Under the pieces are notes generated by a model that was not told where the DNA came from, did no database searches, and saw only the letters and a program-made list of their open reading frames with translations. From the NCBI GenBank assembly GCA_020697715.1, contig JAEHCO010000007.1, forward strand, positions 1 through 64,000: a stretch of DNA of 64,000 nucleotides. The letters run 5' to 3'. The DNA is from Methanobacteriota archaeon. Lineage in GTDB: Archaea; Thermoplasmatota; Thermoplasmata; SG8-5; JAGLSY01. The position numbers and the translations under genes are program-made. Positions 1-64,000 of the stretch are shown piece by piece (the first letter of the stretch is position 1; each line of letters starts with the position of its first letter).

Positions 1-152
1 CTCGCCATTACTGGCTGCACAAAAGTGCAGGAAGTCCCATTCGGCAATCTCCGGATCAAAGGTTCCTTGCGCCTCCCCGGAGCATTTCGCAACTTGGCAC
101 GACCTTCATCAGCGCCCGAGCCGAGCCATTCCCCAAACAACGTAGCTAGCCA
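1..152 (-). rRNA. rrl: 23S rRNA, 5' part (continues beyond window start; mature 5' end approximate)
   Basis: Reverse complement reads GGGGAATGGCTCGGCTCGGGCGCTGATGAAGGTCGTGCCAAGTTGCGAAATGCTCCGGGGAGGCGCAAGGAACCTTTGATCCGGAGATTGCCGAATGGGACTTCC, the conserved start of archaeal 23S domain I. Confidence 0.93.
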
Positions 153-556
153 CAGACTATCGGCTTGACACACGTCCAGGTTGTATATGGCGTATGAATG
201 GTATCATCGATCAAAGAAGGCGTACCTTCCAAGGTTATACAATATTCCTCTCCGATCTCGTCCCTTCCCCGATAATACAGCTTGTATCGCCGGGTGCACG
301 GTTGCCCAGGCCAGTATATATATAGTATGTATATTGGTCTGAGTAGAAGCCCATGAAAGTACGTCGGGTATAAAAAGGTAACCCATGACAGCCACCTTTA
401 TTGAGACTGCTTGGCACATTCCGTATGGCAAAAAGATATCATTCCGGCTAACATATTATGATAGTAACGATCTATATGTAATATATAATGTCTTATTATT
501 TTCCATCATTATATTATAGTTATATTCTATTTCTAACTTAATATAAGGTGAGGGAA

Positions 557-3500
557 ATGAGGAAATTTAGTGCAACCCTGTTAGTGCTAGTTATGATAAT
601 GTCCAGTTTGGTGCCAATGGCCAGTGTTTTGGGTGATGAGGTCAATGACCCACCATCACTCTTTGCCGGTGGAACTGGTGCACCCAACGATCCATATATC
701 ATTGAGACCGTTTTCGAGCTCCAGAACATGCAGGCCAGCTTGTTCTCATTCTACGAGCTGGGAAATGACATTGATGCGTCAGCCACAGCTGGCTGGAACT
801 TTGGTGACGGTTTCGACCCAATAGGATCGTCGGCCAGCAAGTTCATCGGCGGATTGAATGGCCAGAACTATACTATCTCAAACTTGTTCATTGACAGGGG
901 CACTGAAGATTATGTCGGCCTCTTTGGCTATGCCAATGCTGATATCGGCTTTGTCAATCTTGATTATGTTGATATTACTGGCGACACATATGTAGGCGGA
1001 TTGACCGGGGCAAATGACGGATCGATCCACGATTGTACCAGCTCTGGAAATGTCGTAAGTACAAGCCACACTGCCGGAGGCCTCATCGGTTACATGCCCC
1101 TGGGTACATGTGCTGATTCTTCTACTTCCGGTACAGTCTCCAGTGCCATGAACACGGCCGGTGGCTTCGTCGGCTTCAATGGAGCAGATATAGACAGATG
1201 CTTCAGTACAGCCAGTGCCAATACACAGGCCCTGTCCGGCGGTTTTGTCGGCGAGAACTTCAACTTCATCGACGATTCCTTTGCCAGGGGCGCGGTCAGC
1301 GGGACAGATCTGATAGGTGGTTTCGCCGGTCGGAACAGCGCTGTCTTCAATGGCGTGATCACAAATTGCTACAGCTCTGGACCGGTCTCCGGGACATCAA
1401 ATGTCGGCGGCTTCTGCGGCCAGAATTGGGACATTATCACATCCTGCTTCTGGGACACGACGACCTCGACCAGAGGAACGAGCTCTGGAGGCGTTGGCCA
1501 TATTACAGCGAATATGCAGGCCGAGGCAACCTTCACCGGTGCTGGCTGGGATTTCACATCAATATGGGATATAAATGAGGGGAACTCCTATCCATTCCTC
1601 AGATCTGCCCCGGGTTCGGTATTCAATAGCAATACAGGTATGTCCTTCATAAAGATACAGAATGCTATCGATGATCCACTCACCCTGGATGGTCACACTA
1701 TCCTGGTAGACGATGGTACTTATTTTGAGAATGTGGATGTCACAAAGAGACTGAACCTTGTTGGAAATGGTTCAGGCGTCACCACCATTGATGCTCAATT
1801 ATCAGGTATACCATTGAGCATTACTTCAGACTGGGTCAATGTATCGGGGTTCAATATTTCCAATATGGAAGACCTGGCCTTCCGGGGAAGTGTGGACATG
1901 TTAAATGTCGATTACTGTAACATCAGTGATTGCACCATATACAATAGCCAGTACTATGGAATTAGATTGAATCAGGCAAATAACAATTCAGTCTATAACA
2001 ATCAGATCATTGAAAATAGGATGCACGGCATATCAATGGATTCATCATCATACAATCATTTTAACATGAACAATATCTCGGGTAATTCAATAGGTGTCGG
2101 TGTTACCTGGTATAGCGATCACAATTCATTTTTCCTCAATGATCTATCCGACCAATTGTTTGGATTTGATATTAGTGTTGCTTATGACAATAATATATCA
2201 TTCAATACTTTCACAGATCATATATGGGATTGTATAAGAGTGAATACAGGATCAGATTATGAAATGTTCAATAACCAGTTCATAGGCAATAGTGATAGGG
2301 CTTTCAATCTCAATAATGTTGATGATTCCATAATTGGCCAGAACTTCATAACAGGTATAATGAACTCAGATGCAATATACGGTATTATTTCAGATAATAT
2401 CAGTATCCTGAACAACAATATATCAGATAATTCGATGACAGCCATTGTTCTTGACAACACACATAATAGTAAAATAAGTTCAAACGTGATGGATCGTAAT
2501 GGAGTGACATTTAGCATGGATGCCATGATGCTTCGTTCAGGTTCAAGCAATATCGAGGTCAGGGACAATGAGATAGATGGTAATGGCCAGCACGGCATTC
2601 ACATAATAGACTCATCGGATAATGACATCATCGACAATGATATCACGAACAACACCGAGAGCGGAATACACGGTGAGTCAAACTCGGATTACAATCTCAT
2701 CCAGGGTAACACCATATCCAACAACACCCTCAGGGGAGTTCACATGGTCTCCTTGAGCAATTACAACAGGATAATAGATAATGACATATCCTTCAGCGGA
2801 AACTTTGCGATATACCTCGAGTCATCTGCCGGGGGAAATAACCAGGTGAGCGACAACCGCGTCTGGAATGATGCCACAACTGGCAGTGGCATCGCGGTTT
2901 ACAATCAAGACAATCTCATATGCAATAATACTTGCTGGAACAGTCCCAATGGTTATGGCATCTCTCTTGTCAACGGCCCCAACACGGTCTATAATAATAC
3001 GGCCTGGGGTAATTATCATGGAATATACGGCTCTGCAATGCGTGACAGCCAGATATATGACAATAACATGTCTGGAAACCTCTTCTATGGAATATACGCC
3101 GCAGGGAATGCCGATGACAATGAGATCTACAACAACACTTTGAGCAATAACACAGAATATGGAGTTGTGATCCAGTCTGCCGAGGGAAACAATGTCCATG
3201 ACAACGATATGTACGACAATGGTGTGGGCGGAGTTTATCTAAGATGGGGAGACAATAACACCGTCAAGGACAACTTGATCGCCAATGGTGGAACCCGTGG
3301 CATATTCCTGGAGGAGACAAGTTATCAGACCATAGAGGGCAACACGGTGATCGGATGCCAGCGCGGTATTTACATAGATGATTCTTCATGGAATAACATC
3401 ACCAACAACAATGTGTCTTCCAACACCCTCCAGGGCATATTTTTAATGACTGGAAGTGTCTCCAATGAGGTAACATACAACTTCTGTGGTTGGAATGGGG

Positions 3501-6500
3501 ATGCCGGCATCAGTGCCTCTGATGCAGATGGCAATTTCATTTTGTTCAACAATTGCTCCTATAACCGTGACGGGATCTCGATCGGTTCCTATGCAGATGG
3601 CAATTATATCATTCTAAACACTGTGTATGCCAATTCAAATGGCGGAGGCGGGTTCGGATTGAGGGTTCCTGCCGGCCCACAGCCAGGAAGAAGCAATGGT
3701 TTCTACTGGAACAATATCATTGCTAATGATAATCATGCCGAGGACAATGATGGGACGAACTCCAATTATTGGAACATACCTGTCAATTTTGGGGGCGGTA
3801 ACTACTGGTCCTCTTATGGTGGAGTGGACAACTTCAATGGCCCTGCCCAGGATGTAGCAGGGGCTGATGGGTTCGGTGACACTCCATATGCCATACCATG
3901 GTTCGGTGCCCAGGACAATTACCCCATCATGAAGAAGATGACTGGGCCAATACCAGTCAGGAACATGGATACCAACGAGGTCTTCTTTGATATCCAATCC
4001 GCGATAGATGATGCAGAGACACTGAATGGCCACACCATACAGTGTGATGCTGGAACCTACAATGAAAATATTATCGTGAATAAGCAACTGAGCATAATTG
4101 GAAATGGAAGTACCAGCACTACAATTGATGGAAGTGCATCTGGCGATGTGGTCACTGTCAATTCGGATTGGGTGAACATCACTGGATTTTACATCACGGG
4201 CTCTGGAGCTGTTAGCACAGATGCAGGTGTAAAGTTGCAGAACAGTGATCATTGCAGAGTGGAGAACTGCAATATATCCAATAATGGAAGAAATGGCATC
4301 AGGGTCGATAATGTGGATGATTGCGTATTCACAGATAATCAATATCATTCACAGGTAGTCGGAGTGTATCTGGAGAATGCTCAAAGAAACCTGATCCTGA
4401 ACAGCACTTTCACGGGATGTACAGGAGATGCAATTCATACATGGAATGGAAATTATTGGAATGAGATCATCAATAATGATATTATCAACAACAATGAAGG
4501 AATAGAGTGGTCTGGTTGGGAAGCGGATTACAATATAATCAGATCCAATAATATCTCATCAAACTTCAATTCAGGAATATGGTTTGATGGTTCATCAGAT
4601 GGTAATAATGAGGTCGAGGACAATATCCTTGGGTGGAATGGATATGCTGGCATCAGGATAGCCGATGGAGCCTCTAGTACAAAGGTCTGGGATAATGAGA
4701 TCATCGGGAACGATGATTATGGTATTCGAATAACCTCAACTGGCAATAATAACCAGATCTGGTCGAACAATATCAGCCACAATAAGAATGGAGGGACAGG
4801 CACAGGAATAAGTGTGACCAATGGAGTAAACCAGATATACAATAACAATTTCATTGACAATGATGTCCATGCTGCGGATTGGACGGCTACGACCGTGTGG
4901 GATATTGGCATGCCCTTTGGAGGTAATTACTGGGATACCTGGCTTGGCCCGGATGCCAATGCTGATGGCTATGTGGACGATCCATATGTCATTGATGGAG
5001 ATTCCCAGGATAACTGGCCCATTGCTAAGGAAAGCGGCTGGCAATTCCTCGGCCCTGTGACAAATACCAACACAGGAGAGAACTTCACCACCATTCAGGA
5101 AGCCATCGATGATGCGGACACTCTGAATGGCCACACGATAACTGTCGATGCTGGCACATACAATGAGAATGTCGTAGTGGACAAACAGCTCACAATAATT
5201 GGAAATGGCTCTGCCAATACAATAATAGATGGGAACGCTCTTGGAACTGTTATCCAGATAGATTCTGATTGGGTAAATATATCTGATTTCAATATAACTA
5301 ATGCAGGAATTGGTGGTGCGGCAATCGCTATGAATGGAACCGATAATTGCAATATCTATGACAATAACCTGATCCAGAGCACATATGGCGTTTACCTGAT
5401 ATCAAGCCAGAACAATACAATTGATAACAACACTATGATGGATAATGAAATTAGCGTCTCGCTATGGACATCATCAAATAACAATGATGTCACATCCAAT
5501 AATATCACAAATTCATTGCATGGGATGCGTGTCCATTCCGCCGTGAGCAATACAATTGCAGATAATACCATTAACTCGAACACATTTATTGGTATATTAC
5601 TGGAAACCAATGCCTCTTACAATAGTGTGAGCAATAATAATGTCTCTGGCAATGGAGAATATGGGATAGCCGCATACTATGATTCAGATCATATAGACAT
5701 CATAGGCAATGAGGTCTGGGATAACGATAACTATGGGATCTATTTGATCGGACCCTCCAACTGCACTATCTCGAACAACAATGCAATATCCAATAGCCTT
5801 GGCATTGTGATAAGTTCCAATATGGGTTATTCCTCCCAATTCAACAATGTCACGAATAACAATGCATCATCCAACAATTTCAATGGAATATTGGTCACCC
5901 AATCGGTTAACAATACGGTCCATATGAATGAGGTATGGGATAATATTGAGCATGGTATTTCCATTGTAGATTCCAGTGAGAATGACTTTATTGCAAACAA
6001 TATAGTATCTAGCAACATGCATGGATTTTACTTGACGAGGTCGACACATAATACCATTGCTGGGAATACCATATCCCTGGGCTCCAACATGGGCATGCTC
6101 ATTGACGACTCTGATGGCAATTCTATATCCTGGAACAGTATTTCAACCACCACCAGCCAGGACTTTGGCATCAAGCTTCTTGATTCATCGAATTGCAGCA
6201 TCCACAATAACACCATAGACACTACCTCCACAGTATCCTCGGGTATTTTCCTTGAGGGGGCTTGCCTATCCAATGATATCGATGACAATGATATCTCAAC
6301 GGCAGGCCAGTGGTCCTACGGAATATACCTGTATAGTGGTCCTATGAACAATAGGGTCGAGAACAACACGGTGTATGTAGAGGGACAGGATAATCATGGG
6401 ATCGCTCTCATAACAAACTCCGAATCTAATATGGTGGCAAATAATGATGTGAATGTGACTGGCACCAACAATAATGGAATATACGTTCAGGGAAGCGATA

Positions 6501-9500
6501 ATAACAATATCATATGTAATTACATGAACTGGACCAATGAATCTGGAGCAGGGATCCAGATAGAGGACTCACAGTATGTTACAGTTTCAAACAATACAGT
6601 GTCCAATGGGTCAGCCGGTAATTCGATTGGTATTGCCCTGGATTCTGCCAGCCGATGCACCGTGTCCTACAACAACCTCTTCCACAATTACCACGGCATT
6701 GCATTATTCGGGAATTCCTTTGAGAATACGCTCCAATCCAATCATGTCATGTGGAGTGAGTGGAGGGGCATATCATGTCTTGATTCACTTGGGTCAAAGG
6801 CATCCAATGTTTTCATCGACAACAACCTATCTTACAATGCCGACTATGGCCTTGTGCTATTGGGCGGCAGCGATGACAACCTGATATCTGGCAATGAATT
6901 CTTTTACAATTGGCAGGGCATGCATGTCCAGTATTGCATAGGTATTTCGATAACGGACAATGAGATCGCCGAGAACATCAACGGCATATACATGGCCTTT
7001 GTGAGCTATGCGAATATCACTTCCAATTCCATATACCAGAACATCAATGGTATTCAGGTCTCGAACATAAACCATACATTGATCCAGAACAACCATTTCT
7101 ACGCCAATGGTAATGGGGTATATTTCTTGAGCAGCAATGATATAGAGGTAAGTCGAAATAATATATCAGGCAATGGCCGGGGCATTGATATCACACTTCA
7201 GACGAACAACTGTACGATATTCGATAACACAATATCCTTCAATACAAAGGCGGGTCTGGATTTCAGACATTGGTGCAATAGCACCCAGGTCTATGACAAT
7301 AATATATCTGACAATCAGGTGGGAGTGCGCCTTGACAGATCATATTATAATCGTATATACCTCAATATGATAATGAACAATACAATACAGGCCGTTGACA
7401 ACGAGACCAACTCCTGGGATAATAGCTACCCATCCGGCGGGAACTACTGGTCGGACTATGCAGGCTCTGACCTATACATGGGCCCCAGCCAGAATGTGCT
7501 GGGAAGCGACGCTTTGGGCGACACTCCTTACACCAGCATCCTGGGCGGAATGGGGAACCAGGACAATTACCCACTCATGCACCCAACGGACTACATAGAT
7601 GCTGTCGATCCAGTATCGCAGATCGACACAATATCACCCTACTGGTGGAATGACATGCCCTTCATAATAACCGCAAATGTCAGTGATCCAGGAAGTGGAA
7701 TAGATCACATCGAACTCTGGTACAACTTCACGGACAATGCTAATGGATGGGTCTTCTTCGGCAATACGACCAGCTTCCCATGGACATGGGACTTCACTTG
7801 GCCAGATGGAGAAGGGGATTACAATTTCTACTCCATTGCCGTGGATAATTCCGGCAATGTTGAGGGGACTCCTGGTGTCGCAGATGCAGGAGCTTATTAC
7901 GACATCACAGCCCCGATCATCAATGCGGGTCTCGATGCCACTTCTAATTCGAACTATCAGCAGGATTCATTCTACATAGAAACAGGCTCTGGTATCGGCA
8001 ATAATTCATGGTCTGCAGTGTCAGGTCCTGGCAATATAACTTTCACAAGCCAGTGGTCGGAAGATCCATGGATAAGCGCGGACATGGATGGCCTGTATGT
8101 TCTGCAATTGAATGCCACGGACAATGCTGGAAATTGGGCCACGAGTAGTTTCACCCTGTTGTGGGATACAGTTGCACCTGTCGCGACTGTCGGAATAGAT
8201 ATCGATACCCGTGTTCAGATCTTCAAGGATGCCTTCGCCAGTGACATGCTCTCGGGATTGGGCAACTACACATGGAGCGCCTCTGGACCTGGCAATGTCA
8301 ATTTCTCAGACCAGTGGTCGCAGGATACGTGGATAAGCGCGGACATGGACGGCATGTACACGATACAGCTTACTGTGACAGATATTGCAGGGAACTGGTA
8401 CGTGGATGAGTTCATCCTTACATGGGACACAACAGCTCCTATTGTGGATGTAGGAGCGGATATCCAGACCAATGCCCAATTCTTCAAGAACATATTGGCA
8501 AGTGATGCAGGTTCTGGCATAGACAATTTCACATGGTCGGTAGAATCAGGACCTGGGAACATAAGCTTCGGAACACAATGGGCGGAAGATACCGACATCA
8601 GTGCGGATACAGATGGAGTGTATGTCATAAGGCTGAGTGTGAAAGACAATGCAGGAAATTGGGCCTGGAGCGAGTTCACACTCACATGGGATGAGACAGC
8701 GCCTATAGTGAATGCTGGCTCGAATATCACAACGAATATCCAGGTACTTCAGAATGCCACATCCTTCGACAATACATCGGGGATCGCCAGTTATGCATGG
8801 ACGCAAATATCCGGCCTGGGAGCATTGACCTTCGGCACACCATCTGCAGAGGACACCACCATCCAGGCAAGCTCGGATGGTGTTTATGTCGCGAGGCTGA
8901 CCGTTACAGATAATGTGGGAAATGTCAATTGGAGTGAATTCACATTCACATGGGACACGACAGCACCTGACATCAATATCTCCATCAATGGGACATCCTT
9001 CAGATCGGTTGAATATTATCTGGCAAGTTCATCTGAAGTATGTCTGGAAGGTATTGATGACGGGACAGGTATTGACTCCATCTGGTACAGGGTGTTCGAT
9101 GATGAAGGCACCTGGACGAACTGGCTTCAATTCACAAGCAATTTCACACTGGGTCAGTATGTGGTAAATGGAATTTGTTATCTGGAATACAATGTAACAG
9201 ATATGGTAGGTAATCAGCGATCGTGGAACACAACTTTCTTCATTGATGATATTGCACCGATCACAACTATCGACTATGGAGATTCTATCTACGTCGATTC
9301 CCTGCAGAACATCACCCTAACAGCTTTGGATGATGGAGCTGGAGTGGACACGACATGGTATCGGATATGGGATTGGACCATTTCCTACACTCCTTGGATC
9401 CAATACACCGGCGATATAACAATATCAGGAGATGACAGAGAATTGTTCATCGATCTCTACTCCGTGGACTACCTGGGTAATATCGAGGGAATGCAGAACT

Positions 9501-10090
9501 TTAGCCTGGTGCTGGACAATACTCCACCAATCGCAGATGCTGGTGAGGATCAGACCATCCTTGTCAATAATACCGTGACATTTAATGGCACTGGCTCATC
9601 AGATGTGATCGGGATTACCAATTATACCTGGACCTTTGATCATGGCGGTGTACAGCAAACTCTGTACGGATCCGAGTCAAGCTTCAACTTCTCGATATCG
9701 GGGAATTATACGATAACACTCAGTGTCATGGATAACACTGGCAACTCAAATACCAGCACCATGATGGTCAATGTTGAAACCTTACCAGTTGAGACTGATG
9801 ATGAGGATGATGGAATTCCGGATGATGATGATGATCTGCCATTGGACACATCAGATACAGACGATCCAGGTATCGATCTCATGTGGATCATCATAATCCT
9901 CATAATCGCCCTGGTAGTAGGAGCCCAACTATTCCTCATGAAGGGAAAGAAGCAAAAGGATGAGGATGAAGAGCCGGATGACGAAGAGGAAGACCCAGAA
10001 GAGGAAGAACCGGAAGTAGAAGATGATGATGATGAAGGGGCTGATGAGGAAGAAGATGTGGACGAGGGTGAGGAGATACCTGAAAGCTGA
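557..10090 (+). CDS. Giant (~3180 aa) cell-surface glycoprotein: signal peptide, GLUG repeats, three NosD/CASH beta-helix blocks, Ig/PKD-like repeats, C-terminal TM and acidic tail
   Basis: Hydrophobic N-terminus; GGLIG/GGFVG GLUG repeats; N(N)xIxxN beta-helix repeats ending in GGNYW; WDTTAP repeats; PPIADAGEDQ PKD; TM LMWIIIILIIALVVG then D/E-rich tail. SD AAGGTGAG favours ATG 557 over GTG 548. Confidence 0.88.
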   Translation: MRKFSATLLVLVMIMSSLVPMASVLGDEVNDPPSLFAGGTGAPNDPYIIETVFELQNMQASLFSFYELGNDIDASATAGWNFGDGFDPIGSSASKFIGGLNGQNYTISNLFIDRGTEDYVGLFGYANADIGFVNLDYVDITGDTYVGGLTGANDGSIHDCTSSGNVVSTSHTAGGLIGYMPLGTCADSSTSGTVSSAMNTAGGFVGFNGADIDRCFSTASANTQALSGGFVGENFNFIDDSFARGAVSGTDLIGGFAGRNSAVFNGVITNCYSSGPVSGTSNVGGFCGQNWDIITSCFWDTTTSTRGTSSGGVGHITANMQAEATFTGAGWDFTSIWDINEGNSYPFLRSAPGSVFNSNTGMSFIKIQNAIDDPLTLDGHTILVDDGTYFENVDVTKRLNLVGNGSGVTTIDAQLSGIPLSITSDWVNVSGFNISNMEDLAFRGSVDMLNVDYCNISDCTIYNSQYYGIRLNQANNNSVYNNQIIENRMHGISMDSSSYNHFNMNNISGNSIGVGVTWYSDHNSFFLNDLSDQLFGFDISVAYDNNISFNTFTDHIWDCIRVNTGSDYEMFNNQFIGNSDRAFNLNNVDDSIIGQNFITGIMNSDAIYGIISDNISILNNNISDNSMTAIVLDNTHNSKISSNVMDRNGVTFSMDAMMLRSGSSNIEVRDNEIDGNGQHGIHIIDSSDNDIIDNDITNNTESGIHGESNSDYNLIQGNTISNNTLRGVHMVSLSNYNRIIDNDISFSGNFAIYLESSAGGNNQVSDNRVWNDATTGSGIAVYNQDNLICNNTCWNSPNGYGISLVNGPNTVYNNTAWGNYHGIYGSAMRDSQIYDNNMSGNLFYGIYAAGNADDNEIYNNTLSNNTEYGVVIQSAEGNNVHDNDMYDNGVGGVYLRWGDNNTVKDNLIANGGTRGIFLEETSYQTIEGNTVIGCQRGIYIDDSSWNNITNNNVSSNTLQGIFLMTGSVSNEVTYNFCGWNGDAGISASDADGNFILFNNCSYNRDGISIGSYADGNYIILNTVYANSNGGGGFGLRVPAGPQPGRSNGFYWNNIIANDNHAEDNDGTNSNYWNIPVNFGGGNYWSSYGGVDNFNGPAQDVAGADGFGDTPYAIPWFGAQDNYPIMKKMTGPIPVRNMDTNEVFFDIQSAIDDAETLNGHTIQCDAGTYNENIIVNKQLSIIGNGSTSTTIDGSASGDVVTVNSDWVNITGFYITGSGAVSTDAGVKLQNSDHCRVENCNISNNGRNGIRVDNVDDCVFTDNQYHSQVVGVYLENAQRNLILNSTFTGCTGDAIHTWNGNYWNEIINNDIINNNEGIEWSGWEADYNIIRSNNISSNFNSGIWFDGSSDGNNEVEDNILGWNGYAGIRIADGASSTKVWDNEIIGNDDYGIRITSTGNNNQIWSNNISHNKNGGTGTGISVTNGVNQIYNNNFIDNDVHAADWTATTVWDIGMPFGGNYWDTWLGPDANADGYVDDPYVIDGDSQDNWPIAKESGWQFLGPVTNTNTGENFTTIQEAIDDADTLNGHTITVDAGTYNENVVVDKQLTIIGNGSANTIIDGNALGTVIQIDSDWVNISDFNITNAGIGGAAIAMNGTDNCNIYDNNLIQSTYGVYLISSQNNTIDNNTMMDNEISVSLWTSSNNNDVTSNNITNSLHGMRVHSAVSNTIADNTINSNTFIGILLETNASYNSVSNNNVSGNGEYGIAAYYDSDHIDIIGNEVWDNDNYGIYLIGPSNCTISNNNAISNSLGIVISSNMGYSSQFNNVTNNNASSNNFNGILVTQSVNNTVHMNEVWDNIEHGISIVDSSENDFIANNIVSSNMHGFYLTRSTHNTIAGNTISLGSNMGMLIDDSDGNSISWNSISTTTSQDFGIKLLDSSNCSIHNNTIDTTSTVSSGIFLEGACLSNDIDDNDISTAGQWSYGIYLYSGPMNNRVENNTVYVEGQDNHGIALITNSESNMVANNDVNVTGTNNNGIYVQGSDNNNIICNYMNWTNESGAGIQIEDSQYVTVSNNTVSNGSAGNSIGIALDSASRCTVSYNNLFHNYHGIALFGNSFENTLQSNHVMWSEWRGISCLDSLGSKASNVFIDNNLSYNADYGLVLLGGSDDNLISGNEFFYNWQGMHVQYCIGISITDNEIAENINGIYMAFVSYANITSNSIYQNINGIQVSNINHTLIQNNHFYANGNGVYFLSSNDIEVSRNNISGNGRGIDITLQTNNCTIFDNTISFNTKAGLDFRHWCNSTQVYDNNISDNQVGVRLDRSYYNRIYLNMIMNNTIQAVDNETNSWDNSYPSGGNYWSDYAGSDLYMGPSQNVLGSDALGDTPYTSILGGMGNQDNYPLMHPTDYIDAVDPVSQIDTISPYWWNDMPFIITANVSDPGSGIDHIELWYNFTDNANGWVFFGNTTSFPWTWDFTWPDGEGDYNFYSIAVDNSGNVEGTPGVADAGAYYDITAPIINAGLDATSNSNYQQDSFYIETGSGIGNNSWSAVSGPGNITFTSQWSEDPWISADMDGLYVLQLNATDNAGNWATSSFTLLWDTVAPVATVGIDIDTRVQIFKDAFASDMLSGLGNYTWSASGPGNVNFSDQWSQDTWISADMDGMYTIQLTVTDIAGNWYVDEFILTWDTTAPIVDVGADIQTNAQFFKNILASDAGSGIDNFTWSVESGPGNISFGTQWAEDTDISADTDGVYVIRLSVKDNAGNWAWSEFTLTWDETAPIVNAGSNITTNIQVLQNATSFDNTSGIASYAWTQISGLGALTFGTPSAEDTTIQASSDGVYVARLTVTDNVGNVNWSEFTFTWDTTAPDINISINGTSFRSVEYYLASSSEVCLEGIDDGTGIDSIWYRVFDDEGTWTNWLQFTSNFTLGQYVVNGICYLEYNVTDMVGNQRSWNTTFFIDDIAPITTIDYGDSIYVDSLQNITLTALDDGAGVDTTWYRIWDWTISYTPWIQYTGDITISGDDRELFIDLYSVDYLGNIEGMQNFSLVLDNTPPIADAGEDQTILVNNTVTFNGTGSSDVIGITNYTWTFDHGGVQQTLYGSESSFNFSISGNYTITLSVMDNTGNSNTSTMMVNVETLPVETDDEDDGIPDDDDDLPLDTSDTDDPGIDLMWIIIILIIALVVGAQLFLMKGKKQKDEDEEPDDEEEDPEEEEPEVEDDDDEGADEEEDVDEGEEIPES

Positions 10091-10130
10091 TAATTTGCTT
10101 TCAGGAACCTGATCCCCTCACTAGACACCT

Positions 10131-10580
10131 CTACTTATCAAGAACCGGGAGCCTGGCTTCCTCTTTCACTATGTTCAGAACTATCTGGGTATATGTCCTT
10201 TCAACATATTCCATTCCAGATATCCATTTGATGAACTTGTTCAATTCGCGGCGATTGTGGAACCTGGCTATGATCATGGAATCCCATTCCCCAGTTATAT
10301 CATAGACATTGACAACATTGGAGTTCTTCGATATCTTATCCTGGACGGATATCATCTTACCTCGAGATATCCGCATTCCGATGACAGCCAGCAGATCGAA
10401 GCCGAACTTCTGCGGATCAAGAACTGGCGCATAGCCCTTTATGATCTCGTCCTCTTCCATTTTCCGAACACGGTTGGCCACAGTGCTCATGGAAACACCC
10501 AGCTCTTTCGCCATCTGCCTGAAGCTCTTTCTGGCATTCTCATTCATAGACGCGATTATTTTGAGATCAAGGTCATCCAT
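10131..10580 (-). CDS. Lrp/AsnC family transcriptional regulator, divergent from glnA
   Basis: MDDLDLKII..NARKSFRQMAKELGVSMSTVANRVRKME HTH and ITGEWD RAM-domain motif. Confidence 0.93.
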   Translation of the reverse strand: MDDLDLKIIASMNENARKSFRQMAKELGVSMSTVANRVRKMEEDEIIKGYAPVLDPQKFGFDLLAVIGMRISRGKMISVQDKISKNSNVVNVYDITGEWDSMIIARFHNRRELNKFIKWISGMEYVERTYTQIVLNIVKEEARLPVLDK

Positions 10581-10765
10581 GCAGGATAATAGGCATTAAC
10601 ATTTATTAAATTAACTGTATATTTCACAAAATAAACATTCATTTGACCAATATTATCAGAATATATTAGTCAAACAGATGAATTGTTATCAATATATTAT
10701 AAGTATCATTATTTCATGTTAGGGCAATCGACCCCGTGTATCTCAGGGTCAATAGAGGTATGACA

Positions 10766-12091
10766 ATGCACAAGAACATTTCAGAGATATTGGAAGAAGC
10801 TAAAAAAGTAAAATTAGAGAATGTCCGGGTCCAGTTCACGGACATACTGGGCAATCCAAAGAATATCGTGATACCCGAATGGAGACTGGAGGAAGCATTG
10901 GATGAAGGAATTGCCTTCGACGCATCTTCCATTGAAGGGTATGCGACGATTGAAGAATCCGACTTGATAGCGAAGCCGGATCTTGGCTCATGGCAGATAC
11001 TACCAGAATCATTGGAGAAGCGAGTGACAGCCAGACTCAACTGCGACATCTACCGCACGAATGGGGATAGATACGCTGGAGATCCAAAATACGTGCTCGA
11101 AAAAGCGATGAAAAAAGCGAGTGACATGGGCTATTCTGCGAATTTCGGGCCAGAATGTGAATTTTTCCTCCTGAAGATGGTGGATGGAAAGCCAACTACC
11201 ATTCCAAATGACACAGGGGGTTACTTCGATCTGTCACCCCGTGATCTAGCCGAGAATGTCAGAGGCGATATTTCGGCTCTGCTACAGGAAATGGGATTTC
11301 AAGTTTACACCACGCACCACGAGGTGGCGGCTGGCCAGCATGAGATCAACTTCCAATATTCCGACCCGCTGACGACAGCAGACAGAGTGGTCACACTGAA
11401 ATATGTATCAAAGATTATCTCACTTCGAAATGATCTTCACGCAACCTTCATGCCAAAGCCGATACATGGCGAGAATGGAACTGGCATGCACACCCACATG
11501 TCCTTGGTCGGCAAGGATGGAAATGCCTTCAATGATCCAGATGATGAAAATGGACTGAGCGAGCTGGCCTATAATTATATCGCCGGCCTTCTTCAATACT
11601 CCAAGGAGATGAATCCCATCCTCAATTCCTGGGTCAATTCCTTCAAAAGACTGGTGCCGGGTTATGAAGCTCCTTGTTACATCGCCTGGGCGACACAGAA
11701 CCGTTCCGCTCTTATTCGAATTCCTGCCAAGCGTGGCGGAGGAACCAGGATCGAGCTGAGAAATCCAGATCCTGCTGGAAGTCCGTATCTGCAATTCGCG
11801 GTCATGCTGGCTGCGGGTCTCAAAGGAATTGAGAACAATATGCAGCCACCAGAGAGGGTGGAGAAAGACATCTACAAGCTGTCACAGACCGAGAGGGCGA
11901 AATACAATATCGAATCACTGCCAGATAACCTTGGGCATTCGCTCACATTCATGGAAAAGAGCGAGCTGATGCTGGAGACACTGGGGCCGCATATCTTCAA
12001 TAATTTCCTGTATCTGAAGAGGAAGGAATGGGACGAATACCGAACACAGGTTACGGACTGGGAGATCGACCAGTATCTCAGTATATTGTAA
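10766..12091 (+). CDS. glnA: Glutamine synthetase type I
   Basis: FDASSIEG, HHEVAAGQHEI, FMPKP..GENGTGMHTH, KRLVPGYEAP, NRSALIRIP, RIELRNPD motifs; SD GAGGT before ATG 10766 (10760 also possible). Confidence 0.96.
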   Translation: MHKNISEILEEAKKVKLENVRVQFTDILGNPKNIVIPEWRLEEALDEGIAFDASSIEGYATIEESDLIAKPDLGSWQILPESLEKRVTARLNCDIYRTNGDRYAGDPKYVLEKAMKKASDMGYSANFGPECEFFLLKMVDGKPTTIPNDTGGYFDLSPRDLAENVRGDISALLQEMGFQVYTTHHEVAAGQHEINFQYSDPLTTADRVVTLKYVSKIISLRNDLHATFMPKPIHGENGTGMHTHMSLVGKDGNAFNDPDDENGLSELAYNYIAGLLQYSKEMNPILNSWVNSFKRLVPGYEAPCYIAWATQNRSALIRIPAKRGGGTRIELRNPDPAGSPYLQFAVMLAAGLKGIENNMQPPERVEKDIYKLSQTERAKYNIESLPDNLGHSLTFMEKSELMLETLGPHIFNNFLYLKRKEWDEYRTQVTDWEIDQYLSIL

Positions 12092-12163
12092 GCGGAGTAT
12101 ACCGAGCGAGCAGGCCTGGCGACATACAGCCACCTGGCTTACCTTGGCTTTCCAATCCAGATA

Positions 12164-13063
12164 TTATTCCTCATACAATCCAGTCGACAGATACTTCTCC
12201 CCACCATCTGGGAAAAGGGTAAGCACAATTCCCTTACCCTTCGCATTCTCCAACTGGCTGGCTTCCTTCAAAGCTGCGTGTAGAGCCGCTCCCGAGCTTA
12301 TACCTGCCAGTATTCCCTCGGCCTTTGCAAGTACCCTAGCGGTACTGAAGGCCTCCTCCTCGTTCACATATACCGTACGATCTATGAACTGGTTACTGTA
12401 AATATCTGGAACAGCCTGAACATCCAGGTTCTTGAGACCCTGGAGGGTTCCATTTGGTTTGGGTTGAACTCCCACTACTTTGATATCTGGATAAGCTTCC
12501 TTCAGACGCTTTGAGAGGCCAGTTATCGTGCCCCCGGTCCCCACACCGGCAACTAGAATATCGACATGTGGAAAGTCCGCGATTATCTCATCCGCTGTGT
12601 GGAGATAATGCGCCAGAGTATTGCACTCGTTCTTGTACTGATCCAGCATGACCATACCTTCTTCCCTAACAGCTTTTTCCGCGCTCTGGATGCTGCCGTC
12701 CACTCCATCTTCTTTGGGTGTCAGGCGCAATTCCGCACCCAAAGCTTTGAGCATCTTAATTCTCTCAAGGCTCATGTTTTCCGGCATATAGAGAACGAGA
12801 TGATATCCGCGCACCGCAGCTATCATCGCCAGCGCGATCCCCGTATTGCCACTGGTCGCCTCCACAATTGAGGAATCTGGGTTTAACAGCCCATCACGCT
12901 CCGCACACCGGACCATCTCCAGGGCCGCCCGATCCTTCACCGAGCCAGAAGGGTTGAAATCTTCCAGTTTGGCATATACCTCGACATTGCCATAATGCAT
13001 ATTGTTCAATCTCACAACGGGCGTCGCACCCACAAGATCCAGCATACTATCTACTACAACCAT
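12164..13063 (-). CDS. cysK: Cysteine synthase (O-acetylserine sulfhydrylase, PLP fold II, CysK/CysM type)
   Basis: AKLEDFNPSGSVKDR (PLP Lys), EATSGNTG, GVGTGGT, GISSGAA, PDGGEKYLST. Confidence 0.92.
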   Translation of the reverse strand: MVVVDSMLDLVGATPVVRLNNMHYGNVEVYAKLEDFNPSGSVKDRAALEMVRCAERDGLLNPDSSIVEATSGNTGIALAMIAAVRGYHLVLYMPENMSLERIKMLKALGAELRLTPKEDGVDGSIQSAEKAVREEGMVMLDQYKNECNTLAHYLHTADEIIADFPHVDILVAGVGTGGTITGLSKRLKEAYPDIKVVGVQPKPNGTLQGLKNLDVQAVPDIYSNQFIDRTVYVNEEEAFSTARVLAKAEGILAGISSGAALHAALKEASQLENAKGKGIVLTLFPDGGEKYLSTGLYEE

Positions 13064-13097
13064 AAATCACACTCTCCCAAAAATCAATGAAGGAGGT

Positions 13098-13169
13098 TTA
13101 CTCAAGACAACAGCCAGCGCACTCGCTCTTCACGTTAAAATCCTGCCTGAAGATGATTATGCTGGTCAT
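13098..13169 (-). CDS. Putative 23-aa Cys-rich leader peptide MTSIIIFRQDFNVKSECAGCCLE upstream of cysK
   Basis: ATG 13169 lies 31 nt downstream of the start of TATATATAA (13200-13192), consistent with a leaderless start; three Cys codons in the last 7 codons; stop 35 nt before cysK ATG. Below the ORF-track cutoff. Confidence 0.7.
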   Translation of the reverse strand: MTSIIIFRQDFNVKSECAGCCLE

Positions 13170-13288
13170 TGAACTGCCAAATAGAAAATTGTTATATATA
13201 GTTAACCCCCATTTTTTCTATATGGCTTAAAAGAAAAAAGTGGAGGCAAAGCTATACTGAAAATATTTATGCTCAAAAATCGACCCGA

Positions 13289-13546
13289 TCAAACGATATC
13301 TGGCTCACATGAGCCATCATCAAATAATTCGGTCTCCAACCTGAAGGTGACATTCATGCCCTTGAGGAGTTCATGCACCTTGTCAGCAAAGAAAACAGCC
13401 TCGTTCACAGTGGCACTACTATCCCACTCATAAACGAAATCATAGTTGCCAGTGGTTGGCTTGAATCCGATATTGCTAAGGCGGTCGACTACTTCCGAAG
13501 GTTTTGCGCCCTCCGTGCTGAACATCATGGTCATGTAGGTTTTCAT
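13289..13546 (-). CDS. Small hypothetical protein (~85 aa, alpha/beta)
   Basis: Clean ORF MKTYMTMMFSTEGAKPSEVVDRL..GNYDFVYEW, divergent from the gamma-CA gene; function not recognised. Confidence 0.7.
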   Translation of the reverse strand: MKTYMTMMFSTEGAKPSEVVDRLSNIGFKPTTGNYDFVYEWDSSATVNEAVFFADKVHELLKGMNVTFRLETELFDDGSCEPDIV

Positions 13547-13656
13547 GGCTATCAATATGGATATGTATGCTGGGATTATTAAACCTTTTCATTTGGATGT
13601 CATCTTTTGTTATACACATTATGGAGAAAATTACATATTTGCGCCCCGAATACCCG

Positions 13657-14169
13657 ATGACCATGAAGCCAAAGATCCATGAATCATGTTATATCGATCC
13701 AGCAGCCGTCATCATTGGTGATGTGGAGATAGCAGAGGGATGCTCCGTATACGCCGGAGCAGTTATCCGAGCCGATCTAGCTCCTGTCAGAATAGGCCCA
13801 GGCTCCAATGTGCAGGAGAACTGTGTGATACATGTTTCCAGGAATTATCCAGTCACTATTGGTAAAGACGTATCCCTGGGACACTGCTGTGTCGTTCATG
13901 GGGTCACCATCCATGATGATACAATAATTGGAATGAACTCGGTTGTCATGAATGGCTCAGAGATAGGTGCTGGCTCTATAATCGGAGGCAATGCTTTCGT
14001 GAAGGAGGGTATGAAGATCCCGGAAGGCAGCCTGGTATTGGGAGTCCCGGCGAAGATCATCAAATCAGGAGATGCCAGCTTACTTGAGCAGACACGCTTT
14101 AATGCGGAGACCTACCACATGCTGAGAGATGAGCATCGAGCTGGAAAGCATGAGCGACATCAAGAATAA
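13657..14169 (+). CDS. Gamma-carbonic anhydrase family (hexapeptide repeat, YrdA/PaaY-like) protein
   Basis: PKIHESCYIDPAAVIIGDV, IRAD, NVQENCVIH, GH.CVVHG Zn-binding His residues, GVPAKII; start approximate. Confidence 0.92.
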   Translation: MTMKPKIHESCYIDPAAVIIGDVEIAEGCSVYAGAVIRADLAPVRIGPGSNVQENCVIHVSRNYPVTIGKDVSLGHCCVVHGVTIHDDTIIGMNSVVMNGSEIGAGSIIGGNAFVKEGMKIPEGSLVLGVPAKIIKSGDASLLEQTRFNAETYHMLRDEHRAGKHERHQE

Positions 14170-14219
14170 TAGTCAGTTACCGTAAGCCTATCAGTGATCA
14201 TTCAACTATAGCAAAGTAT

Positions 14220-15713
14220 ATGTGGGTGTCCGTGTTTTTCGTGCCGATGAGAAGCCTCAGGATAATGATGCCAATATTTATAGTCGCAATCTTATTTATA
14301 TCGCTGGCTCCCCTTTCAGAGGCAGCTGATACTACACCACCAGTGACCACATTGACAATTACAGGCCCACAATGGAATATGACAATCGATAATACATCAT
14401 ACACATATGTTAATACAACCACACAGTTCAATCTTACATCCCAGGATGTCGATGGAACTGTTTCCAATATATCATACAGAGTGTGGCATCCGGCAAGCGA
14501 TTGGACTGCCTGGACAGTGTACGCAGGCAATTTCACCATAGATACCACTATTGACGGCTTTTATCATATCGAATATTACGCAATGGACAATTCCAGTAAC
14601 AATGAGACCGTGAACAACCAGACGGTCTTCGTCGATGTCAATGAGCCCGATATAGAGAGCCACACGCCACTGGATAATGCCATGGATGTACCTTGGGATA
14701 CTAATTTCACAATTGAATTCAATGAGCCCATGAACACAACGTCTGTTGAAGATGTTATTTCATTTGAGCCAGACATTGAAATAGACAGCTATGAATGGAC
14801 AGACAATAATATGAGCCTTGAGATACTATTCAAGGAAAACATGATCCATAGCACTAATTACATCGTGACTGTGGGAATGAACGCATCTGACCTTATGGGC
14901 GATACACTTGGATATAATTTCACTTTCAGTTTCACAATATGGCAGGATTTCGATGATGATGGCCTGCCAGATCATCAGGACGAGGATGATGATAATGATG
15001 GAGCCCTGGACATCTGGGAAGTCTTCATGGACACATCACCACTGAATGCAACAGATATTCCTACTGACACCGACAATGATGGAGCACCAGATGGTGATTG
15101 GAACAATTCTCAAGCATGGATGGATCTTGATGATGACAATGACACCGTCTCGGATGTCAATGACACTTTCCCAACAGATCCCAGAGAGCAGATCGATTCG
15201 GATGGGGACGGCATAGGAGACTATGCGGACGAGGATGATGATAACGATGATGTGGACGATCTGGACGATGCCTTCCCACTGAACGATGATGAGTGGGCAG
15301 ATACCGATGAAGATGGTATCGGAAATAATGAAGACACCGATGATGACGATGACGGTGTAGTCGACATCCATGACGCTTTCCCACTTGATAAATTGGAATT
15401 CCTAGATACAGACAGAGATGGCATCGGAAACAATGCAGATACCGACGATGATAATGACAATGTAACTGATGGAGAAGATCCATTCCCACTCGATAAATCC
15501 GAATGGGCAGACTTTGATGGTGATGGCATCGGGGACAATGGAGACACAGATGATGACAATGATGGCTATGTTGACAGCATAGATCCTGACCCATACGATG
15601 CAGAAGTTGGAAGGTTCAGCGACGGTATTATCTTATTATGGCTCATCATCGCAATTATTGTAGTGCTGGTAGGTCTAATGGCCTTCCTTGTTATGAAGGG
15701 ACCCCCACAATAG
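14220..15713 (+). CDS. Membrane-anchored surface protein: Ig-like and Big_5 domains plus thrombospondin type-3 (Ca-binding) repeats
   Basis: Signal peptide, DTTPPVTT, FNEPMNTTSV (Big_5), repeated DxDxDGIGxNxDxDDDND..DAFP motifs, C-terminal TM. True start may be ATG 14247. Confidence 0.85.
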   Translation: MWVSVFFVPMRSLRIMMPIFIVAILFISLAPLSEAADTTPPVTTLTITGPQWNMTIDNTSYTYVNTTTQFNLTSQDVDGTVSNISYRVWHPASDWTAWTVYAGNFTIDTTIDGFYHIEYYAMDNSSNNETVNNQTVFVDVNEPDIESHTPLDNAMDVPWDTNFTIEFNEPMNTTSVEDVISFEPDIEIDSYEWTDNNMSLEILFKENMIHSTNYIVTVGMNASDLMGDTLGYNFTFSFTIWQDFDDDGLPDHQDEDDDNDGALDIWEVFMDTSPLNATDIPTDTDNDGAPDGDWNNSQAWMDLDDDNDTVSDVNDTFPTDPREQIDSDGDGIGDYADEDDDNDDVDDLDDAFPLNDDEWADTDEDGIGNNEDTDDDDDGVVDIHDAFPLDKLEFLDTDRDGIGNNADTDDDNDNVTDGEDPFPLDKSEWADFDGDGIGDNGDTDDDNDGYVDSIDPDPYDAEVGRFSDGIILLWLIIAIIVVLVGLMAFLVMKGPPQ

Positions 15714-15863
15714 ATATCTGAATATAATGGACTGTCCAGGCATTCCAGGCATAAATGATCCATATATTGAGAGTACACATTTGTGAAATATTATTGAAAA
15801 TGTACGATTTGGTATTTGAAAAGCTTTATTATCCCATTTGAGATACCCACCTTCGGTGATATC

Positions 15864-16940
15864 TTGTCACATAATAGACTATTCATACCTGGACCAACAG
15901 AAGCGTTGCCCGAAGTGTTAGCAAAGCAGACCGATTACCTCATTGGCCACCGAAGCAAGGATTTTACAGCCTTGTACACCGGGATCATCGGCAAGCTCCA
16001 AGAGTATTTTGAGACCGAACAGCACGCGACCGTGTTAACGTCATCCGGAACTATCTGGATGGACATAACCGCTCGTAATATCGTGCAGAAAAAGGCATTG
16101 GCCGGAGTTTGCGGAGCTTTCTCGCAAAGAATGGCGAAGACCATTTCAGATTCTGGAAAGGAAGTTGACACCCTGGATGTCGAATGGGGTCAAGCAATAA
16201 AACCAGAGGCTGTCCTTGAGGCACTGGCAAAGGACGATTATGATACAGTTGCCATAGTTCACAATGAAACTTCAACTGGTGTTCGCAATCCAGTAGGAGA
16301 CATTGGCGCGGCCATCAAGAAGGAATATCCAGACATCATGTTCGTCGTGGATGCTGTTTCCTCAATGGGTGGCAATTACATGGTGCCAGAGAAGATGAAT
16401 ACCGATATCTTATTCGCATCCACACAGAAGTGTTTTGCATTACCTCCTGGCCTTTCCATCGCCCTGTATTCGGAAGAAGCAGTGGAGAGAGCGAGAACCG
16501 TGCCAGGCCGTGGCTTTTACACAGACCTGGTAGGAATTCATGATTATTATCTAAAGAAACAGCAGAACCCAACCACACCCAATATGTCCCTGATGTACGC
16601 ACTTACCTACCAACTGGACAGGATGCTGGCAGAAGGAGCGAAAGCAAGACATGATCGCCATGAGCAGATGGCACAGTATACTCGATCCTGGGCCAACAGG
16701 TACATGAAGATGTTCCCCGAGCCAGGCTATGAATCGATCACAGTATCCACCATTGCCAATACTCAGGAGAAGAATATTGGAGATCTGAACAAGGAACTGA
16801 GCAAGAAGGGGTACCAGATCGCGAACGGTTACGGAGCCAAGCTGAAAGAGAAGACATTCAGGATCGGGCACATGGGAGAATGGAACCTGGATGATATCAA
16901 ATCCCTATTATGGCATATCGATGAAATATGGGAGCAGTGA
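15864..16940 (+). CDS. Class V PLP aminotransferase (serine-pyruvate / alanine-glyoxylate type, probably acting as SerC)
   Basis: LFIPGPT, HRS, VHNETSTG, VDAVSS, STQKCFALPPG, FRIGHMG; SD GGTGAT before TTG 15864; operon with serA. Confidence 0.9.
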   Translation: MSHNRLFIPGPTEALPEVLAKQTDYLIGHRSKDFTALYTGIIGKLQEYFETEQHATVLTSSGTIWMDITARNIVQKKALAGVCGAFSQRMAKTISDSGKEVDTLDVEWGQAIKPEAVLEALAKDDYDTVAIVHNETSTGVRNPVGDIGAAIKKEYPDIMFVVDAVSSMGGNYMVPEKMNTDILFASTQKCFALPPGLSIALYSEEAVERARTVPGRGFYTDLVGIHDYYLKKQQNPTTPNMSLMYALTYQLDRMLAEGAKARHDRHEQMAQYTRSWANRYMKMFPEPGYESITVSTIANTQEKNIGDLNKELSKKGYQIANGYGAKLKEKTFRIGHMGEWNLDDIKSLLWHIDEIWEQ

Positions 16941-16946
16941 TTGAAT

Positions 16947-17849
16947 ATGAAAGTTATAGTATCAGACAAACTGGCAATGGAAGGCGTGCAGAAGCTGAAA
17001 GATGGTGGATTTGAAGTTCTCGAAGCTTGGGACGAACCAAAGGACAAACTACCAGAACTTATTGCGGATTGCGATGCGATCGTTATCAGAAGCGCGACCA
17101 AGGCCACGAAGGAACTCATAGACGCTGGCACCCAGCTCAAGGTTATTGGCAGGGCGGGTATCGGCCTGGACAATGTGGACCTGGAGCATGCCAAGGCAAA
17201 GGGCATTGTCGTGGTCAATACACCAGCTGCCACCACCGCATCAGTTGCGGAGCTCACATTCACATTGATGCTGGCCACAGTTCGTGACGTGGTTCGCGGA
17301 ACTACAGGCATCAAGGAAGGCAAGTGGGAAAAGAAACAGCTCAAGGGAAATGAGGTCTTTGGAAGGACACTGGGTGTCATCGGTATCGGCCGCATAGGAA
17401 CTGCCGTGGCCGAGAGAGCCGAGGCCTTTGGAATGAAGATCCTGGCCTATGATCCTTACACAAAGAGCGACAAATTTGAGAATGTCGATCTTGATACGAT
17501 CATAGCACAGAGCGATTTCATCACCCAGCACTTGCCGCTTACTCCCGAGACAAAGCACATGATCGGCAAGGACCAGTTCGCCAGGATGAAAGATGGCGTG
17601 ACCATTCTCAATGTCGCCCGCGGTGGAACTATCGACGAGGACGCACTTTATGACGCCATGGTCAGCGGAAAGGTTGCCAAGGCCGCATTGGATGTCTTCG
17701 AGACAGAGCCTCCCGTGGACAATAAGCTGCTTACGCTCCCCAACCTCATATGCACACCCCATATAGGTGCGCAGACGCATGAAGGGCAGTTAAGGGCAGG
17801 TATACAGGTTGCCGAGCGCGTGATGGAAGAACTGAACAAGTTAGGATGA
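16947..17849 (+). CDS. serA: D-3-phosphoglycerate dehydrogenase (short form, no ACT domain)
   Basis: RAGIGLDNVD, GIGRIG Rossmann motif, NVARGG, LDVFETEPP, TPHIGAQT. Confidence 0.88.
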   Translation: MKVIVSDKLAMEGVQKLKDGGFEVLEAWDEPKDKLPELIADCDAIVIRSATKATKELIDAGTQLKVIGRAGIGLDNVDLEHAKAKGIVVVNTPAATTASVAELTFTLMLATVRDVVRGTTGIKEGKWEKKQLKGNEVFGRTLGVIGIGRIGTAVAERAEAFGMKILAYDPYTKSDKFENVDLDTIIAQSDFITQHLPLTPETKHMIGKDQFARMKDGVTILNVARGGTIDEDALYDAMVSGKVAKAALDVFETEPPVDNKLLTLPNLICTPHIGAQTHEGQLRAGIQVAERVMEELNKLG

Positions 17850-17867
17850 ACGATAAGAGGTGAGAAC

Positions 17868-19106
17868 ATGGTAGTGGTAAGGGCATTCAATGGTCTTAGG
17901 CCGAGAAAGGACGTCGCGGACAAGGTAGCATCGCCACCATACGATGTGCTGGATTCAGAGGAGGCCAGGGAACTGGTGAAGACCAACCCAATGAGCTTTC
18001 TCAGGGTCGTGAAGCCAGAGGTCGATCTTGACCCGGATGTCGATCTTTATGGTGATGAAGTGTATCAGAAGGGAGCCAGTAATCTTCAGGCTCTCATAGA
18101 TGATGGTATCATGGTGCAGGATAAGAAACCCATATACTACTTCTACAAACAGGTTATGGGCGACCATTCACAGGTCGGCCTGGTTGCCACTGTCGCAGCC
18201 ACGGATTATGAGAATGACCTCATCAAGAAGCATGAATTCACCAAGCCAGACAAGGAAGCGGACCGGGTAAAGCACATCTTGACACAGAGTGCACAGTGCG
18301 GACCGGTCTTCCTAACCTATCCAGATGATGAAGGTTTCAATAAGCTTCAGGAAGATTTCTGCGCGGCCAATGAACCATTCGCGGACTTTGTTTCGCCGGA
18401 TGGGATCGGCCATGTATTCTGGACCGTCGAGGATAAAAAGCTGATAACCGCGATCAAGAAGGCCTTTGACAAGATACCCGCTCTGTACGTGGCAGACGGC
18501 CACCACAGAAGCGCAGCTGGCACGATAGTCGCGCAGACACGAAGAGCGGAAAACAAAAAGCACAAGGGAGATGAGGAGTACAACTTCTTCCTGGCTGTCA
18601 TATTCCCAAAGAGCAATATGAAGATACTGGCTTATAACAGGGCTGTGGCCGACCTCAATGGACTTTCAAAGGAAGAGTTCTTCGAGAAAGTTGGTAAGGA
18701 TTTCCTCATCGCGCCCGATGCAGATCCAGTGCCTACATGCAATCACTTTTACTCCGCTTATATCGATGGCGAGTGGTTTGGATTGGAGCCGCGTTACGGC
18801 ACATACCCAGCTGACGACCCGGTAAAGAGCCTGGATGCCAGCATACTGCAGGAGAACCTGCTCGGACCCATACTTGGCATTGAAGATCCGAGGACCAGCC
18901 AGCGCATAAAGTTCATAGGCGGGATAAGAGGGACACAGGAACTGGAGAAGCTTGTCAACTCGGGCAAGTTCGAGATCGCCTTCTCCATGCACCCCACATC
19001 CATCGAGGAGCTGATCAATGTCGCAGACAGTGGCAATGTCATGCCGCCCAAATCCACTTGGTTCGAACCAAAATTGAGAAGCGGACTTGTTGTTCATCAG
19101 ATATAA
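17868..19106 (+). CDS. DUF1015 family protein
   Basis: SPPYDV, IKKHEFT, YVADGHHRSA, MPPKSTWFEPKLRSGL motifs; follows serA. Confidence 0.9.
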   Translation: MVVVRAFNGLRPRKDVADKVASPPYDVLDSEEARELVKTNPMSFLRVVKPEVDLDPDVDLYGDEVYQKGASNLQALIDDGIMVQDKKPIYYFYKQVMGDHSQVGLVATVAATDYENDLIKKHEFTKPDKEADRVKHILTQSAQCGPVFLTYPDDEGFNKLQEDFCAANEPFADFVSPDGIGHVFWTVEDKKLITAIKKAFDKIPALYVADGHHRSAAGTIVAQTRRAENKKHKGDEEYNFFLAVIFPKSNMKILAYNRAVADLNGLSKEEFFEKVGKDFLIAPDADPVPTCNHFYSAYIDGEWFGLEPRYGTYPADDPVKSLDASILQENLLGPILGIEDPRTSQRIKFIGGIRGTQELEKLVNSGKFEIAFSMHPTSIEELINVADSGNVMPPKSTWFEPKLRSGLVVHQI

Positions 19107-19267
19107 CAAAACTGAGGCTAAGAAACAAGAGCCGAGCGAGCAGGCTAACCCGAGTTTTTTTGCACTGTAATACTTTTTTTGGAGGGTTAGCCAGAGGAGC
19201 TCGGCATTAAAAAAAGGCTTACGGTTCGAGCCAAAATTGAGAAGCGGACTTGTTGTTCATCAGATAT
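19060..19267 (+). repeat. 45-bp direct repeat of the DUF1015 3' end (19060-19104 and 19223-19267) flanking a 118-bp hairpin element
   Basis: GGTTCGA(A/G)CCAAAATTGAGAAGCGGACTTGTTGTTCATCAGATAT present twice with 1 mismatch. Confidence 0.93.
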
Positions 19268-19379
19268 GATCTTGCGCAAAATAGACAATTGATCACAAGA
19301 AGAGAATGACGCCAGAGATCATACCGACTCTGGCGTATTCTATTAAATAATATGTGGCCTTTAGGAAAATTGAAGTTTT

Positions 19380-20162
19380 ATGGTTCAGAAGATCAGTGGC
19401 ATTATCGCAGACCGCGCTTATTCAGAATATGAGAAAAAGCTTGTCAAAGAGGTTCAGGACGGTGAGTCTCCCAATCACCTGGCTATCATCATGGATGGTA
19501 ATCGCAGGTTCGCAATGGAGCTGGGACTGGGAAAGACCGAGGGGCATATCAAGGGCAAGAACAAGCTGGAAGAAGTTCTGGAATGGTGCCTGGAAGCTGA
19601 TATCAAAATTCTAACAGTGTACGCATTCTCGACCGAGAACATGACCCGAGATTCAAATGAACTTGCCACTCTGATGAAGCTCTTCGAAGAGAGCTTCCGA
19701 AAGGTAGCAGTGGACGAGCGCGTGATAAAGAATAAGATCAAGGTTCGTGTGCTAGGCGACACACAGATACTTCCTGATGAAGTGCAAGAGGCCATTAAGT
19801 TCGCTGAAGAAAAGACCAATGGCCATGATAATCACACCTTTAACCTGGCCATCGCTTATGGTGGCCGCCAGGAGATATTAATGGCCATCAAGAAGATCGC
19901 CGAGAGTGTGAAGAAAGGAGATCTGGAGCCAGCGGACATAAATGAAAAGATCTTTGCAGATTTCCTGTACACGGCCGACCTTCCGGATCCTGACCTCGTC
20001 CTTAGAACATCGGGCGAAGAGCGTATATCCAATTTCCTACTGTGGCAATTGGCTTACTCCGAATTATACTTCACAGATGTGTACTGGCCTGGCTTTAGAA
20101 AGATAGACTTTTTGAGAGCGATTCGTGAGTATCAGCGTAGAGCAAGACGATATGGGAAATGA
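19380..20162 (+). CDS. uppS: cis-prenyltransferase (undecaprenyl/polyprenyl diphosphate synthase)
   Basis: HLAIIMDGNRR, YAFSTEN, AYGGRQEI, RTSGEERISNFLLWQ, RRYGK. Confidence 0.96.
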   Translation: MVQKISGIIADRAYSEYEKKLVKEVQDGESPNHLAIIMDGNRRFAMELGLGKTEGHIKGKNKLEEVLEWCLEADIKILTVYAFSTENMTRDSNELATLMKLFEESFRKVAVDERVIKNKIKVRVLGDTQILPDEVQEAIKFAEEKTNGHDNHTFNLAIAYGGRQEILMAIKKIAESVKKGDLEPADINEKIFADFLYTADLPDPDLVLRTSGEERISNFLLWQLAYSELYFTDVYWPGFRKIDFLRAIREYQRRARRYGK

Positions 20163-20166
20163 TTAG

Positions 20167-20817
20167 TTAAGACATTATGCCAGAGCCAGCGATGAAATCC
20201 ACAAAGCCTGTTAGAATGAACTGAACAGCCATTGTCGCGAGGATCAGACCCATTATCCTGGAGAAGGCCAATGCTCCCATTCGTCCCATTTTCTGAAATA
20301 TCCTTTCTCCATAAAAGAGAATGAAATAGGAAGCGACCATGGTTATCAGAATGGCCAGATAGACCGAGCCTGCAAGTCCCCAATCCATGCCACCATGTGT
20401 TGCCTCGGACATGTATATCATGACAGTTGTTATCGAACCCGGGCCAGCGAAGATCGGGATTCCCAGTGGAACAACGCCAATAGCCTCCTTCTCGAAGGCC
20501 TCTACTTTGTCCTTGTCTGTGACCTTTGTCTTCGGTCTGCTACCATGAAGCATGGAGAAAGCGATGGTGAATAGAAGAATACCACCAGCCACCCTGAAGG
20601 CCGGGATCGATATGCCGAATATCTCGAAGATAAGATGGCCAAATAATCCGAACATGGCCAAAGTACTTCCAGCAACAAGAACGATCTTCCTGATTACCGC
20701 CACCCTTTCTTCTCGTGTATAATCTTCGGTAAGAGCCACGAAAAATGATACATTGGCTATAGGGTCTACTATTGCAAAGACCGCGATTATCACTGTTAGA
20801 GCGAAGTAGGCATCCAT
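20167..20817 (-). CDS. MarC family membrane protein
   Basis: DPIAN, FRVAGGILL, VPLGIPIFAGPGSITT, RIMGLIL motifs. Confidence 0.93.
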   Translation of the reverse strand: MDAYFALTVIIAVFAIVDPIANVSFFVALTEDYTREERVAVIRKIVLVAGSTLAMFGLFGHLIFEIFGISIPAFRVAGGILLFTIAFSMLHGSRPKTKVTDKDKVEAFEKEAIGVVPLGIPIFAGPGSITTVMIYMSEATHGGMDWGLAGSVYLAILITMVASYFILFYGERIFQKMGRMGALAFSRIMGLILATMAVQFILTGFVDFIAGSGIMS

Positions 20818-20930
20818 TGAAGCGTGGCAGACAGATTCTGTATATAAAGGTAGTGGCTGAATATATAGCTAAATAACTCTGTAGATAGACTTAATAATGC
20901 CAAAGTGGATATAGACATGGAGAGAGTGGG

Positions 20931-21305
20931 ATGAAGAGATTATACGAGTTCACGTCATGTTCAGTAACAGCTGGTAAACCGTTCGAGAATATTCCTAAGT
21001 GTCCTTTGTACACCAAATGCGATATGCATCTTGTTTCGGAAGGCTGGCAAAGAGTTTTATACAATTCTATCAAGACACCTAATGGAGACCTGTGCAATAC
21101 GAAATACAAAAGGCAGGATGAATCAGAGGACATAGTAAATACAATAGAGATCTGCATTGAAGGTACAGATAGAACATGCAAACTTACCGCAGTTGTGTCA
21201 ACATTTCATCCAGATGATCTCTTGAAGTCAATAGATCACAAATACGAGGGTGATATCATGAATAACATGGATGCCCTCTTTGAAGACAGGGTATTGAAAA
21301 ATTGA
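20931..21305 (+). CDS. Hypothetical protein
   Basis: 124-aa ORF with SD-like GGAG upstream; no family recognised. Confidence 0.55.
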   Translation: MKRLYEFTSCSVTAGKPFENIPKCPLYTKCDMHLVSEGWQRVLYNSIKTPNGDLCNTKYKRQDESEDIVNTIEICIEGTDRTCKLTAVVSTFHPDDLLKSIDHKYEGDIMNNMDALFEDRVLKN

Positions 21306-21378
21306 ATTGATGATATGATAGCCTAATTAAATTCTAACCGACCCAAGCACTGCTCGCTCGGGTTTCGAAATAACAATA

Positions 21379-21669
21379 TCAACGCTTCTTCATCACCCTG
21401 ATGATATGATAGCCGAACTGCGTCCTCACCGGCCCGGATGTTTCCCCCTTTTCCAATGAAAACGCTGCTTCCTCGAAGGGCTTTGCCATCTTCCCTCTCT
21501 CAAACCAGCCCATGTCTCCTCCTCGCTTTTTGGAGGGGCACTTTGAATAGGCCTTTGCCAGTGCAGTGAAGTTCGCCCCCTCTTCAAGCTTCTCCAGTAT
21601 CATATTCGCATCCCTTATGGTGCTGACCAAGATATGGCGAGCTCTGACCTTCTTTATTTCTCTGGCCAT
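21379..21669 (-). CDS. ppiC: Parvulin-type peptidyl-prolyl isomerase (PpiC-like), copy 1
   Basis: RARHILV, S.CPS.KRGGDMGWF, MAKPFEEAAF, TQFGYHII; start at MAREIKK. Confidence 0.92.
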   Translation of the reverse strand: MAREIKKVRARHILVSTIRDANMILEKLEEGANFTALAKAYSKCPSKKRGGDMGWFERGKMAKPFEEAAFSLEKGETSGPVRTQFGYHIIRVMKKR

Positions 21670-21761
21670 TGTGAACCACAACTCCTTTTTCAAATATATA
21701 TTGGTTTCGAACCATAGAATATTTTCTGAATATAAATTGGTTATCAGCAAATATCAGGGTA

Positions 21762-22043
21762 TTAGCGCTTGTCCGTCACCATGATGATGTGGTAACCGAA
21801 CTGGGACTCCACTGGCTTGGATATCTCTCCGATCTCCATTGAAAAGGCTGCGTCCTCGAAGGCTTTCACCATTCTTCCCTTTCCAAAGAATCCAAGATCA
21901 CCGCCACCCTTGCCGGATGGGCATGTGGAGAACTTCTTCGCCATATTGGCAAAGTCCGATCCAGAGGCGAGCTTTCCACTGACCTTCTGCGCTTCCATTA
22001 TAGTTTTCACAAGAATATGACTGGCTTTGACTTCTGTTACCAT
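21762..22043 (-). CDS. ppiC: Parvulin-type peptidyl-prolyl isomerase (PpiC-like), copy 2
   Basis: KASHILV, STCPSGKGGGDLGFF, MVKAFEDAAF, SQFGYHII. Confidence 0.93.
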   Translation of the reverse strand: MVTEVKASHILVKTIMEAQKVSGKLASGSDFANMAKKFSTCPSGKGGGDLGFFGKGRMVKAFEDAAFSMEIGEISKPVESQFGYHIIMVTDKR

Positions 22044-22112
22044 AGTAATCGAACCACAGAATAATTGCTGAATATATATTGGTTATGATTGGGAACCTGA
22101 AAGATTGAACAT

Positions 22113-22241
22113 CCCCGCCCTACGCTTTGCTACAGACGGGGTTTTCGAATAGGAAGTAATTGGTGCTGTCACTCGCTGGGACATCACTGAGAGTACCCCG
22201 CCCTCCAGATGGCAGGGTGCTGTCATTCAGACGGGGCATGT
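22113..22241 (-). repeat. Two copies of a CCCCGTCTG-Nx-AGGGCGGGG palindromic element (22113-22141, 22195-22241)
   Basis: Same stem sequence as the elements at 45000 and 60210. Confidence 0.8.
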
Positions 22242-22282
22242 CATAATTACTTCCTTTTCTGTATCTTGGCCCGAGGCCAGGA

Positions 22283-23956
22283 TCATTTACCCTTTTGCAT
22301 CCTGGCCCAAGAATCCCTGAGGCCAACAGTTCTGTTGAATATGATATTTCCATCGGTCGAATCTGGATCCACGCAGAAGTATCCAGTTCTTTCGAATTGC
22401 ACAGTATCCCCATGCTCGAGGTCCTTAACGGCAGGCTCTACCTTACAGCCTGCCAGTGTCTTGAATGAATCGGGATTTATGAACTCCTTGTAATCATGAT
22501 CCTTTTCTCCCATGGGATTCTCGACAGTGAATAGCCTGTCATAAAGGCGTATCTCCGTGTCAATGGACTCGGTCGCTGATACCCAATGAATGGTGGCCTT
22601 CACCTTGCGGCCATCAGGAGCATTACCACCACGGCTATCCAGATCAACAGAGCAGTGCAGTTCGACCACATCGCCAGCATCATTTTTGATGATATCATTG
22701 CATGTCAGCAAGTACGCGTACCTTAGGCGTACTTCCCGGCCAGGTGCTAATCTGAAGAATTTCTTGACTGGCTCCTCCATGAAATCCGCGCGCTCGATGA
22801 ATATTTCGCGCGTGAAAGGAACCTGGCGGCTTCCCGCATCCGGGTCCTCAGGGTTGTTTATGGCATCCAGCATGTCGATCTCGCCCTCTGGGAAATTGTC
22901 GATAACTATCTTCAGTGGGTCAAGAACTCCCATGACTCGCGATGCTTTTTTATTCAGATCATCGCGAACACAAGCCTCCAGAAGCTCGAAGGCGATGATA
23001 TTGGCCTTCTTCGCAATACCTGCCCGATAGCAGAATTCTTTGACGGCCTCGGGGGTGTAGCCACGCCTCCGCATACCGCAAATAGTTGGCATTCGAGGAT
23101 CATCCCAGCCATTGACAAGCTCCTTGGTCACAAGCTCCTTGAGGAAACGCTTGCTCATTATCGTGTAAGAGACATTCATCCGGGCGAACTCGATCTGCTG
23201 AGGATGATAGATATCCAGCTCATCCAGGAACCAGTCGTAAAGCGGACGGTGATTCTCGAACTCAATGGAGCAAAGCGAGTGAGTTATTCCCTCGATAGAA
23301 TCCTCCAGGCCATGCGCCCAGTCATAAATCGGATAGATGCACCATTCGTCACCCGAATGCGGATGGGTCGCATGCAGTATCCTGTACATTGGCGGGTCGC
23401 GCATGTTCATGTTCGGATGCGTCATATCGATCTTCGCCCTCAGTGTCTTGGAGCCATCCGGAAACTCGCCTTTTTTCATCCTCTCGAAGAGATCCAGATT
23501 TTCCTCCACCGATCTTTCACGGTTCGGGCTGTTCTTTCCAGGAGTGTTATAATCACCCCTGTATTCCTTCATATCCTCCGCATTGAGGTCGCAAACATAT
23601 GCCTTGCCTTTCTTGATAAGATCAATGGCATAGTCATACATTTGCTGGAAATAATCCGATGAAAATAATAGGCGGTCCTCGAAATCCGCGCCCAGCCACT
23701 TCACATCCTCCACGATGGAATCAATGAATTCCTTTTCTTCCGCAATGGGATTAGTGTCATCGAATCTCAGATTGAATTTACCACCGTATTCATCCGCGAT
23801 ACCATAATTGACCCAGATGGCCTTCGCACTGCCTAAGTGCAGGTATCCATTTGGCTCTGGTGGAAATCGAGTATGCACTCGTCCATCGTATTTTCCGGTC
23901 TTGAGGTCCTCGTCTATGACCTGGCGTATGAAATCGCGTGATTGGCTTTCGTCCAT
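22283..23956 (-). CDS. glnS: Bacterial-type glutaminyl-tRNA synthetase
   Basis: TRFPPEPNGYLHLG, LRFDDTNP, WCIYPIYDWAH..EDSIEGITHSLC, QIEFAR, MSKR, GWDDPRMPT, and the GlnRS beta-barrel anticodon domain (FFRLAPGREVRLRYAY, KATIHWVS, QFERTGYF, FNRTVGLRD); SD AGGAG before ATG 23956. Confidence 0.93.
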   Translation of the reverse strand: MDESQSRDFIRQVIDEDLKTGKYDGRVHTRFPPEPNGYLHLGSAKAIWVNYGIADEYGGKFNLRFDDTNPIAEEKEFIDSIVEDVKWLGADFEDRLLFSSDYFQQMYDYAIDLIKKGKAYVCDLNAEDMKEYRGDYNTPGKNSPNRERSVEENLDLFERMKKGEFPDGSKTLRAKIDMTHPNMNMRDPPMYRILHATHPHSGDEWCIYPIYDWAHGLEDSIEGITHSLCSIEFENHRPLYDWFLDELDIYHPQQIEFARMNVSYTIMSKRFLKELVTKELVNGWDDPRMPTICGMRRRGYTPEAVKEFCYRAGIAKKANIIAFELLEACVRDDLNKKASRVMGVLDPLKIVIDNFPEGEIDMLDAINNPEDPDAGSRQVPFTREIFIERADFMEEPVKKFFRLAPGREVRLRYAYLLTCNDIIKNDAGDVVELHCSVDLDSRGGNAPDGRKVKATIHWVSATESIDTEIRLYDRLFTVENPMGEKDHDYKEFINPDSFKTLAGCKVEPAVKDLEHGDTVQFERTGYFCVDPDSTDGNIIFNRTVGLRDSWARMQKGK

Positions 23957-24070
23957 GTTCAATCTCCTTGTCATTGGCTATTTGGGATATGGTAAATAAT
24001 GTTTTGGAATGAGAGTGTTAATATCTGATCTTCTATCTAGAATCCCACATAATAACGTTTAAAAAGAAAG

Positions 24071-24144
24071 AGCCATTGGAGAGATTTGAACTCCCGACCT
24101 GCTGATTACAAATCAGCCGCTCAACCGGGCTAAGCTACAATGGC
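24071..24144 (-). tRNA. tRNA-Thr(UGU)
   Basis: GCCATTG acceptor, GCTGA-TTTGTAA-TCAGC anticodon arm, GTTCAAATC T-loop; TTTATATA box ~30 nt upstream. Confidence 0.96.
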
Positions 24145-24210
24145 GTATGATATACCCCTGGAAGTTAAAATTATATAAATATCTATTGAATGATTACTTT
24201 AGCAAATATG

Positions 24211-24218
24211 TTATATAT
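24211..24218 (+). promoter_or_regulatory. TATA box of the leader-tRNA-Gln transcript
   Basis: TTATATAT preceded by a purine-rich BRE-like stretch; predicts a start near 24234-24241. Confidence 0.6.
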
Positions 24219-24233
24219 CAATTGATATTTCCA

Positions 24234-24330
24234 GTGCTGTTAAGACATGCTTAACGCCTCGAGGTGTGAACACGGAACTAAAGTTCCTTAGATGGCACCA
24301 CGAGGCTGTTGGGCATAGAAAAAGCCCAAC
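24234..24330 (+). ncRNA. Structured ~95-nt 5' leader of pre-tRNA-Gln with an anti-tRNA hairpin
   Basis: Perfect 19-bp inverted repeat 24296-24314 / 24324-24342; further stems GTGCTGT/ATGGCAC, ACGCC/GGTGT, GGAAC/GTTCC. Confidence 0.6.
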
Positions 24331-24402
24331 AGCCTCGTGGTGTAGCGGTTATCATGGGAGACTCTGGATCTCTCGACTCCAGTTCAAATCTGGACGAGGC
24401 TA
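24331..24402 (+). tRNA. tRNA-Gln(CUG), archaeal type (A1-U72, A73)
   Basis: AGCCTCG/CGAGGCT acceptor, GGAGA-CTCTGGA-TCTCT anticodon arm, GTTCAAATC T-loop, followed by a T-run. Confidence 0.96.
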
Positions 24403-24997
24403 CTTTTTATTTCTCTTCACAAGATTGATCTTCCTTAGCATGGTGAATGCCCGTATAACACCATAACCCGCCAAAATTCCTAAAAATAACAAAAAAAGTT
24501 GTGCAGAATAGCCCTTTATATACTTTTCCCCAGTCCATACTTAAAGGTTTTTGTCAAAAAAATAATCCTCACCAAAAGGTCTATATATCCCCCCTCACAA
24601 TATCTAAAATGGGATTGTGGCAAGGTGTTCGTTCCCTTGTTTTAGAATGCCTTGCTTCGCCTCCTGCTTTTTTCAAAATTCATTAGATAGCTTTGCTATT
24701 GGATCTTTTTACTTGATTTTCGCTTAATTTATTTAAAAATGTTATTATGATATTCCATACAATATCTTATAAGAAGAAAATAAGGTGAAGCGAAAGGAAA
24801 AAGTAAACTTTATGGGGGAAGAGAGTCTAACAAAATGCCCCTCCGCTTCATCACCAGTATATTATGAATAGGATATAAGGTTTACGATATTAAGCATCAC
24901 GATTGATAGGCAATGCAATACAATTTCATACACTACAAGATTGCCAGAATGGTAATTGAACCCATCCTTTAATAGAGATCATATAAAAAGGTAAGAT

Positions 24998-25024
24998 TGC
25001 CTGCGGCGGTTAATACCGCAGGCA
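24998..25024 (-). terminator. Hairpin plus T-run downstream of the 4151-aa gene
   Basis: TGCCTGCGG/CCGCAGGCA 9-bp perfect stem; minus strand continues ATCTTACCTTTTT. Confidence 0.6.
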
Positions 25025-25065
25025 TTAGGTTTGGAGTTCAGTGTCTTATACTGAATATTCCCAGA

Positions 25066-28000
25066 TCATTCTTCATCGTCGCTGATTTTCAATTCCTCCG
25101 CACAATCATTGCAGACGAAATCACCTTCTTCATCAGTTGATCCGGCCTTTCCAGACACTCCACAGTACGTACACTCGTTCTCTTTAGCAGGCTCAGACTT
25201 GTCCTTATCTTTGCCTCCCTTCCTCATGCTGATGACCGTGTTGATGATGAGCAGGATTATGACGATTATCAAGAGGAGCATTATGGTGTTCTGATTTCCC
25301 TGCTGCTCGCTTGATTCCGCGCCCACTTTGTCGATCACACTGGCTTCTGCAGCTTCCAAATTCTCTGCGAGTGTGAAGAGATCAGCACGGATCTCATCCA
25401 GCTTGGCAAGGTCTGCGAGAGTGTCATCGATATCTGCCAGGGTTCCATTGATATTATCCTGGAAGTCCATGATATCCTGGTTCAGGGCCTGGAGATAAAG
25501 AAGAGTTCCAATGTCATGCGATGACAGATTAGTGGATATCCAATTCAATCTCTGTGTCAGCTCGGCCAGTGTCAATGAATTAAGATCACGGATGGTGTCA
25601 TCGAGTAGCGCCAGTTCATCGGTCATGTTCTCATCGTGTGACATGAGCATGCCTTTCAGATCGGCCAATGAATTGTTCAGGTCATTGTAGAAGCCATCCA
25701 TCGCATTCTCAAGTTCCGCTATCCTGCTGTCCAGATATGCTGTGTCCGCATTAATGGCCGCTAGTATGTCACTCAATGCGGATGCAAGACCATCCTGCAT
25801 CGTGATGTTCAGGCCATCTATTTTCATATCGAGGCCATCCAATAGAATGGTAAGGTCAGCTGTCTGATTCATTATCTGACTGTACAAAGCGAAGTCCACC
25901 CTGGCCAGTTCGTCCATGAAGGTCATGGTCAGGTCATCAATGAGCATGGTCAGGTTTCCCTCGACCTGCCACAGGTCCGAATATAGATTGGCAAGTGTCA
26001 TGTTCAGATAGTCTATATCTGCCTGAATATCTGCCGCACTCATATTCAGCCAGGCAAGATCGATCTGTACCTGAAGTAGAGTGGCATTGACAAAGTCCAC
26101 ATCAGACTGCATAAGGTCCAAAGTGGTATTGAAGTCGGTCCAATATGAGGAGATCTGGCTGTATGTCATCATGTTCTCCATCGATAGATTGGTCATGCCC
26201 GAATCCATCGCGAATCTTAGACTGGCTATGTTCGCATCCATTGCTGATATATTGAGATCCTGGCTTGACAGCATTCCACTTATGTATGTTTCTGTGGCCG
26301 CCATGTCAGTCCAGGTCGTATTGAACCAGGCATTGATGCTCGCATAGTTGCTGGCTGTTGTCATATTGTACTGTGCCCAGAACACTGTGAATTCCGTTCT
26401 TAGATCATTCAGAGATGACTGGAACGCCAGCTGTGTCATATTGGCGAAGTTCAGATCGTTCTGGATCTGTGCCATAGTAGAGTTCCAGGATGTCCAGTAT
26501 AGGCTCTGCAATGTGTGCGTGTCATTATGCTCGTTCCACATTGCCATGAAGTAAGCCTGCATCGCGGCATCCATGCTGGTCAGATTGGCATCCAACTGTC
26601 CGAGATTTCCGGAAAGATCGCTCAGAAGCAGGGTGATATTCGCCTCGAAGCCACTCATCTGGCTCCTGATGCTGGCAGCCTCGGTCTGAATGGTCAAGTT
26701 CAGACCGTCCATCGTGGTGTTCAGATAGTTTTGATATGCCTGGAAATACAGATGCCAGTTATCCCATGTTGTATTGAGATCATCCCTGTGAGCTAACAGT
26801 TGTGCTAGAATGATATTGGCCGTCGCGTCCAGAGATGCAAGGTCGGTCTGTACCTGAAGCAATGTGGCATTCAGGAAGTTTACATCTGCCTGTAACGCGG
26901 CAGATGTCACATTCCAATCTGCCCAGTACAGACCGTGTAGTGTTTGTGTATCATTGTGCTCATCCCACATTGCCTGGAAATAGGCCTGCATGATGGCATC
27001 CATATTGGTCACATTCACATCCAACTGCCCAAGGTCTGCATCCAGATCATTCAGGAGAGCGGTCATATTGCCCTCGAAATCATTCATCTGGGTGTATACC
27101 ATCTCGATCTGGTCCTGAAGTGTTATGTTCAATCCATCCGTAGTTGTATTGAAGTACGACCAGTATGAATCGAACTGCGCATCCCATATTGTCCATGTTG
27201 CATTGAAATCAGCCCAGTATGCCAGAATAAGCGCATTGTTCGCTGTCACCGTGGCATTGATGTCATCGATCACCTGTATCCAGCCAACGACCTCGAAGCT
27301 GGTTATTCCAATATAATTGAAGCCAGCTATTTGAGCATTCACTGCAACGAAGTACGTGCCTTCTGCGGGTATGCTGTCGCTGTAAGTATAGAGACCGAAT
27401 GTCGCATCCAGTATGTTCATGGATGCATTGTCCACGATCTTCATCATGCTGTCGTCGAAGATGGTCACGGTAACATTGGTGAAAGCGTCTGGCACCAATG
27501 CCTGGCCGTTCTGAGTCACTGAGGCCATGATATCATATTCAACACCATTCGCATCGTACTGAAGACCGGTCGTGACATCCACATTCGTTGGTGGGGTTGT
27601 GGATGATAATGTCACAGTCACTTCCTTGGACATATCGATCGTTGCTACGAGAGAGCCCATCATGATACCATTGTTGGCAATAGCCAAGTGAGGTGTGTGA
27701 TCTGTCTGGCCTGCTTGATCCTCTACATATTCCGTCACGACATTCCATCTGGCATATCCATTTGCATCAGCGTTCACATTGTAAAGTGGTGTGCCGAACA
27801 TATCAACTATCTCAACCTGAGCTCCAGCAACTGGCTGCATCATCTCATCACGCACGTACACGTTCATGAACCACTGTATCTCAAGTGTGGAGAGTGCATC
27901 CATATAGTTGATGGATGCCTTGTTGAAGGTCGAGTTCAGTGATGTGATATGGCTGTCCTGATCCAATGCGATCTCAAAGCCATTGCCAGAGAACGTGAAG

Positions 28001-31000
28001 TTCTCAATGGTGAAGGTACTGTCAACACCAAAAACACCGGTCGGAGAGTTGGTGATGGTATTCAGAGACATTGGAGTGGTGTAATCAGAACCCCTTGCAC
28101 CCAATCCAAAAGCCGTAAGTGCATTCATTGTGTTGCCAGTTATGAGATTGTCACCAGAGTCCCAAGAATAGATACCTATGGGGCTGTTGGTTAAAATGTT
28201 CGATATTACAGTGTTGCCGAATGTTCCATCAGCCAATCTTATACCTTCGGAGGTGGCGCCGGTAACTGTATTGCCAGATACGATATTTCCAGTGGATGTA
28301 TCAGTGACTATGATCCCTATCATTGAAGAGCTCATCAAATTGTTTGTCACATAGTTCGAATCAGAATCCCTTAGATTGACATCATTCTGGGCATTGCTAT
28401 TGAATGTTGAACCATTGATCACATTGTAATTTGACGATTGGAACCTTATGCCTTGCCAAAGGTTCGAGGAGATCGTGGAGCCCTCGATGGTGTTGGAATC
28501 TGAGTTAAAGCCAAACACTCCTCCATTGGCACTGTTCGTGATCAAAGTATTGACAATGGTATTGGAATCCGCATCACGCAGATACAATCCATATCCCTCA
28601 TCACTGTTGGATATTGTCGAGTCGATTATGAAGTTGTTATCAGACCTGATGTACAATCCATGAGCATTGCCAGTGAATGTCGCATTATAGATGAACACGC
28701 CGTTTGCGTATACTTCCACACCTTCATTCGACCAATCCCAGCCAGCACCCGTGATGGTACTGTTCTCCACTCTGAAGTTCGCACCACTCATGATATTCAT
28801 CAGGTAGCCGAAGGTCGTGTTAGACATCACAGTGCTTCCTTCGATGATATGGAATGTACCGCTTGAGTTGACCTGGATAAGATACTGGCCATTTGCAGCA
28901 TTGTTCATCCTTAGCTGAGTCTCATCGAGTATCAATGAACCACCGCTCTCGACCCAAACATCACCTGTCTGATTCCAGAAGGATGGATCCACTGTGAGTG
29001 TTCCACCATTCCTTATGACCAGCTGGCCAGTAAGGTTGAAGGACGAGTCTCTTATGAGAATGTCAACACCATCGATCACCACGTCCTCGAGGTACGTCGT
29101 GTCGTCAAGTTGTAATTCATCGCCATCTGTAGCATTCGCAATAGCACTCGTTATTGTCGGATACCAAAGTCCCTGGTTCCAGTTCAATACATTTTGGTCA
29201 GGGTGCCAGTTGGTCCATCCAAATGGAACTGTATGAGGCCATAAGTCCTGAGAATCTCCATCGATCACATATGGGTCATCGACGAAGCCATCCCAGTTGT
29301 CATCCGGGGTTTCCCAGTTATCCCAATAGTTACCGCCCAGGTCATATCCGAGGTTCCAGGTCTGGGTATATGCATCGAGAGCCTGAACTCCATTGTTTAT
29401 GAAATTATTGTGATAAATGAAGTTGTTATATCCATTTTCAATATTCAGACCAATACCAGAATTTGAATCGATCGTGTTGTTGGTAATCATGTTATTTTCA
29501 TATGGAGGAGGAGGAATTGCCCAGATAAGATCAGGGTATGATAGATCCTCATATATTGCCCAAACCGTTGCAAAGTCCCAGCCAGTGAATGTAGCTTCTT
29601 GTTTCATTTCAGCTGTTGTTTTACCAATTCCACCATAGCTGGTCAACAAACCAGATGAGTCCATGTCCCAGAAACAGTTGAGCGTTGTCAAACCCGCTTT
29701 TCCTGAGAAACCTCCAACATTGATAGTGCCAGAAACTGTGCCAGTACTGTAACTATTTGTTACAGTAGCTGCACTATTTCCACCGATGAATCCTCCTGAA
29801 TTAGCTCCACCAGAAATGACATCTACGTTTGAGTAACAATCAATTATTATATCATTCCAGGCCCATCCAACTAATCCTCCAGCATCAGCCCCAGTACTAG
29901 TTACCGTTCCTTTGCTATAAGAATTACTTATTGATTGGATCGAGGTGTAAGTCTGTCCAACAAGCCCTCCAATATTGCCATCACCACTAACAATAGAATC
30001 AGAGTAACAGCCAGTTATAGTTCCTGTACCATCATTTGAGCCAACTATTCCTCCAACTGTGCCGCTTACAGCATCAATTGTTACTAAAGCATGGCAATCT
30101 GTAATAGTGCCTATGTTGTATGCAGTTATGCCTCCAGCTGTTCCCTGTGTGCCAGAAATTGTCCCGGTAACATAAGAGTTGTCTATTGCCCCCTCATTGT
30201 GTCCGCTTATTCCTCCTGCATAATTTGTACCAGAGACCAATATATTTTCCAGTCCAATATTGCTTACTACACCAGATGGTCCAATGAATCCCATGAAACT
30301 CCTATCCCATTGATTCTTGTAACCCACATATAGGTCTGAAATAACAAGTCCCTGACCATCTAATGTTCCAGTGAATGGTGAAGCACTATTTCCAATCGGC
30401 TCAAATCCTTCTCCACCATTCCATCCCGTTGTTGCACTTGCATCAAAACTATTCATCACGATATAATTGGCTCCAAGATCAAGAGCTATATCCTGCAATT
30501 CATTTACATTTGTTATCTGGTATGGATCACCTGGAGAACCATCTCCAAGGCCTGAAAAGGCAGGTATTGGTGCGTCCCATTGTGGATAAGGATATGATGT
30601 TCCTTCATCAATTGCCCATGTGTTCACGAAATCCCAGCCGACGTATGTGGCCTGAGACATCATCTCTGCTGTTGTCTTTCCGTTTATATCTGTTCCAGAG
30701 CCGCCAGCAGATCCTATGCCAGTTGCCTGGCCAGAAGCATCGACATCCCAGAAGCATGGATCAATAATTCCACTGTCAGAGCCTGCAAAACCACCGACAT
30801 TTGTAACACCAGTTACAATGCCAGTTGAGAAGCTGTCAACTATCAATCCAAATATGGAGCCAACATCATTAATTCCAACAAAGCCTCCGACATTGTTATT
30901 ACCAATAACATCACCCTTTGCATAGGAATTGTGGATCTCACCTCGATTGTCTCCAACGAATCCGCCATAGTTGCTATTATCACCATTTTTAGTTACTGAA

Positions 31001-34000
31001 CCTGTGGCGTAACATTCGAAGATCTCTCCTCTGCTATGACCGATGAAGCCACCGATTGTGGCAAAACCGACCACAGAACCTGTAGCATAACAATTATCAA
31101 TAATAGGTCCAGCTGCCCCGATAGTACCGATGAAGCCACCCACATTTGATGAATCTACTCCACCTGTTACATCACAGGTGCTTGAGCTATTGGCAATGTT
31201 GTTGTTATTGTAATTATCACCGATGAAGCCACCAATATAAGAACCATAATCAACACCATTCACAGATCCAGTTGTGTGTGAGTCTTCGACATCACCAGAG
31301 TTTTCTCCGATAAGACCACCAGTTTGTGATTGGCCAGTAACAATACCATCAAAATCACAAGATGTGACGGTTCCAGAGTTCGAGCCCATTAAACCGCCTA
31401 CCTTATCATCACCAGTAATTACTGAGCTAGCGATACTGACATTGGATATTTTCGAATTAAAGGCCCACCCAAACAATCCTATATAATCTTCAGTTGGTCT
31501 ATTAACAACCAGATTGCTTATTGTGAATCCCTTTCCGTCCAATGTCCCCTGGAATGGTGAGGCACTTGCGCCGATCGGAACAAAGCCGCCTCCAAGATTC
31601 CATCCTGAAGTAGCTGTGGCATCGATATCGTTCATCAGAATATAGTGCATGGACTTTTCAATGTTCATCTCCTGAAGTAGGTCTACTGTTGATACCTGGT
31701 ATGGGTCGGCTGGAGTTCCTGAACCAGGCCCACTAAACAGAGCCTTTGGCTCATTTACTGGCAGAGCTAAGAATATGCTCTCATCATTGTCAACTGATAA
31801 ACCGGCTGGTAGATCATTAGTAATGATAATTCCATCACCACCATTTCCATAGATCACATTATTGGAAATAGAATTGTTATTTGAACTCAGATAAATTCCT
31901 TCAGCTGCATTTCCATTGATATTGTTACCAGAGATCGTGTTATTATTAGATCCAATATATATTCCCATATTACCATTATCTACAATGTCATTTCCGATTA
32001 CCTGGGTAAACATACCCGCTCCGGATTCCAGGGATATTCCTGCATTGACATTATCAGATATATCACTATCAAGTATCATGGTATTTGAGCTGCCATCCAA
32101 TGTTAATCCATTATAATTGTCAATAAGCTCTGCTTGATTGAAATAAGTATCATCTGCATAGACCACAAGACCAGGGTTGGCTGCATCCCATCCAGCATCC
32201 TGGATGGTTGAGTTCTCAACGTTGAAGGTTGCGCCATCATTGACGATGAAGTTATAGCCAAAGTTCGGGTCCACTGCCTTGATGGTCGAGCCATTTGGAT
32301 TTACATCATTATACAGGTTCATGACCTCGTAGTCTGTGAGTGGTCTGGAATATATCCTGGCATCATCCATTCTTCCATCGAAGTAATCATTGGCCCAGTT
32401 GGACTTGCCTATGAAGGATGATGTCCTGGCAACATTCGCAGGTACTGAAATGGTCCCTGTCTTTATTGGGTTGCCATTCACATATATGGTCACATCACCA
32501 GTAGCACTCATAGTAGCAGCAAAATGGTTCCAGCCAGATATTCCATTCAAAGGATCGGTATCTGTTACCACCGCGCCTCCAAACGCACCGCCAATATAGA
32601 CCTGGAAGGCAAGTTCATCATTCACGCCCCACCTGGCAAAGACGATGTTGTCATCATTCTGTCCCTGGCCAAGATCAAAGAACCTTGCCCAATCCTTCAC
32701 ACTGTCTATCTCTGCCCATATGGACATGGTCAATCCATTGGATACATCATAGTCGACAGTGCCAAGGTCAACATAATCATCGATGCCATCGAAGTCAAGT
32801 GCTCCATCCATTGTCCATGTTGGATCATTAGCATCTGCCCCAACGGCCGAGCCAAGTGTACCGTCATTGTCAAAGATCTTAGATGAATCATATGCGGTAT
32901 CTCCAGTGCCTTCATCGAAGGTCCACTGGCCGATCAGGTCTGGTGATTCCTGTATGTATATCTCACCAGTGGCATTCACTGTGATGCCGAACTCACCATC
33001 AAAGGTATTGTCGATCTCCCATGTGGAGGAGTTCAGCCATACACGACCATCTATCCAGACATTCTCCGATATGAGGGTGTTCGGGCTGTTCTTGATGATC
33101 AGATCACCATTCACGATGACTGTTCCCACTTCAAGTGAGATGTCATCAAGCGTTAGCAAGCTACCAGCATTTATTGTCAGGCTGCCATCTATTTCAAAGT
33201 TTGAACCGACGAACTCAATGTTCTTATCCACAACGATATTCTCGCCGTATATCCTGTCTTCTATGAGCAATCTGTCACCTGGACTGGCCGCGGCGATGGC
33301 ATCGGTTATGATGACATGGTCGGTCATTGCATCCAGATTATGAACTGGAGTTGGGTTCAGCCAGCCATTTTCAACACCATATGGCCAGGTATCCTCTGAT
33401 ACTCCGCCAGTTATTGGGTAATTGACATCTATGAACCAGTCTGGAAGGCCTGTTGTCTGGGGCCTTATTATATCATTGTAGTGATCTGGAACCACTAGGT
33501 CGCTCCAGTAGTTCCCTCCTACTGGATATGGTGCGTTCCATGTATTTGCGTCCAGCTCCCATGCCTGGTTGACATTGTCGATGAAATTGTTATGATAGAT
33601 GAGATTGTCATTTCCTTCCTCGATGTACATTCCATAGCCAGTGTTATCCATGATCACATTGTCTGTGAACATGTTATTGGTGTGAGGAACAAGATCGATA
33701 TTGTCTTGGATCTCTTCTATGGATATTGCTCTGTCCCATATCTTGACCTCATCGATGGAGCCCACGAAGCCCCAAGCGTTAAGGTAGGATAGTCCAATCC
33801 TGGATACACCTGGCTGTATATTAGGTAACATTGCAACAGATGGACTAGCGGATACACCGTCAACGTATATCTCGGCTGTAGCTCCATTGAACACGACGCC
33901 AACATAATGCCATACACCATCATTCACCGAGATCGTGGATACAGGTCCGACCTGGTTCGTCACATCGAAGTGTAGCAGACCAGTTGTATCATGGTAGAAG

Positions 34001-37000
34001 TGCAGACCCTCAAAGAATCCTGGGTCTGAACCATAAGCGATGATGGTTGGCCTCGCTCCTACGCTTGTGGTGTTTATCCAGGCAAATATCGAGAATGGAC
34101 CGGTTCCTGTGTGAGGTGTCTGGCTCAGTGTTACGTAATCGCCTATGAAGTCCAGGCCACTGTTCACTGCTCCGGTTCCCCAGGTCGGGTCTATGCCGAC
34201 CTCGACAGTACCGTCCAGGCCAAGGAAGCCATTATTTCCGGTCGCGCTTGAATCCGCGACAGTCTGCCCAGTATTCTCATCAAAGTTCCAGTAGCCAACA
34301 GGGTCATCGGATGGTGTGACATAATTGAGATCAAGATCCCCATTGACGAATATTCCATTATCATTGCCAATTATCTGATTATCGCTGATGTCATTGACAT
34401 TGCCGCTGTGGGTTACGAGATCGTAAAGGTACAGACCATCACCGTTGTTATTTAGTATCATGTTATTTGTAATATCTATATTTACAGAATAGTTCACTGC
34501 TATACCATCATATAGACTGTTACCGACAGTGTTGTTCCTAATTGGTGTGTCCTTTGACTTGACCAGCCATATTCCGAAGCCACCACTGTTCCATACCTCA
34601 TTGTCCTCAACTGTGTTATTGTTGTGTATGAGCCATTCCGCATCCCCAAGGTTATTGAGTATCGAGATACCGCTCCAGCTGCTCCCAGTCACATTGTTGC
34701 CGATAATCGCGGCGTCCTCAACATTGGACACTCCGGGCAGGAAACAGATACCATACTGGCGGCTGTCTGTCACTGTATTGTAAAGGACCTGATGGTCATC
34801 TCCCTGGGCGAAATAGATACCGTAAGTATTGTTGGTGATCGTATTGTATTGAACTACGTGACCATTTGTATTGCCACCGCCAATTCCGATACCGCCATTA
34901 TCATAGACATCATTGTACTGGTAAGTGCCATAGCTGGCATAGCTGATGTAGGCACCATAGATATCATTAGTATGAATGCTGTTATTCTCTATTGTATTGT
35001 AGCTACAGCCATAGTCATTACCAATACCGAAATAATAGTTATCATAGACCGTATTATTGGCTATTGTATTGTAATCTGAATATCTTTCGATATGGATACC
35101 ACCATCGAAGCTTCCCATGCCCACACCATTGTTATAGACGGTGTTTCTCATTACAGTATTGTAATCTGTTATTCCAGTGAAAGAATACAGATTTATACCA
35201 TCCTCATCATTGTTGAAGACCGTATTGTCTGAAACTGTATTATATCCTGCCTGGTAGAGTAAAATTCCGTTCTCCAATTGTGAGTCCGAGACAGTGTTAT
35301 TATCAATGGTGTTCCATGATCCAATAGATACCTGAATTCCATTATATTCACAGAAAGATATCGTATTGTTCAATATCATATTGGAGCTTGACTGAATCCT
35401 TATTCCATCATAATCGCAGGCTGTTATTACATTGCCCTCGATGGTGTTTGAGCTACCGCCAGATATTCTGATACCATGCTGTGAACCATACATGATATTA
35501 TCATAAACATGAACATTTGTCACGGTGTCCAGATTGAGACCAGCATCTGCATTTAGGTTGGTTCCACCATTGGTGACATTGAAGCCAGTTATATTAACCC
35601 AGTTAGACTGAATATCGACAGCTTTGCCAGTTCCACTGCCATCAATTATCGTATTGTCCCTGCTAGCTCCCTGGATTGTCAGTATTTTATTGACAATGAT
35701 ATTCTCCGTATATGTACCAGGATCCACCATTATGGTATGGCCGTCCAGTGTGTCTGCATCATCTATTGCTGCCTGAATGGTCATGAATGTCTCGGTCGTA
35801 TCGATATTCTCTACAGGGTCTGGGATATATGGCCAGCTGCTTGGGGTCATCCATGGGAAATCATCCTGCCCAGTTGTCATCAATATCACAGGAGGAGCGA
35901 TGATCGTCTGGATACCCGTATATGGTGTGTCGCCGATACCATTCACATCTCCATCTGAACCTGCATAATCATCCCAGAAGTTTCCACCATAAGGCAGGCC
36001 ATTGTCCCATAAAGGACTGCCCTGGTAGAAGGCATGGGTTCCGGCATTTAGAATGAAATTATTATTGTAAATAATGGCTCCATTGTTCGGGCCGTTCACG
36101 GTGACACCATTCCCCATATTGTTCGATATGGTATTGTTCACTATCTCGGCATTGTCCATACCAGAACCTATCTGGATGCCAGATACCAAGGTTCCAGTTA
36201 TCGTGAAGCCTGTTATCTCCACATTCAAAGCCGCAATATCAAATCCAATATTGTGAGTGAGGCCTCCATCCAGAGTGGTGGTGTCCTTGTCCTCACCGAT
36301 CAAGGTCAGCTCCTTGTTGATGTTGACAGATTCAACATATGTTCCTTCCTCGACAAAGATAGTATGGCCGTCCAGTGTTTCAGGAGCATCGATAGCCTCT
36401 TGAATGGACTTGTAAGCGAGGTCAGTGTTCAGATTGCTTACAGGTGTGACCCAGCCATTGGATTCCATCCAGGGATATGCATCCGCACCCCTGTCAACTA
36501 TAGCATATGCTGTGTCCCCAAAGCCATCTGAATCACCATCAACACCAACATAATCGTCCCAATAATTTCCTCCTACGGGGAGGGCTTGAGACCATATTTG
36601 GGTTCCCGAACCTTCGGTGTAAGCATTAACTGCATTGCCAATGAAATTATTATTGTATATTTGAGTCTGAGGTCCTTGTGAATTTGAAATATAGTATAAA
36701 TGGATACCATATTGGCTGGCACCAGATATCGTATTTCCGATTATCCGGTTGTCATGCGATGCAGATAGGTAAATACCCAGTGTACCACCAGTGATCGTAT
36801 TTGACTCGATAATATTTCCAATACTAGGATATCTCTGAATGTACATACCAAATGTATTGGATGTGAATGTATTGTCCTTTATTGAGGTGTAGGATGATTC
36901 CCAATCCCATATGCCTCTTGCATTGCCAGAGATTGTATTGTTATTGATGTCATTGTGATCGGCTCCCACGTATAAGGCGACAGCAGATGAATAACTAGAT

Positions 37001-37497
37001 GTGATCGTATTTCCTGTGATCACATTGTAGGTAGCTCCCTGCAGCAATATACCTTGGCCATTGTCATGAATGATATTGTTCTCAATCAGGCAGTAATCGA
37101 AATTGTTAATGTAAATTCCACCATTGAGATTATATTGGTATGAATTCTGTATTCCGATATTTTTAACAGTCACACCGTTTGATTGAATGTTCACGGTATG
37201 TGTGACCTGGCCACCATTTATGATAGTGGTAGCTGGATCCACTCCTTGGAGTGTGATCGCCTTATTGATCACCACATTCTCAAAGTATGTTCCAGAATTG
37301 ACCTCGATGGTATGGCCTGCCAAGGTCTCAGGGGCATTAATGGCCTCCTGGATGGTGACATAGCCAAGACCTGAATCGAGATTCATCACTGGAAATGGGG
37401 CATTGCCTTCATCTCCAACATCCATAGCTATAACACTCACTGGCATTATCATCATTACTGCTAACACAATTCCTAATATTTGCTGAACTAACTTCAT
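25066..37497 (-). CDS. Giant (~4140 aa) surface glycoprotein: NosD/CASH beta-helices, two LamG domains, two GLUG blocks, long helical stalk, TM, cytoplasmic CxxC..CxxC motif
   Basis: Signal peptide; TIQEAI/GGNYW-bounded beta-helix blocks; YWNFDE..GSIDEVKIWDRA and WTFDE..GRMDDARIYSR LamG; GGFIG GLUG; ~600-aa heptad-rich region; TM IMLLLIIVIILLII; CTYC..CNDC. SD GGAGAGGT favours ATG 37497. Confidence 0.88.
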   Translation of the reverse strand: MKLVQQILGIVLAVMMIMPVSVIAMDVGDEGNAPFPVMNLDSGLGYVTIQEAINAPETLAGHTIEVNSGTYFENVVINKAITLQGVDPATTIINGGQVTHTVNIQSNGVTVKNIGIQNSYQYNLNGGIYINNFDYCLIENNIIHDNGQGILLQGATYNVITGNTITSSYSSAVALYVGADHNDINNNTISGNARGIWDWESSYTSIKDNTFTSNTFGMYIQRYPSIGNIIESNTITGGTLGIYLSASHDNRIIGNTISGASQYGIHLYYISNSQGPQTQIYNNNFIGNAVNAYTEGSGTQIWSQALPVGGNYWDDYVGVDGDSDGFGDTAYAIVDRGADAYPWMESNGWVTPVSNLNTDLAYKSIQEAIDAPETLDGHTIFVEEGTYVESVNINKELTLIGEDKDTTTLDGGLTHNIGFDIAALNVEITGFTITGTLVSGIQIGSGMDNAEIVNNTISNNMGNGVTVNGPNNGAIIYNNNFILNAGTHAFYQGSPLWDNGLPYGGNFWDDYAGSDGDVNGIGDTPYTGIQTIIAPPVILMTTGQDDFPWMTPSSWPYIPDPVENIDTTETFMTIQAAIDDADTLDGHTIMVDPGTYTENIIVNKILTIQGASRDNTIIDGSGTGKAVDIQSNWVNITGFNVTNGGTNLNADAGLNLDTVTNVHVYDNIMYGSQHGIRISGGSSNTIEGNVITACDYDGIRIQSSSNMILNNTISFCEYNGIQVSIGSWNTIDNNTVSDSQLENGILLYQAGYNTVSDNTVFNNDEDGINLYSFTGITDYNTVMRNTVYNNGVGMGSFDGGIHIERYSDYNTIANNTVYDNYYFGIGNDYGCSYNTIENNSIHTNDIYGAYISYASYGTYQYNDVYDNGGIGIGGGNTNGHVVQYNTITNNTYGIYFAQGDDHQVLYNTVTDSRQYGICFLPGVSNVEDAAIIGNNVTGSSWSGISILNNLGDAEWLIHNNNTVEDNEVWNSGGFGIWLVKSKDTPIRNNTVGNSLYDGIAVNYSVNIDITNNMILNNNGDGLYLYDLVTHSGNVNDISDNQIIGNDNGIFVNGDLDLNYVTPSDDPVGYWNFDENTGQTVADSSATGNNGFLGLDGTVEVGIDPTWGTGAVNSGLDFIGDYVTLSQTPHTGTGPFSIFAWINTTSVGARPTIIAYGSDPGFFEGLHFYHDTTGLLHFDVTNQVGPVSTISVNDGVWHYVGVVFNGATAEIYVDGVSASPSVAMLPNIQPGVSRIGLSYLNAWGFVGSIDEVKIWDRAISIEEIQDNIDLVPHTNNMFTDNVIMDNTGYGMYIEEGNDNLIYHNNFIDNVNQAWELDANTWNAPYPVGGNYWSDLVVPDHYNDIIRPQTTGLPDWFIDVNYPITGGVSEDTWPYGVENGWLNPTPVHNLDAMTDHVIITDAIAAASPGDRLLIEDRIYGENIVVDKNIEFVGSNFEIDGSLTINAGSLLTLDDISLEVGTVIVNGDLIIKNSPNTLISENVWIDGRVWLNSSTWEIDNTFDGEFGITVNATGEIYIQESPDLIGQWTFDEGTGDTAYDSSKIFDNDGTLGSAVGADANDPTWTMDGALDFDGIDDYVDLGTVDYDVSNGLTMSIWAEIDSVKDWARFFDLGQGQNDDNIVFARWGVNDELAFQVYIGGAFGGAVVTDTDPLNGISGWNHFAATMSATGDVTIYVNGNPIKTGTISVPANVARTSSFIGKSNWANDYFDGRMDDARIYSRPLTDYEVMNLYNDVNPNGSTIKAVDPNFGYNFIVNDGATFNVENSTIQDAGWDAANPGLVVYADDTYFNQAELIDNYNGLTLDGSSNTMILDSDISDNVNAGISLESGAGMFTQVIGNDIVDNGNMGIYIGSNNNTISGNNINGNAAEGIYLSSNNNSISNNVIYGNGGDGIIITNDLPAGLSVDNDESIFLALPVNEPKALFSGPGSGTPADPYQVSTVDLLQEMNIEKSMHYILMNDIDATATSGWNLGGGFVPIGASASPFQGTLDGKGFTISNLVVNRPTEDYIGLFGWAFNSKISNVSIASSVITGDDKVGGLMGSNSGTVTSCDFDGIVTGQSQTGGLIGENSGDVEDSHTTGSVNGVDYGSYIGGFIGDNYNNNNIANSSSTCDVTGGVDSSNVGGFIGTIGAAGPIIDNCYATGSVVGFATIGGFIGHSRGEIFECYATGSVTKNGDNSNYGGFVGDNRGEIHNSYAKGDVIGNNNVGGFVGINDVGSIFGLIVDSFSTGIVTGVTNVGGFAGSDSGIIDPCFWDVDASGQATGIGSAGGSGTDINGKTTAEMMSQATYVGWDFVNTWAIDEGTSYPYPQWDAPIPAFSGLGDGSPGDPYQITNVNELQDIALDLGANYIVMNSFDASATTGWNGGEGFEPIGNSASPFTGTLDGQGLVISDLYVGYKNQWDRSFMGFIGPSGVVSNIGLENILVSGTNYAGGISGHNEGAIDNSYVTGTISGTQGTAGGITAYNIGTITDCHALVTIDAVSGTVGGIVGSNDGTGTITGCYSDSIVSGDGNIGGLVGQTYTSIQSISNSYSKGTVTSTGADAGGLVGWAWNDIIIDCYSNVDVISGGANSGGFIGGNSAATVTNSYSTGTVSGTINVGGFSGKAGLTTLNCFWDMDSSGLLTSYGGIGKTTAEMKQEATFTGWDFATVWAIYEDLSYPDLIWAIPPPPYENNMITNNTIDSNSGIGLNIENGYNNFIYHNNFINNGVQALDAYTQTWNLGYDLGGNYWDNWETPDDNWDGFVDDPYVIDGDSQDLWPHTVPFGWTNWHPDQNVLNWNQGLWYPTITSAIANATDGDELQLDDTTYLEDVVIDGVDILIRDSSFNLTGQLVIRNGGTLTVDPSFWNQTGDVWVESGGSLILDETQLRMNNAANGQYLIQVNSSGTFHIIEGSTVMSNTTFGYLMNIMSGANFRVENSTITGAGWDWSNEGVEVYANGVFIYNATFTGNAHGLYIRSDNNFIIDSTISNSDEGYGLYLRDADSNTIVNTLITNSANGGVFGFNSDSNTIEGSTISSNLWQGIRFQSSNYNVINGSTFNSNAQNDVNLRDSDSNYVTNNLMSSSMIGIIVTDTSTGNIVSGNTVTGATSEGIRLADGTFGNTVISNILTNSPIGIYSWDSGDNLITGNTMNALTAFGLGARGSDYTTPMSLNTITNSPTGVFGVDSTFTIENFTFSGNGFEIALDQDSHITSLNSTFNKASINYMDALSTLEIQWFMNVYVRDEMMQPVAGAQVEIVDMFGTPLYNVNADANGYARWNVVTEYVEDQAGQTDHTPHLAIANNGIMMGSLVATIDMSKEVTVTLSSTTPPTNVDVTTGLQYDANGVEYDIMASVTQNGQALVPDAFTNVTVTIFDDSMMKIVDNASMNILDATFGLYTYSDSIPAEGTYFVAVNAQIAGFNYIGITSFEVVGWIQVIDDINATVTANNALILAYWADFNATWTIWDAQFDSYWSYFNTTTDGLNITLQDQIEMVYTQMNDFEGNMTALLNDLDADLGQLDVNVTNMDAIMQAYFQAMWDEHNDTQTLHGLYWADWNVTSAALQADVNFLNATLLQVQTDLASLDATANIILAQLLAHRDDLNTTWDNWHLYFQAYQNYLNTTMDGLNLTIQTEAASIRSQMSGFEANITLLLSDLSGNLGQLDANLTSMDAAMQAYFMAMWNEHNDTHTLQSLYWTSWNSTMAQIQNDLNFANMTQLAFQSSLNDLRTEFTVFWAQYNMTTASNYASINAWFNTTWTDMAATETYISGMLSSQDLNISAMDANIASLRFAMDSGMTNLSMENMMTYSQISSYWTDFNTTLDLMQSDVDFVNATLLQVQIDLAWLNMSAADIQADIDYLNMTLANLYSDLWQVEGNLTMLIDDLTMTFMDELARVDFALYSQIMNQTADLTILLDGLDMKIDGLNITMQDGLASALSDILAAINADTAYLDSRIAELENAMDGFYNDLNNSLADLKGMLMSHDENMTDELALLDDTIRDLNSLTLAELTQRLNWISTNLSSHDIGTLLYLQALNQDIMDFQDNINGTLADIDDTLADLAKLDEIRADLFTLAENLEAAEASVIDKVGAESSEQQGNQNTIMLLLIIVIILLIINTVISMRKGGKDKDKSEPAKENECTYCGVSGKAGSTDEEGDFVCNDCAEELKISDDEE

Positions 37498-37738
37498 ATT
37501 TGACCTCTCCAATGTGTGCACGCAAATTCATATATCGCGTACCTTAACCTTGTTACACCTCCCGAATAACATATTATTAATATAGTTATGCACTAATAAA
37601 AATAAATATGAAGACATCTATTTAAATGGACAGATAAATATTAACAATAATTAATGAATGCAGCATGATATGGAAAAGTTATAATGATTTCTTAATAACA
37701 TTACATAATATCACTCACTACTTAAAAAAATAGAAAAG

Positions 37739-37902
37739 CGCCGAGGGGGAGAATTTCGAGCAATTGCGAGAAATCGTAACTTGTGTTCTCGCAAGTTTGC
37801 GTTCGAACTCCCGAGGTGAAACACCACCGGCTTTCTGATCCCAGTTCACTTTCGCATCCTGGAATTCGAGGCCGGCGCCCTACCGGACTAGACTACCTCG
37901 GC
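37739..37902 (-). tRNA. tRNA-Ser(CGA) with two introns (37833-37864 at 37/38; 37753-37801 at 59/60)
   Basis: Removing both inserts gives an 83-nt cloverleaf: GCCGAGG/CCTCGGC acceptor, G73, CCGGC-CTCGAAA-GCCGG anticodon arm, long variable arm, GGGAG-TTCGAAT-CTCCC T-arm. Confidence 0.9.
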
Positions 37903-38022
37903 TTGGTTTGTTGTCTTATTAGAGAGGTAGGATAGTACGGATTTGGCCCGTGAGTGAAACGTCAGGGCCGGTTACCGGACTAGACTACCTCGGCTTGGTT
38001 TGTTGTCTTATTAGAGAGGTAG
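37881..38022 (-). repeat. 50-bp perfect direct repeat (37881-37930, 37973-38022) of the tRNA-Ser leader plus first 22 tRNA nt, separated by a 42-bp hairpin spacer
   Basis: TACCGGACTAGACTACCTCGGCTTGGTTTGTTGTCTTATTAGAGAGGTAG present twice. Confidence 0.95.
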
Positions 38023-38191
38023 TCCGATTCTTTATATATTCTGAATCGCGACTTCCTCGGCTCACACTGCACGTGAGGCATTGTGTTGCTCCAACATATA
38101 CTAAGTTCCCTGTAATATCACCAATTATAAAATCTCACCTATCGAACGAAAAGGTTATTTCTATTCCGACATTAAGGGTGTCGGTGAGCCC

Positions 38192-39532
38192 ATGGCCCAG
38201 AATATTGAAGAAAAACAGATGCTGGAGTTTCTCGGCATAGATTCGGTAGAGAGATTGTTCGATGATATCCCACAACAGGTCAAGGTAGATGGACTTGACC
38301 TTCCCTGCGGCCTTTCCGAGCTGGAAGTAAAAAGACAGCTCGGGCAGATGCTGAACAGGAATGTTTCGGTGGATGATGTACCTTCCTTCCTGGGCTCGGG
38401 AACCTATGATGTTCACATACCGTCAGCAGTGGGCGCGATACTGGGTCGCTCCGAATTTTATTCATCCTATACGCCTTATCAGCCAGAGACCAGCCAGGGC
38501 ATGCTACAATCGATGTTCGAGTACCAGTCGATGATGTCGGAGCTCACAGGCATGGAAGCCGTGAATAATTCCATGTACGATTGGGCGACCGCGCTTGGAG
38601 AAGCGGTTCTGATGGCCGCACGCTTGAAAAAAGGCGGCCAGTTCCTTGTACCCGGCATGATGTCGAGGTCAAAAAGATCAGTTCTTGATAATTATGTTAA
38701 TGGAGCAGACATCCGGATAGTGGAGATCGCCCATGATGAGATAACTGGACAGCTGGATCTTGATGATCTGAGGGCGAAGATGACCGATGATACTATCGGA
38801 GCCTATGTGGAATCACCCAATATGTTTGGTGTTTTCGAGGAGAAATTGGAGCAGTTAAGAGAGATACTGGCTGACAAGATCATGGTGGTCGGTGTCAATC
38901 CACTTTCCCTGGCGATCGCGAAGCCTCCGGGGGAACATGGGGCGGACATGGTGATCGGCGATGGCCAGATATTTGGAAATCCCATGAATTACGGAGGGCC
39001 GCATCTGGGCTTTTTCTCTTGCAAGAAAAAACATGTTAGAAAGATGCCTGGCAGGATCGTCGGACTTACACATGACGCCGATGGCCAGCAGGCCTACTGC
39101 ATGACCTTGCAGACCCGTGAACAGCATATCCGCCGTGAAAAGGCAACATCCAATATCTGCTCCAATGAAGCCCTGACCACACTGGCTGCCGCGGTATACA
39201 TGTCATTGAAAGGCGGAAAAGGACTTCAGGAACTGGCCGTGAAATTGATGGAGAAGGCCAGTGTTCTGAGCCAACGCCTATCTGGCATCGAAGGTGTGAA
39301 AGCACCCTATTTCGAAGGATATTCATTTAATGAGATAACAGTGAAATTACCTACAACCGCCAGTCATGTGTTTGACGAGCTGGCAAAGAGGGACATCATC
39401 GGCGGTAAACCTCTCGCCGATGTGCCCGGAATGGAGAGTATGATGGTCTTTGCAGTGACCGACAAGACCACGGATAGCGATATAGAAAAGCTGGCTAATG
39501 TTATAGCCAGTATACTGGGGGCTGGCCAATGA
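38192..39532 (+). CDS. gcvPA: Glycine dehydrogenase (decarboxylating) subunit 1
   Basis: FLGSG.Y, YTPYQPE.SQG.LQ, SMYD.ATALGEA, TLQTREQHIRREKATSNICSN. Confidence 0.96.
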   Translation: MAQNIEEKQMLEFLGIDSVERLFDDIPQQVKVDGLDLPCGLSELEVKRQLGQMLNRNVSVDDVPSFLGSGTYDVHIPSAVGAILGRSEFYSSYTPYQPETSQGMLQSMFEYQSMMSELTGMEAVNNSMYDWATALGEAVLMAARLKKGGQFLVPGMMSRSKRSVLDNYVNGADIRIVEIAHDEITGQLDLDDLRAKMTDDTIGAYVESPNMFGVFEEKLEQLREILADKIMVVGVNPLSLAIAKPPGEHGADMVIGDGQIFGNPMNYGGPHLGFFSCKKKHVRKMPGRIVGLTHDADGQQAYCMTLQTREQHIRREKATSNICSNEALTTLAAAVYMSLKGGKGLQELAVKLMEKASVLSQRLSGIEGVKAPYFEGYSFNEITVKLPTTASHVFDELAKRDIIGGKPLADVPGMESMMVFAVTDKTTDSDIEKLANVIASILGAGQ

Positions 39533-40971
39533 GATACAGGCAGGCAAGGCATGACGAGCCTCTCATAATGGACCTGGCAAACATCTGTGAGGATGAGCCG
39601 ATCACTATCAAACTCCCTGAGCATCTGGCTCGCAAGGGAGGATTGAATATACCCACACTTCAGGAAAGCGAGGTGGTTCGCCATTATACAGTGCTCAGCC
39701 AGATGAATTTCGGTGTGGACAGTGGATTCTATCCACTTGGATCCTGCACCATGAAGTATAATTTGAAAATATCCGAGGAAATAGCGAATATGGTGAAGGC
39801 CAGCATGCTGCATCCCGACCAACCAGAAGCGATGATACAAGGCACTTTGCAGGTCATGCACGAACTGCAGGAAATGCTCTGCGAAATAGGAGGCATGGAT
39901 GCGGTCACTCTCCAACCAGCTGCCGGGGCTCATGGAGAATTCACTGGCATGCTGATAACAAAGGCATATCACAAGAAAAGGAATGATGACCAGAGAACCG
40001 AGGTCATCATGCCCGATTCGGCTCATGGAACGAATCCTGCCAGTGCGGCAATGGCGGGTTATGATGTTATTACCATTCCATCAAAGGACGGAATGGTAAA
40101 TCTGGAGGCTCTGGAATCCGCGCTTTCAGAAAAGACCGCGGCTTTCATGCTGACGAACCCGAACACATTGGGGATCTTCGAGACCGATGCGGTGAAGATA
40201 GCCAGTATGGTTCACGATGCCGGGGCTTTGATGTATTACGATGGCGCGAATTTCAATGCCATCATGGGCAAGACATCCCCTGGAAAAATGGGATTCGACA
40301 TAGTTCATTTCAATCTGCACAAGACCTTCGGAACGCCCCATGGTGGTGGGGGGCCGGGAGCAGGGCCAGTCGGCGTTGTGAAGAGACTGGAAAGCTTCCT
40401 GCCAATACCTGTCGTGGAAAAAGAAGGCAGTGTGTTCAAATTGAGATATGATAGGCCGGATACAATCGGCAAGGTGCAGGGGTATTATGGCAACTGGGGA
40501 GTGATGCTGAGGGCTTATATCTTCATCAGACTACATGGGGGCGATGGCCTGAGACAGATATCTGAGAGGGCGGTCCTGAATGCGAATTATCTGATGAAAA
40601 AGGTTGAAGCCACAATGGATGTTCCTTACCCTGGCTTGAAGAAGCACGAGTTCGTCGCATCTGCCAGTTGCATGAAAGATAGAGGAATAAGGGCACTCCA
40701 TATTGGAAAAAGATTACTTGATTTCGGTTTCCATTCACCAACTGTTTATTTCCCAATGCTCGTGGAAGAAGCACTTATGATCGAGCCCACGGAGAACGCG
40801 TCCAAGGCAACACTGGATGCATATGCTGACACAATTGCATCAGTGTGCGCGGAGGAACCGGATATACTGGCTGGAGCTCCATACAATACATCTGTCCGAC
40901 AGATCAGTGAGAAGGAAGCTGCGAAGAATCTTATACTATCATATAAGATGATGATGGAAAAGGAAAGCTAA
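39529..40971 (+). CDS. gcvPB: Glycine dehydrogenase (decarboxylating) subunit 2
   Basis: YPLGSCTMKYN, QPAAGAHGE, SAHGTNPASA, HFNLHKTFGTPHGGGGPG; ATGA overlap with gcvPA. Confidence 0.96.
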   Translation: MRYRQARHDEPLIMDLANICEDEPITIKLPEHLARKGGLNIPTLQESEVVRHYTVLSQMNFGVDSGFYPLGSCTMKYNLKISEEIANMVKASMLHPDQPEAMIQGTLQVMHELQEMLCEIGGMDAVTLQPAAGAHGEFTGMLITKAYHKKRNDDQRTEVIMPDSAHGTNPASAAMAGYDVITIPSKDGMVNLEALESALSEKTAAFMLTNPNTLGIFETDAVKIASMVHDAGALMYYDGANFNAIMGKTSPGKMGFDIVHFNLHKTFGTPHGGGGPGAGPVGVVKRLESFLPIPVVEKEGSVFKLRYDRPDTIGKVQGYYGNWGVMLRAYIFIRLHGGDGLRQISERAVLNANYLMKKVEATMDVPYPGLKKHEFVASASCMKDRGIRALHIGKRLLDFGFHSPTVYFPMLVEEALMIEPTENASKATLDAYADTIASVCAEEPDILAGAPYNTSVRQISEKEAAKNLILSYKMMMEKES

Positions 40972-41005
40972 TTATATTGACATATATATTCCACCCAGGT
41001 CGAAC

Positions 41006-42799
41006 ATGGCTAAGTCAGCTAGGAAATACAGAGAAAGGTTGGAAGGCTCCTACGGATTGATGCATATAAAGAAGACCAAGAGAATGTTCTTCTTTATCCA
41101 GATAGTCATTGCTATCGCAGTCGCATCTATCATATCATATATGGGAGGTATGAGATTTGATCCATTCTTCTTCCCAACTGACACCTTCCTTTTCATATCC
41201 CTTATATTCATGGTAGCTCTGGCAGGAGAAGGCGTGTATTTCAAAGGAGTGGAAGTAAGGTTCACAAAATCAAAGAGCCGCCGATTTCTGATAGCCAGGA
41301 ATTCTATTCGAGCTTCCATGGTGGCAGTTCTCATGTCTATAATATTGATCGCCCTGCTCCTTCTTCCAGCAACCGATGAGTATCTTTCAGATCAGTTCGA
41401 GATCGGATCGGACAATCATGGCGTGGATATGCCCATGAACCTTGATCCTCATGAGGGTGTGAATGACATGACCGAATTCACGTTCATGTCCCATCAACCT
41501 CTCGGTCTTGTAAGGGTGGATGATCTATTGGTCACTGTGGAGTCCACCACTGGCGAGGGTCTGCTTCTTGATATTGCAGTGATAGATGATAGCAATCAAG
41601 AACTTATTAGAAGGGTCATGAGCAATGATAATAGCTTTGATCTGAGCAAATATTCCAGTTCGAATCAAGAATTAACTGCGGTCATAGAGAATGTGGATCC
41701 AACGTCTCCAGCAAATGGTACTTTCGATTACAGCATAGATTATGCGATGTCCACCACCGCCACCTTATTGATCCCCATTGTTCTTATCATAATGGTGATG
41801 GTCCAGATGATCTCCATATCCATCATGTTCCCTCTCAGGGAGCTGTATGCTTCCTCATCCATATACAGTAAGAAATATATTCCAGAGGCTGAAGAAGGCG
41901 CGGAGAAGATGTCCGAGCGCATTAAAGCAGAAAGGGAAGCGAAAAAGAGAGAGGAGGAAGAGAAAGCGGTCCTATCCGAGACCATTGATGTGACCACACT
42001 GGAAGCCGCACTTCCACCACCACCTCCTGTCAAAAAGCCAGAAGCTGAAAAGGGACCAATTACCAAGATGGGAGACCTGGATGCGGACCTGGAAGAAGAG
42101 GCGGATGTATCCTGCCCCAAATGCGGGGAGATGAACAGCCCGCATGCGGCCATGTGCTTCGTATGTGGAAACCCCATGGTTGTCGCCGAAGTCGAAGTGG
42201 ATATCAATGAGACCATTGCGAAGGGAGAGAATTCCATAATTGCAAAGAAATATGCCGAGGCGGCCAGATTCTTCGATGAGGCCATCAGGCATGATAATAC
42301 AAATGAGAAAGCCTTGCTGGGAAAGGGTAAGGCTCTGAACCTGGACGGTAAATGGGGAATCGCGATCCAGTATGTTAACACGGTCATCAATATGAATCCA
42401 AATAATGTGGATGCTCTTCTTTTGAAAGGCCAGATACTTGAAGCAAGAGGCAAAACAGAAATGGCACTCGAGATCTATGACAGGATAATGATCATAGACC
42501 CAACGATCAAGATAGCGGCTTCCAAGAAAAAGACGCTTACCGTGGAGATAGAGGACATGATAGTCGCCGCAGCAGCAACACAGTCAGAAGGCGTGGCAAT
42601 GACAGGAGATGCCGTGGAAGAGGATGAACAGGCGGTTGTCGAGTCATTCATGGAACTTCCAGGTATTGGACTGGCCAAAGCTTCAGCACTTTATCAGGCA
42701 GGGTTCACCAATATGAACAAATTAAGGGCTGCCAGCGAGGAAGATCTGACAAAGGTAAAGGGCATCAGCGCGAGACTGGCGAAGAAGATCAAAGGATAG
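41006..42799 (+). CDS. Multi-pass membrane protein with cytoplasmic Zn-ribbon, TPR repeats and C-terminal helix-hairpin-helix
   Basis: About 4 TM segments; CPKCGEMN..CFVCG; TPR-like ALLGKG/ALLLKG repeats; LPGIGLAKA..LTKVKGIS HhH. Confidence 0.8.
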   Translation: MAKSARKYRERLEGSYGLMHIKKTKRMFFFIQIVIAIAVASIISYMGGMRFDPFFFPTDTFLFISLIFMVALAGEGVYFKGVEVRFTKSKSRRFLIARNSIRASMVAVLMSIILIALLLLPATDEYLSDQFEIGSDNHGVDMPMNLDPHEGVNDMTEFTFMSHQPLGLVRVDDLLVTVESTTGEGLLLDIAVIDDSNQELIRRVMSNDNSFDLSKYSSSNQELTAVIENVDPTSPANGTFDYSIDYAMSTTATLLIPIVLIIMVMVQMISISIMFPLRELYASSSIYSKKYIPEAEEGAEKMSERIKAEREAKKREEEEKAVLSETIDVTTLEAALPPPPPVKKPEAEKGPITKMGDLDADLEEEADVSCPKCGEMNSPHAAMCFVCGNPMVVAEVEVDINETIAKGENSIIAKKYAEAARFFDEAIRHDNTNEKALLGKGKALNLDGKWGIAIQYVNTVINMNPNNVDALLLKGQILEARGKTEMALEIYDRIMIIDPTIKIAASKKKTLTVEIEDMIVAAAATQSEGVAMTGDAVEEDEQAVVESFMELPGIGLAKASALYQAGFTNMNKLRAASEEDLTKVKGISARLAKKIKG

Positions 42800-42890
42800 T
42801 TTTGATTTTAATAAATATGAGAATAAGAACATTGGTCATAAGATCATATACAAGTATTATTCAATCACAAGTATTGCTCACAAGCATTGC

Positions 42891-43766
42891 TCAATCAAGC
42901 GATGTGATCGCACAGCATCCATCCCTTTCATCATATTCCACACCCTCGTCATCCAGCTTCTTCCTGAACTTACCAGAGGGCATTGCCAGTGCCTCCAGCC
43001 GACCCGAGCTTACCAGTCCAAAAGGTATCTCCAGGTTGCGAGGACGCATGCATCCGATCCCCAGCTTGATATTATGGGGCAATCTTTCAGCCGCATATCC
43101 CAGGACCTCGTAGAAATATTCCGCATCCACCGAAGTGGCATGATCATACCCCGGTGAATGGCTACTGGATGAACACTGGAGCCCTGGTATTTGCATGAGC
43201 GCGTTCAGGACCATCATCTTCGGATCAAAGCCCGATATCATGTCAAGGGCCGCACCTTCTCCTGAATCAAATCCACGATCAAGGCCAATGGTCACATGCG
43301 GAACATAATTGAGTTCCGCATCCTCCAGTCTTGCCATAAGCGCCTCGAAGTCCCAGGGGCCACCATCCAGGCCGTAGACATTCTTCACGGCCTTTTGAGA
43401 GCCGCAGATGTCTATCGAGATAATATCTGGCTCTATCTTCTTAAGAGCAAGTATCTCATTCGGACCTATCAGACCAGTATGGATATTAAGTATCAGATCA
43501 GTGTCTTCTTTGATGCGTGCCAGTGTTTCGTAGTGGTTCGTGAGAGGAACCTTACCCTCTGCGTCACACCCTCCGCTTATCAGCATGCCTATCCCATTGT
43601 TTTTGGAATGATCGATGGCAAGCCTGTAAAGGTCATCAGGCTTGCTAACTGGCTCCATATGCTTGAGAAATGCTCCTTGGCAATGCTGGCACTTCAATTC
43701 ACACTCTGTGTCAGTAACCGAGACCGATAAAAAGTTCCTGCCTGGATGGTATAGGGTGAGCATCAC
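42891..43766 (-). CDS. Radical SAM protein (uncharacterised archaeal family)
   Basis: CELKCQHC CxxxCxxC, LISGG, NIHTG, PHVTIGL, GCMRP. Confidence 0.88.
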   Translation of the reverse strand: MMLTLYHPGRNFLSVSVTDTECELKCQHCQGAFLKHMEPVSKPDDLYRLAIDHSKNNGIGMLISGGCDAEGKVPLTNHYETLARIKEDTDLILNIHTGLIGPNEILALKKIEPDIISIDICGSQKAVKNVYGLDGGPWDFEALMARLEDAELNYVPHVTIGLDRGFDSGEGAALDMISGFDPKMMVLNALMQIPGLQCSSSSHSPGYDHATSVDAEYFYEVLGYAAERLPHNIKLGIGCMRPRNLEIPFGLVSSGRLEALAMPSGKFRKKLDDEGVEYDERDGCCAITSLD

Positions 43767-44926
43767 ATCGCCTCCTTGGCAGATCTAACTTTTATAAGGC
43801 CATAACCGTAATGATCATCATGAGGAGTATCCTGGCCATCCAGTTTTTCAGAGGTCTCCATAAGGATGTTCTTGAGCTCTATCACCCTTTCCGGACCAGT
43901 GTCGATCATGTATTTCGGATGTGCTTCAAGAAGCAGGGCCAGTGATCCGGATACAAAGGCAGCTGCCGGGGATGTGCCATCGACATCCACATAACCCTGG
44001 TCAAGATATGTCGTGGCTATTCTCACGCCAGGGGCCACGATCTCTGGCTTCATGTTCGGATCCTCGCGGTCATCACTCGTTGTTCGTGGTCGGCCATCAT
44101 TATCCCCAATTGAACTAAAATCCGCAATGACCAGCTCACTATCAATTGCGCCGACAGCGATGACCAGTTCTTCGGTGGCTGGACTTTCCACATCACCATC
44201 ATCATTAAGTCCATCATTCCCAGCGGATGCGACAACAAATATGCCTTTCTCAGTCGCCTCTCTTGCGGCCAGGCTAACCTCATCGGTCACCCAGAATCTC
44301 TTTGATTCCGCGCCACCCAATGATAGTGATATGATATCCGCGCCATCCGAAAGATCACCATCTCCATTCGGATCCATGCAGAATTCAATGCCAGCCACAA
44401 CATCCGCGGGGTCTCCAAGGCCATCGGAATCTATGGCCTTGACAACTATGAGCTTTGCATCATTGGCAACACCTTGCAGAGAGCCATCCGCGATGATGAT
44501 GCCAGCCATCGCGGTTCCATGGCCATCATCATCATAGGGTTCATCCCTATCATTGACAAAGTCCTTCCACAATAATACAGAATCAGCATGAATATCCGGA
44601 TGCGAGGTGTCGATACCAGAATCCACAATTCCAATAACAATGCCCTCGCCAGTGTATCCCAGGGCATTCATCTCATCCACCTGGGTGACATCACATGCCC
44701 ATTCGGAACATGTGATGTCAGTATTCACCACTATCCAGTCGGGAAGGCCTTCATATTCTGGAAGGACAAATACCCAGTAGTAGAGAAATGCAAAGCAGAA
44801 AACAATAACGACCACCAGAAATATGATAAAGACTTGTTTGAGAATATTGGATCTTCTGCCAGGCGATGGCGGAGGCTTTGGCAGAGTTGATGCCTCGGGT
44901 GGGGGTGGTTGCTGTATATTCATCAT
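43763..44926 (-). CDS. Membrane-anchored subtilisin-like S8 peptidase
   Basis: N-terminal TM; IVDSGID (Asp), GHGTAMAG (His), GTSPAA (Ser), SAGN oxyanion motif. Confidence 0.93.
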   Translation of the reverse strand: MMNIQQPPPPEASTLPKPPPSPGRRSNILKQVFIIFLVVVIVFCFAFLYYWVFVLPEYEGLPDWIVVNTDITCSEWACDVTQVDEMNALGYTGEGIVIGIVDSGIDTSHPDIHADSVLLWKDFVNDRDEPYDDDGHGTAMAGIIIADGSLQGVANDAKLIVVKAIDSDGLGDPADVVAGIEFCMDPNGDGDLSDGADIISLSLGGAESKRFWVTDEVSLAAREATEKGIFVVASAGNDGLNDDGDVESPATEELVIAVGAIDSELVIADFSSIGDNDGRPRTTSDDREDPNMKPEIVAPGVRIATTYLDQGYVDVDGTSPAAAFVSGSLALLLEAHPKYMIDTGPERVIELKNILMETSEKLDGQDTPHDDHYGYGLIKVRSAKEAM

Positions 44927-44999
44927 TATAGATATAGTGAATTAATGATATAAACATATAGATGACAGAACATATTTCTGCAAAGACATATGCATTCGA

Positions 45000-45045
45000 A
45001 CATGCCCCGTCTGGATGATCCATAATATATTCATTAGGGCGGGGT
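45000..45045 (+). repeat. CATGCCCCGTCTGG..AGGGCGGGGT palindromic element
   Basis: Nearly identical to 60210-60255. Confidence 0.85.
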
Positions 45046-45051
45046 CTTTAT

Positions 45052-45369
45052 TCAAACCCCAAAGCCATCGTCCAATTGGCTTCTGGCTTCCTTCTGCAAT
45101 GTCAATTCCTCTTCCCACTGATCAAGTGTGTCGAAAGTTTCCTTTAAAAGTCTGAGGCAATCGATGCATATCCATCGCTTCCCGATATTCTTCATGGATT
45201 TCTTTCGATAGCATATCTCATCGCAGAGCCAGCATGTGTGCATTTCTTTGGTTCGATGCTCGGCATAGGCCTCCATCTTACGACCCTCGACAATGCTCTC
45301 TATGACCATCCGTCTGCGATCGGTCTCCTCTGTATTGGAGTCAGGGGTTTTCTGTTCTTCGTCTGCCAT
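45052..45369 (-). CDS. Small Zn-finger protein (CxxC..CxxC), unknown function
   Basis: CWLCDEIC and WICIDC motifs, helical flanks. Confidence 0.75.
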   Translation of the reverse strand: MADEEQKTPDSNTEETDRRRMVIESIVEGRKMEAYAEHRTKEMHTCWLCDEICYRKKSMKNIGKRWICIDCLRLLKETFDTLDQWEEELTLQKEARSQLDDGFGV

Positions 45370-45613
45370 GCGATAGCCTTACTGAATTTGTACCATACCA
45401 CTCTAGCATGGTGCGAATTATGTAAGGACTCAAATAAGGCCTTAGCCTTGTGGAGTCCTCGCATCCTTACGATTGTAGATAATGATTGAACATATAAATT
45501 TGTCCCTCGGTATTATTCAAACATAATTGTGCAAAAAAATGAACAGCCAGTATAGTATTTATAGCATGAATTATATCGACTTGCTTATACTACTTAGGAC
45601 GCAGGTGATTTAC

Positions 45614-48600
45614 ATGCATTCGGAAGAAATGGACAAAAATGTTAACAATAATGAATTGAATAGTGACATCTCAATTGATGATGTAGAGGTTATTGATGAT
45701 ACTGTTAAAACAGATATCATTGAAGATGACGATATCACTGATGAAATTGATATCAATGATGATGCTGACATCATTGATGATAACGAGGTTGACACAAAAA
45801 AGCCATCTACCAAAAACAATGGCAATAAAGCAAGCAAGAAGATGAACAAGAATGCATTGGCCTCTATCTTCATAGTTATAATCATGATCACTGGCTCCTT
45901 CTATGCTGGCATACTTTACGGCATGGAGGATGGCGATTCTGACCAGGTGATCGATAAATATGATTTTGAAACAGATTCCTTTGATAACGGGGCTACCCTG
46001 ATCCGGAAGGATATTAAAATGCCTGAAGATTCAGACGAGGTCTCGGAGGTCACCATAACCAATGACACGATCTCCTTTGATTATTCCACAGATACTGGAG
46101 CCCCAGATTACTCTGAGGGAGATATCATCACAGGAACTGAAGGTGAGGGGTATCTCAGAAAGATTATCAATATTACCGATGAAGACGGCAAGATCGTGGC
46201 TGACACTGAGCCAGTGGGTCTTGACGAGGTTATCCTGAAAGGCGAGTTCAATGCCTCGGATAACCTGATGATCGATAATGGCACAAGAGGATGGGACCTG
46301 ACATCGATCAATCATCAAGAGATCAAGATAGAGACACCAATTATTAGCGGTGTCATTTCCACAAAATTCTATTATGAGGATTTTTCAGCCTACACATATG
46401 CCCGGTATGACTGGGGATTGAAGGAGTTCACATACTCTCTCCATGAAAAAATGGTTCTTGAAGTTGATTTTAATATTACATTGAAGGGTGAATGGAAATT
46501 CGATCCAAAGGATATGCCGGGGTTATTCCCACAACCCAAATTCAATTCATTCACCATCTGGCTTGGCGGAGTTCCTTTGGTCATGCAGCCGCAATTCGAA
46601 TGGGGACCGATCATAGAATTGGCAGCAAATGGTGAATTCAAGACCGGTGTGAAAATCACTGTTGATAGAACATCGGGATTGTCATTCCGTAATGGAAAAT
46701 GGACGGATCTTGCTTCTGAGTCACGTACCGAGGAATGGAGACCGATGACATTTGACTTCAGCTTCACTGCAAAATTAGGGATCTATGCGGATTTCGAAAT
46801 ACTTCTATACGGTGCTGTTGGACCTTTCATCAGAGGGGAAGTATATTTCTTATTTACCTGGACGCCCACCACGAATCCAACCTTGAACATCGATTTCGTG
46901 CTTGATATTTACGCAGGCCTGAGGTTCAAGGTCGAATTCAATTACTGGAGCTGGTCCTTCTGGGGCGGATGGAAAGAGAAAACAGGAACCTTATTCAGTA
47001 TTGAGCATTCCATGCACATATTCAATTTGAGGGTCGATGTTTATGACAGCCCTTACGAATGGCCTCCAGAACCTCCGAATAACCTGAGAGCGGAGGTTCC
47101 GGATCCCAATGTTGAGGAAGTTTGGCTCCATTTCGATCCCATTGAAAATGAAAGATGGCCAGAGGCCTCGAGATGGAATCTATACAGGAACGGAGAACGG
47201 TTGGTATTCCACACCAATCCATATTCGGGGATCGAGGTAGATTATATCAAGCCAACGTTTTCAAGAAGTGCCAGGTATAATGAGGTCCTCAGTCAGAAGA
47301 TGTATTCTGAAGATGATGAGCTACCTGAACCTGGAGAGGATACTTTCATAATCTGGGGTAGATCCATAGACCTGTTTGATGATGGTGCATCCGAGGTCGT
47401 ATTCATAGATAAGGATGTGGAACCTGGTGAGACATACATATACCACATAATTCCTTCAAGCTATCGTGGGGAAGGAAATATCAGTGATTTCGCTGTTATC
47501 AGATTACCGACCAATCCATCAGTGGCTAGGAGTGTGAATGCGATACCAAATTGGAATGAGGTCAGTCCTGGAAACTACACGAACAATATAACAATAACAT
47601 GGCAAGAGCCATATGATGATGGCGGATTGCCAATAATGAACTATCTACTGGAGAAAGGAACTCAACCTGATTTCACAGCCGCCCAGACATTGGATAGGAT
47701 TACCCTGGACAATGTGACTTCATATATCGATACAGATATTGAAAATGGATTGGAATACTATTACCGGCTACAAGCCTATAATGGTAATTTCTGGAGCGAC
47801 GTAGGTGATGAGGTCAATTGCATTAGCAACACGCCCCCGGGCCAAATAATCAATTTGTCAGCTTCTTCAGGGGACGATTATGTGAACCTGACCTGGACAG
47901 CTCCTGATGATGACGGTGGATCACGGATAGTCGACTATAAGGTGGTCAGACAGCCAGATTCCAAGATATTCCTTGTTGGCGATGTATCCAGTTTCAATGA
48001 TACCAGCGTGATAAATGGAGTTATCTACACATACTCGGTCATTGCTATCAATGAGGACTTTGACTCCACCGCTCCAGTGACCGTATCATCCACACCTCTG
48101 AGCACGCCTTCCGCACCATACGGTCTGAATGCGGTCGAAGGAGTAGCGTTTGTTGATCTTTCATGGAGCCCTCCATTGGATATTGGAGGTTCGCCTGTGA
48201 CCAATTACAGAATCTACAGAGGCACGACGCCAGGCAATGAAGTGTTCCTTACCCAGATTGGCGACATGACCAATTACAATGACCCAGGCCTTGTCAATGG
48301 CCAGACATATTATTACAAGGTAAGCGCGATAAATATCGTTGGTGAGAGCGGTCTTTCAGTCGAGACCAGCTCCATTCCAAGAACAGTTCCAGATGCGCCA
48401 CAGACATTGACAGTCACTGCTGGCGATGGCTATGCGGATCTTTCATGGAGTGCGCCAGCATTCGATGGTGGTTCAAGTGTCACAGGACACAGGATATACA
48501 GGGGAACCGCACCAGGTAATGAGACATTCCTCGTCCAGATAGGCAATACACTGGGCTACAATGATACAGCCGTGGCCAATGGCCAGGTATATTATTACCA

Positions 48601-51600
48601 GGTAACGGCAGTTAACGTCGCTGGAGAAGGAGCATTATCGAATGAGGCCAGTGATACACCTGGGCGAATACCAGATGCACCACAGACACTGACGGTCAAT
48701 GCTGGAGATAGTTATGCGACCCTTGATTGGCTGGCTCCGGCCTTTGATGGCGGCTTCCCGGTGACGAATTACAGAATATACAGGGGAACAAGCCCAGGCG
48801 GATGTTCCTTCCTCACAGAGATCGGTAATTCACTAACCTTCAATGACACTTCTGTGACCAATGGCCAGATATATTATTATCAGGTTTCCGCGGTCAATTC
48901 AGAGGGTGAAGGTTCTATATCGAATGAGGCCAGCGATACACCGCTGGCCATCCCATCATCTCCACTCACACCCTCCACCATATCGGGTGACCAGTATGTG
49001 GAATTGAGCTGGACAGTGCCAGCAGACAATGGCGGCTCCCCGGTGACGAATTACAGAATATACAGGGGAACAAGCCCTGGTGGTGAGACATTCCTCATCG
49101 AGATAGGCGATCAATTGAGCTACAATGATACCGCCCTGGCAAATGGCCAGATATATTATTACAGGGTATCTGCAAAGAATGTGGTCGGTGAGGGGGCAAT
49201 GTCGACCGAGGTCAGTGACACACCGCTGACCATTCCGAACTCCCCTCAATCCCTTGTGGCAGTACCTGGTGATACCATAGTGGATCTCAATTGGAATGCC
49301 CCAGCCATTGATGGCGGGACACCAGTCACCAATTACAATATCTACAGAGGGACAAGCCCAGGTACCGAGGTATTCCTTACCCAGATAGGTCCAGTGACCA
49401 CATACAATGATAATACTCTGGTAAATGGCCAGGTATACTATTATCAGGTAAGTGCGGTCAATGTTATCGGAGAGGGAACTCTATCTGGTGAGACATCGGC
49501 GATCCCGGTAAATGTACCGGGATCCCCATTGAACCCTACCACTACGGATGGTGATGAATATGTCGATATCACATGGGATGCCCCATCAGATATTGGCGGA
49601 ACTCCAGTATTGAATTACCGCGTGTACAGGGGAACAAGTCCAGGCACGGAGGTATTCCTGACCCAGATAGGCGATATCACCAATTTCAATGATACTGGCC
49701 TCGTAAATGGGCAGTCATATTATTATCAGATCAGCGCGGTCAATGCGGTCGGTGAAGGATCTCTATCCACTGAGACCAATGGAACAGCCAGAGCACCTCC
49801 GGATGCTCCAACCGACCTGGTAGCTATTGCCAATAATGGAGGCATGAACCTCACCTGGCAGCCGCCGCTTATAGACGGCGGATTCCCAGTACTGGATTAT
49901 TCCGTATATCGAGGTACATCACCAGGAAGCGAAGTTTTCCTGGCGTCCGTGGGCGGTCCAATAACAAGCTTCGATGATAGTGGGTTGGTAAATGGCCAGA
50001 TATATTATTACAAGGTCACGGCAAGCAATATTGTCGGAGAAAGTGGTATGTCAAACGAGGCCAGTGATATTCCAAAGGCCGTATCTTCTGAGCCTTTGTC
50101 CCTGTCAACAACCTCTGGCGCGGGATATGTGGAACTCAATTGGCTGGCACCTTCAGATCCTGGAGGCGGGACAATATCCAATTACAACATATACAGAGGA
50201 ATGACAGAAGGCGGTGAGATGTTCCTCGCCCAGATAGGAAATGTCACGACCTACAACAATACTGGGTTGATCAATGGCGATACCTATTATTACAAGGTCG
50301 CGGCAGTCAATGAGATAGGAACCGGACCAATGTCCAATGGTGTTAACGATACACCATTGGCACCCCCATCCGAACCTTATGGATTGACCACGGAGAGCGG
50401 TGATGAGTATGTGAACATCACCTGGCAAGTGCCATCTCTTGACGGAGGAACTCCGATAACTGGCTACCGTATCTATCGAGGTACTTCTCCAGGAGTAGCT
50501 ATATTCCTCACTCAGATAGGCAATGTACTCTATCTGAATGACACTGGCTTGACCAATGGCATCACCTATTATTACAATGTCAGCGCGGTCAATGCGATAA
50601 GCGAGGGGGCATTATCCTTAGAGGCTAATGACACACCACATGACCTTCCTACTGCTCCGCAGACATTGTCGGCAATTGCTGGTGATGAATATGTCAATCT
50701 CACATGGACAGCTCCAGCTGACCTGGGAGGTTTCTCAGTTACCAATTATAAGATATACAAGGGTACTGGCCCAGGTGCCGAAGTGTTCCTCACACAGATC
50801 GGCAATCTATCAACTTTCACAGACACTGCGATAAATGGCTGGACCACTTACTATTACAAGGTAAGTGCGGTCACCAGCATTGGGGAAGGCCCATTGTCCA
50901 ATGAGGCCAATGACTCACCGAACTCAAAGCCAGATGCACCATCCAATCTGGCAGAGGTATCTGGTGTCACCTTTGTGAATCTGACATGGGATGCGCCTCT
51001 TGATGGGGGTTATCCAGTAACTAATTACAATATATACAGAGGGAACACAACGGGAACTGAAACATACCTGGCCACTGTCGGTGTACAGCTTTATTACAAT
51101 GATTCCGCACTTGATCCATGGGATGATTATTATTACACGGTAAGCGCGATAAACCTGCTTGGCGAGGGACTCAATTCCAGTGAGATATTTGGAGTTCCAC
51201 AGTGCGTGCCATATGCACCCCAGAACCTCGCGGGCTTCATCAATAATATGATGATCGACCTGACATGGGACGATCCCGCAATATTCACCCCCATCGATTC
51301 GTATTACATATACAGGGGTAATGAGAGCGGAAATCTGACATATTATGATCAGGTATCATACCCAGATACAACGTACACTGATGAGAATCCGATATACAAT
51401 CAGAAGCATTTCTATGCAGTTGCTGGTATTAATATCGCAGGCGTGGGAGCATTGTCCAATGAGGATAATATAACGGTCTCACCACCCATTGGCCCCATAT
51501 CGATAGATGGAGATATTGACTTTGCAGCCCAGGCGGTAACTAATAGCTGGGCAGGAGCTGGTGTTCCAGGAGATCCATATATCATCGAGAATGTGGATAT

Positions 51601-52219
51601 AGATTCCACCACAGGCGATGGAATAACCATAATGAACACAAATGTGGATTTCATAATCAGATATGTCAATATATTTGGGGACCAGTCCTTCGGTGGAATT
51701 ACCCTGATAAATGTCAATAATGGAGCAATAGAGAATACCACCATTGACTTCAACTTCGGCGGTATCATACTTGACACGACCACGAACATCAAGGTCCGTG
51801 ACAGCAGGATATCCAACAATACCATGGATGCCATAATGATATTTTCATCCAGTAATATCGATCTCATAATGAACAATATATCAAATTCAGCCACGGGGAT
51901 CATGTTTGATACGTCAAATAATATCAATATCACATTCAATGACATATGTAATAATAGTAATGGGGTAATGATAGATATGAACTCCAATACTAATCAGATA
52001 TTCTATAACAATTTCATCGGGAACACGGTGCAGGCAATGGATGAGGACATGAGCATGAGCAATATGTGGGATGATATGTCCTTTGGTGGAAATTACTGGA
52101 GTGATTATGTGGATGTGGATTCCGGGCCAGATGGTGTATGGGACAATCCATACTTCATATCTGGCGCGGCAGGGGCAATGGATACCTTCGCATTGGTGGA
52201 TCCTGTTGTTCCGCCCTGA
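45614..52219 (+). CDS. Large type II membrane protein: acidic N-tail, TM, beta-rich domain, ~15 fibronectin type III repeats, C-terminal NosD-like beta-helix
   Basis: Repeats of PxAPxxL..LxWxxPxxxGG.PVTNYRIYRG..YYYxVSAVN..GEG; ends with GGNYWSDY; SD AGGTGAT before ATG 45614. Confidence 0.88.
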   Translation: MHSEEMDKNVNNNELNSDISIDDVEVIDDTVKTDIIEDDDITDEIDINDDADIIDDNEVDTKKPSTKNNGNKASKKMNKNALASIFIVIIMITGSFYAGILYGMEDGDSDQVIDKYDFETDSFDNGATLIRKDIKMPEDSDEVSEVTITNDTISFDYSTDTGAPDYSEGDIITGTEGEGYLRKIINITDEDGKIVADTEPVGLDEVILKGEFNASDNLMIDNGTRGWDLTSINHQEIKIETPIISGVISTKFYYEDFSAYTYARYDWGLKEFTYSLHEKMVLEVDFNITLKGEWKFDPKDMPGLFPQPKFNSFTIWLGGVPLVMQPQFEWGPIIELAANGEFKTGVKITVDRTSGLSFRNGKWTDLASESRTEEWRPMTFDFSFTAKLGIYADFEILLYGAVGPFIRGEVYFLFTWTPTTNPTLNIDFVLDIYAGLRFKVEFNYWSWSFWGGWKEKTGTLFSIEHSMHIFNLRVDVYDSPYEWPPEPPNNLRAEVPDPNVEEVWLHFDPIENERWPEASRWNLYRNGERLVFHTNPYSGIEVDYIKPTFSRSARYNEVLSQKMYSEDDELPEPGEDTFIIWGRSIDLFDDGASEVVFIDKDVEPGETYIYHIIPSSYRGEGNISDFAVIRLPTNPSVARSVNAIPNWNEVSPGNYTNNITITWQEPYDDGGLPIMNYLLEKGTQPDFTAAQTLDRITLDNVTSYIDTDIENGLEYYYRLQAYNGNFWSDVGDEVNCISNTPPGQIINLSASSGDDYVNLTWTAPDDDGGSRIVDYKVVRQPDSKIFLVGDVSSFNDTSVINGVIYTYSVIAINEDFDSTAPVTVSSTPLSTPSAPYGLNAVEGVAFVDLSWSPPLDIGGSPVTNYRIYRGTTPGNEVFLTQIGDMTNYNDPGLVNGQTYYYKVSAINIVGESGLSVETSSIPRTVPDAPQTLTVTAGDGYADLSWSAPAFDGGSSVTGHRIYRGTAPGNETFLVQIGNTLGYNDTAVANGQVYYYQVTAVNVAGEGALSNEASDTPGRIPDAPQTLTVNAGDSYATLDWLAPAFDGGFPVTNYRIYRGTSPGGCSFLTEIGNSLTFNDTSVTNGQIYYYQVSAVNSEGEGSISNEASDTPLAIPSSPLTPSTISGDQYVELSWTVPADNGGSPVTNYRIYRGTSPGGETFLIEIGDQLSYNDTALANGQIYYYRVSAKNVVGEGAMSTEVSDTPLTIPNSPQSLVAVPGDTIVDLNWNAPAIDGGTPVTNYNIYRGTSPGTEVFLTQIGPVTTYNDNTLVNGQVYYYQVSAVNVIGEGTLSGETSAIPVNVPGSPLNPTTTDGDEYVDITWDAPSDIGGTPVLNYRVYRGTSPGTEVFLTQIGDITNFNDTGLVNGQSYYYQISAVNAVGEGSLSTETNGTARAPPDAPTDLVAIANNGGMNLTWQPPLIDGGFPVLDYSVYRGTSPGSEVFLASVGGPITSFDDSGLVNGQIYYYKVTASNIVGESGMSNEASDIPKAVSSEPLSLSTTSGAGYVELNWLAPSDPGGGTISNYNIYRGMTEGGEMFLAQIGNVTTYNNTGLINGDTYYYKVAAVNEIGTGPMSNGVNDTPLAPPSEPYGLTTESGDEYVNITWQVPSLDGGTPITGYRIYRGTSPGVAIFLTQIGNVLYLNDTGLTNGITYYYNVSAVNAISEGALSLEANDTPHDLPTAPQTLSAIAGDEYVNLTWTAPADLGGFSVTNYKIYKGTGPGAEVFLTQIGNLSTFTDTAINGWTTYYYKVSAVTSIGEGPLSNEANDSPNSKPDAPSNLAEVSGVTFVNLTWDAPLDGGYPVTNYNIYRGNTTGTETYLATVGVQLYYNDSALDPWDDYYYTVSAINLLGEGLNSSEIFGVPQCVPYAPQNLAGFINNMMIDLTWDDPAIFTPIDSYYIYRGNESGNLTYYDQVSYPDTTYTDENPIYNQKHFYAVAGINIAGVGALSNEDNITVSPPIGPISIDGDIDFAAQAVTNSWAGAGVPGDPYIIENVDIDSTTGDGITIMNTNVDFIIRYVNIFGDQSFGGITLINVNNGAIENTTIDFNFGGIILDTTTNIKVRDSRISNNTMDAIMIFSSSNIDLIMNNISNSATGIMFDTSNNINITFNDICNNSNGVMIDMNSNTNQIFYNNFIGNTVQAMDEDMSMSNMWDDMSFGGNYWSDYVDVDSGPDGVWDNPYFISGAAGAMDTFALVDPVVPP

Positions 52220-52278
52220 TCTTTCAACCAAATCTTTATTTAACGTAATCTATTTCCTGCTCGCGCACAGGTGAGAGA

Positions 52279-53418
52279 ATGGAATTTGGACTGAATAAAG
52301 AACAGGAGATGATGAGGAACACCATCAGGGAATTCGCTCTGAATGAAATTGAGCCCATCGCAGCTGAGATCGACGAGAATGCCACCTTCCCGGTGGATAC
52401 CGTCAAGAAGCTGGGAGAACTTGGTTTCATGGGAATGACCGTGGCAAAGGAATACGGAGGAGCGGGCATGGACGATGTAAGCTATGCGATCGCGGTCGAG
52501 GAGATATCCCGAGTATGCGCGAGTCACGGTGTTACAGTATCCGTGAATAATTCTCTGGTATGCTGGCCCATTAATAAATACGGTACAGAGGAGCAGAAGC
52601 AGAAATATCTCATACCACTAGCAAGTGGTCAGAAATTGGGATGCTTTGGATTGACAGAGCCAAATGCAGGAACTGATGCATCTGGCCAGGCAACCGTCGC
52701 CGAGAAGAAGGGCGATAAATGGATCATCAATGGCTCCAAGATATTCATCACCAATGGAGCCGATGCCGATGTGGCTGTCATCTTCGCAATGACAGACAAG
52801 TCCAAAGGCACTCGTGGGATAAGCGCGTTCATAATCGAGAACACCTTCCCAGGATATTCACTGGGTACCATCGAGAAGAAGATGGGTATCCGTGGATCCT
52901 GCACTGCTGAGCTTGTTTTCGAGAACATGGAAGTTCCTGAAGAGAATATGCTTGGAAAGGAAGGCAGGGGCTTTGGTGTCGCGATGTCCACGCTGGACGG
53001 TGGCAGAATAGGAATTGCCGCCCAGGCATTGGGAATTGCGCAAGCCGCGATGGATGCCAGTGTTCAGTATGCGAAGGAGAGAGAGCAGTTCAGAAAGCCA
53101 CTGGCAAAGTTCCAGGCAATACAGTGGTTCCTTGCTGACATGGCCACGGAGATAGACGCGGCCAGGATGCTCGTGTACAAGGCGGCATTTGACAAATGGC
53201 AGAAGAAACCATATACTGTATCCGCGGCAATGGCAAAGCTATTCGCATCTGATATCTGTATGAATGCCACTAGAAACGCGATCCAGATCCATGGAGGATA
53301 TGGATACATCAAGGATTACGCAGTAGAAAGATTCTACAGGGATGCGAAGATAACTGAGATTTACGAAGGAACTTCTGAGGTCCAGAAGATGGTCATTTCA
53401 GGAGCATTATTGAAATAA
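52279..53418 (+). CDS. bcd: Short-chain (butyryl-CoA-like) acyl-CoA dehydrogenase
   Basis: FGLTEPNAGTDA, NGSKIFITNG, KMGIRGS, LDGGRIGIAAQ, REQF, IHGGYGY, IYEGTSEVQ. Confidence 0.92.
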   Translation: MEFGLNKEQEMMRNTIREFALNEIEPIAAEIDENATFPVDTVKKLGELGFMGMTVAKEYGGAGMDDVSYAIAVEEISRVCASHGVTVSVNNSLVCWPINKYGTEEQKQKYLIPLASGQKLGCFGLTEPNAGTDASGQATVAEKKGDKWIINGSKIFITNGADADVAVIFAMTDKSKGTRGISAFIIENTFPGYSLGTIEKKMGIRGSCTAELVFENMEVPEENMLGKEGRGFGVAMSTLDGGRIGIAAQALGIAQAAMDASVQYAKEREQFRKPLAKFQAIQWFLADMATEIDAARMLVYKAAFDKWQKKPYTVSAAMAKLFASDICMNATRNAIQIHGGYGYIKDYAVERFYRDAKITEIYEGTSEVQKMVISGALLK

Positions 53419-53432
53419 TTTGGAGGGATTAA

Positions 53433-54218
53433 ATGAACATTATTGTATGTATCAAGCAAGTACCAGACACCACGGACGTGAAGATAGATCCGAAGACAGG
53501 AACACTCATCAGGGATGGAGTGCCAAGCATTGTGAACCCAGATGACAAACATGCGGTTGAGGAAGCTCTTCGCCTGAAGGAGAAGTTCGGTGGAAAGGTC
53601 ACCGCTCTTTGTATGGGACCGCCACAAGCTGACGACGCATTGAGAGAGGTTTCCGCAATGGGTGTGGATGACCTTATTTTACTAAGTGACAGGGCCTTTG
53701 CAGGTGCTGACACATGGGCAACATCCTATGCACTTGGCGAGGCGATCAAGAAGGCGGAATACGATCTGGTCATATGTGGAAGAGAAGCCATAGACGGCGA
53801 TACCGCGCAGATCGGCCCCCAGCTTGCAGGATGTCTTGATATCCCCCAGATAACCTATGTTAAGAATGTGGAGATGGGCGATGGAAAGATACTGTGCGAG
53901 CGCGCCCTCGAGGATGGTTACGAAAAGATCGAGGCAAGCCTTCCAGCTCTTATCACTGTCATATCTGACCTGAACAAGCCCAGATACCCATCGGTGGGCG
54001 GCATAGTTGAAGCTTACAGAGAGAAAGAAGTGAAGGTATGGAATGCCGAGTTCATCGGCGCAGACCCAGAGCTTCTTGGTCTTAAAGGATCACCAACCGA
54101 AGTTAGAAAGACCTTCGCACCAGAGCCAAAAGGAGATGGTGAGATCCTACAGGGAAGCACGGACGAAATGGCCAAACAACTGGTCACTAAACTTGTAGAC
54201 AAGAATATTTTGAGGTGA
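53433..54218 (+). CDS. etfB: Electron transfer flavoprotein beta subunit
   Basis: VCIKQVPD, LSDRAFAGADTWATS, GREAIDGDTAQIGP, GLKGSPT. Confidence 0.96.
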   Translation: MNIIVCIKQVPDTTDVKIDPKTGTLIRDGVPSIVNPDDKHAVEEALRLKEKFGGKVTALCMGPPQADDALREVSAMGVDDLILLSDRAFAGADTWATSYALGEAIKKAEYDLVICGREAIDGDTAQIGPQLAGCLDIPQITYVKNVEMGDGKILCERALEDGYEKIEASLPALITVISDLNKPRYPSVGGIVEAYREKEVKVWNAEFIGADPELLGLKGSPTEVRKTFAPEPKGDGEILQGSTDEMAKQLVTKLVDKNILR

Positions 54219-54223
54219 TTCGA

Positions 54224-55468
54224 ATGGCTCAAATTAAAATTGATGAAGATGCATGCATCGGATGCAGCATATGTGTGAACAAATGCCCGGATGCTTATGA
54301 CCTGAATGATGACCAGAAGGCTATCGTGAAGAACCACAATGCCCCATGCGCACAGATCGGAGCAGATGACTGTCCGGTCGGCGCTATAGAGATCACTGGC
54401 GAGATCGTGCCAAGCGAGGCACCAGCTCCAGTAGCAGCTCCTGCACCAGTGGTAGCACAGCCAACAGGCGATTACAAAGGCGTGATGGTATTCGCAGAGC
54501 AGAGAGGCGGAGAGATCAAGAAGGTCACCATAGAACTTCTTGGACGCGGCCGTGGACTGGCTGATGACCTGGGTGTGGAATTATCAGCGGCTCTTATGGG
54601 TCACAATGTGGAAGGACTGGCCAAGGAACTTATCGCAAGAGGCGCGGATAAGGTTTACCTTATCCAGGATGCAAAACTTGAGAATTACAATACTGGCGGC
54701 TATGCAACAGCAATGAGCAAGCTCATAAACACAGAGAAGCCCGAGATCGTCCTTTACGGTGCGACACATATCGGTAGGGATCTGGCTCCAAGGATCGCCA
54801 GGGAACTGCATGCGGGACTTACAGCAGATTGTACGGAACTGACCATAGATCTGGAGCAGAGATTATTGCTTCAGACAAGACCAGCATTCGGTGGGAACAT
54901 AATGGCCACCATCATGTGTCCGAACCACAGACCACAGATGTCAACCGTACGCCCTGGAATAATGAAGGAAATGGATGCAGACCCAGCAAAGACTGGCCAG
55001 GTCATCAACTTCGATGCAGGATTGACAGATGCGGACATAACCACCAGGATCATCGAGATCATCAAGGAGAAGAAGTCAGTGGCTGGCCTTGAGGATGCGA
55101 AGTTCATAGTATCCGGTGGAAGAGGTGTCGGTGGTGCTGATGGTTTCAAGACCATTCAGGCACTGGCAGATGTTCTGGGAGCAGAAGTTGGCGGATCCAG
55201 GGTGGCAGTCGAGAAGGGCTGGATATCCAAGGACCAACAAGTGGGTCAGACAGGAAAAAGTGTCAGGCCAGCCTTGTACATCGCCTGCGGAATATCAGGT
55301 TCGATCCAGCACCGTGCTGGTATGCAGAACGCGGACTTCATCGTGGCCATCAATAAAGATCCAAATGCCCAGATATTCACTGTGGCTGACATTGGCATTG
55401 TTGGTGATCTATTCGATGTACTGCCAAAGCTGATCAATGAGCTTAAAGCAGCTAATATCGGCGCATAG
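54224..55468 (+). CDS. etfA: Electron transfer flavoprotein alpha subunit with N-terminal ferredoxin domain
   Basis: CIGCSICVNKCP..CPVGAI then Pro/Ala linker; GLTADCT, RPAFGGN, SGGRG, QVGQTGK, GISGSIQH, INKD; SD GAGGTGA before ATG 54224. Confidence 0.95.
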   Translation: MAQIKIDEDACIGCSICVNKCPDAYDLNDDQKAIVKNHNAPCAQIGADDCPVGAIEITGEIVPSEAPAPVAAPAPVVAQPTGDYKGVMVFAEQRGGEIKKVTIELLGRGRGLADDLGVELSAALMGHNVEGLAKELIARGADKVYLIQDAKLENYNTGGYATAMSKLINTEKPEIVLYGATHIGRDLAPRIARELHAGLTADCTELTIDLEQRLLLQTRPAFGGNIMATIMCPNHRPQMSTVRPGIMKEMDADPAKTGQVINFDAGLTDADITTRIIEIIKEKKSVAGLEDAKFIVSGGRGVGGADGFKTIQALADVLGAEVGGSRVAVEKGWISKDQQVGQTGKSVRPALYIACGISGSIQHRAGMQNADFIVAINKDPNAQIFTVADIGIVGDLFDVLPKLINELKAANIGA

Positions 55469-55483
55469 TCAGTAGATAAAATA

Positions 55484-55516
55484 ACTGGATGCTCTTGCTC
55501 TTCAAGGGCATCCAGT
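55484..55516 (+). terminator. Hairpin after etfA
   Basis: ACTGGATGCTCTTG / CAAGGGCATCCAGT stem followed by T-rich sequence. Confidence 0.55.
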
Positions 55517-55546
55517 CACTCTTAATTTCATTTTATTCACATTCTC

Positions 55547-55595
55547 TCTAATTAGATCAGCAGCTTTCTAATTAGATATCACCTTTCTAATTAGA
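55547..55595. repeat. Three copies of the palindrome TCTAATTAGA at 19-20 bp period
   Basis: 55547-55556, 55567-55576, 55586-55595. Confidence 0.85.
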
Positions 55596-55598
55596 TCA

Positions 55599-55850
55599 TC
55601 ATTCTTTATTGCGTATGGCTTTGAGGATGAGATAAGCACCACTGATGATCATAAGAATACCACCAATTATGCATATCAAAGCGAATATGTAATCGAGCAA
55701 GAACTGGATGATCTCACCAAGGAATAAAACAAGAAGCCCCAATATCACAATGCCAATGACAGCCCCAATTGTGTAGCCAATATATCTCAGTGTTTCCCTG
55801 AGCTTGCTTTCGGGTTCAGGTTGTGGTGGATACATGATTAACTCCGACAT
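55599..55850 (-). CDS. Small two-TM membrane protein
   Basis: Two long hydrophobic helices in an 83-aa ORF. Confidence 0.65.
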   Translation of the reverse strand: MSELIMYPPQPEPESKLRETLRYIGYTIGAVIGIVILGLLVLFLGEIIQFLLDYIFALICIIGGILMIISGAYLILKAIRNKE

Positions 55851-55983
55851 ATTATCAATTAACTAAAAATGTATATGAAAATCCCATATGAAAAGTTTGG
55901 GGAGCGTACGTGCCGCCCCCCATTCGTTTGTTTCCCAAATCCCTATTATCTATTCTGAATGTGAACTCAGACAAAGATCAAGA

Positions 55984-56133
55984 TCAGTATCTATCTCTTC
56001 GGGGTGGTCTGTGCTTCTGGTAGCAATCTCTGCAATATACTGGTCTTCCTTCTGCCGGTTTAAATGGCACTTCGCACTCATTTCCACAATCGGAGCATGA
56101 TGCCTTGTGCATTTCTCTATCTCTATTGTACAT
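55984..56133 (-). CDS. CxxC-x17-CxxC domain small protein (49 aa, not in ORF track)
   Basis: MYNRDREMHKASCSDCGNECEVPFKPAEGRPVYCRDCYQKHRPPRRDRY; VPFKP..RPVYC signature; SD AGGAG. Confidence 0.9.
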   Translation of the reverse strand: MYNRDREMHKASCSDCGNECEVPFKPAEGRPVYCRDCYQKHRPPRRDRY

Positions 56134-56282
56134 TCTATTTATCTCCTATTTTACCCATGGCACAAGATAATCCTGGGCCATATGGGTGATGGTTCATTCA
56201 CAATACTGTATATAATAATATGCACAGAAACACAGTCAAATACAGTAAATATATATTGAAAATATCTATAAAGTGAAAATGG

Positions 56283-56310
56283 GGGCTCTCCGTGATCTGT
56301 CGGAGAGCCC
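56283..56310 (-). terminator. Hairpin downstream of pnp
   Basis: GGGCTCTCCG / CGGAGAGCCC 10-bp perfect stem. Confidence 0.6.
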
Positions 56311-56345
56311 TATTCATTTATGCTTTGCCGAGGGATGAAGTGACC

Positions 56346-58613
56346 TTATCTGCGATCCCTGTTGTCACGGCCACCGCTTCTGCGGTCCCTTCCGCCGTCA
56401 CGTCCGCCCCTTGATGGTGGGCGTCTCTCGCGCTTTGGAGGTTCGACATATCCCTCTGGCTGTGGTATGAGGGATCTCATGGAGACCTCTACTTTACCAC
56501 GCTCGATCTTGATGATCCTGACCTTGATCTTGTCGCCTTCTTTCAGCTTGTCAGAGACATTCTCAGTCCTTTCCCAGGCGATCTCAGATACATGCAGAAG
56601 ACCATCGGTGTTCCCAAATAGATTGACAAAGGCTCCGAAGTTCATGATCTTGACAACTGTGGCCTCCTCAAAGACATCGCCGACCTCAGCCTCTCTTAGC
56701 AATTCCTTTATTGCAGCCTCAGCCTTCTCAGCCTTCTCCGCATTGTCGGAGGTTATGAGAACCAGTCCACTGTCTTCCAGATCGATCTGAACATCGAATT
56801 CCTCGGTCAAGGCCCTTATGACCTTTCCACCTGGTCCGATGACCTCTCTGATCTTCTCTGGGTCGATCATGAACGATGTTATCCTTGGCGCATATGGTGA
56901 CATCTGCTCTCTTGTTTTCGGTATGCACTTCTCGATGACATCGATTATCTCATTTATCGCCTTCCTCATTGGAGGCATGGTGGCCACGATCATTTCCTTG
57001 GATATCCCTCTGGTCTTGGTATCCATCTGGACAGCTGTAAGACCATCGCGGGTTCCAGTGAATTTGAAATCCATTCCACCGTCACCGTCCTCAAGGTCCT
57101 GAAGATCGGTAAGTATTTTCCAATCCTTGCCGTCAGATGCGAGACCCATAGCGATACCAGCTACTGGCTTCTTGATCGGAACTCCAGCATCCATCAGAGC
57201 AAGTGTGGAACCACATGTGGCACCCATTGATGATGAACCATTGGAGCTCATGACTTCGCTCACGACCCTAACCGTGTAAGGGAATTCCTCACCTTCTGGG
57301 ATCATTGGCAGAAGTCCTTTCTCTGCAAGGGCACCGTGACCGATATCCCTTCTGCTGGCTCCACGCAATGGCTTGACCTCTCCCACACTAAATGGTGGGA
57401 AATTGTAGTGATGGAAGTACTTCATGCTTCCGTCACTTTCCATGCTCTCGATGGACAGGTCATCACCAGGTGAACCAAGTGTGACTATGGACAAGACTTG
57501 AGTTTCTCCTCTTGAGAATAGTCCAGTACCGTGTGTTCTTGGCAACAGACCGACATCAGCTTTTAGTTCTCTGATCTCGTCCAGCTTACGGCCATCGACC
57601 CTGAGGTCTTTGTCCAGTACGGCCCTTGTGACCTGCTCTTCGATGAATGGGAAGAAGAATGCCTTCAGTAATCCATTCAGGTATTCCGCGGTCGCCTCTT
57701 CATCTCTCTCTGGTGTTGCGAGCTTTTTCTTGAAATCATTGACCAATATCTCTTCCAATCCCTTCAGGATATCCTTTCTCTCACCCTTTGTTCCCTTAGG
57801 GGTGTTGAACAGGTATTTGTCCAGATGTGGGATCGCAGCTTTCTTCAACTGCTCGATCACTGGGGCATCGGATTCCGCTGTGCCTTCTTTCATGATTATC
57901 TGATCCGGGCCTGCCTTCTCCTGGCCGACTTCCTTTCTGATACCATCAATGAACTTGGCCAGAGGTCCCAAGACCTCCATTCCTGCCAGGATACCATCTG
58001 TGATCTGTTTGTCAGTCAATTCATTAGAATCACTGTCAACATTCGTGATCCTCTCACCGTCGCCCATAAGGACCATGTTCAGGTCTGAGTATTCCAGCTC
58101 ATCGACTGTTGGGTTTATGATGAACTCACCGTTCACCAGACCGACCCTGACACCACCAATTGGCCCATCGAAAGGTACCTTGGAGATGTGGAGTGCGGTA
58201 CAAGCTGCTATCATCGCGACTATGTCTGGCTTATTTGTAAAGTCCAGGCAAAGCGGCATGCATATGACCTGTATATCATTCCTCATCAACTGTGGGAACA
58301 GAGGCCTCAGACCTCTGTCTATCTTCCTGCTTGTCAATACTGCCTCATTTGAAGGCCTTCCCTCTCTCTTGAGGAACCTTGGCCCCTTTATCTTTCCTGC
58401 AGCGGAATACTTTTCCTCATAGTCCACCATAAGTGGGAAGAAATCCATGCCTGGCCTTGCACGTGTGGCCATATTGACCGTTGCCAATACAACGGTATCT
58501 CCCATCTGTACAGTGACCGAAGCATCTGACTGATTAGCCATCCTGCCGGTTTCCACTATTAATTTTGTTCCATCTATTTCTGTTTCGAACTTTTTTATTT
58601 CCATATTTTCCAA
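56346..58613 (-). CDS. pnp: Bacterial-type polyribonucleotide nucleotidyltransferase (PNPase)
   Basis: FFPLMVDYEEK..AGKI, REGRP, RVDGRK, HGTGLFSRGETQ, HYNFPPFSVGE, SNGSSSM, GMDFK..GTRDG; KH (IGPGGKVI) and S1 (FGAFV..GLLHVSEI) domains; TTG start with SD AAGGAG. Confidence 0.96.
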   Translation of the reverse strand: MENMEIKKFETEIDGTKLIVETGRMANQSDASVTVQMGDTVVLATVNMATRARPGMDFFPLMVDYEEKYSAAGKIKGPRFLKREGRPSNEAVLTSRKIDRGLRPLFPQLMRNDIQVICMPLCLDFTNKPDIVAMIAACTALHISKVPFDGPIGGVRVGLVNGEFIINPTVDELEYSDLNMVLMGDGERITNVDSDSNELTDKQITDGILAGMEVLGPLAKFIDGIRKEVGQEKAGPDQIIMKEGTAESDAPVIEQLKKAAIPHLDKYLFNTPKGTKGERKDILKGLEEILVNDFKKKLATPERDEEATAEYLNGLLKAFFFPFIEEQVTRAVLDKDLRVDGRKLDEIRELKADVGLLPRTHGTGLFSRGETQVLSIVTLGSPGDDLSIESMESDGSMKYFHHYNFPPFSVGEVKPLRGASRRDIGHGALAEKGLLPMIPEGEEFPYTVRVVSEVMSSNGSSSMGATCGSTLALMDAGVPIKKPVAGIAMGLASDGKDWKILTDLQDLEDGDGGMDFKFTGTRDGLTAVQMDTKTRGISKEMIVATMPPMRKAINEIIDVIEKCIPKTREQMSPYAPRITSFMIDPEKIREVIGPGGKVIRALTEEFDVQIDLEDSGLVLITSDNAEKAEKAEAAIKELLREAEVGDVFEEATVVKIMNFGAFVNLFGNTDGLLHVSEIAWERTENVSDKLKEGDKIKVRIIKIERGKVEVSMRSLIPQPEGYVEPPKRERRPPSRGGRDGGRDRRSGGRDNRDRR

Positions 58614-58699
58614 CTCCTTAATATGCCTCGGAGCAGGCCATCAAATAATGGTCAATAATTAAAAAATGATACTGATCTGGAGTTATCTGGATCCTGACC

Positions 58700-58905
58700 T
58701 TCCATGGTCAGAGCATCCATTACTCCCACTATCCACCATTCCAAAATATCCAACAATCCAATGATCCAACAATACCGGGCTTACCAACTTTTATCCATCT
58801 ATTCTTTTATCTACCAACTGTTTCCAACTTTGCATCCAACAATTTCCATCCTTACCAAATTACGCCCTGCGTATCTTTCAATTCCGTCCTTGTCCAACAC
58901 CATCA
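58700..58905 (-). repeat. Short-motif repeat tract (17 WCCA, 7 CCAAC on + strand; UUGGA/UUGGU in mRNA) in the long pnp upstream region
   Basis: Counted by eye; core motifs mostly 8-12 nt apart between 58732 and 58857. Confidence 0.7.
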
Positions 58906-58966
58906 CAAACATTTGGATCTTTCATCTATATTTCTTATTATAGTTAAAAGGGCGAGATTGTTTTGG

Positions 58967-58980
58967 CATATAAGGGTTTC
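58967..58980 (-). promoter_or_regulatory. BRE-TATA promoter upstream of pnp
   Basis: GAAACCCTTATATG on the minus strand. Confidence 0.55.
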
Positions 58981-59076
58981 TATTAATATATTCATACTCA
59001 ATAAATATCGAAGATAGCGAAACATCTATCCGATATCCCCAAATACTTGAATTATACTTACTGGTCTGGAGATATC

Positions 59077-60180
59077 ATGGTAGATAAGAGAGTGGAAAAC
59101 CTGGCAAAGTTGCTTGTTAATTATTCGATCGATGTTAAGAAAGGACAGGAAATAATCGTGTCTTCCCCGCCAGCGGGTGCTCCTTTGGCACTTGAGGTGT
59201 ACAAAGAAGTTCTCAATGCTGGAGCTCATCCGATGATGATGGGATCAATTGATGGGGCAGCTGAAATATATTATAAAAATGCCTCAGATGAGCAATTGAA
59301 GTTCGTCTCACCATTCAAAAAATACCTTTACAAGAATGCGGATGGACTCGTAGGCATATCCGCGGCCACGAACACAAGGGCCATGTCGGGCGTTGATTCG
59401 AAAAAGATGGCCATGGCCTCTGGAGCCAGCATAGAGATACAGGAGATAGTGAACAAGCGATCCGCCAGTGGTGAGTTCAAATGGGTCGGCTTGATCTATC
59501 CGACCAATGCGCAAGCCCAGGAGGCTTCAATGTCACTTACAGAATATCAGGACTTTGTTTATTCCGCATGCCTGGCCGACAAGCGCGACCCGGTCGCCGA
59601 GTGGAAGAAGGTGAAGAAGGAGCAGGCCAAGATGGTCAAGGTCCTTAACAAGATAGAAAAACTTCATTTCCTCGGAGAGGACACAGACCTGATAATGTCC
59701 GTGAAAGGCCGTGTGTGGGAGAACTGCTGCGGCGAGAAGAACATGCCAGATGGCGAAGTTTTCACAGGTCCAGTAGAGAATTCAGTTGAAGGAAAGATCA
59801 GATTCACTTTCCCAGGAATATACATGGGAAAGGAAATTGAGGATATCACTTTGGAATTCAAGAAGGGTAAGATCGTAAAAGCCACTGCTGAAAAAGGAGA
59901 GGACCTCCTCAAGAACCTCATAGCAGTAGATGATGGCGCGAAGAGGCTGGGTGAAGTAGCCATTGGAACCAATCAGGGCATCAAGAAGTTCACCAAGTCC
60001 ATTCTATTCGACGAAAAACTGGGCGGGACCATCCATATGGCCATTGGACTTGGATTTGCAGAGACGAAATCGAAGAACAGATCCGCGATCCACTGGGACA
60101 TGATCAAGGACATGAAGAAGGGCGGCGAGATCTACGGTGATGCGGAGCTTATCTACAAGAACGGCAAGTGGCTGAAGTAA
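59077..60180 (+). CDS. Aminopeptidase, M29 (AmpS/AmpT thermophilic metalloprotease) family
   Basis: LAKLLVNYS, NMPDGEVFTGP, LGEVAIG, ILFDEKLGGTIHMAIG, SAIHWDMI. Confidence 0.94.
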   Translation: MVDKRVENLAKLLVNYSIDVKKGQEIIVSSPPAGAPLALEVYKEVLNAGAHPMMMGSIDGAAEIYYKNASDEQLKFVSPFKKYLYKNADGLVGISAATNTRAMSGVDSKKMAMASGASIEIQEIVNKRSASGEFKWVGLIYPTNAQAQEASMSLTEYQDFVYSACLADKRDPVAEWKKVKKEQAKMVKVLNKIEKLHFLGEDTDLIMSVKGRVWENCCGEKNMPDGEVFTGPVENSVEGKIRFTFPGIYMGKEIEDITLEFKKGKIVKATAEKGEDLLKNLIAVDDGAKRLGEVAIGTNQGIKKFTKSILFDEKLGGTIHMAIGLGFAETKSKNRSAIHWDMIKDMKKGGEIYGDAELIYKNGKWLK

Positions 60181-60209
60181 AGCCACTTGCCGCAGAGCTT
60201 ATACCTACA

Positions 60210-60343
60210 ACATGCCCCGTCTGGATGATTCATAGAATATTCATCAGGGCGGGGTTTTATATTCAATGACCCAGTGGTTGACAAATACCAATTGGTATTT
60301 CTCAAGCCCTGCCCCGATTAAAGCAGGGGCGGGGTAGTTTTCA
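60210..60343 (+). mobile_element. Cluster of IS200/IS605-end-like hairpins (non-autonomous remnant)
   Basis: CATGCCCCGTCTGG..CAGGGCGGGGT (60210-60255), GTTGAC, and CAAGCCCTGCCCC..GGGGCGGGGTAGTT (60303-60339); no transposase nearby. Confidence 0.5.
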
Positions 60344-60432
60344 TCCTTTGGACATTATCCCTAAGCACATGGGCTCAACTAATAGAGTGGTGTTTAATAT
60401 CAACACAGAATTGTAGGGAAGTGAGATACAAA

Positions 60433-60909
60433 ATGCGAGATAAACGATTTGTAGCAGTACATAGAGGTGGACCGCTCACCAAGGTCCATCATCGCAAGTT
60501 AATGAATTGGGCGATAAAATGCTCGGAGCATGTTCTACACCTTATTCCAGATGATATAGACGAGAGGCTGGCTCATGCCCTCAGAACCGCCAAAGAATGG
60601 AAAGAAGGAAAGGTCAGAACAGGCGAGTGCATGAAAGCCTCGGTCAATGCCCACGCGACAGCGAGAGAGTTTTCAGATCCTGTCAAGATAGCCATCGCTC
60701 GTTCTATCGGCCAGTGTGTGGCAACAGCCCATATGTCAGATCATTCAATGGGTGCCGCACTCTACGCCCTCAAGGCAGTGAAGCTGGCTGGCGGGGATGT
60801 GGATGAGGAAAGGATGTGGCAGGAGGGGGAAGTGGGGAAGCTGCCACCTCAAATTATTGAATTAATCCAGGAGAATATGAGGGTGAAGGGGAAGGGCTTC
60901 AAGACGTGA
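60433..60909 (+). CDS. Imm5-like putative immunity protein
   Basis: WAIKCSEHVL, AHATARE, ARSIGQCVATAH..HSMGAALYALKA, EERMWQ pattern resembles this all-helical family. Confidence 0.7.
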   Translation: MRDKRFVAVHRGGPLTKVHHRKLMNWAIKCSEHVLHLIPDDIDERLAHALRTAKEWKEGKVRTGECMKASVNAHATAREFSDPVKIAIARSIGQCVATAHMSDHSMGAALYALKAVKLAGGDVDEERMWQEGEVGKLPPQIIELIQENMRVKGKGFKT

Positions 60910-61029
60910 TGGGGCAAGGGGGTAATAATGTGTCTTATTACCTAGAGGTGGAAAAACTTAAGTTTGAAGAAAGTAAATTACATTAACGTATGTAGTGAGG
61001 ACGAGAATATCCATTATGATAACTGTGCT

Positions 61030-61800
61030 TTACCATTTCTCATTTTTAAGATAATTGACGAGTGGATTCAAGGCATGCCTTACTATAGTTTTTAGATTTT
61101 TTGACCCTGAAATTAATTTAGCGATGGGGGGACTAATTTTGTAATATATTCTGACAAGCTGACACCCTATTTTCGTGGTTTTAAGTTTTTCATCTCTCCA
61201 GTTCCTCAAAATCACAACGTCTCTAGCAAACACTGTTCCATAAGTAGCTGTTGCTATGAAGCAATTATCATCCTCTTCTTTACATGGTGAATGCTGTTTC
61301 GGCTTTAAAGGTGCATTTCGTTCTCTAATTTGTCTCGAATTATCAATGAGGTCATCCCTTCTTCTTCTGTTAAATGCTGTATGCACAGCATCAATAAAAT
61401 CATCTTCAATATCATCCCAATGTAGTGCAATAGCATAGCCACTTTCAATATTATCAGTTAATCGGAAATATTTGGGATTATGATTTGGAAGATATATTCC
61501 AACTAATCCATTTATAGTCCTTTCAGCATAAGGACGAAGTGAAGCATCGATCTCCCAATCAACCCATTTTCTTCCCCAGGTATGTTCCCCTACTAATACC
61601 ACAGTCACGGTTGAATCCAGTAAGTGTTCTCGTCTTATTTTTGTAAGAATTGTTTGTGTTTGTAAATAGCTTAGGTCTCTATACATAGACTTATCAATGA
61701 TAGCTTTTGATTTACCATAAAAATCTCTAAGATCATTAGCATACTCTTGATCGTCTTCGTGATAGTAGCTTATGAACACTTTATGGCGTTTCGAAACCAT
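61030..61800 (-). CDS. ThsB/MTH538-like TIR protein fused to a C-terminal CFI-box-CTERM-like domain
   Basis: HKVFISYYH, DSTVTVVLVG..TWGRKWVDWEI (catalytic Glu); tail CFIATATYG..V.ILRNWRD..L....G...VRIYYKISPPIA. Confidence 0.85.
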   Translation of the reverse strand: MVSKRHKVFISYYHEDDQEYANDLRDFYGKSKAIIDKSMYRDLSYLQTQTILTKIRREHLLDSTVTVVLVGEHTWGRKWVDWEIDASLRPYAERTINGLVGIYLPNHNPKYFRLTDNIESGYAIALHWDDIEDDFIDAVHTAFNRRRRDDLIDNSRQIRERNAPLKPKQHSPCKEEDDNCFIATATYGTVFARDVVILRNWRDEKLKTTKIGCQLVRIYYKISPPIAKLISGSKNLKTIVRHALNPLVNYLKNEKW

Positions 61801-61802
61801 AT

Positions 61803-62339
61803 TTATTTCTTCCTTCTCTTCTTTTTATATGACGTATGTAATGGCTTTACTTTGGCAACTTTAGCAAGATAATAAGAATATTTTACTAGGATTCTCCTTG
61901 TTTTTTCCAATTCATTTCTTAATTCAGAGTTCAATTCCCAATTATCTTCATGCTCTTTAATAGATATTTGCGAATCTCTTTTTGATTCATAATCTTGGAG
62001 TAGGGGGTGCCAAGTTTCCAATAATGGGCGTAGAACATAATTCAATATATAAACAGATAATTCACCAAAAGAATATTCATTCTTTCCTTTGTGTTCTGCA
62101 ACTATAGGCCCATATTTTCTTAAAATATCTCTAGTTGTTTGGAATATTGAATAGTTTGAAGTTAGAGCTTCCCTCAGTATTCCCTTTCCAGGCTTAAGTT
62201 CTACTACTGAAATCCTTGTTATTAATTCAACATATAATTCCCATGCTGCCTCTATCTCTGCTTTGTTGGGAGTCCAAGTTCCTTCAACTTTCATTCCGGG
62301 GATATTCAACCCTACTTTTATGCTATCAAATTTGGGCAT
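61803..62339 (-). CDS. Helical hypothetical protein between two TIR genes
   Basis: AWELYVELITRI..LREAL..LRPLLETWHPLL; SD GGAG before ATG 62339; closely spaced with both neighbours. Confidence 0.75.
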   Translation of the reverse strand: MPKFDSIKVGLNIPGMKVEGTWTPNKAEIEAAWELYVELITRISVVELKPGKGILREALTSNYSIFQTTRDILRKYGPIVAEHKGKNEYSFGELSVYILNYVLRPLLETWHPLLQDYESKRDSQISIKEHEDNWELNSELRNELEKTRRILVKYSYYLAKVAKVKPLHTSYKKKRRKK

Positions 62340-62349
62340 TATTTGACTC

Positions 62350-62883
62350 CTATTGCCATTGAGTGCCTGTTCGGTTTTTTCCAAACAAAGGCCTAGAGCT
62401 ATCGGGATTAACTTGGGATTTTCTTAGATAAGCTTGATGAATCCAGGATTGGATATGAGATGGGTTTTCAGTCCAATCATATACTAAAGCATATTCACAC
62501 TTAGCGTTATCCCAAAGTCTAGGGGGAATATTGTATGATGAATATTTTTGTGATTTATAATCCAGATGAGTAGGTAGTAGGATGCCAATGAGGCCAGAAC
62601 GTGGATTTTTAGGCGTATTACGAATACTTGAACTGATTTCCCAATCAACATGTTTTCTTTGCCAAGTTTGTTTCCCAATTAATACTATAGTTACACTTGA
62701 ATCTCTTAAGAATTCATCTCTTATTTTTTGTCGTATAGTTTCGGTTTTTAAATTTGGATCGATATCACCAATTTCTACAGATCGAGAAATCATTACATTA
62801 CTGCAAATTCTTTCAAGTTTTTGTTTATACCCTTCATCATTGTCATGATGGTAGCTCACAAATACTTTGTGTTTAGTTGTCAT
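62350..62883 (-). CDS. ThsB/MTH538-like (DUF1863) TIR-domain protein
   Basis: HKVFVSYHH, IRDEFLRDSSVTIVLIG..TWQRKHVDWEI, GLIGILLP, IPPRL.DN; SD GGAGTGGTG before ATG 62883. Confidence 0.88.
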   Translation of the reverse strand: MTTKHKVFVSYHHDNDEGYKQKLERICSNVMISRSVEIGDIDPNLKTETIRQKIRDEFLRDSSVTIVLIGKQTWQRKHVDWEISSSIRNTPKNPRSGLIGILLPTHLDYKSQKYSSYNIPPRLWDNAKCEYALVYDWTENPSHIQSWIHQAYLRKSQVNPDSSRPLFGKNRTGTQWQ

Positions 62884-63098
62884 TTCACCACTCCTCTCTT
62901 CACCCCCCAATCCCCTTCCCATCATTTAAGTTGTGTGGTGGTTTGCACTTTTTAGCATGCTGGAAATGAATATATCAAATCACAAAGTATTATTAGCCAA
63001 TAGCACGATTCTTGAGTGAGTATGAGGGAAGTGATTAAAGATGAAAGCAACTTATTGTCCATATTGCGGAAGTCCAAAAGTCAATGAGGGCCTAATAA

Positions 63099-63356
63099 AT
63101 GATTAATATTACATTTATTTTAATTACAATTATGATAGGAATAATATCAATAACAGCTATAAGTCTAATTACAATTTGGTATTATAGCGATTCAATTAAA
63201 TATACTCGAGAAGAAAAAAGAACTATTATCATTAACATTATTCTAGTAATATTCATTATTGGAATTATCATTATGATACTAGATAGCTCCGAATCCTCTA
63301 ATGATGATTATAATAACGGATATGATGATGGGTATGACGATGGATATAATGAATGA
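63099..63356 (+). CDS. Small two-TM protein with a GYDDGY repeat tail
   Basis: Two Ile-rich helices then DDYNNGYDDGYDDGYNE. Confidence 0.55.
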   Translation: MINITFILITIMIGIISITAISLITIWYYSDSIKYTREEKRTIIINIILVIFIIGIIIMILDSSESSNDDYNNGYDDGYDDGYNE

Positions 63357-63446
63357 GAAGGAACTAGGAAAATAATAAAAAGATTTTTTAACAAACCTAA
63401 GAAATCTATATAAATGTCAAACATATAGGTTTATTTAGGTGATATA

Positions 63447-63617
63447 ATGACTAAAACAAAATGTCCAATGACAAAATTGGATAAGGATTGTATAGAGCTT
63501 AAGTGTGCATGGGGGATAGCGGGAGAAAATGGGAATTATTGTATGGTGTTTGACATTTCAGTTGAATTAGGAAATATAAAATATAAGCTAGAAAAAGCTT
63601 TCCCAGATAAAGCTTAA
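63447..63617 (+). CDS. 56-aa Cys-rich protein (not in ORF track)
   Basis: SD AGGTGAT; MTKTKCPMTKLDKDCIELKCAWGIAGENGNYCMVFDISVELGNIKYKLEKAFPDKA, four Cys. Confidence 0.65.
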   Translation: MTKTKCPMTKLDKDCIELKCAWGIAGENGNYCMVFDISVELGNIKYKLEKAFPDKA

Positions 63618-63646
63618 GTAAATATTGAGAAGGAATTACAATAACC

Positions 63647-64000
63647 TTATTTACCAGTTCCAATCGTAGATATACTCCTATTAGGTATTGATTTAATCTT
63701 TGACTCAATATCGTCTTGTTTTTCTTGTAATTCCATAATTTCTAAACGGTTTTTCCATATTATATACAAATCATATATGTTCTGATATTCATGAGATTTC
63801 TGACTAAGAATTACTATTAAAGGACAAATTTTCTCAATCGTAAGACAATATGATCTTCCCAAATCATAAAATGCAACTTTTTCTTCAGCGACACCACTAG
63901 TAAAATACAATGAAAAAGTACTTAATGCATTTATTAATTCTCCATACTCTGAAAAATAATAGTCCATTTTATTACTTTCCTCTTCCATGTTATCTGGGAA
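63647..64000 (-). CDS. C-terminal part of a probable DUF4760-like protein (frame open to the window edge)
   Basis: LINAL..F...F.SGVAEEK..F..LG..Y...I....P........YQNIYDLY..W pattern; no in-frame stop between 63988 and 64000. Confidence 0.5.
   Translation of the reverse strand, partial: FPDNMEEESNKMDYYFSEYGELINALSTFSLYFTSGVAEEKVAFYDLGRSYCLTIEKICPLIVILSQKSHEYQNIYDLYIIWKNRLEIMELQEKQDDIESKIKSIPNRSISTIGTGK

Follow-up and report, generated by a model that had tools for sequence, protein, structure and literature searches.

The cysK gene of an uncultured Thermoplasmata archaeon is preceded by a 23-codon open reading frame that ends close to the cysK start and carries, near its own end, two consecutive Cys codons that are invariant among the four genomes of the genus. 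We think it probable that this leader controls cysK by letting the ribosome sense how far Cys-tRNA is charged. The locus lies on contig JAEHCO010000007.1 of assembly GCA_020697715.1, positions 1 to 64,000 of which (the window) were analysed. The anatomy of the leader, its conservation within the genus and the independent recurrence of comparable frames before cysK in other archaea are read directly from the genomes, and they carry the argument. The steps that would connect them to control, from a transcript start at the leader ATG through translation and pausing to masking of the ribosome binding site and the direction of the response, are proposals.

A two-cysteine leader frame upstream of cysK

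The leader ORF, MTSIIIFRQDFNVKSECAGCCLE, spans 13169-13098 on the minus strand, the strand of all leader and cysK features described here, and consists of an ATG (13169-13167), 22 further codons and a TAA stop (13100-13098). It appears in the ORF list of the window, and its product ends C-A-G-C-C-L-E. Codons 20 and 21 (TGT TGT, 13112-13107) are the proposed sensing codons, a tandem Cys pair close to the end of the frame; a third Cys codon, codon 17, lies at 13121-13119. The start of cysK follows 34 nt beyond the stop on the same strand. No terminator-like site occurs in 13064-13169, and the sole such site in 12800-13600, at 13316-13301, belongs to the upstream gene (13289-13555), at its 3′ end. 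On sequence grounds the leader ORF is the first cistron of a putative transcript running into cysK. The TATA box, the 23-codon ORF with its C-terminus, the ACCTCCT and GGGAG motifs, the T run between them and the cysK start, all described in an earlier note on this DNA, were found as claimed, with the T run at 13083-13079 and not at 13084-13080. The peptide matches no Pfam family, and in Rfam 15 the leader has no hit beyond one to mir-84 that is at the level of chance (E 3.7; 13.6 bits, where the gathering score is 60).

The proposed target (13063-12164) encodes a cysK-family cysteine synthase of 299 aa (Pfam PALP, 2.3e-70). It scores 352 bits against the TIGR01136 cysKM model (cut-off 344.15) and 75 bits against the cysteine desulfhydrase model (cut-off 600), and the genome contains no other strong match of the cysK type. 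Since CysRS is present (522 bits, cut-off 340) and no SepRS exceeds its cut-off in this genome, charging of tRNA-Cys should follow free cysteine. No cysE exceeds its cut-off in the 94%-complete genome, so that the classical O-acetylserine route is not evident.

A TATA box, TATATATAA, lies at 13200-13192. The centre of a TATA-like A/T-rich 8-mer falls 26.5 to 28.5 nt upstream of the leader ATG in all four genus genomes, and 26.5 to 30.5 nt upstream of the ATG in each of the ten archaeal poly-Cys sORFs measured, a set that leaves out two loci (L345 and L352). From the archaeal TATA-to-start spacing we infer that the transcript begins at or next to the leader ATG, that is, that the mRNA is leaderless. 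Farther upstream, and separated from the TATA box by a few bases, all four genomes carry a G run (13210-13206 in the window) that reads TGGGGG, TGGGGG, TCGGGA and TGGGGGG and may belong to a BRE or to a site for a regulator.

The genus comparison covers the window's genome and three relatives, all the members found in the collections searched, with CysK identities of 74-92%. The ATG, the 23 codons and the TAA are kept in all four; both flanks contain indels, and the ORF itself has none. At the protein level the C-terminus follows the consensus [CS]AGCC[LIF]E, or in longer form S-x-[CS]-A-G-C-C-[LIF]-E. Within it A-G-C-C (GCT-GGN-TGT-TGT) is invariant, and synonymous changes (TGC/TGT, GGC/GGA) are seen. 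The N-terminal half drifts freely, the first 16 residues being nearly unconstrained. Codon 17 is TGC, TCC, TGT and TGT in the four genomes, and with Ser in one member the constant Cys codons number two. Over the final third of the ORF and the next 35 nt, conservation is nearly base for base. Because the length of 23 codons is maintained in all four genomes, substitutions include synonymous ones and indels are confined to the flanks, the leader looks translated, conserved as coding sequence. The earlier note had said in advance that its proposal would fall if relatives lacked the frame or the Cys codons; the frame and the Cys pair are present in four of four. In a metagenome scan that used CysK as the query, the best of the 80 loci obtained was 53% identical, and no further member of the genus was added. 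Two DNA runs contributed only a contig of 166 nt from a near-identical strain, besides pieces unrelated to the locus.

Recurrence before cysK in other archaea

Short frames ending in Cys codons also precede cysK outside the genus. Another family of the same class (f12) has MVDLTEPIAYTAVCCC, MGPLSLSIHCKAYCC and MAANFVETACRALCCC in this position, in three genomes from two genera. A lineage of archaea with small genomes, in which 31 genomes were searched, has MTAKVCCC, MNTMDLCCCC and MKLNLCCCC before cysK in three of the nine genomes that bear the gene. METKLCCCC is found before cysK in two Thermoplasmatota MAGs, in one of which the stop codon has been lost and the tail altered while the CCCC run is retained. 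Across lineages the leaders have 8-23 residues, and what they have in common is a terminal Cys run beside or near the stop. Among 305 distinct cysK upstream regions, a poly-Cys ORF occurs 20 times on the sense strand and once on the antisense strand, and 13 times against none under stricter rules, counts that overstate the case because related genomes are not independent. Most of the Thermoplasmata cysK genes examined have no poly-Cys ORF, including those of a sister genus in the same family. Taken together, these loci come from at least four lineages (two Thermoplasmata families, a further Thermoplasmatota group and the small-genome lineage). They suggest a repeatedly invented archaeal device in which leaderless mini-genes with two to four terminal Cys codons would gauge tRNA-Cys charging and set cysK expression, a generalization for which we see the balance as even.

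Several further candidates were set aside. In five other genomes the pattern TGYTGYTGYTRR was followed up at 30 loci; they contain 23 stop-ended sites, four of which belong to ATG-started peptides, two before cysK and two inside long ORFs. One genome (G428) shows an excess of the pattern, with 55 matches against 7 in the control, and this was rejected as a sign of a regulon. The matches fetched from it are within long ORFs or overlap them, out of frame or on the opposite strand, and one (L276) is inside a stretch coding for a signal peptide. L193/L148 (MGKGDVRIVPSFSSHYCCCT) is counted as chance, being absent from four relatives of its genus and placed upstream of the likely TATA box, and L208, L222, L251 and L335 are unsupported singletons that we do not count as leaders.

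How the leader might act, and competing readings

If the leader is a sensor, the cysK transcript would begin at, or a few bases from, the leader ATG, and ribosomes would translate an ORF whose sole constrained message is the Cys codon pair near its end. With charged tRNA-Cys scarce they would pause at these codons; with it plentiful they would reach the stop codon and depart. The occupancy of the leader 3′ end would then set how often the cysK ribosome binding site, 20-30 nt farther on and able to pair with an ACCUCCU box after the stop, can be used, and cysK output would track the supply of cysteine. By analogy with the polycysteine leaderless sORFs of mycobacteria, we would expect starvation to switch cysK on, and control to be exerted on translation initiation and not on transcription termination.

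The pairing elements for such a switch are in place. ACCUCCU (13097-13091) directly follows the leader stop, and it corresponds to the last 7 nt of the anti-SD since the 16S gene of the same genome (contig C30) ends GGATCACCTCCT; the identity that the earlier note had drawn thus holds for the organism's own rRNA. The arm is kept in all four genus genomes, as ACUUCCU in one of them, with the pair retained as G-U. Its partner is the SD region GGGAGAGU of cysK (13078-13071), giving 7 bp with one bulge, and the loop between them holds a T5 run (13083-13079), which is shortened to T4 in one relative (G003) and keeps its length in the remaining genomes. GGGAG (13078-13074) starts at -15, the position at which GGAGG and GGGAG are enriched in the window's genome (108 and 26 of 994 genes, respectively); CCTCC at -60 to -12 is found in 25 of the 994 ATG-start genes. 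Both the minimum-energy fold and the consensus fold predict the pairing of ACCTCCT with GGGAG that had been claimed.

The proposed consequence of stalling fares less well. The leading edge of a ribosome lies about 12 nt from the A site. When either Cys codon of the pair (20 or 21) occupies the A site, the particle would only abut ACCUCCU and not cover it, contrary to the original proposal, and the sensor reading is weakened because even codon 21 in the A site puts the end of the ribosome at the stop codon. Shuffled sequences fold as well as the leader does (z 0.55 and 0.64). In constrained folding the anti-SD/SD helix, situated after the stop codon, is barely opened by a ribosome stalled at a Cys codon. 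SD accessibility in the window copy goes from 0.35 to 0.39-0.44, whereas in the other three genomes it changes little or falls (0.27 to 0.27-0.28, 0.30 to 0.30 and 0.35 to 0.24), so that the claim that stalling unmasks the SD finds no general backing. Of the loci modelled from other lineages, L216 and L262 show a clear opening of the SD, and L214, L215 and L263 do not. Thermodynamic modelling thus gives equivocal support to an anti-SD/SD switch. RNAalifold also predicts a hairpin inside the ORF (P1, 13156-13124, arms 13156-13149 and 13131-13124; alignment columns 14-21 with 39-46). In two of its eight pairs both bases are exchanged (C-G to A-U; G-C to C-G or U-G), and it is weakest in the window copy, where three pairs are broken. 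Hairpin P2 shows no compensatory change among the four genomes. The score of the whole structure is reached by 15 of 500 shuffles, and covariation is thin because the collections searched hold only four members of the genus and the metagenome scan supplied none.

In a rival reading the sensor is unchanged and its polarity reversed. Here translational coupling would link the two cistrons: a ribosome at the leader stop would occupy ACCUCCU and open the SD hairpin, cysK would be translated when charged Cys-tRNA is plentiful, and starvation, by stalling ribosomes upstream, would shut it down. Such a response would suit an enzyme that consumes cysteine or otherwise runs in a different direction, and the classical route is, as noted, not evident in this genome. 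With a ribosome modelled at the stop codon, SD accessibility reaches about 0.50-0.54 in three of the four genus genomes, which would fit this opposite polarity, and the anti-SD arm begins at the very next base after the stop. Against it, the protein passes the cysKM cut-off and falls far below that for the desulfhydrase, and in the lineages where CCC adjoins the stop a ribosome paused at the last Cys codon would itself extend past the stop. Lowering a cysteine synthase when cysteine is short would, moreover, run contrary to every leader-peptide system studied, the mycobacterial Cys sORFs as reported among them (bioRxiv 10.1101/834739), and we judge reversed polarity rather unlikely. The peptide might instead act in trans as a small protein that is merely co-transcribed with cysK, either a Cys-rich micro-peptide binding metal or sulfur or a partner of CysK. 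The C-terminal motif is conserved at the protein level, and archaeal small proteins with clustered Cys residues are known, such as sORF_06 as described for M. mazei (PMC11456600). However, the peptides share only a terminal run of Cys codons across lineages, which is what a codon-based sensor needs and gives no hint of a folded or binding peptide. The nearly free N-terminal part, the lack of a Pfam match and the MAG that lost its stop and kept CCCC point the same way, and a function in trans appears improbable.

The ORF could also be untranslated, its open frame and Cys codons by-products of a conserved RNA or DNA element such as a structured 5′ UTR, a protein-binding site or an alternative promoter. 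The near-identity of the last third of the ORF and the sequence after it, the two compensatory pairs in P1 and the G run upstream of the TATA box would all fit. Such an element fails, however, to explain ATG frames with two to four terminal Cys codons in the corresponding position and at equal TATA spacing in three other lineages, and it leaves the excess of sense over antisense frames unaccounted for. Where the conserved block varies, it does so at third codon positions (TGC/TGT, GGC/GGA), and the Rfam match is at chance level; this explanation therefore carries only a small probability in our estimate. Control at the level of transcription has the least to recommend it. Archaeal polymerases stop at oligo-T without a hairpin, and the T5 run, like the oligo-T runs in the longer leaders of the small-genome lineage, could be an intrinsic or factor-dependent terminator whose use is set by the distance between ribosome and polymerase. 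But the run shrinks to T4 in one relative, the intergenic DNA is A/T-rich, and the leader contains no terminator-like site. A stalled ribosome would also uncouple from the polymerase and so give more termination in starvation, the wrong direction, which leaves the earlier suggestion that a stall suppresses U-tract termination weak. In the mycobacterial case, as described, termination was shown not to operate (bioRxiv 10.1101/834739), and we hold transcription attenuation to be very improbable. A scheme of +1 frameshifting at hungry Cys codons, termination at UGA-UUU-AUG and reinitiation was rejected. In the window the +1 frame of the leader does reach a TGA one codon before the cysK ATG, but the relation is not conserved, the spacer being one base shorter in G003.

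Relation to known leader peptides and to other mini-ORFs

Control by leader peptides in response to amino acids is a textbook bacterial mechanism. The archaeal leader resembles trpL and hisL of enterobacteria in that the ORF is rich in codons for the end product and the position of the ribosome would be the signal. It differs from them in having no terminator/antiterminator hairpin pair with a U run, which neither the leader folds nor the terminator scan revealed; termination in archaea is independent of hairpins of this type. If the sensor reading is correct for the archaeal leaders in general, they would be the first class of amino-acid-sensing attenuators in Archaea, where, too, the translating ribosome would serve as a metabolite sensor, and they would have to operate with archaeal leaderless initiation and without terminators of the bacterial kind. 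The leader described here is a concrete and very small element, of about 110 nt, and it raises the question of how the signal is relayed given a leaderless mRNA, hairpin-free termination and a weak SD-masking structure. Full-text literature searches found no described case of archaeal amino-acid control by a leader peptide, and archaeal ribosome-profiling papers, in the passages that touch on the matter, merely remark that upstream ORFs exist.

The closest parallels are in Actinobacteria. In mycobacteria, polycysteine leaderless sORFs (Ms5788A and related) are described as Cys-responsive translational attenuators that work through SD masking (Canestrari et al., bioRxiv 10.1101/834739). As reported there, and as we see or propose here, the sORF is a leaderless first cistron (for the archaeal leader, by our reading of the promoter) with consecutive Cys codons at its 3′ end, immediately before genes of cysteine biosynthesis; pairing could hide the SD that follows (for the archaeal leader, by prediction), the read-out would be pausing at low tRNA-Cys charging, and similar ORFs have arisen independently at several loci. 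The archaeal leader differs in its TATA promoter and its archaeal ribosomes and initiation factors, and in having only two constant Cys codons, which are followed by two further codons. Its SD complement lies after the stop and not within the Cys tract, and its structure is a weak prediction, in contrast to the Ms5788A duplex, called 'exceptionally stable' in the same report (bioRxiv 10.1101/834739). Cys leader peptides have also been predicted for the cys operons of Mycobacterium and P. acnes and for cbs of B. longum (PMC1262725). According to that account these too are short ORFs with Cys runs near the stop, upstream of cys genes and without a recognisable terminator hairpin, and they too were discovered by comparative genomics; there, however, the hosts are bacterial and a Rho-dependent mechanism was proposed, whereas here the host is archaeal and the promoter of another type. 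With an archaeal host and no likeness of the peptides beyond the Cys codons, nothing points to common descent, and as judged from these comparisons the archaeal cysK leader is an analogue of the actinobacterial loci and not a homologue. The ermCL and cat leaders, as cited in the mycobacterial work, provide a precedent for the step proposed here, in which an arrested ribosome on an upstream ORF remodels a hairpin that hides an SD; in those systems an antibiotic together with a specific nascent peptide arrests the ribosome, and here the lack of one charged tRNA would do so (bioRxiv 10.1101/834739).

Elsewhere in the window's genome the combination is rare. A crude scan for ATG-started ORFs of 8-45 codons with CC among the last five residues, at most 300 nt upstream of a long ORF, returned four of 1500 long ORFs, one of them cysK. 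MAISICCQ, before a 594-aa Cys-rich gene on contig C29, has no correctly spaced TATA box and no connection with cysteine, and the remaining CC-ended upstream ORFs likewise lack a TATA box at the proper distance and any tie to cysteine. A scan of upstream mini-ORFs in this genome for runs of His, Trp or Gln gave nothing convincing. Unannotated mini-genes of this kind escape gene callers.

The cysK leader and its conservation within the genus

Between an 88-aa ORF (13555-13289, minus strand) and the cysteine synthase gene cysK lies a mini-ORF that we judge fairly likely to be a cysteine-sensing leader ORF, a reading well supported by comparison. It begins with an ATG at 13169 on the minus strand, encodes MTSIIIFRQDFNVKSECAGCCLE in 23 codons and ends with a TAA at 13100-13098. 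Read along the same strand, the region comprises a TATA box TATATATAA at 13200-13192, the mini-ORF, an anti-SD-like arm ACCTCCT at 13097-13091, a 12-nt spacer closed by a T5 run, the Shine-Dalgarno (SD) region GGGAGAGT at 13078-13071 and, at 13063, the ATG of cysK, which opens a 299-aa protein. An earlier note had named the TATA box, the 23-aa ORF, ACCTCCT, GGGAG and the cysK start, and the sequence and ORF listing bear these out; the T run it had put between ORF and cysK is also present, its position being corrected to 13083-13079. The identity of ACCTCCT with the 16S anti-SD holds as well, the 3′ end of the genome's own 16S gene reading GGATCACCTCCT. The leader has no Rfam match (the best is a chance mir-84 match, E 3.7), and a terminator scan found no terminator-like hairpin within it.

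Conservation of the Cys codons and their frame in relatives had been set beforehand as a test. The 41 related genomes searched include three of the same genus (CysK 92, 86 and 74% identical), and the mini-ORF is kept in all four genus members, encoding MTDSWQFSQIFEMNSQCAGCCIE, MTDSWLFPRIFEMNSQCAGCCFE and MTNSTLFNKIFVMKSESAGCCLE in genomes G001, G002 and G003, respectively. Each copy starts with ATG, spans 23 codons and stops at TAA; indels occur in the upstream spacer and in the loop after the stop, and none lies within the frame. The GCT-GGN-TGT-TGT block is invariant at the protein level with synonymous changes (GGC/GGA, TGC/TGT), codon 17 is Ser in one of the four genomes, and positions 3-16 vary almost freely except for Phe7 and Ser15, which are identical throughout. 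Such a pattern is expected of a frame that is read but makes a product of little consequence, as is the case for leader peptides. In all four genomes the centre of an A/T-rich TATA-like 8-mer lies 26.5-28.5 nt 5′ of the mini-ORF ATG, a spacing from which archaeal transcription would start at the ATG or immediately beside it. A G run (TGGGGG; 13210-13206, minus strand) a few bases 5′ of the TATA box, likewise kept in all four, may be a BRE or the binding site of a transcription regulator at the same promoter. A metagenome scan yielded no further genus members (best CysK identity 53%), so the comparison is four genomes deep.

Recurrence and specificity of poly-Cys ORFs

The strongest evidence for a leader is the independent recurrence, before cysK, of short upstream ORFs ending in a Cys run. 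In another family of the class (three genomes, two genera), MVDLTEPIAYTAVCCC, MGPLSLSIHCKAYCC or MAANFVETACRALCCC stands before a cysK-type gene, its stop about 20 nt 5′ of that gene; other cysK paralogues in these genomes have no poly-Cys ORF upstream. An archaeal lineage with small genomes has cysK in nine of the 31 genomes searched, three of them with an upstream poly-Cys ORF (MTAKVCCC, MNTMDLCCCC, MKLNLCCCC). METKLCCCC occurs in two Thermoplasmatota MAGs, in one of which the stop is lost and the frame extended by six codons. The peptides of these archaeal lineages have only the terminal Cys codons in common. A TATA-like 8-mer lies 26.5-30.5 nt 5′ of the ATG in all ten ORFs from the genus, the other family and the small-genome lineage; for the two METKLCCCC ORFs, outside that check, the nearest A/T-rich boxes by eye are centred about 17 and 31 nt 5′ of the ATG. 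In two small-genome-lineage genomes ARAGORN places a tRNA-Cys(GCA) gene immediately 5′ of cysK and on its strand (L265 2447-2518 and L266 2483-2555, both minus), the order at L265 being MKLNLCCCC ORF, tRNA-Cys, cysK.

Strand asymmetry points the same way. Among 305 distinct 200-nt cysK upstream regions, bacterial ones included, a frame of 4-45 codons whose last eight residues include CC or three Cys occurs on the sense strand in 20 regions and on the antisense strand in 1; a stricter rule (ATG starts only, with CCC among the final six residues or CC among the final four) gives 13 versus 0. Both counts include relatives and hence cases that are not independent. Five of the 20 (L193, L208, L222, L251, L335) were taken as chance singletons. 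Cys-rich upstream mini-ORFs also precede bacterial cysK genes (L080/L147, L083, L326, L353), among them MRKCCRVAVLLCCRYH and MMAVLPCCRLNCST in two related deltaproteobacterial MAGs, MKENLNKKIQKSCCCLETNISRTFCC in a Moraniibacteriota MAG and MSLKKGYCTSFLIPACCRCVLY in Desulfosporosinus hippei; these cases, the non-archaeal remainder, suggest that the device is also more frequent among bacteria than actinobacterial studies indicate.

A rough annotation of the genome yielded 1500 non-overlapping long ORFs and 1804 ATG mini-ORFs of 8-45 codons in their 300-nt upstream regions; four genes, cysK among them, have such a mini-ORF with CC within the final five residues. CCTCC occurs at -60 to -12 in 25 of 994 ATG-start genes. 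SD use is heavy, with GGAGG at -15 to -11 in 108 of the 994, and the GGGAG of cysK occupies that same position. The string TGYTGYTGYTRR was searched in five other genomes, and 30 matching loci were fetched, giving 23 stop-ended sites; four of these gave an ATG-started peptide, two being cysK leaders and two lying inside long ORFs. In genome G428 the string occurs 55 times in 1.1 Mb versus 7 for the reversed control, probably a codon-usage effect, since the loci fetched fall within or overlap long ORFs, either out of frame or on the opposite strand.

The distribution of the feature is patchy. The mini-ORF is absent from the sister genus of the same family, and no credible case emerged from 40 further upstream regions spread over assorted families and genera of the class. 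Three genomes flagged as unpublished enter a single set of tallies and carry none of the claims made here. Order-level relatives (family f4, including loci L006, L008 and L011) have no leader ORF; there, 4-8 nt separate the pheS stop (NF003210, 540 bits) from the cysK start, and the two genes are probably co-transcribed. Five loci of a haloalkaliphile-type Thermoplasmata genus (L191-L195) carry, about 110 nt upstream of cysK and without a conserved ORF, a conserved, structured-looking block, TTAAATAA..AGAGGGG..GAAAGTG..TAAA..CTAATAACAG..TGTTAGTAA, which may represent another kind of RNA element, or else a promoter plus 5′ UTR.

RNA structure and proposed mode of control

The pairing of ACCUCCU with the GGGAG region proposed earlier is recovered in the minimum-energy fold of the leader as GGGAG(A)GU, 7 bp with one bulge, and a short outer helix extends this SD hairpin to the cysK AUG. 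RNAalifold on the four genus leaders recovers the same hairpin, with six pairs invariant and one C-to-U change that retains a G-U pair, together with a long hairpin across the mini-ORF in which AUGAC at the 5′ end is paired to GUUGU within the Cys codons; in the inner helix of the latter (13156-13149 with 13131-13124) two pairs are changed on both sides. The consensus structure as a whole has 94.8% of its cells paired; its covariation score is equalled or exceeded in 15 of 500 column shuffles, which with four sequences is suggestive at best. Compared with shuffled sequence, the leader shows no gain in stability (z 0.55 and 0.64).

The proposed mechanism stands only in part: the SD/anti-SD hairpin is present in the folds, while the step in which a ribosome stalled on the Cys codons covers the anti-SD arm is not borne out. 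With its footprint taken as -15 to +12 around the A site, a ribosome at Cys codon 20 or 21 would end at the stop codon, short of ACCUCCU. With the footprint forced single-stranded at the Cys codons, the SD-start window's mean probability of being unpaired rises from 0.35 to 0.39-0.44 in the window sequence and goes from 0.27 to 0.27-0.28, 0.30 to 0.30 and 0.35 to 0.24 in the other three genus genomes; with the ribosome at the stop codon it reaches about 0.5 in three of the four. In other lineages the modelled SD is clearly opened at L216 (0.20 to 0.57-0.69) and L262 (0.23 to 0.51-0.66), and not clearly at L214, L215 and L263. By eye, L263 has a textbook four-segment arrangement in which the post-ORF segment can pair either with the ORF start or with the 5′ arm of a strong hairpin that sequesters the SD. 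Suppression of U-tract termination, the other route proposed, is weak: one genus member has only four Ts in the run, and termination would answer in the wrong direction. Given these structure results and the direction of termination, we favor translational control, in which cysK translation would be set by how far ribosomes occupy the 3′ end of the leader ORF. By analogy with mycobacterial precedent, starvation would switch cysK on; the main rival is a coupling of reversed polarity.

Bacterial precedents and the host genome

Canestrari et al. (bioRxiv 10.1101/834739) showed that in mycobacteria cys genes become cysteine-responsive through upstream leaderless sORFs carrying polycysteine tracts. 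Pairing between Cys tract and SD region was described for Ms5788A; sORF translation is required, control acts at translation, not termination, and comparable sORFs have evolved independently at several loci. For Actinobacteria, Seliverstov et al. (PMC1262725) had predicted Cys leader peptides of this kind. The archaeal element is like these on every point visible in sequence; there is, however, no kinship, the domain of life being different and the peptides unrelated even among archaeal lineages. Openly searchable full text gave no archaeal case of leader peptides, polycysteine sORFs or uORF attenuation, and ribosome-profiling papers on Haloferax and Methanosarcina describe 5′-UTR sORFs as merely 'reminiscent' of leader peptides or as possible uORFs. 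The candidate element is a new, archaeal counterpart of a kind of switch known from bacteria.

The 299-aa protein is a PALP enzyme (Pfam 2.3e-70) above the NCBIfam cysKM cut-off (352 bits versus 344.15). Its assembly (2.12 Mb, 34 contigs, 94% complete, 45% G+C) encodes CysRS (522 bits versus a cut-off of 340) and no SepRS over cut-off, and because of this tRNA-Cys charging should depend on free cysteine. No cysE (serine acetyltransferase, TIGR01172) exceeds its cut-off in the 94%-complete genome (best 37.9 bits versus 210.65), so the substrate of this CysK may be other than O-acetylserine. The 88-aa ORF, which adjoins cysK in all four genus genomes, ends in ..CEPDIV and matches no Pfam or NCBIfam family; its final codons contain a small G+C-rich hairpin (13316-13301), and downstream of the stop are T-rich runs. 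A hexapeptide protein adjoining the locus (13567-14169, plus strand) has gamma carbonic anhydrase/PaaY-type models as its best matches, yet below their cut-offs. On the other side, a glutamine synthetase gene (10736-12091, plus strand) is convergent with the cysK 3′ end and divergent from an Lrp/AsnC-type regulator (10131-10580, minus strand).

Follow-up and report, generated by a model that had tools for sequence, protein, structure and literature searches.

A bacterial-type glutaminyl-tRNA synthetase beside an archaeal-type tRNA-Gln in the Thermoplasmatota

In passages of reviews that date from no later than 2022, glutaminyl-tRNA synthetase (GlnRS) is said to be missing from every archaeon known, the reason given there being that archaeal tRNA-Gln, with A1-U72 and A73, is unusable by the bacterial and eukaryotic enzymes; a 2016 survey found no archaeal GlnRS. 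What, then, is to be made of a bacterial-type glnS in an archaeal genome, next to a tRNA-Gln with exactly these features? The locus belongs to a stretch of 64,000 nucleotides (the window) from contig JAEHCO010000007.1 of a Methanobacteriota archaeon (GTDB lineage Thermoplasmatota; SG8-5), for which a preliminary description had proposed an acquired synthetase, adapted to an archaeal tRNA and replacing transamidation or running alongside it. Its starting point, that archaea are generally described as lacking GlnRS, agrees with these passages of the reviews. Part of the literature cites Di Giulio 2020 (Biosystems 196:104174) for the absence of GlnRS from “most” archaeal genomes, and that article, to judge from the citing text, may already list archaeal GlnRS; an excerpt of a 2024 preprint places GlnRS beside cox genes in Heimdallarchaeia; archaeal glnS genes are already annotated in databases; and in the literature searched no paper describing GlnRS in Thermoplasmatota was found. 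A preprint on metagenomic orthogonal pairs concerns bacterial GlnRS, and was set aside as not relevant.

The gene (22283..23974, reverse strand) is an intact open reading frame of 563 aa, whose product scores 700.6 bits against the NCBIfam glnS model TIGR00440 (cut-off 425.8), while it remains under the cut-off of both the archaeal gltX model (382.6 against 401.75 bits) and gltX_bact (75.7 against 289.95 bits); a GluRS-like reading was rejected. The top NCBIfam score, 815 bits, is that of the GlnRS/YqeY fusion model NF011291, but it covers model positions 9-561 of 769 only; the protein stops at 563 aa and has no match to PF02637 or PF09424, and thus no YqeY tail, as had been described. The Pfam domains follow one another in the order PF00749 (345.4 bits), PF03950 (95.4) and PF20974 (88.8), that is, a class I E/Q catalytic domain and two anticodon-binding beta-barrel domains, the layout of GlnRS (class Ib). 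The HIGH signature reads HLGS (residues 46-49), in which H40 and G42 (E. coli numbering) are present and the fourth residue, position 43, is Ser and not the catalytic His, and the KMSKS-type loop reads IMSKR (residues 272-276; VMSKR in E. coli); both motifs had been read correctly at the outset. Among solved structures the best relatives are E. coli GlnRS chains (up to 674.7 bits), the closest proteins in the databases bear the names Thermoplasmata archaeon or Thermoplasmatota archaeon, and the nearest non-archaeal relatives are bacterial, with 56-66% identity. The gene is under purifying selection (dN/dS 0.052 against G003 and 0.081 against G001). The observation that the window encodes a predicted GlnRS of bacterial descent can thus be regarded as confirmed.

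This gene is not peculiar to one genome: GlnRS was found above the cut-off in 14 of the 22 genomes of the window's order, and for the Thermoplasmatota as a whole in 76 of the 401 genomes sampled. All 48 archaeal GlnRS examined, with open frames of 551-618 aa in every copy, fall into one clade when compared with 79 bacterial sequences (tree support 99), and in a tree rooted on eukaryote-type GlnRS the archaeal copies, 28/28, again group together as a clade (SH-aLRT 100) within the bacterial GlnRS, a pattern that points to a single old transfer. The preliminary description had suggested a phylogeny against GlnRS and GluRS, and had named grouping with archaeal GluRS as what would speak against it; the window protein is placed among GlnRS, and the acquisition that it proposed agrees with the rooted tree. 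The linkage to tRNA-Gln recurs as well: of the 14 genomes of the order that have GlnRS, 10 carry tRNA-Gln(CUG) no more than about 4.1 kb from glnS on one contig, a tRNA-Gln lies within 1.5 kb of 34/48 archaeal glnS loci, and the arrangement is also found in the single-contig genomes G339 and G411. Together, these sequences indicate that the transfer was old and phylum-wide, and not special to the window's genome.

In the window, the start codon of glnS is 356 bp from tRNA-Gln(CUG) (24331..24402, with its end at 24402/3, forward strand), a gene on which ARAGORN and Rfam (57.2 bits) agree and which the preliminary description had placed at about 370 bp. A tRNA-Thr(UGU) that was absent from that description (24070..24144, reverse strand; ARAGORN; Rfam RF00005, 65.8 bits) lies between the two. 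When acceptor stems are parsed with anchoring on U8 and the T-loop, the tRNA-Gln reads A1-U72, G2-C71, C3-G70, G10 and A73, with the anticodon loop CUCUGGA, and it therefore keeps the archaeal features attributed to it. Its leader carries a perfect 19-nt inverted repeat with a 9-nt loop (24296..24342, forward strand; arms 24296-24314 and 24324-24342), by which the leader is complementary to its own last 7 bases and tRNA-Gln positions 1-12 (RNAfold, -48.7 kcal/mol for the leader and tRNA 5′ end); weaker versions of it are seen upstream of other tRNA-Gln genes. Also in the window is a glutamine synthetase gene, glnA (10736..12091, forward strand; TIGR00653, 477.6 bits, cut-off 429.15, C32:10784-12079), of which the genome has two copies, and which is relevant here because GlnRS needs free glutamine and glutamine synthetase is a source of it. 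In E. coli K-12 the tRNA-Gln genes read U1-A72, G2-C71, G3-C70 and G73, in accordance with the contrast drawn at the outset, and the window tRNA-Gln(CUG) differs from the E. coli identity set at A73, C3-G70, G37 and A38; changes of such positions, according to part of a review, cost much activity in E. coli.

On the side of the protein, S269, K270 and R271 are invariant in 48/48 archaeal GlnRS. The nine residues that we take to bind glutamine and ATP in the E. coli enzyme (R30, E34, D66, Y211, H215, S227, C229, Q255 and K270, of which R30, Y211, H215, S227, C229 and Q255 would presumably form the glutamine pocket) are identical in the window GlnRS and in all 48 archaeal sequences, as are those that we take to bind the anticodon (R341, R402, R410, Q517 and R520). 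Position 43 is more variable: the archaeal sequences divide into 41 with H, 4 with N and 3 with S, the bacterial ones into 77 with H and 2 with S. Given that two bacterial GlnRS share the HLGS motif, and that HIGN is present in G007, G010, G012 and G014, in which no route besides GlnRS was detected (none of the four yielded GatD or GatE, nor did the three searched yield GatB), an altered HIGH motif would seem to be tolerated. Residue 235 is Asn in 46/48 archaeal GlnRS, with C3-G70 or U3-A70 tRNAs, and in bacteria D235 accompanies G3-C70 in 4/4 cases (E. coli included) and V235 accompanies U3-A70 in 4/5, so that, to judge from these alignments, residue 235 tracks the 3-70 pair; Asn at this position is also found in 19/79 bacterial GlnRS. 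Across the GlnRS alignment only one column, E. coli position 510, separates the 48 archaeal from the 79 bacterial sequences, and the GlnRS of G73 and A73 lineages are separated by two, 356 and 445, both in the Pfam anticodon-binding part and none at the acceptor end; no protein change that accounts for the acceptance of A73 was found among the alignment columns. Little in the protein thus speaks for the adaptation to an archaeal tRNA that had been proposed.

If so little adaptation is apparent in the protein, does the enzyme use such tRNAs at all? Eight GlnRS-bearing genomes of the order (G007 and G010-G016) yielded neither GatD nor GatE, and GatB was not found in the four of them searched (G007, G010, G012 and G013); since these genomes are 77-93% complete, each single absence of GatDE is uncertain, and in G015 glnS is incomplete and lies at the end of its contig. 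Their tRNA-Gln carry A1-U72, G2-C71, C3-G70 or U3-A70, and A73, and all standard tRNA-Gln of the order have A73, with or without GatDE. As the identity of tRNA-Gln is unchanged where GatDE is not found, it is very probable that the enzymes of this clade charge tRNA-Gln of the archaeal type, and the replacement of transamidation, one of the two outcomes envisaged at first, is consistent with these eight genomes. A search for a signature of discriminating or non-discriminating GluRS, comparing 8 genomes without GatDE with 9 that have it (G021 and G005 were left out, the motif filter having recovered no ORF), gave one differing column, G000 GluRS position 162, which is uninformative.

The genome of the window corresponds to the other outcome, as it encodes, in addition to GlnRS, an archaeal GluRS (594.8 bits), GatD and a GatE, all of which the preliminary description had proposed to look for. 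GatD, on contig C28, scores about 504 bits against TIGR02153 (cut-off 324), with matches to PF00710, PF17763 and PF18195. GatE, on the same contig, is divergent: it is above the cut-off of TIGR00134 (about 355 against 319.55 bits) and below that of NF003107 (422.6 against 456), it shows GatB_N only (141.5 bits), with GAD and the GatB_Yqey tail domain undetected, while all three domains are seen in the canonical GatE of G006, and it is about 30% identical to the canonical GatE of related genomes; in the alignment its catalytic motifs are preserved. Both gatE (dN/dS 0.07-0.10) and gatD are under purifying selection, as is glnS, in agreement with a GlnRS working alongside transamidation; and because a second route is present in the genus, activity of the window GlnRS cannot be argued from necessity. 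In 5/5 genomes (G000, G001, G002, G003 and G018), the divergent gatE is immediately preceded by a tRNA-Gln-like gene with A1·A72, which scores 43.7-58 bits (Rfam, five genomes), whose other acceptor-stem changes are compensatory, and whose anticodon loop in G000, G001 and G003 is UCUUGCA (C33, C37); in the window's genome this gene occupies C28:172877-172950. In another family, f36, both tRNA-Gln isoacceptors flank glnS and carry G73 (36/37 of the flanking tRNA-Gln); the GlnRS-free genomes of the family have A73 in 16/16, and its GlnRS-bearing genomes have an A73 tRNA-Gln in 6/13 with GatD and in 0/14 without GatD.

In our view these data are best explained by an active GlnRS that stems from an ancient bacterial transfer and charges ordinary archaeal tRNA-Gln beside GatDE, an explanation that we consider probable as a whole. 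Family membership, phylogeny, distribution, synteny, residue conservation and purifying selection are its observed basis, and from these we infer glutaminylation activity, the tRNAs charged, and the sharing of the work with GluRS/GatDE. A bacterial glnS would have entered the Thermoplasmatota once, anciently, and would then have been passed on by descent in this phylum, apart from some transfers among its lineages. Glutamine synthetases would supply free glutamine, which GlnRS would attach directly to the adjacent tRNA-Gln(CUG) and to the tRNA-Gln(UUG) found elsewhere in the genome, at C11:290920-290991. Recognition would most likely have relied on features common to archaeal and bacterial tRNA-Gln: (i) the YUG anticodon, for which the binding residues are fully conserved; (ii) G2-C71 and G10; (iii) and a weak, openable A/U first pair; the Asn found at E. 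coli position 235 instead of Asp may, for its part, tolerate a 3-70 pair other than G-C. In the window's genus, the direct route would run parallel to a retained, divergent GatD/GatE with its own tRNA-Gln-like gene, and in the sister family the transamidation route would have been lost.

A further step would be to suppose that GlnRS and its tRNA-Gln form a self-contained module, and that the coexisting GluRS/GatDE uses separate, dedicated tRNA-Gln species, a reading that we put forward tentatively, as somewhat less than an even prospect; we hold with the same reserve that the split would run between G73 (GlnRS) and A73 (GatDE) in f36, and, in the window's genus, between standard tRNAs with A1-U72 (GlnRS) and the A1·A72 tRNA-like gene coupled to GatE. 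If this is true, evolution would have produced glutamine-charging systems that are insulated from each other within a single cell, the replacement of indirect by direct aminoacylation would have been caught in progress, and a ready source of orthogonal pairs would be at hand. Also less likely than not is a division of labour in which GlnRS serves only the linked tRNA-Gln(CUG), or only the two standard tRNA-Gln, and GluRS with GatD/GatE serves the A1·A72 gene, which would give two parallel, largely non-overlapping Gln-tRNA systems in the cell. The constant position of the tRNA-shaped gene before gatE, the catalytic motifs and low dN/dS kept by a GatE in which tail and GAD domains are undetected, and the parallel of f36, where G73 lies by glnS and A73 occurs only with GatD among GlnRS-bearing genomes, are in its favor; however, adjacency is all that links the odd tRNA to GatDE, in G000, G001 and G003 its anticodon loop, with C33 and C37, hardly looks suited to decoding, an avoidance of standard tRNA-Gln by GluRS would have to be assumed, and the window's order has A73 irrespective of GatDE.

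That the GlnRS is a relic or paralogue without aminoacylation, or has some other role, Gln-tRNA still being made by GluRS and GatDE, is very unlikely: HLGS in place of HIGH and the conserved presence of GluRS, GatD and a GatE would suit it, but the gene has a dN/dS of 0.05-0.08, the substrate- and anticodon-binding residues given above are all intact, H43N occurs in four genomes where no amidotransferase gene was found (GatB being searched in three), and the only GatE of the genome shows no detectable tail domain of the canonical form. Finally, an artefact of assembly or binning, in which a piece of bacterial sequence would have been joined to archaeal DNA or sorted into its bin, is scarcely credible and was rejected, in spite of the bacterial nearest non-archaeal relatives and of three proteins with bacterial MAG names inside the archaeal clade (P0015, P0025 and P0097), because glnS lies mid-contig, about 23 kb into 70.9 kb, among archaeal genes, between archaeal rRNA (Rfam, 5′ end of the 23S LSU rRNA at 1-157, reverse strand) and tRNAs, its GC and GC3 fit its neighbors (GC3 0.574, near four of the five compared genes, 0.538-0.557, with 0.467 for a 4151-aa ORF), genome contamination is 0.56%, the linkage recurs in independent genomes, and the archaeal copies are monophyletic.

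With an active GlnRS of ancient bacterial origin as the preferred reading, an archaeal clade of bacterial-type GlnRS coexists with exactly the tRNA identity that the review passages call unusable, and GlnRS appears to have displaced GatDE in several lineages, which bears directly on the old question of the persistence of the indirect pathway. Three states are represented among the genomes, namely both routes, an intermediate in which GatE is divergent, and GlnRS alone, and as position 73 (A/G), residue 235 (Asn) and the HIGH motif vary, these genomes offer natural test material for shifts of GlnRS identity; the GlnRS/tRNA-Gln pairs are, moreover, candidate orthogonal translation tools.

Compared with known systems, the window protein resembles bacterial GlnRS (E. 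coli; PDB 1gtr, 1qtq and 1qrs), with the same domain order, a similar size and no appended domain, matching the E. coli chains with about 672-675 bits over residues 9-559, and retaining MSKR and all the contacts to glutamine, ATP and anticodon that we have assumed. It differs in its archaeal host, in HLGS for HIGH, and in Y, N and A for E. coli L136, D235 and E323 (the chain of the top PDB match, 1qrs, has Asn at 235 and not the Asp of the K-12 gene), and its tRNA-Gln has A1-U72, C3-G70, A73, G37 and A38 where that of E. coli has U1-A72, G3-C70, G73, A37 and U38. With the GlnRS-YqeY fusion of the Deinococcus radiodurans type (NF011291, PDB 2hz7) it shares the GlnRS body, but not the C-terminal YqeY/GatB-like domain. 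The archaeal indirect pathway, non-discriminating GluRS with GatDE, has its components in the same genome, and the window tRNA-Gln shares A1-U72 and A73 with the archaeal tRNA-Gln of the review passage, but here the pathway is not the sole route, and its GatE is divergent. The eukaryote-type GlnRS, in turn, has a homologous catalytic and anticodon-binding core (human GlnRS chains, about 444 bits), whereas the window protein is without the N-terminal PF04558/PF04557, and the archaeal clade stands apart from the eukaryote group.

The glnS gene of the window (22283..23974, minus strand) is an intact open reading frame of 563 aa, in whose product domain searches find the class I Glu/Gln catalytic domain and both anticodon-binding barrels, and which passes the NCBI equivalog model for glutaminyl-tRNA synthetase (GlnRS) with 700.6 bits (cut-off, 425.8), its score with the archaeal GluRS model (382.6 bits) lying below the cut-off of 401.75. 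The top-scoring model is the GlnRS/YqeY fusion, and since the match stops at position 561 of 769, the YqeY tail is absent. The closest solved structures are E. coli GlnRS chains (~672-675 bits), followed by that of P. aeruginosa, with the D. radiodurans (498 bits) and human (444 bits) enzymes ranking lower. The window enzyme, like all 48 archaeal sequences compared, retains every residue that in E. coli GlnRS is taken to line the glutamine/ATP pocket or to contact the anticodon, and the dN/dS of glnS is low in value, 0.052 against the relative G003 and 0.081 against G001. The motifs are HLGS at the HIGH site and IMSKR at the KMSKS-type loop, in agreement with the preliminary description, which had read HLGS and MSKR in an intact, tail-less GlnRS. 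Among archaeal copies the His to Ser change is limited to the window's genus (HLGS in the window's own genome, G000, and in G003; HIGS in G001), although HLGS is also present in two Poribacteria GlnRS; four other relatives (G007, G010, G012, G014) have HIGN, and as these have no other detected route to Gln-tRNA, changes at that position are evidently tolerated. Judged from its sequence, the protein is a real GlnRS and almost certainly functional.

The possibility that glnS is an artefact of assembly is countered by its composition (GC 0.492, GC3 0.574), which is near that of its neighbours (GC3 0.538-0.557 in four of the five compared, 0.467 in an ORF of 4151 aa), and by the recurrence of the same tRNA neighbour in other genomes. 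Beyond tRNA-Thr(UGU) (24070-24144, minus strand), and 356 bp from the glnS start, lies tRNA-Gln(CUG) (24331-24402, plus strand), with the A1-U72, C3-G70 and A73 already noted for it, as well as G2-C71 and G10. Fourteen genomes in the order pass the GlnRS cut-off, and this tRNA is found on the glnS contig within ~4.1 kb in 10 of them (G000, G003, G005, G006, G007, G008, G010, G012, G014, G016), and at least one tRNA-Gln accompanies 34/48 archaeal glnS loci (1.5-kb flanks), against 9/79 bacterial loci (2.5-kb flanks). The archaeal setting is likewise sound: the contig opens on an archaeal 23S rRNA, of which it holds the 5′ end, the database proteins that come closest carry the names Thermoplasmata or Thermoplasmatota archaeon, and the genome (2.12 Mb, 34 contigs, the window being C32:1-64000) is 93.8% complete with 0.56% contamination. 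Public records already name the glnS genes glutamine--tRNA ligase. What the preliminary description had observed is thus borne out in all particulars.

Other features of the locus may be recorded here. A perfect 19-nt inverted repeat (24296-24342), whose leader arm is reverse-complementary to the last bases of the leader together with positions 1-12 of tRNA-Gln(CUG), would be predicted to compete with the acceptor stem; weaker leader repeats precede tRNA-Gln(CUG) in G003, tRNA-Gln(UUG) in both G000 and G003, and copies in G014 and G007. Next to the intact tRNA-Gln(CUG) gene, partial duplicates of its first 58-59 nt are seen in loci L103/L146 (G007:C8 ~71026-71323), G013:C159:560-855 and G001:C353:169-275, and may be sites where mobile elements have inserted; in G001 there is a split match, possibly due to an intron or to a rearrangement. 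In G009 (C99:5178-6835) the tRNA-Gln(CUG) is near the archaeal GluRS gene (~550 bp away) and not near glnS. The window also holds three giant ORFs, at 548-10090 (plus strand, 3180 aa), 25066-37521 (minus strand, 4151 aa, with a signal-like N-terminus, numerous short repeats of beta-helix appearance and a membrane anchor at its C-terminus) and 45527-52219 (plus strand, 2230 aa), and its GC falls to 0.32 at 62001-64000, against ~0.45 in the remainder.

With regard to origin, a FastTree of 127 rows (bacterial rows from named genomes; two window duplicates, one duplicate record and one partial gene excluded) separated the 48 archaeal sequences, without exception, from the 79 bacterial ones by a branch with support 99. 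With 119 more database matches the clade grew to 145 rows (support 100), comprising all 51 archaeal-labelled rows, 91 unnamed rows and three proteins named from bacterial MAGs (P0015, P0025 and P0097; Planctomycetota, TA06 DG_24 and Petrotogales), which may be mis-binned or represent back-transfers from archaea to bacteria. In a quick IQ-TREE (LG+G4, 92 rows) rooted on 12 eukaryote-type GlnRS recognised by the PF04558 N-terminal domain, the 28 archaeal rows used form one clade (SH-aLRT 100) several nodes deep inside bacterial GlnRS, which indicates a single transfer from bacteria; the transfer is old, because identity is only 63-71% even within the order. Members of the same family, and even of the same genus (g5), are split between subclades, a pattern that suggests later exchange of glnS inside the phylum.

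The window enzyme is therefore of bacterial ancestry, native to a Thermoplasmata genome, and one member of a large and old archaeal clade. GlnRS scores above the cut-off in 19/41 nearest relatives, in 14/22 genomes of the order (7/7 of those at least 90% complete) and in 76 of the 401 Thermoplasmatota genomes sampled at a completeness of 80% or better (48/271 among the high-quality ones), clustered in few families (f36, 39/59; f39, 12/15). The acquisition proposed in the preliminary description, whose interpretation is supported overall, must thus be corrected to an event that is ancient and widespread in the phylum, not peculiar to this genome.

Both arrangements that had been envisaged, GlnRS alongside transamidation or in its place, appear to occur. 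G000 itself also encodes the archaeal GluRS (594.8 bits), GatD (504.7 bits) and GatE (354.4 bits), gatE and gatD being neighbours on contig C28, together with two copies of glnA, one inside the window; a search for GatB found none there, nor in G007, G010, G012 and G013. Within the order, GlnRS, GatD and GatE occur together in 7/22 genomes (G000, G001, G003, G005, G006, G008, G009), while in eight GlnRS-bearing genomes (G007, G010-G016; 77-93% complete) neither GatD nor GatE was found, G015 having its glnS only in part, at the end of a contig, and G007 only a 39.8-bit asparaginase-like match. Five genomes with GatD gave no GlnRS (G002, G004, G017, G018, G019; 61-83% complete), and two (G020, G021) gave neither GlnRS nor GatD. 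A single genus can hold two states: in G016, where GatDE was not found, tRNA-Gln(CUG) is followed after 183 bp by glnS, and in G019 GatD is present and a different gene occupies that position. At the scale of the phylum, 46 of 75 GlnRS-bearing genomes (of 77 others with GlnRS matches, two below the cut-off being excluded) yielded GatD, and 29, including the single-contig G339 and G411, did not; GatD was found in 19/21 relatives without any GlnRS match.

Every standard tRNA-Gln recovered in the order has A1-U72, G2-C71 and A73, with C3-G70 (CUG) or U3-A70 (UUG), and this identity is the same in genomes without detected GatDE, which is the strongest indirect evidence that the GlnRS clade accepts archaeal-type tRNA-Gln. 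At three E. coli positions that we presume to be on the acceptor side, the window enzyme has L136 changed to Y, D235 to N and E323 to A. Asn235 occurs in 46/48 members of the archaeal clade, where it is near-fixed, but it is not unique to them: among the 79 bacterial sequences, 36 carry D, 19 N and 15 V. Leu136 of E. coli GlnRS is named in a review. At bacterial glnS loci bearing a tRNA-Gln, D235 goes with G3-C70 in 4/4 (E. coli included) and V235 with U3-A70 in 4/5, four of those tRNAs having A73, so that the archaeal tRNA-Gln, which has G2-C71, a weak first pair and the YUG anticodon in common with these partners, falls inside the natural range of GlnRS partners. Of the proposed adaptation to an archaeal tRNA, the co-occurrence with A1-U72/A73 holds, and adaptation at the level of the protein is not evident.

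The GatE of G000 is unusual in itself. It shares ~30% identity with the canonical GatE of G005, G006 and G009, as it does with a second paralogue group, and 59-93% with that of G001, G002, G003, G017 and G018; Pfam finds only the catalytic GatB_N, against GatB_N, GAD and GatB_Yqey in the canonical form, the catalytic motifs being kept in an alignment that stops short of the tail. The dN/dS values are 0.07-0.10 for gatE and 0.02-0.05 for gatD. Immediately upstream, 44 nt before the GatE match, is a third tRNA-Gln-like gene (C28:172877-172950), in which A1·A72 is a mismatch, the CCA is encoded and the anticodon loop reads UCUUGCA (C33, C37); it is followed by gatE and gatD (C28:172877-176259; locus L004 1384-4718). 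The same arrangement and mismatch, with compensatory changes at other pairs of the acceptor stem, recur in G001, G002, G003 and G018, the G002 copy having a normal loop (CUCUGAG). Transamidation is thus maintained in G000, in a remodelled form that looks as though it has its own tRNA; the genes around the locus, which encode sugar-nucleotide enzymes and complex I subunits, do not point to a special use. At least three GatE lineages exist in the class, also in genomes without GlnRS, and two GatE paralogues that differ in kind are present in several genomes among G005, G008, G022, G029, G031 and G036, some having two GatD.

In family f36, glnS lies between tRNA-Gln(CUG) and tRNA-Gln(UUG) on one strand (loci L105-L134, e.g., L110 1304-3410), and these flanking tRNAs have G73, the E. 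coli discriminator, in 36/37 (19 genomes), retaining A1-U72 or G1·U72 and C3-G70. Of 18 f36 genomes without detected GlnRS that were searched, 11 gave parsable tRNA-Gln genes; the 16 tRNAs obtained have A73 throughout, with a D-loop that is longer. Genus g129 holds both GlnRS states with the discriminators matching each. Among the best 30 loci, where kinship inflates the counts, A73-type tRNA-Gln occurs in 6/13 GlnRS-bearing genomes with GatD against 0/14 without it, 11 of these 14 giving parsable tRNA-Gln, all G73. Some f36 genomes with both GlnRS and GatD carry both kinds of tRNA-Gln. Across these genomes each route apparently has dedicated tRNAs.

A 2022 review describes all known archaeal lineages as lacking GlnRS, attributing this to incompatibility of tRNA-Gln, a 2021 review makes the same statement, a 2016 survey of >2500 genomes reports no archaeal GlnRS, and a 2024 preprint mentions GlnRS in Heimdallarchaeia; among the papers searched, none describing GlnRS in Thermoplasmatota was found. 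The genomes compared here display stages of pathway replacement, and the archaeal GlnRS clade contradicts both the generalisation that archaea lack the enzyme and the rationale offered for it.

Follow-up and report, generated by a model that had tools for sequence, protein, structure and literature searches.

The locus examined here raises the question of whether the leader of an archaeal tRNA gene can act as a natural switch of tRNA maturation, because a first-pass annotation of a 64,000-nt stretch of Thermoplasmata DNA (hereafter the window) had described a hairpin that would bury the 5' acceptor strand of tRNA-Gln(CUG). The repeat behind this proposal proved exact: by sequence comparison and repeat search, the two arms of a 19-nt inverted repeat (24296-24314 / 24324-24342) are 100% complementary with 9 nt between them, and, with the tRNA placed by ARAGORN and Rfam, the right arm consists of 7 leader nt plus tRNA-Gln nt 1-12 and crosses the RNase P site. 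Only 11 perfect hairpins with an arm of at least 14 and a loop of at most 30 occur in the 2,120,904-bp genome, and the tRNA-Gln leader hairpin is the longest of them. The fold of 24225-24410 had a z of -6.54, with 0 of 200 shuffles folding equally well, and its minimum free energy (MFE) structure holds the leader hairpin (20 bp), not the acceptor stem. As a separate observation, the second-longest perfect hairpin of the genome (C28:143985-144042, 16 bp, 26-nt loop) has the 3' end of tRNA-Thr(GGU) as one arm and a T-run inside its loop.

The tRNA-Gln(CUG) gene is complete and intron-less, does not encode CCA and is followed directly on its 3' side by a T5 run at 24404-24408 (Table 1); the tRNA covariance model (RF00005) matched the gene at 57.2 bits and did not match the leader rod. 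Sequence alignment showed the TATA-like box to be conserved in two congeners (G003 and G001), and its homolog in G001 is found 28 nt 5' of the tRNA +1; on the basis of this conservation and this distance, the leader would start near 24241 and be ~90 nt long. The annotation had linked the leader to its neighbor glnS, and the gene for a bacterial-type glutaminyl-tRNA synthetase (GlnRS) does adjoin the locus, but it lies on the opposite strand behind the divergent tRNA-Thr(UGU) and would therefore be carried on a transcript separate from the tRNA-Gln leader. The nearest relatives of this GlnRS (68-69% identity) were Thermoplasmatota/Thermoplasmata MAGs and the next (57-65% identity) were bacterial (Planctomycetota, Chloroflexota and others); the comparison suggests that this archaeon acquired its bacterial-type enzyme horizontally. 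The host genome (G000; 34 contigs, 45% G+C) encodes an archaeal RNase P RNA (135 bits), and Rfam placed the 5' end of a 23S rRNA gene at positions 1-157 of the window on the minus strand. Three further observations were made in the neighborhood: a 13-nt inverted repeat (92%; 24177-24189 / 24218-24230) brackets the divergent TATA boxes of tRNA-Thr and tRNA-Gln and may be a regulator binding site; a 4151-aa open reading frame (25066-37521, minus strand) lies directly downstream of the tRNA-Gln locus; and two adjoining genes on the minus strand (21379-21750 and 21762-22043) encode parvulin-type peptidyl-prolyl isomerases.

Table 1. Features of the tRNA-Gln(CUG) locus (window positions) and the genomic loci that hold the conserved element found 3' of six other tRNA genes.
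Feature	Position	Strand	Basis or description
glnS, bacterial-type glutaminyl-tRNA synthetase	22283-23974	-	TIGR00440, 700.6 bits (cut-off 425.8)
tRNA-Thr(UGU), divergent	24070-24144	-	ARAGORN; Rfam, 65.8 bits
TATA box of tRNA-Thr(UGU)	24172-24179	-	TTTATATA on minus strand
TATA-like box, inferred tRNA-Gln promoter	24211-24218	+	TTATATAT
Segment a	24256-24267	+	direct copy of tRNA-Gln nt 2-13, 11/12 identical, A replaces U8
Segment X	24268-24295	+	internal loop plus 5-bp hairpin (24274-24278 / 24283-24287)
Segment a'	24296-24307	+	reverse complement of tRNA nt 1-12
Spacer	24308-24330	+	7-bp hairpin (24308-24314 / 24324-24330), loop 24315-24323, flush with tRNA +1
tRNA-Gln(CUG)	24331-24402	+	ARAGORN (24331-24402/3); Rfam RF00005, 57.2 bits (gathering score 29)
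3' element	C11:391760-392040		
3' element	C11:413140-413420		
3' element	C22:264090-264350		
3' element	C22:278735-279000		
3' element	C22:303580-303840		
3' element	C28:52230-52520		

The leader follows a compact plan of a, the X hairpin, a', a short spacer and the tRNA. Segment a, detected as a direct match of 11/13 at -76, sits where G001 has the tRNA 5' end relative to the promoter. Segment a' has two alternative partners, a, with which it gives a rod of 11 pairs interrupted by an A.A mismatch (24262/24300), and the 5' strand of the tRNA; the spacer hairpin and a' together make up the 19-bp arm pair, and the spacer folds as a separate hairpin once the acceptor stem is enforced. The 7 nt 5' of a match the 7 nt 5' of the tRNA at 5/7 positions, so that a stretch of ~20 nt across the tRNA boundary exists in three copies, direct (24256-24267), inverted (24296-24314, comprising a' and its extension) and in place (24324-24343). 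The annotation had instead drawn a multi-stem domain upstream of the hairpin, closed by a stem GTGCTGT/ATGGCAC (24234-24240 / 24292-24298). This stem can form, with 5 Watson-Crick and 2 G.U pairs, but none of the MFE structures computed contains it; its 5' arm falls at or upstream of the inferred start, the aligned bases in G003 pair at 2/7 positions, which leaves it without conservation, and in place of the multi-stem domain there is a simple rod of the direct tRNA 5' copy paired with the inverted one.

The claim of two mutually exclusive precursor folds was borne out by the computed structures, the rod and cloverleaf on one side and the sequestering hairpin on the other. With nearest-neighbor energies, the rod, spacer hairpin and cloverleaf together came to -61.7 to -62.3 kcal/mol, and the 20-bp hairpin with a paired to the 3' acceptor strand came to -74.3 to -74.9 kcal/mol; on paper, the leader hairpin thus out-competes the acceptor stem by 12.6 kcal/mol, as had been predicted. 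When the suggested check of co-transcriptional folding was carried out by growing the chain, the rod formed first and the swap took place on emergence of nt 24337-24343. The swap fold beat the native fold by 12.6, 5.0, 3.1, 6.0 and 2.6 kcal/mol in five of six leaders built on the same plan, with tRNA-Cys tied, and it was likewise favored in G003. That nearest-neighbor energies favor the sequestering fold argues that the two exclusive folds are real, and both may be populated in vivo; a gap of 12.6 kcal/mol, if real, would leave the tRNA mostly trapped and poorly expressed.

Rfam gave 38 tRNA matches in the genome, and the recurrence of such copies was assessed with the top 35, one having too little flank, by seeking the first 13 nt of each tRNA at an identity of at least 10/13 within 160 nt upstream, with non-cognate leader/tRNA pairs as the control. 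Inverted 5' copies were present upstream of 6/35 tRNAs versus 26/1158 non-cognate pairs, and direct copies gave the same counts (6/35 versus 26/1158). The plan of a, a', a 20-24-nt A-rich spacer and the tRNA was shared by all three tRNA-Gln genes (on contigs C32, C28 and C11) and by tRNA-Asp, -Cys and -Lys, and its presence at the last three indicates that it has no special tie to glutamine or glnS. The C32 and C28 tRNA-Gln leaders have an X core in common, with a compensatory change from A-U to G-C in its hairpin, and the C11 leader shares only the start of this core, its hairpin being different and longer; the tRNA-Cys leader contains a symmetric 3x3 internal loop. E-value scans of the five other leaders against Rfam returned, besides tRNAs, only sub-threshold matches of the microRNA hairpin type. 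A second type of tRNA-Gln, with an A1.A72 mispair and a 3' end in ...GGGGCAA, was also noted (G000 C28:172877-172947; L114, L126 and L128), and in G002 the A1.A72-type tRNA-Gln bears a CUG anticodon and has no leader element.

Copies were not confined to the 5' side. When the last 13 nt of each tRNA were sought within 160 nt downstream, direct copies were found at 11/34 tRNAs (control, 24/1090) and inverted copies at 3/34 (control, 8/1090), and these copies sit past T5-T7 runs. In G006, which belongs to another family of the same order, 20/36 tRNAs had a direct and 16/36 an inverted 3' copy downstream, with controls at 2-6%. Because the copies occur at both gene ends, past terminators and thus in disregard of transcript boundaries, they point to an origin by duplication at the DNA level. 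Beyond the T-run, six of the tRNA genes with such copies in the host genome (L178-L183; Table 1) have in common a conserved element of ~95-105 nt, which comprises, in order, a T-loop complement, a T-loop-like hairpin, a variable co-varying hairpin, a repeat of the 3' end of the tRNA concerned and a second T-run. This element is restricted to tRNA neighborhoods, as evidenced by the fact that 6/6 genome-wide motif matches adjoin tRNAs, and Rfam E-value scans of the six elements gave no family match. In the G006 loci (L184-L219), we also observed that more than half of the tRNA genes bear 3' end copies, that many leaders and trailers have CCUCGG-flanked hairpin motifs in common, and that some flanks are tandem arrays of units.

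Among close relatives the element was partly retained: the entire leader was kept in G003, of the same genus, at 83% identity, but G001 has the promoter and the tRNA without the leader element. The inverted repeat itself persists in G003, where the inner 11-13 pairs are kept and the loop-closing C-G has become U-A, a compensatory change; farther out, CGAG has become CTCG and the tRNA carries G9A, which together disrupt the outer 6-8 pairs. The layout of tRNA-Thr, promoter and tRNA-Gln in G001 is that of the host genome, and its tRNA-Gln(CUG) carries a 34-nt intron at 37/38 (L024, C353, 166-280). The C28-type tRNA-Gln gene of G002 also has no element, and its absence from these two genes shows it to be dispensable. 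Orthologous leaders of other tRNAs were present in G003, G001 and G002, with variable inner parts; both tRNA-Gln(UUG) leaders of G001 are bare a:a' hairpins that lack X, and among the congeners only G001 has an element at tRNA-Ala(CGC), whose a' reproduces the deletion junction of a and must therefore have been templated by a, not by the tRNA 3' strand.

At greater distance, G006 had direct 5' copies upstream of 13/36 tRNAs (31/1220 controls) and inverted 5' copies upstream of 5/36 (controls, 2-6%), and its tRNA-Asp leader holds two tandem units. Complementarity between leader and tRNA 5' end, as had been seen at tRNA-Gln(CUG), recurs at this gene: among 23 genomes, a perfect leader/tRNA-boundary repeat reached at least 8 nt in 8, with four further families included, and at least 10 nt in 4, where the reversed-sequence control had a maximum of 7 nt. 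In G037 and G032 this repeat again extends through the last 4-6 leader bases. In the complete genome G033, from a distant family of the class, every category of copy was found at 0-1 of the 24 tRNAs sampled (of 37; the first 20 regions fetched). The tRNA-end copies are lineage-specific. A near-complete but damaged second tRNA-Gln lies ~160-225 nt 5' of the intact tRNA-Gln(CUG) in two other genomes (L007 in G013 and L014 in G007), together with a separate fragment of a tRNA-Gln 3' end; the same duplication and decay may be caught here at an early stage.

Where the tRNA changes, the copies tend to change with it. A C6 to U change of the tRNA in G002 is matched by C to U in a and G to A in a', position 9 has changed together in the tRNA, a and a' of the C28-type gene of G003, and C5 to U in the tRNA-Asp of G006 is mirrored in both a and a'; a U8.C mismatch of the tRNA-Asp leader is retained in G000, G002, G003 and G006. 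Such co-variation could come from a DNA-level process in which "correction" is templated, with no selection on the RNA. As a neutral yardstick we used the 4-fold sites of GlnRS, of which 113/153 (74%) are identical between G000 and G003, the protein being 97% identical. By hand count between the same two genomes, the X of the tRNA-Gln(CUG) leader is identical at 26/28 positions, the X stems of the C28 leader at 23/23, and the tRNA-Asp leader at ~97% over ~190 nt, and only 50-70% identity was counted for the stretch from the start to a and for several spacers. Overall, the X segments are 93-98% identical and are, by this comparison, conserved above the 4-fold-site rate. Spacer hairpins lie flush with the tRNA +1 in four lineages.

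The reading that we favor, tentatively and at a probability of roughly 0.45, is that the leader is a mimic of the tRNA end, born of duplication, that acts in cis as a gate or delay on precursor folding and RNase P processing. A segment of ~20 nt over the tRNA-Gln 5' boundary would have been duplicated and inverted at the DNA level, an origin that is well supported. In the "on" state, a would pair with a' once both had been made, the resulting 12-position rod mimicking the acceptor stem; the spacer hairpin would form alone, the tRNA would fold and RNase P would cut. In the "off" state, a' and the spacer would zip onto tRNA nt 1-12, so that the RNase P site would be buried in a continuous helix and a would be left to take the 3' acceptor strand as its partner. 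The element would be retained through this effect in cis, with 5' maturation throttled or delayed kinetically or via a protein or helicase, not by a metabolite-binding aptamer. The element is one of a lineage-wide class of tRNA-end mimic hairpins found beside many tRNA genes in this Thermoplasmata order. Regulatory use of the leader is our inference; counted in favor of a use of the RNA are the conservation of X, the regular a' spacing, the retained mismatch, the tracking of tRNA changes, the flush spacer hairpins and the presence of an RNA-based RNase P, and counted against it are the loss in congeners and the 3' copies past terminators. A much broader version, in which tRNA-end-copy hairpins and bistable precursors form a natural order-wide system that gates RNase P and tRNase Z maturation, with the balance set by a trans factor or growth conditions, seems unlikely.

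The main rival of the cis-gate reading is a functionless DNA footprint, an explanation that we regard as somewhat unlikely: where tRNA genes are heavily transcribed, template switching or fold-back synthesis would yield duplication-inversion-duplication at both gene ends, the arms would be kept alike by quasi-palindrome "correction", and the copy in the leader would be tolerated, either because UUG isoacceptors read CAG or because the tertiary fold of the tRNA wins in vivo. Such a process fits the inclusion of non-tRNA leader bases in the direct, inverted and in-place copies of the ~20-nt segment, the mirror-image structures past terminators at tRNA 3' ends, and the gain and loss among congeners (tRNA-Gln(CUG) of G001 without an element, tRNA-Ala(CGC) with one in G001 only); it also fits the tRNA-Ala a' of G001, made from a with its deletion junction copied, and a 4-nt inversion in G003 that resembles a strand-switching product, strand switching being a source of short inversions. 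It accounts poorly for X, which has no tRNA template and yet is 93-98% identical where neutral sites are 74% identical, for the regular distance of a' from the tRNA +1 (20-28 nt), for the U8.C mismatch in the Asp a' that was kept across two families when "correction" should have removed it, and for conserved motifs common to the flanks of different tRNAs in one genome. Alternatively, and quite improbably, the rods themselves could be the product, mini-helices that mimic an acceptor stem and are freed by RNase P and tRNase Z or, at 3' flanks, made as separate transcripts. They would serve in trans as decoys for the enzymes that recognize tRNA ends, or to recruit them, and the 19-bp hairpin would be incidental to mimicry. 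The first 6-7 pairs of the rods do reproduce those of the cognate acceptor stem; position 8 is mismatched and 2-5 further pairs follow, which makes ~12 positions in all, as long as an acceptor stem stacked on a T-stem, the 12-bp ruler. The identity of the rods to the cognate tRNA is maintained, and the 3' rods finish with the tRNA's own 3' end and then their own T-run. Set against this, E-value scans of leaders and 3' elements found no Rfam family, the inner part varies greatly, and several rods lack nt 1 or have it mispaired at 1:72.

The annotation had read the leader as an aptamer plus expression platform, and a riboswitch-like sensor, in which an aptamer in 24234-24298 binds glutamine, 2-oxoglutarate or GlnRS and sets the balance of folds, is in our estimation highly improbable. 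Mutually exclusive pairings, one of the criteria for a riboswitch, are present in the computed folds, X is conserved and common to tRNA-Gln leaders of the genus, and GlnRS is encoded nearby; the reading fails on its one testable defining feature, a conserved aptamer, since the closing stem is not conserved and probably not fully transcribed and X is absent from both G001 tRNA-Gln(UUG) leaders. The same architecture moreover occurs with a different X at Asp, Cys and Lys, and glnS is on a separate, divergent transcript. At the gathering score or E <= 5, no riboswitch in Rfam matched the leader, which hit only sub-threshold microRNA and sRNA hairpin models, and at the gathering score the whole 64-kb window matched only tRNAs and the 23S end. 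A degenerate 13-mer of X matched in 211 of 401 genomes of the class, but a reversed-pattern control also matched often, so that the pattern is too loose; with this pattern, 0 of 30 matches fetched from other genera (of more than 300 in all) lay upstream of tRNA-Gln. An att duplication left by site-specific integration of a mobile element into the tRNA gene is equally improbable. Partial tRNA copies beside tRNA genes are the classic mark of integrases, and one account (PMC9897764) describes them as direct repeats flanking elements of 9-23 kb. Direct repeats of tRNA ends do lie on both sides of genes here and, as in that account, short copies of tRNA ends stand beside an intact gene; in contrast to what it describes, they are 13-34 nt long, lie tens of bases away and are paired with an inverted copy. 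In two genomes, between a third and a half of the tRNA genes have copies of this kind. The 63 nt between a and the tRNA are gene-free, with no recombinase (the sole ORF of at least 60 aa that overlaps the stretch from a to the tRNA, 24266-24466, runs through the tRNA gene); integration, moreover, gives no target-specific inverted copy, the repeat lengths vary (13-34 nt), and the conserved 3' element adjoins only tRNAs in its 6/6 motif matches.

Several other identities were considered and rejected. A bulge-helix-bulge (BHB) site has two 3-nt bulges on opposite strands and a 4-bp helix between them; the arms here form 19/19 perfect pairs with no bulge, and the 3x3 loop of tRNA-Cys is no BHB either. 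C/D box sRNAs carry a C box (RUGAUGA) and a D box (CUGA) with guides of ~12 nt between, and the leaders have no C/D boxes at the right spacing and no snoRNA or sRNA match in Rfam. The sequences likewise misfit the consensus of a K-turn, an H/ACA RNA and a hammerhead-like core, with no model match. A hairpin-plus-U-run terminator was discarded because the plus-strand hairpin leads into the tRNA body and the sole T5 run (24404-24408) comes after the tRNA, a true 5' exon in a followed by an intron because a has A at position 8 and nt 1 is missing or mispaired, and a promoter within the spacer because its A/T-rich stretch is just 6-20 nt from +1. In G006, leader-trailer processing stems were not convincing, with 12 and 0 long-range pairs in two MFE folds.

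The arrangement nevertheless invites comparison with known systems. In the trp leader attenuator, the alternative pairings are 1:2, 2:3 and 3:4; here the segments a, a', tRNA 5' strand and tRNA 3' strand could likewise pair as 1:2 plus 3:4 or as 2:3 (plus 1:4), but, unlike the attenuator, the tRNA-Gln leader has no terminator and no translation, and its output would be RNA folding or processing. External guide sequences for RNase P present a strand of 12-13 nt complementary to their target and form an acceptor-like helix, as a' would do with its 12-13 complementary nt; the guide-like strand in the tRNA-Gln leader differs in that it lies in cis, with a 9-23-nt loop between it and the cleavage site, and, because the helix continues across the RNase P site, it should block and not direct cleavage. 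Archaeal BHB stems and non-canonical tRNA introns provide extra precursor helices with mature-end sequences, and the leader similarly adds to an archaeal precursor a helix that uses a mature-end sequence, but this helix pairs perfectly along its 19 bp, and the tRNA is uninterrupted from the outset. A further parallel is the designed RNase P riboswitch (Ender et al., Nucleic Acids Res 2021, PMC7897497), in which sequestration of the pre-tRNA leader controls RNase P. Both arrangements would expose or sequester the region of the RNase P site through 5' leader structure and thereby set the rate of 5' processing; the designed system is synthetic, with a theophylline aptamer and a single-stranded leader that is sequestered, whereas the tRNA-Gln leader has no evident aptamer, its competitor is a copy-derived complement of tRNA nt 1-12, and a serves as an anti-competitor.

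Leader structure has been used by design to control tRNA 5' maturation; word searches of open-access full text, which are no proof of absence, found no natural leader control of tRNA 5' maturation, and hairpins that mimic tRNA ends beside archaeal tRNA genes were not described in anything that these searches returned. Should the rods influence how the precursor folds, the locus would offer a natural model of tRNA maturation gated in cis that could be tested directly, and such action would account for the long structured flanks at a third to half of the tRNA genes; were the gated order-wide system true, it would add a layer of control over tRNA supply that has no described natural counterpart. 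If the structures are footprints only, they would reveal unusually active duplication-inversion at tRNA gene ends in one lineage, absent from another family, and would inform on replication-transcription conflicts and on the beginnings of tRNA introns and split genes. Either way, pseudo-5' and pseudo-3' tRNA ends are to be expected beside the real genes when members of this clade are annotated.
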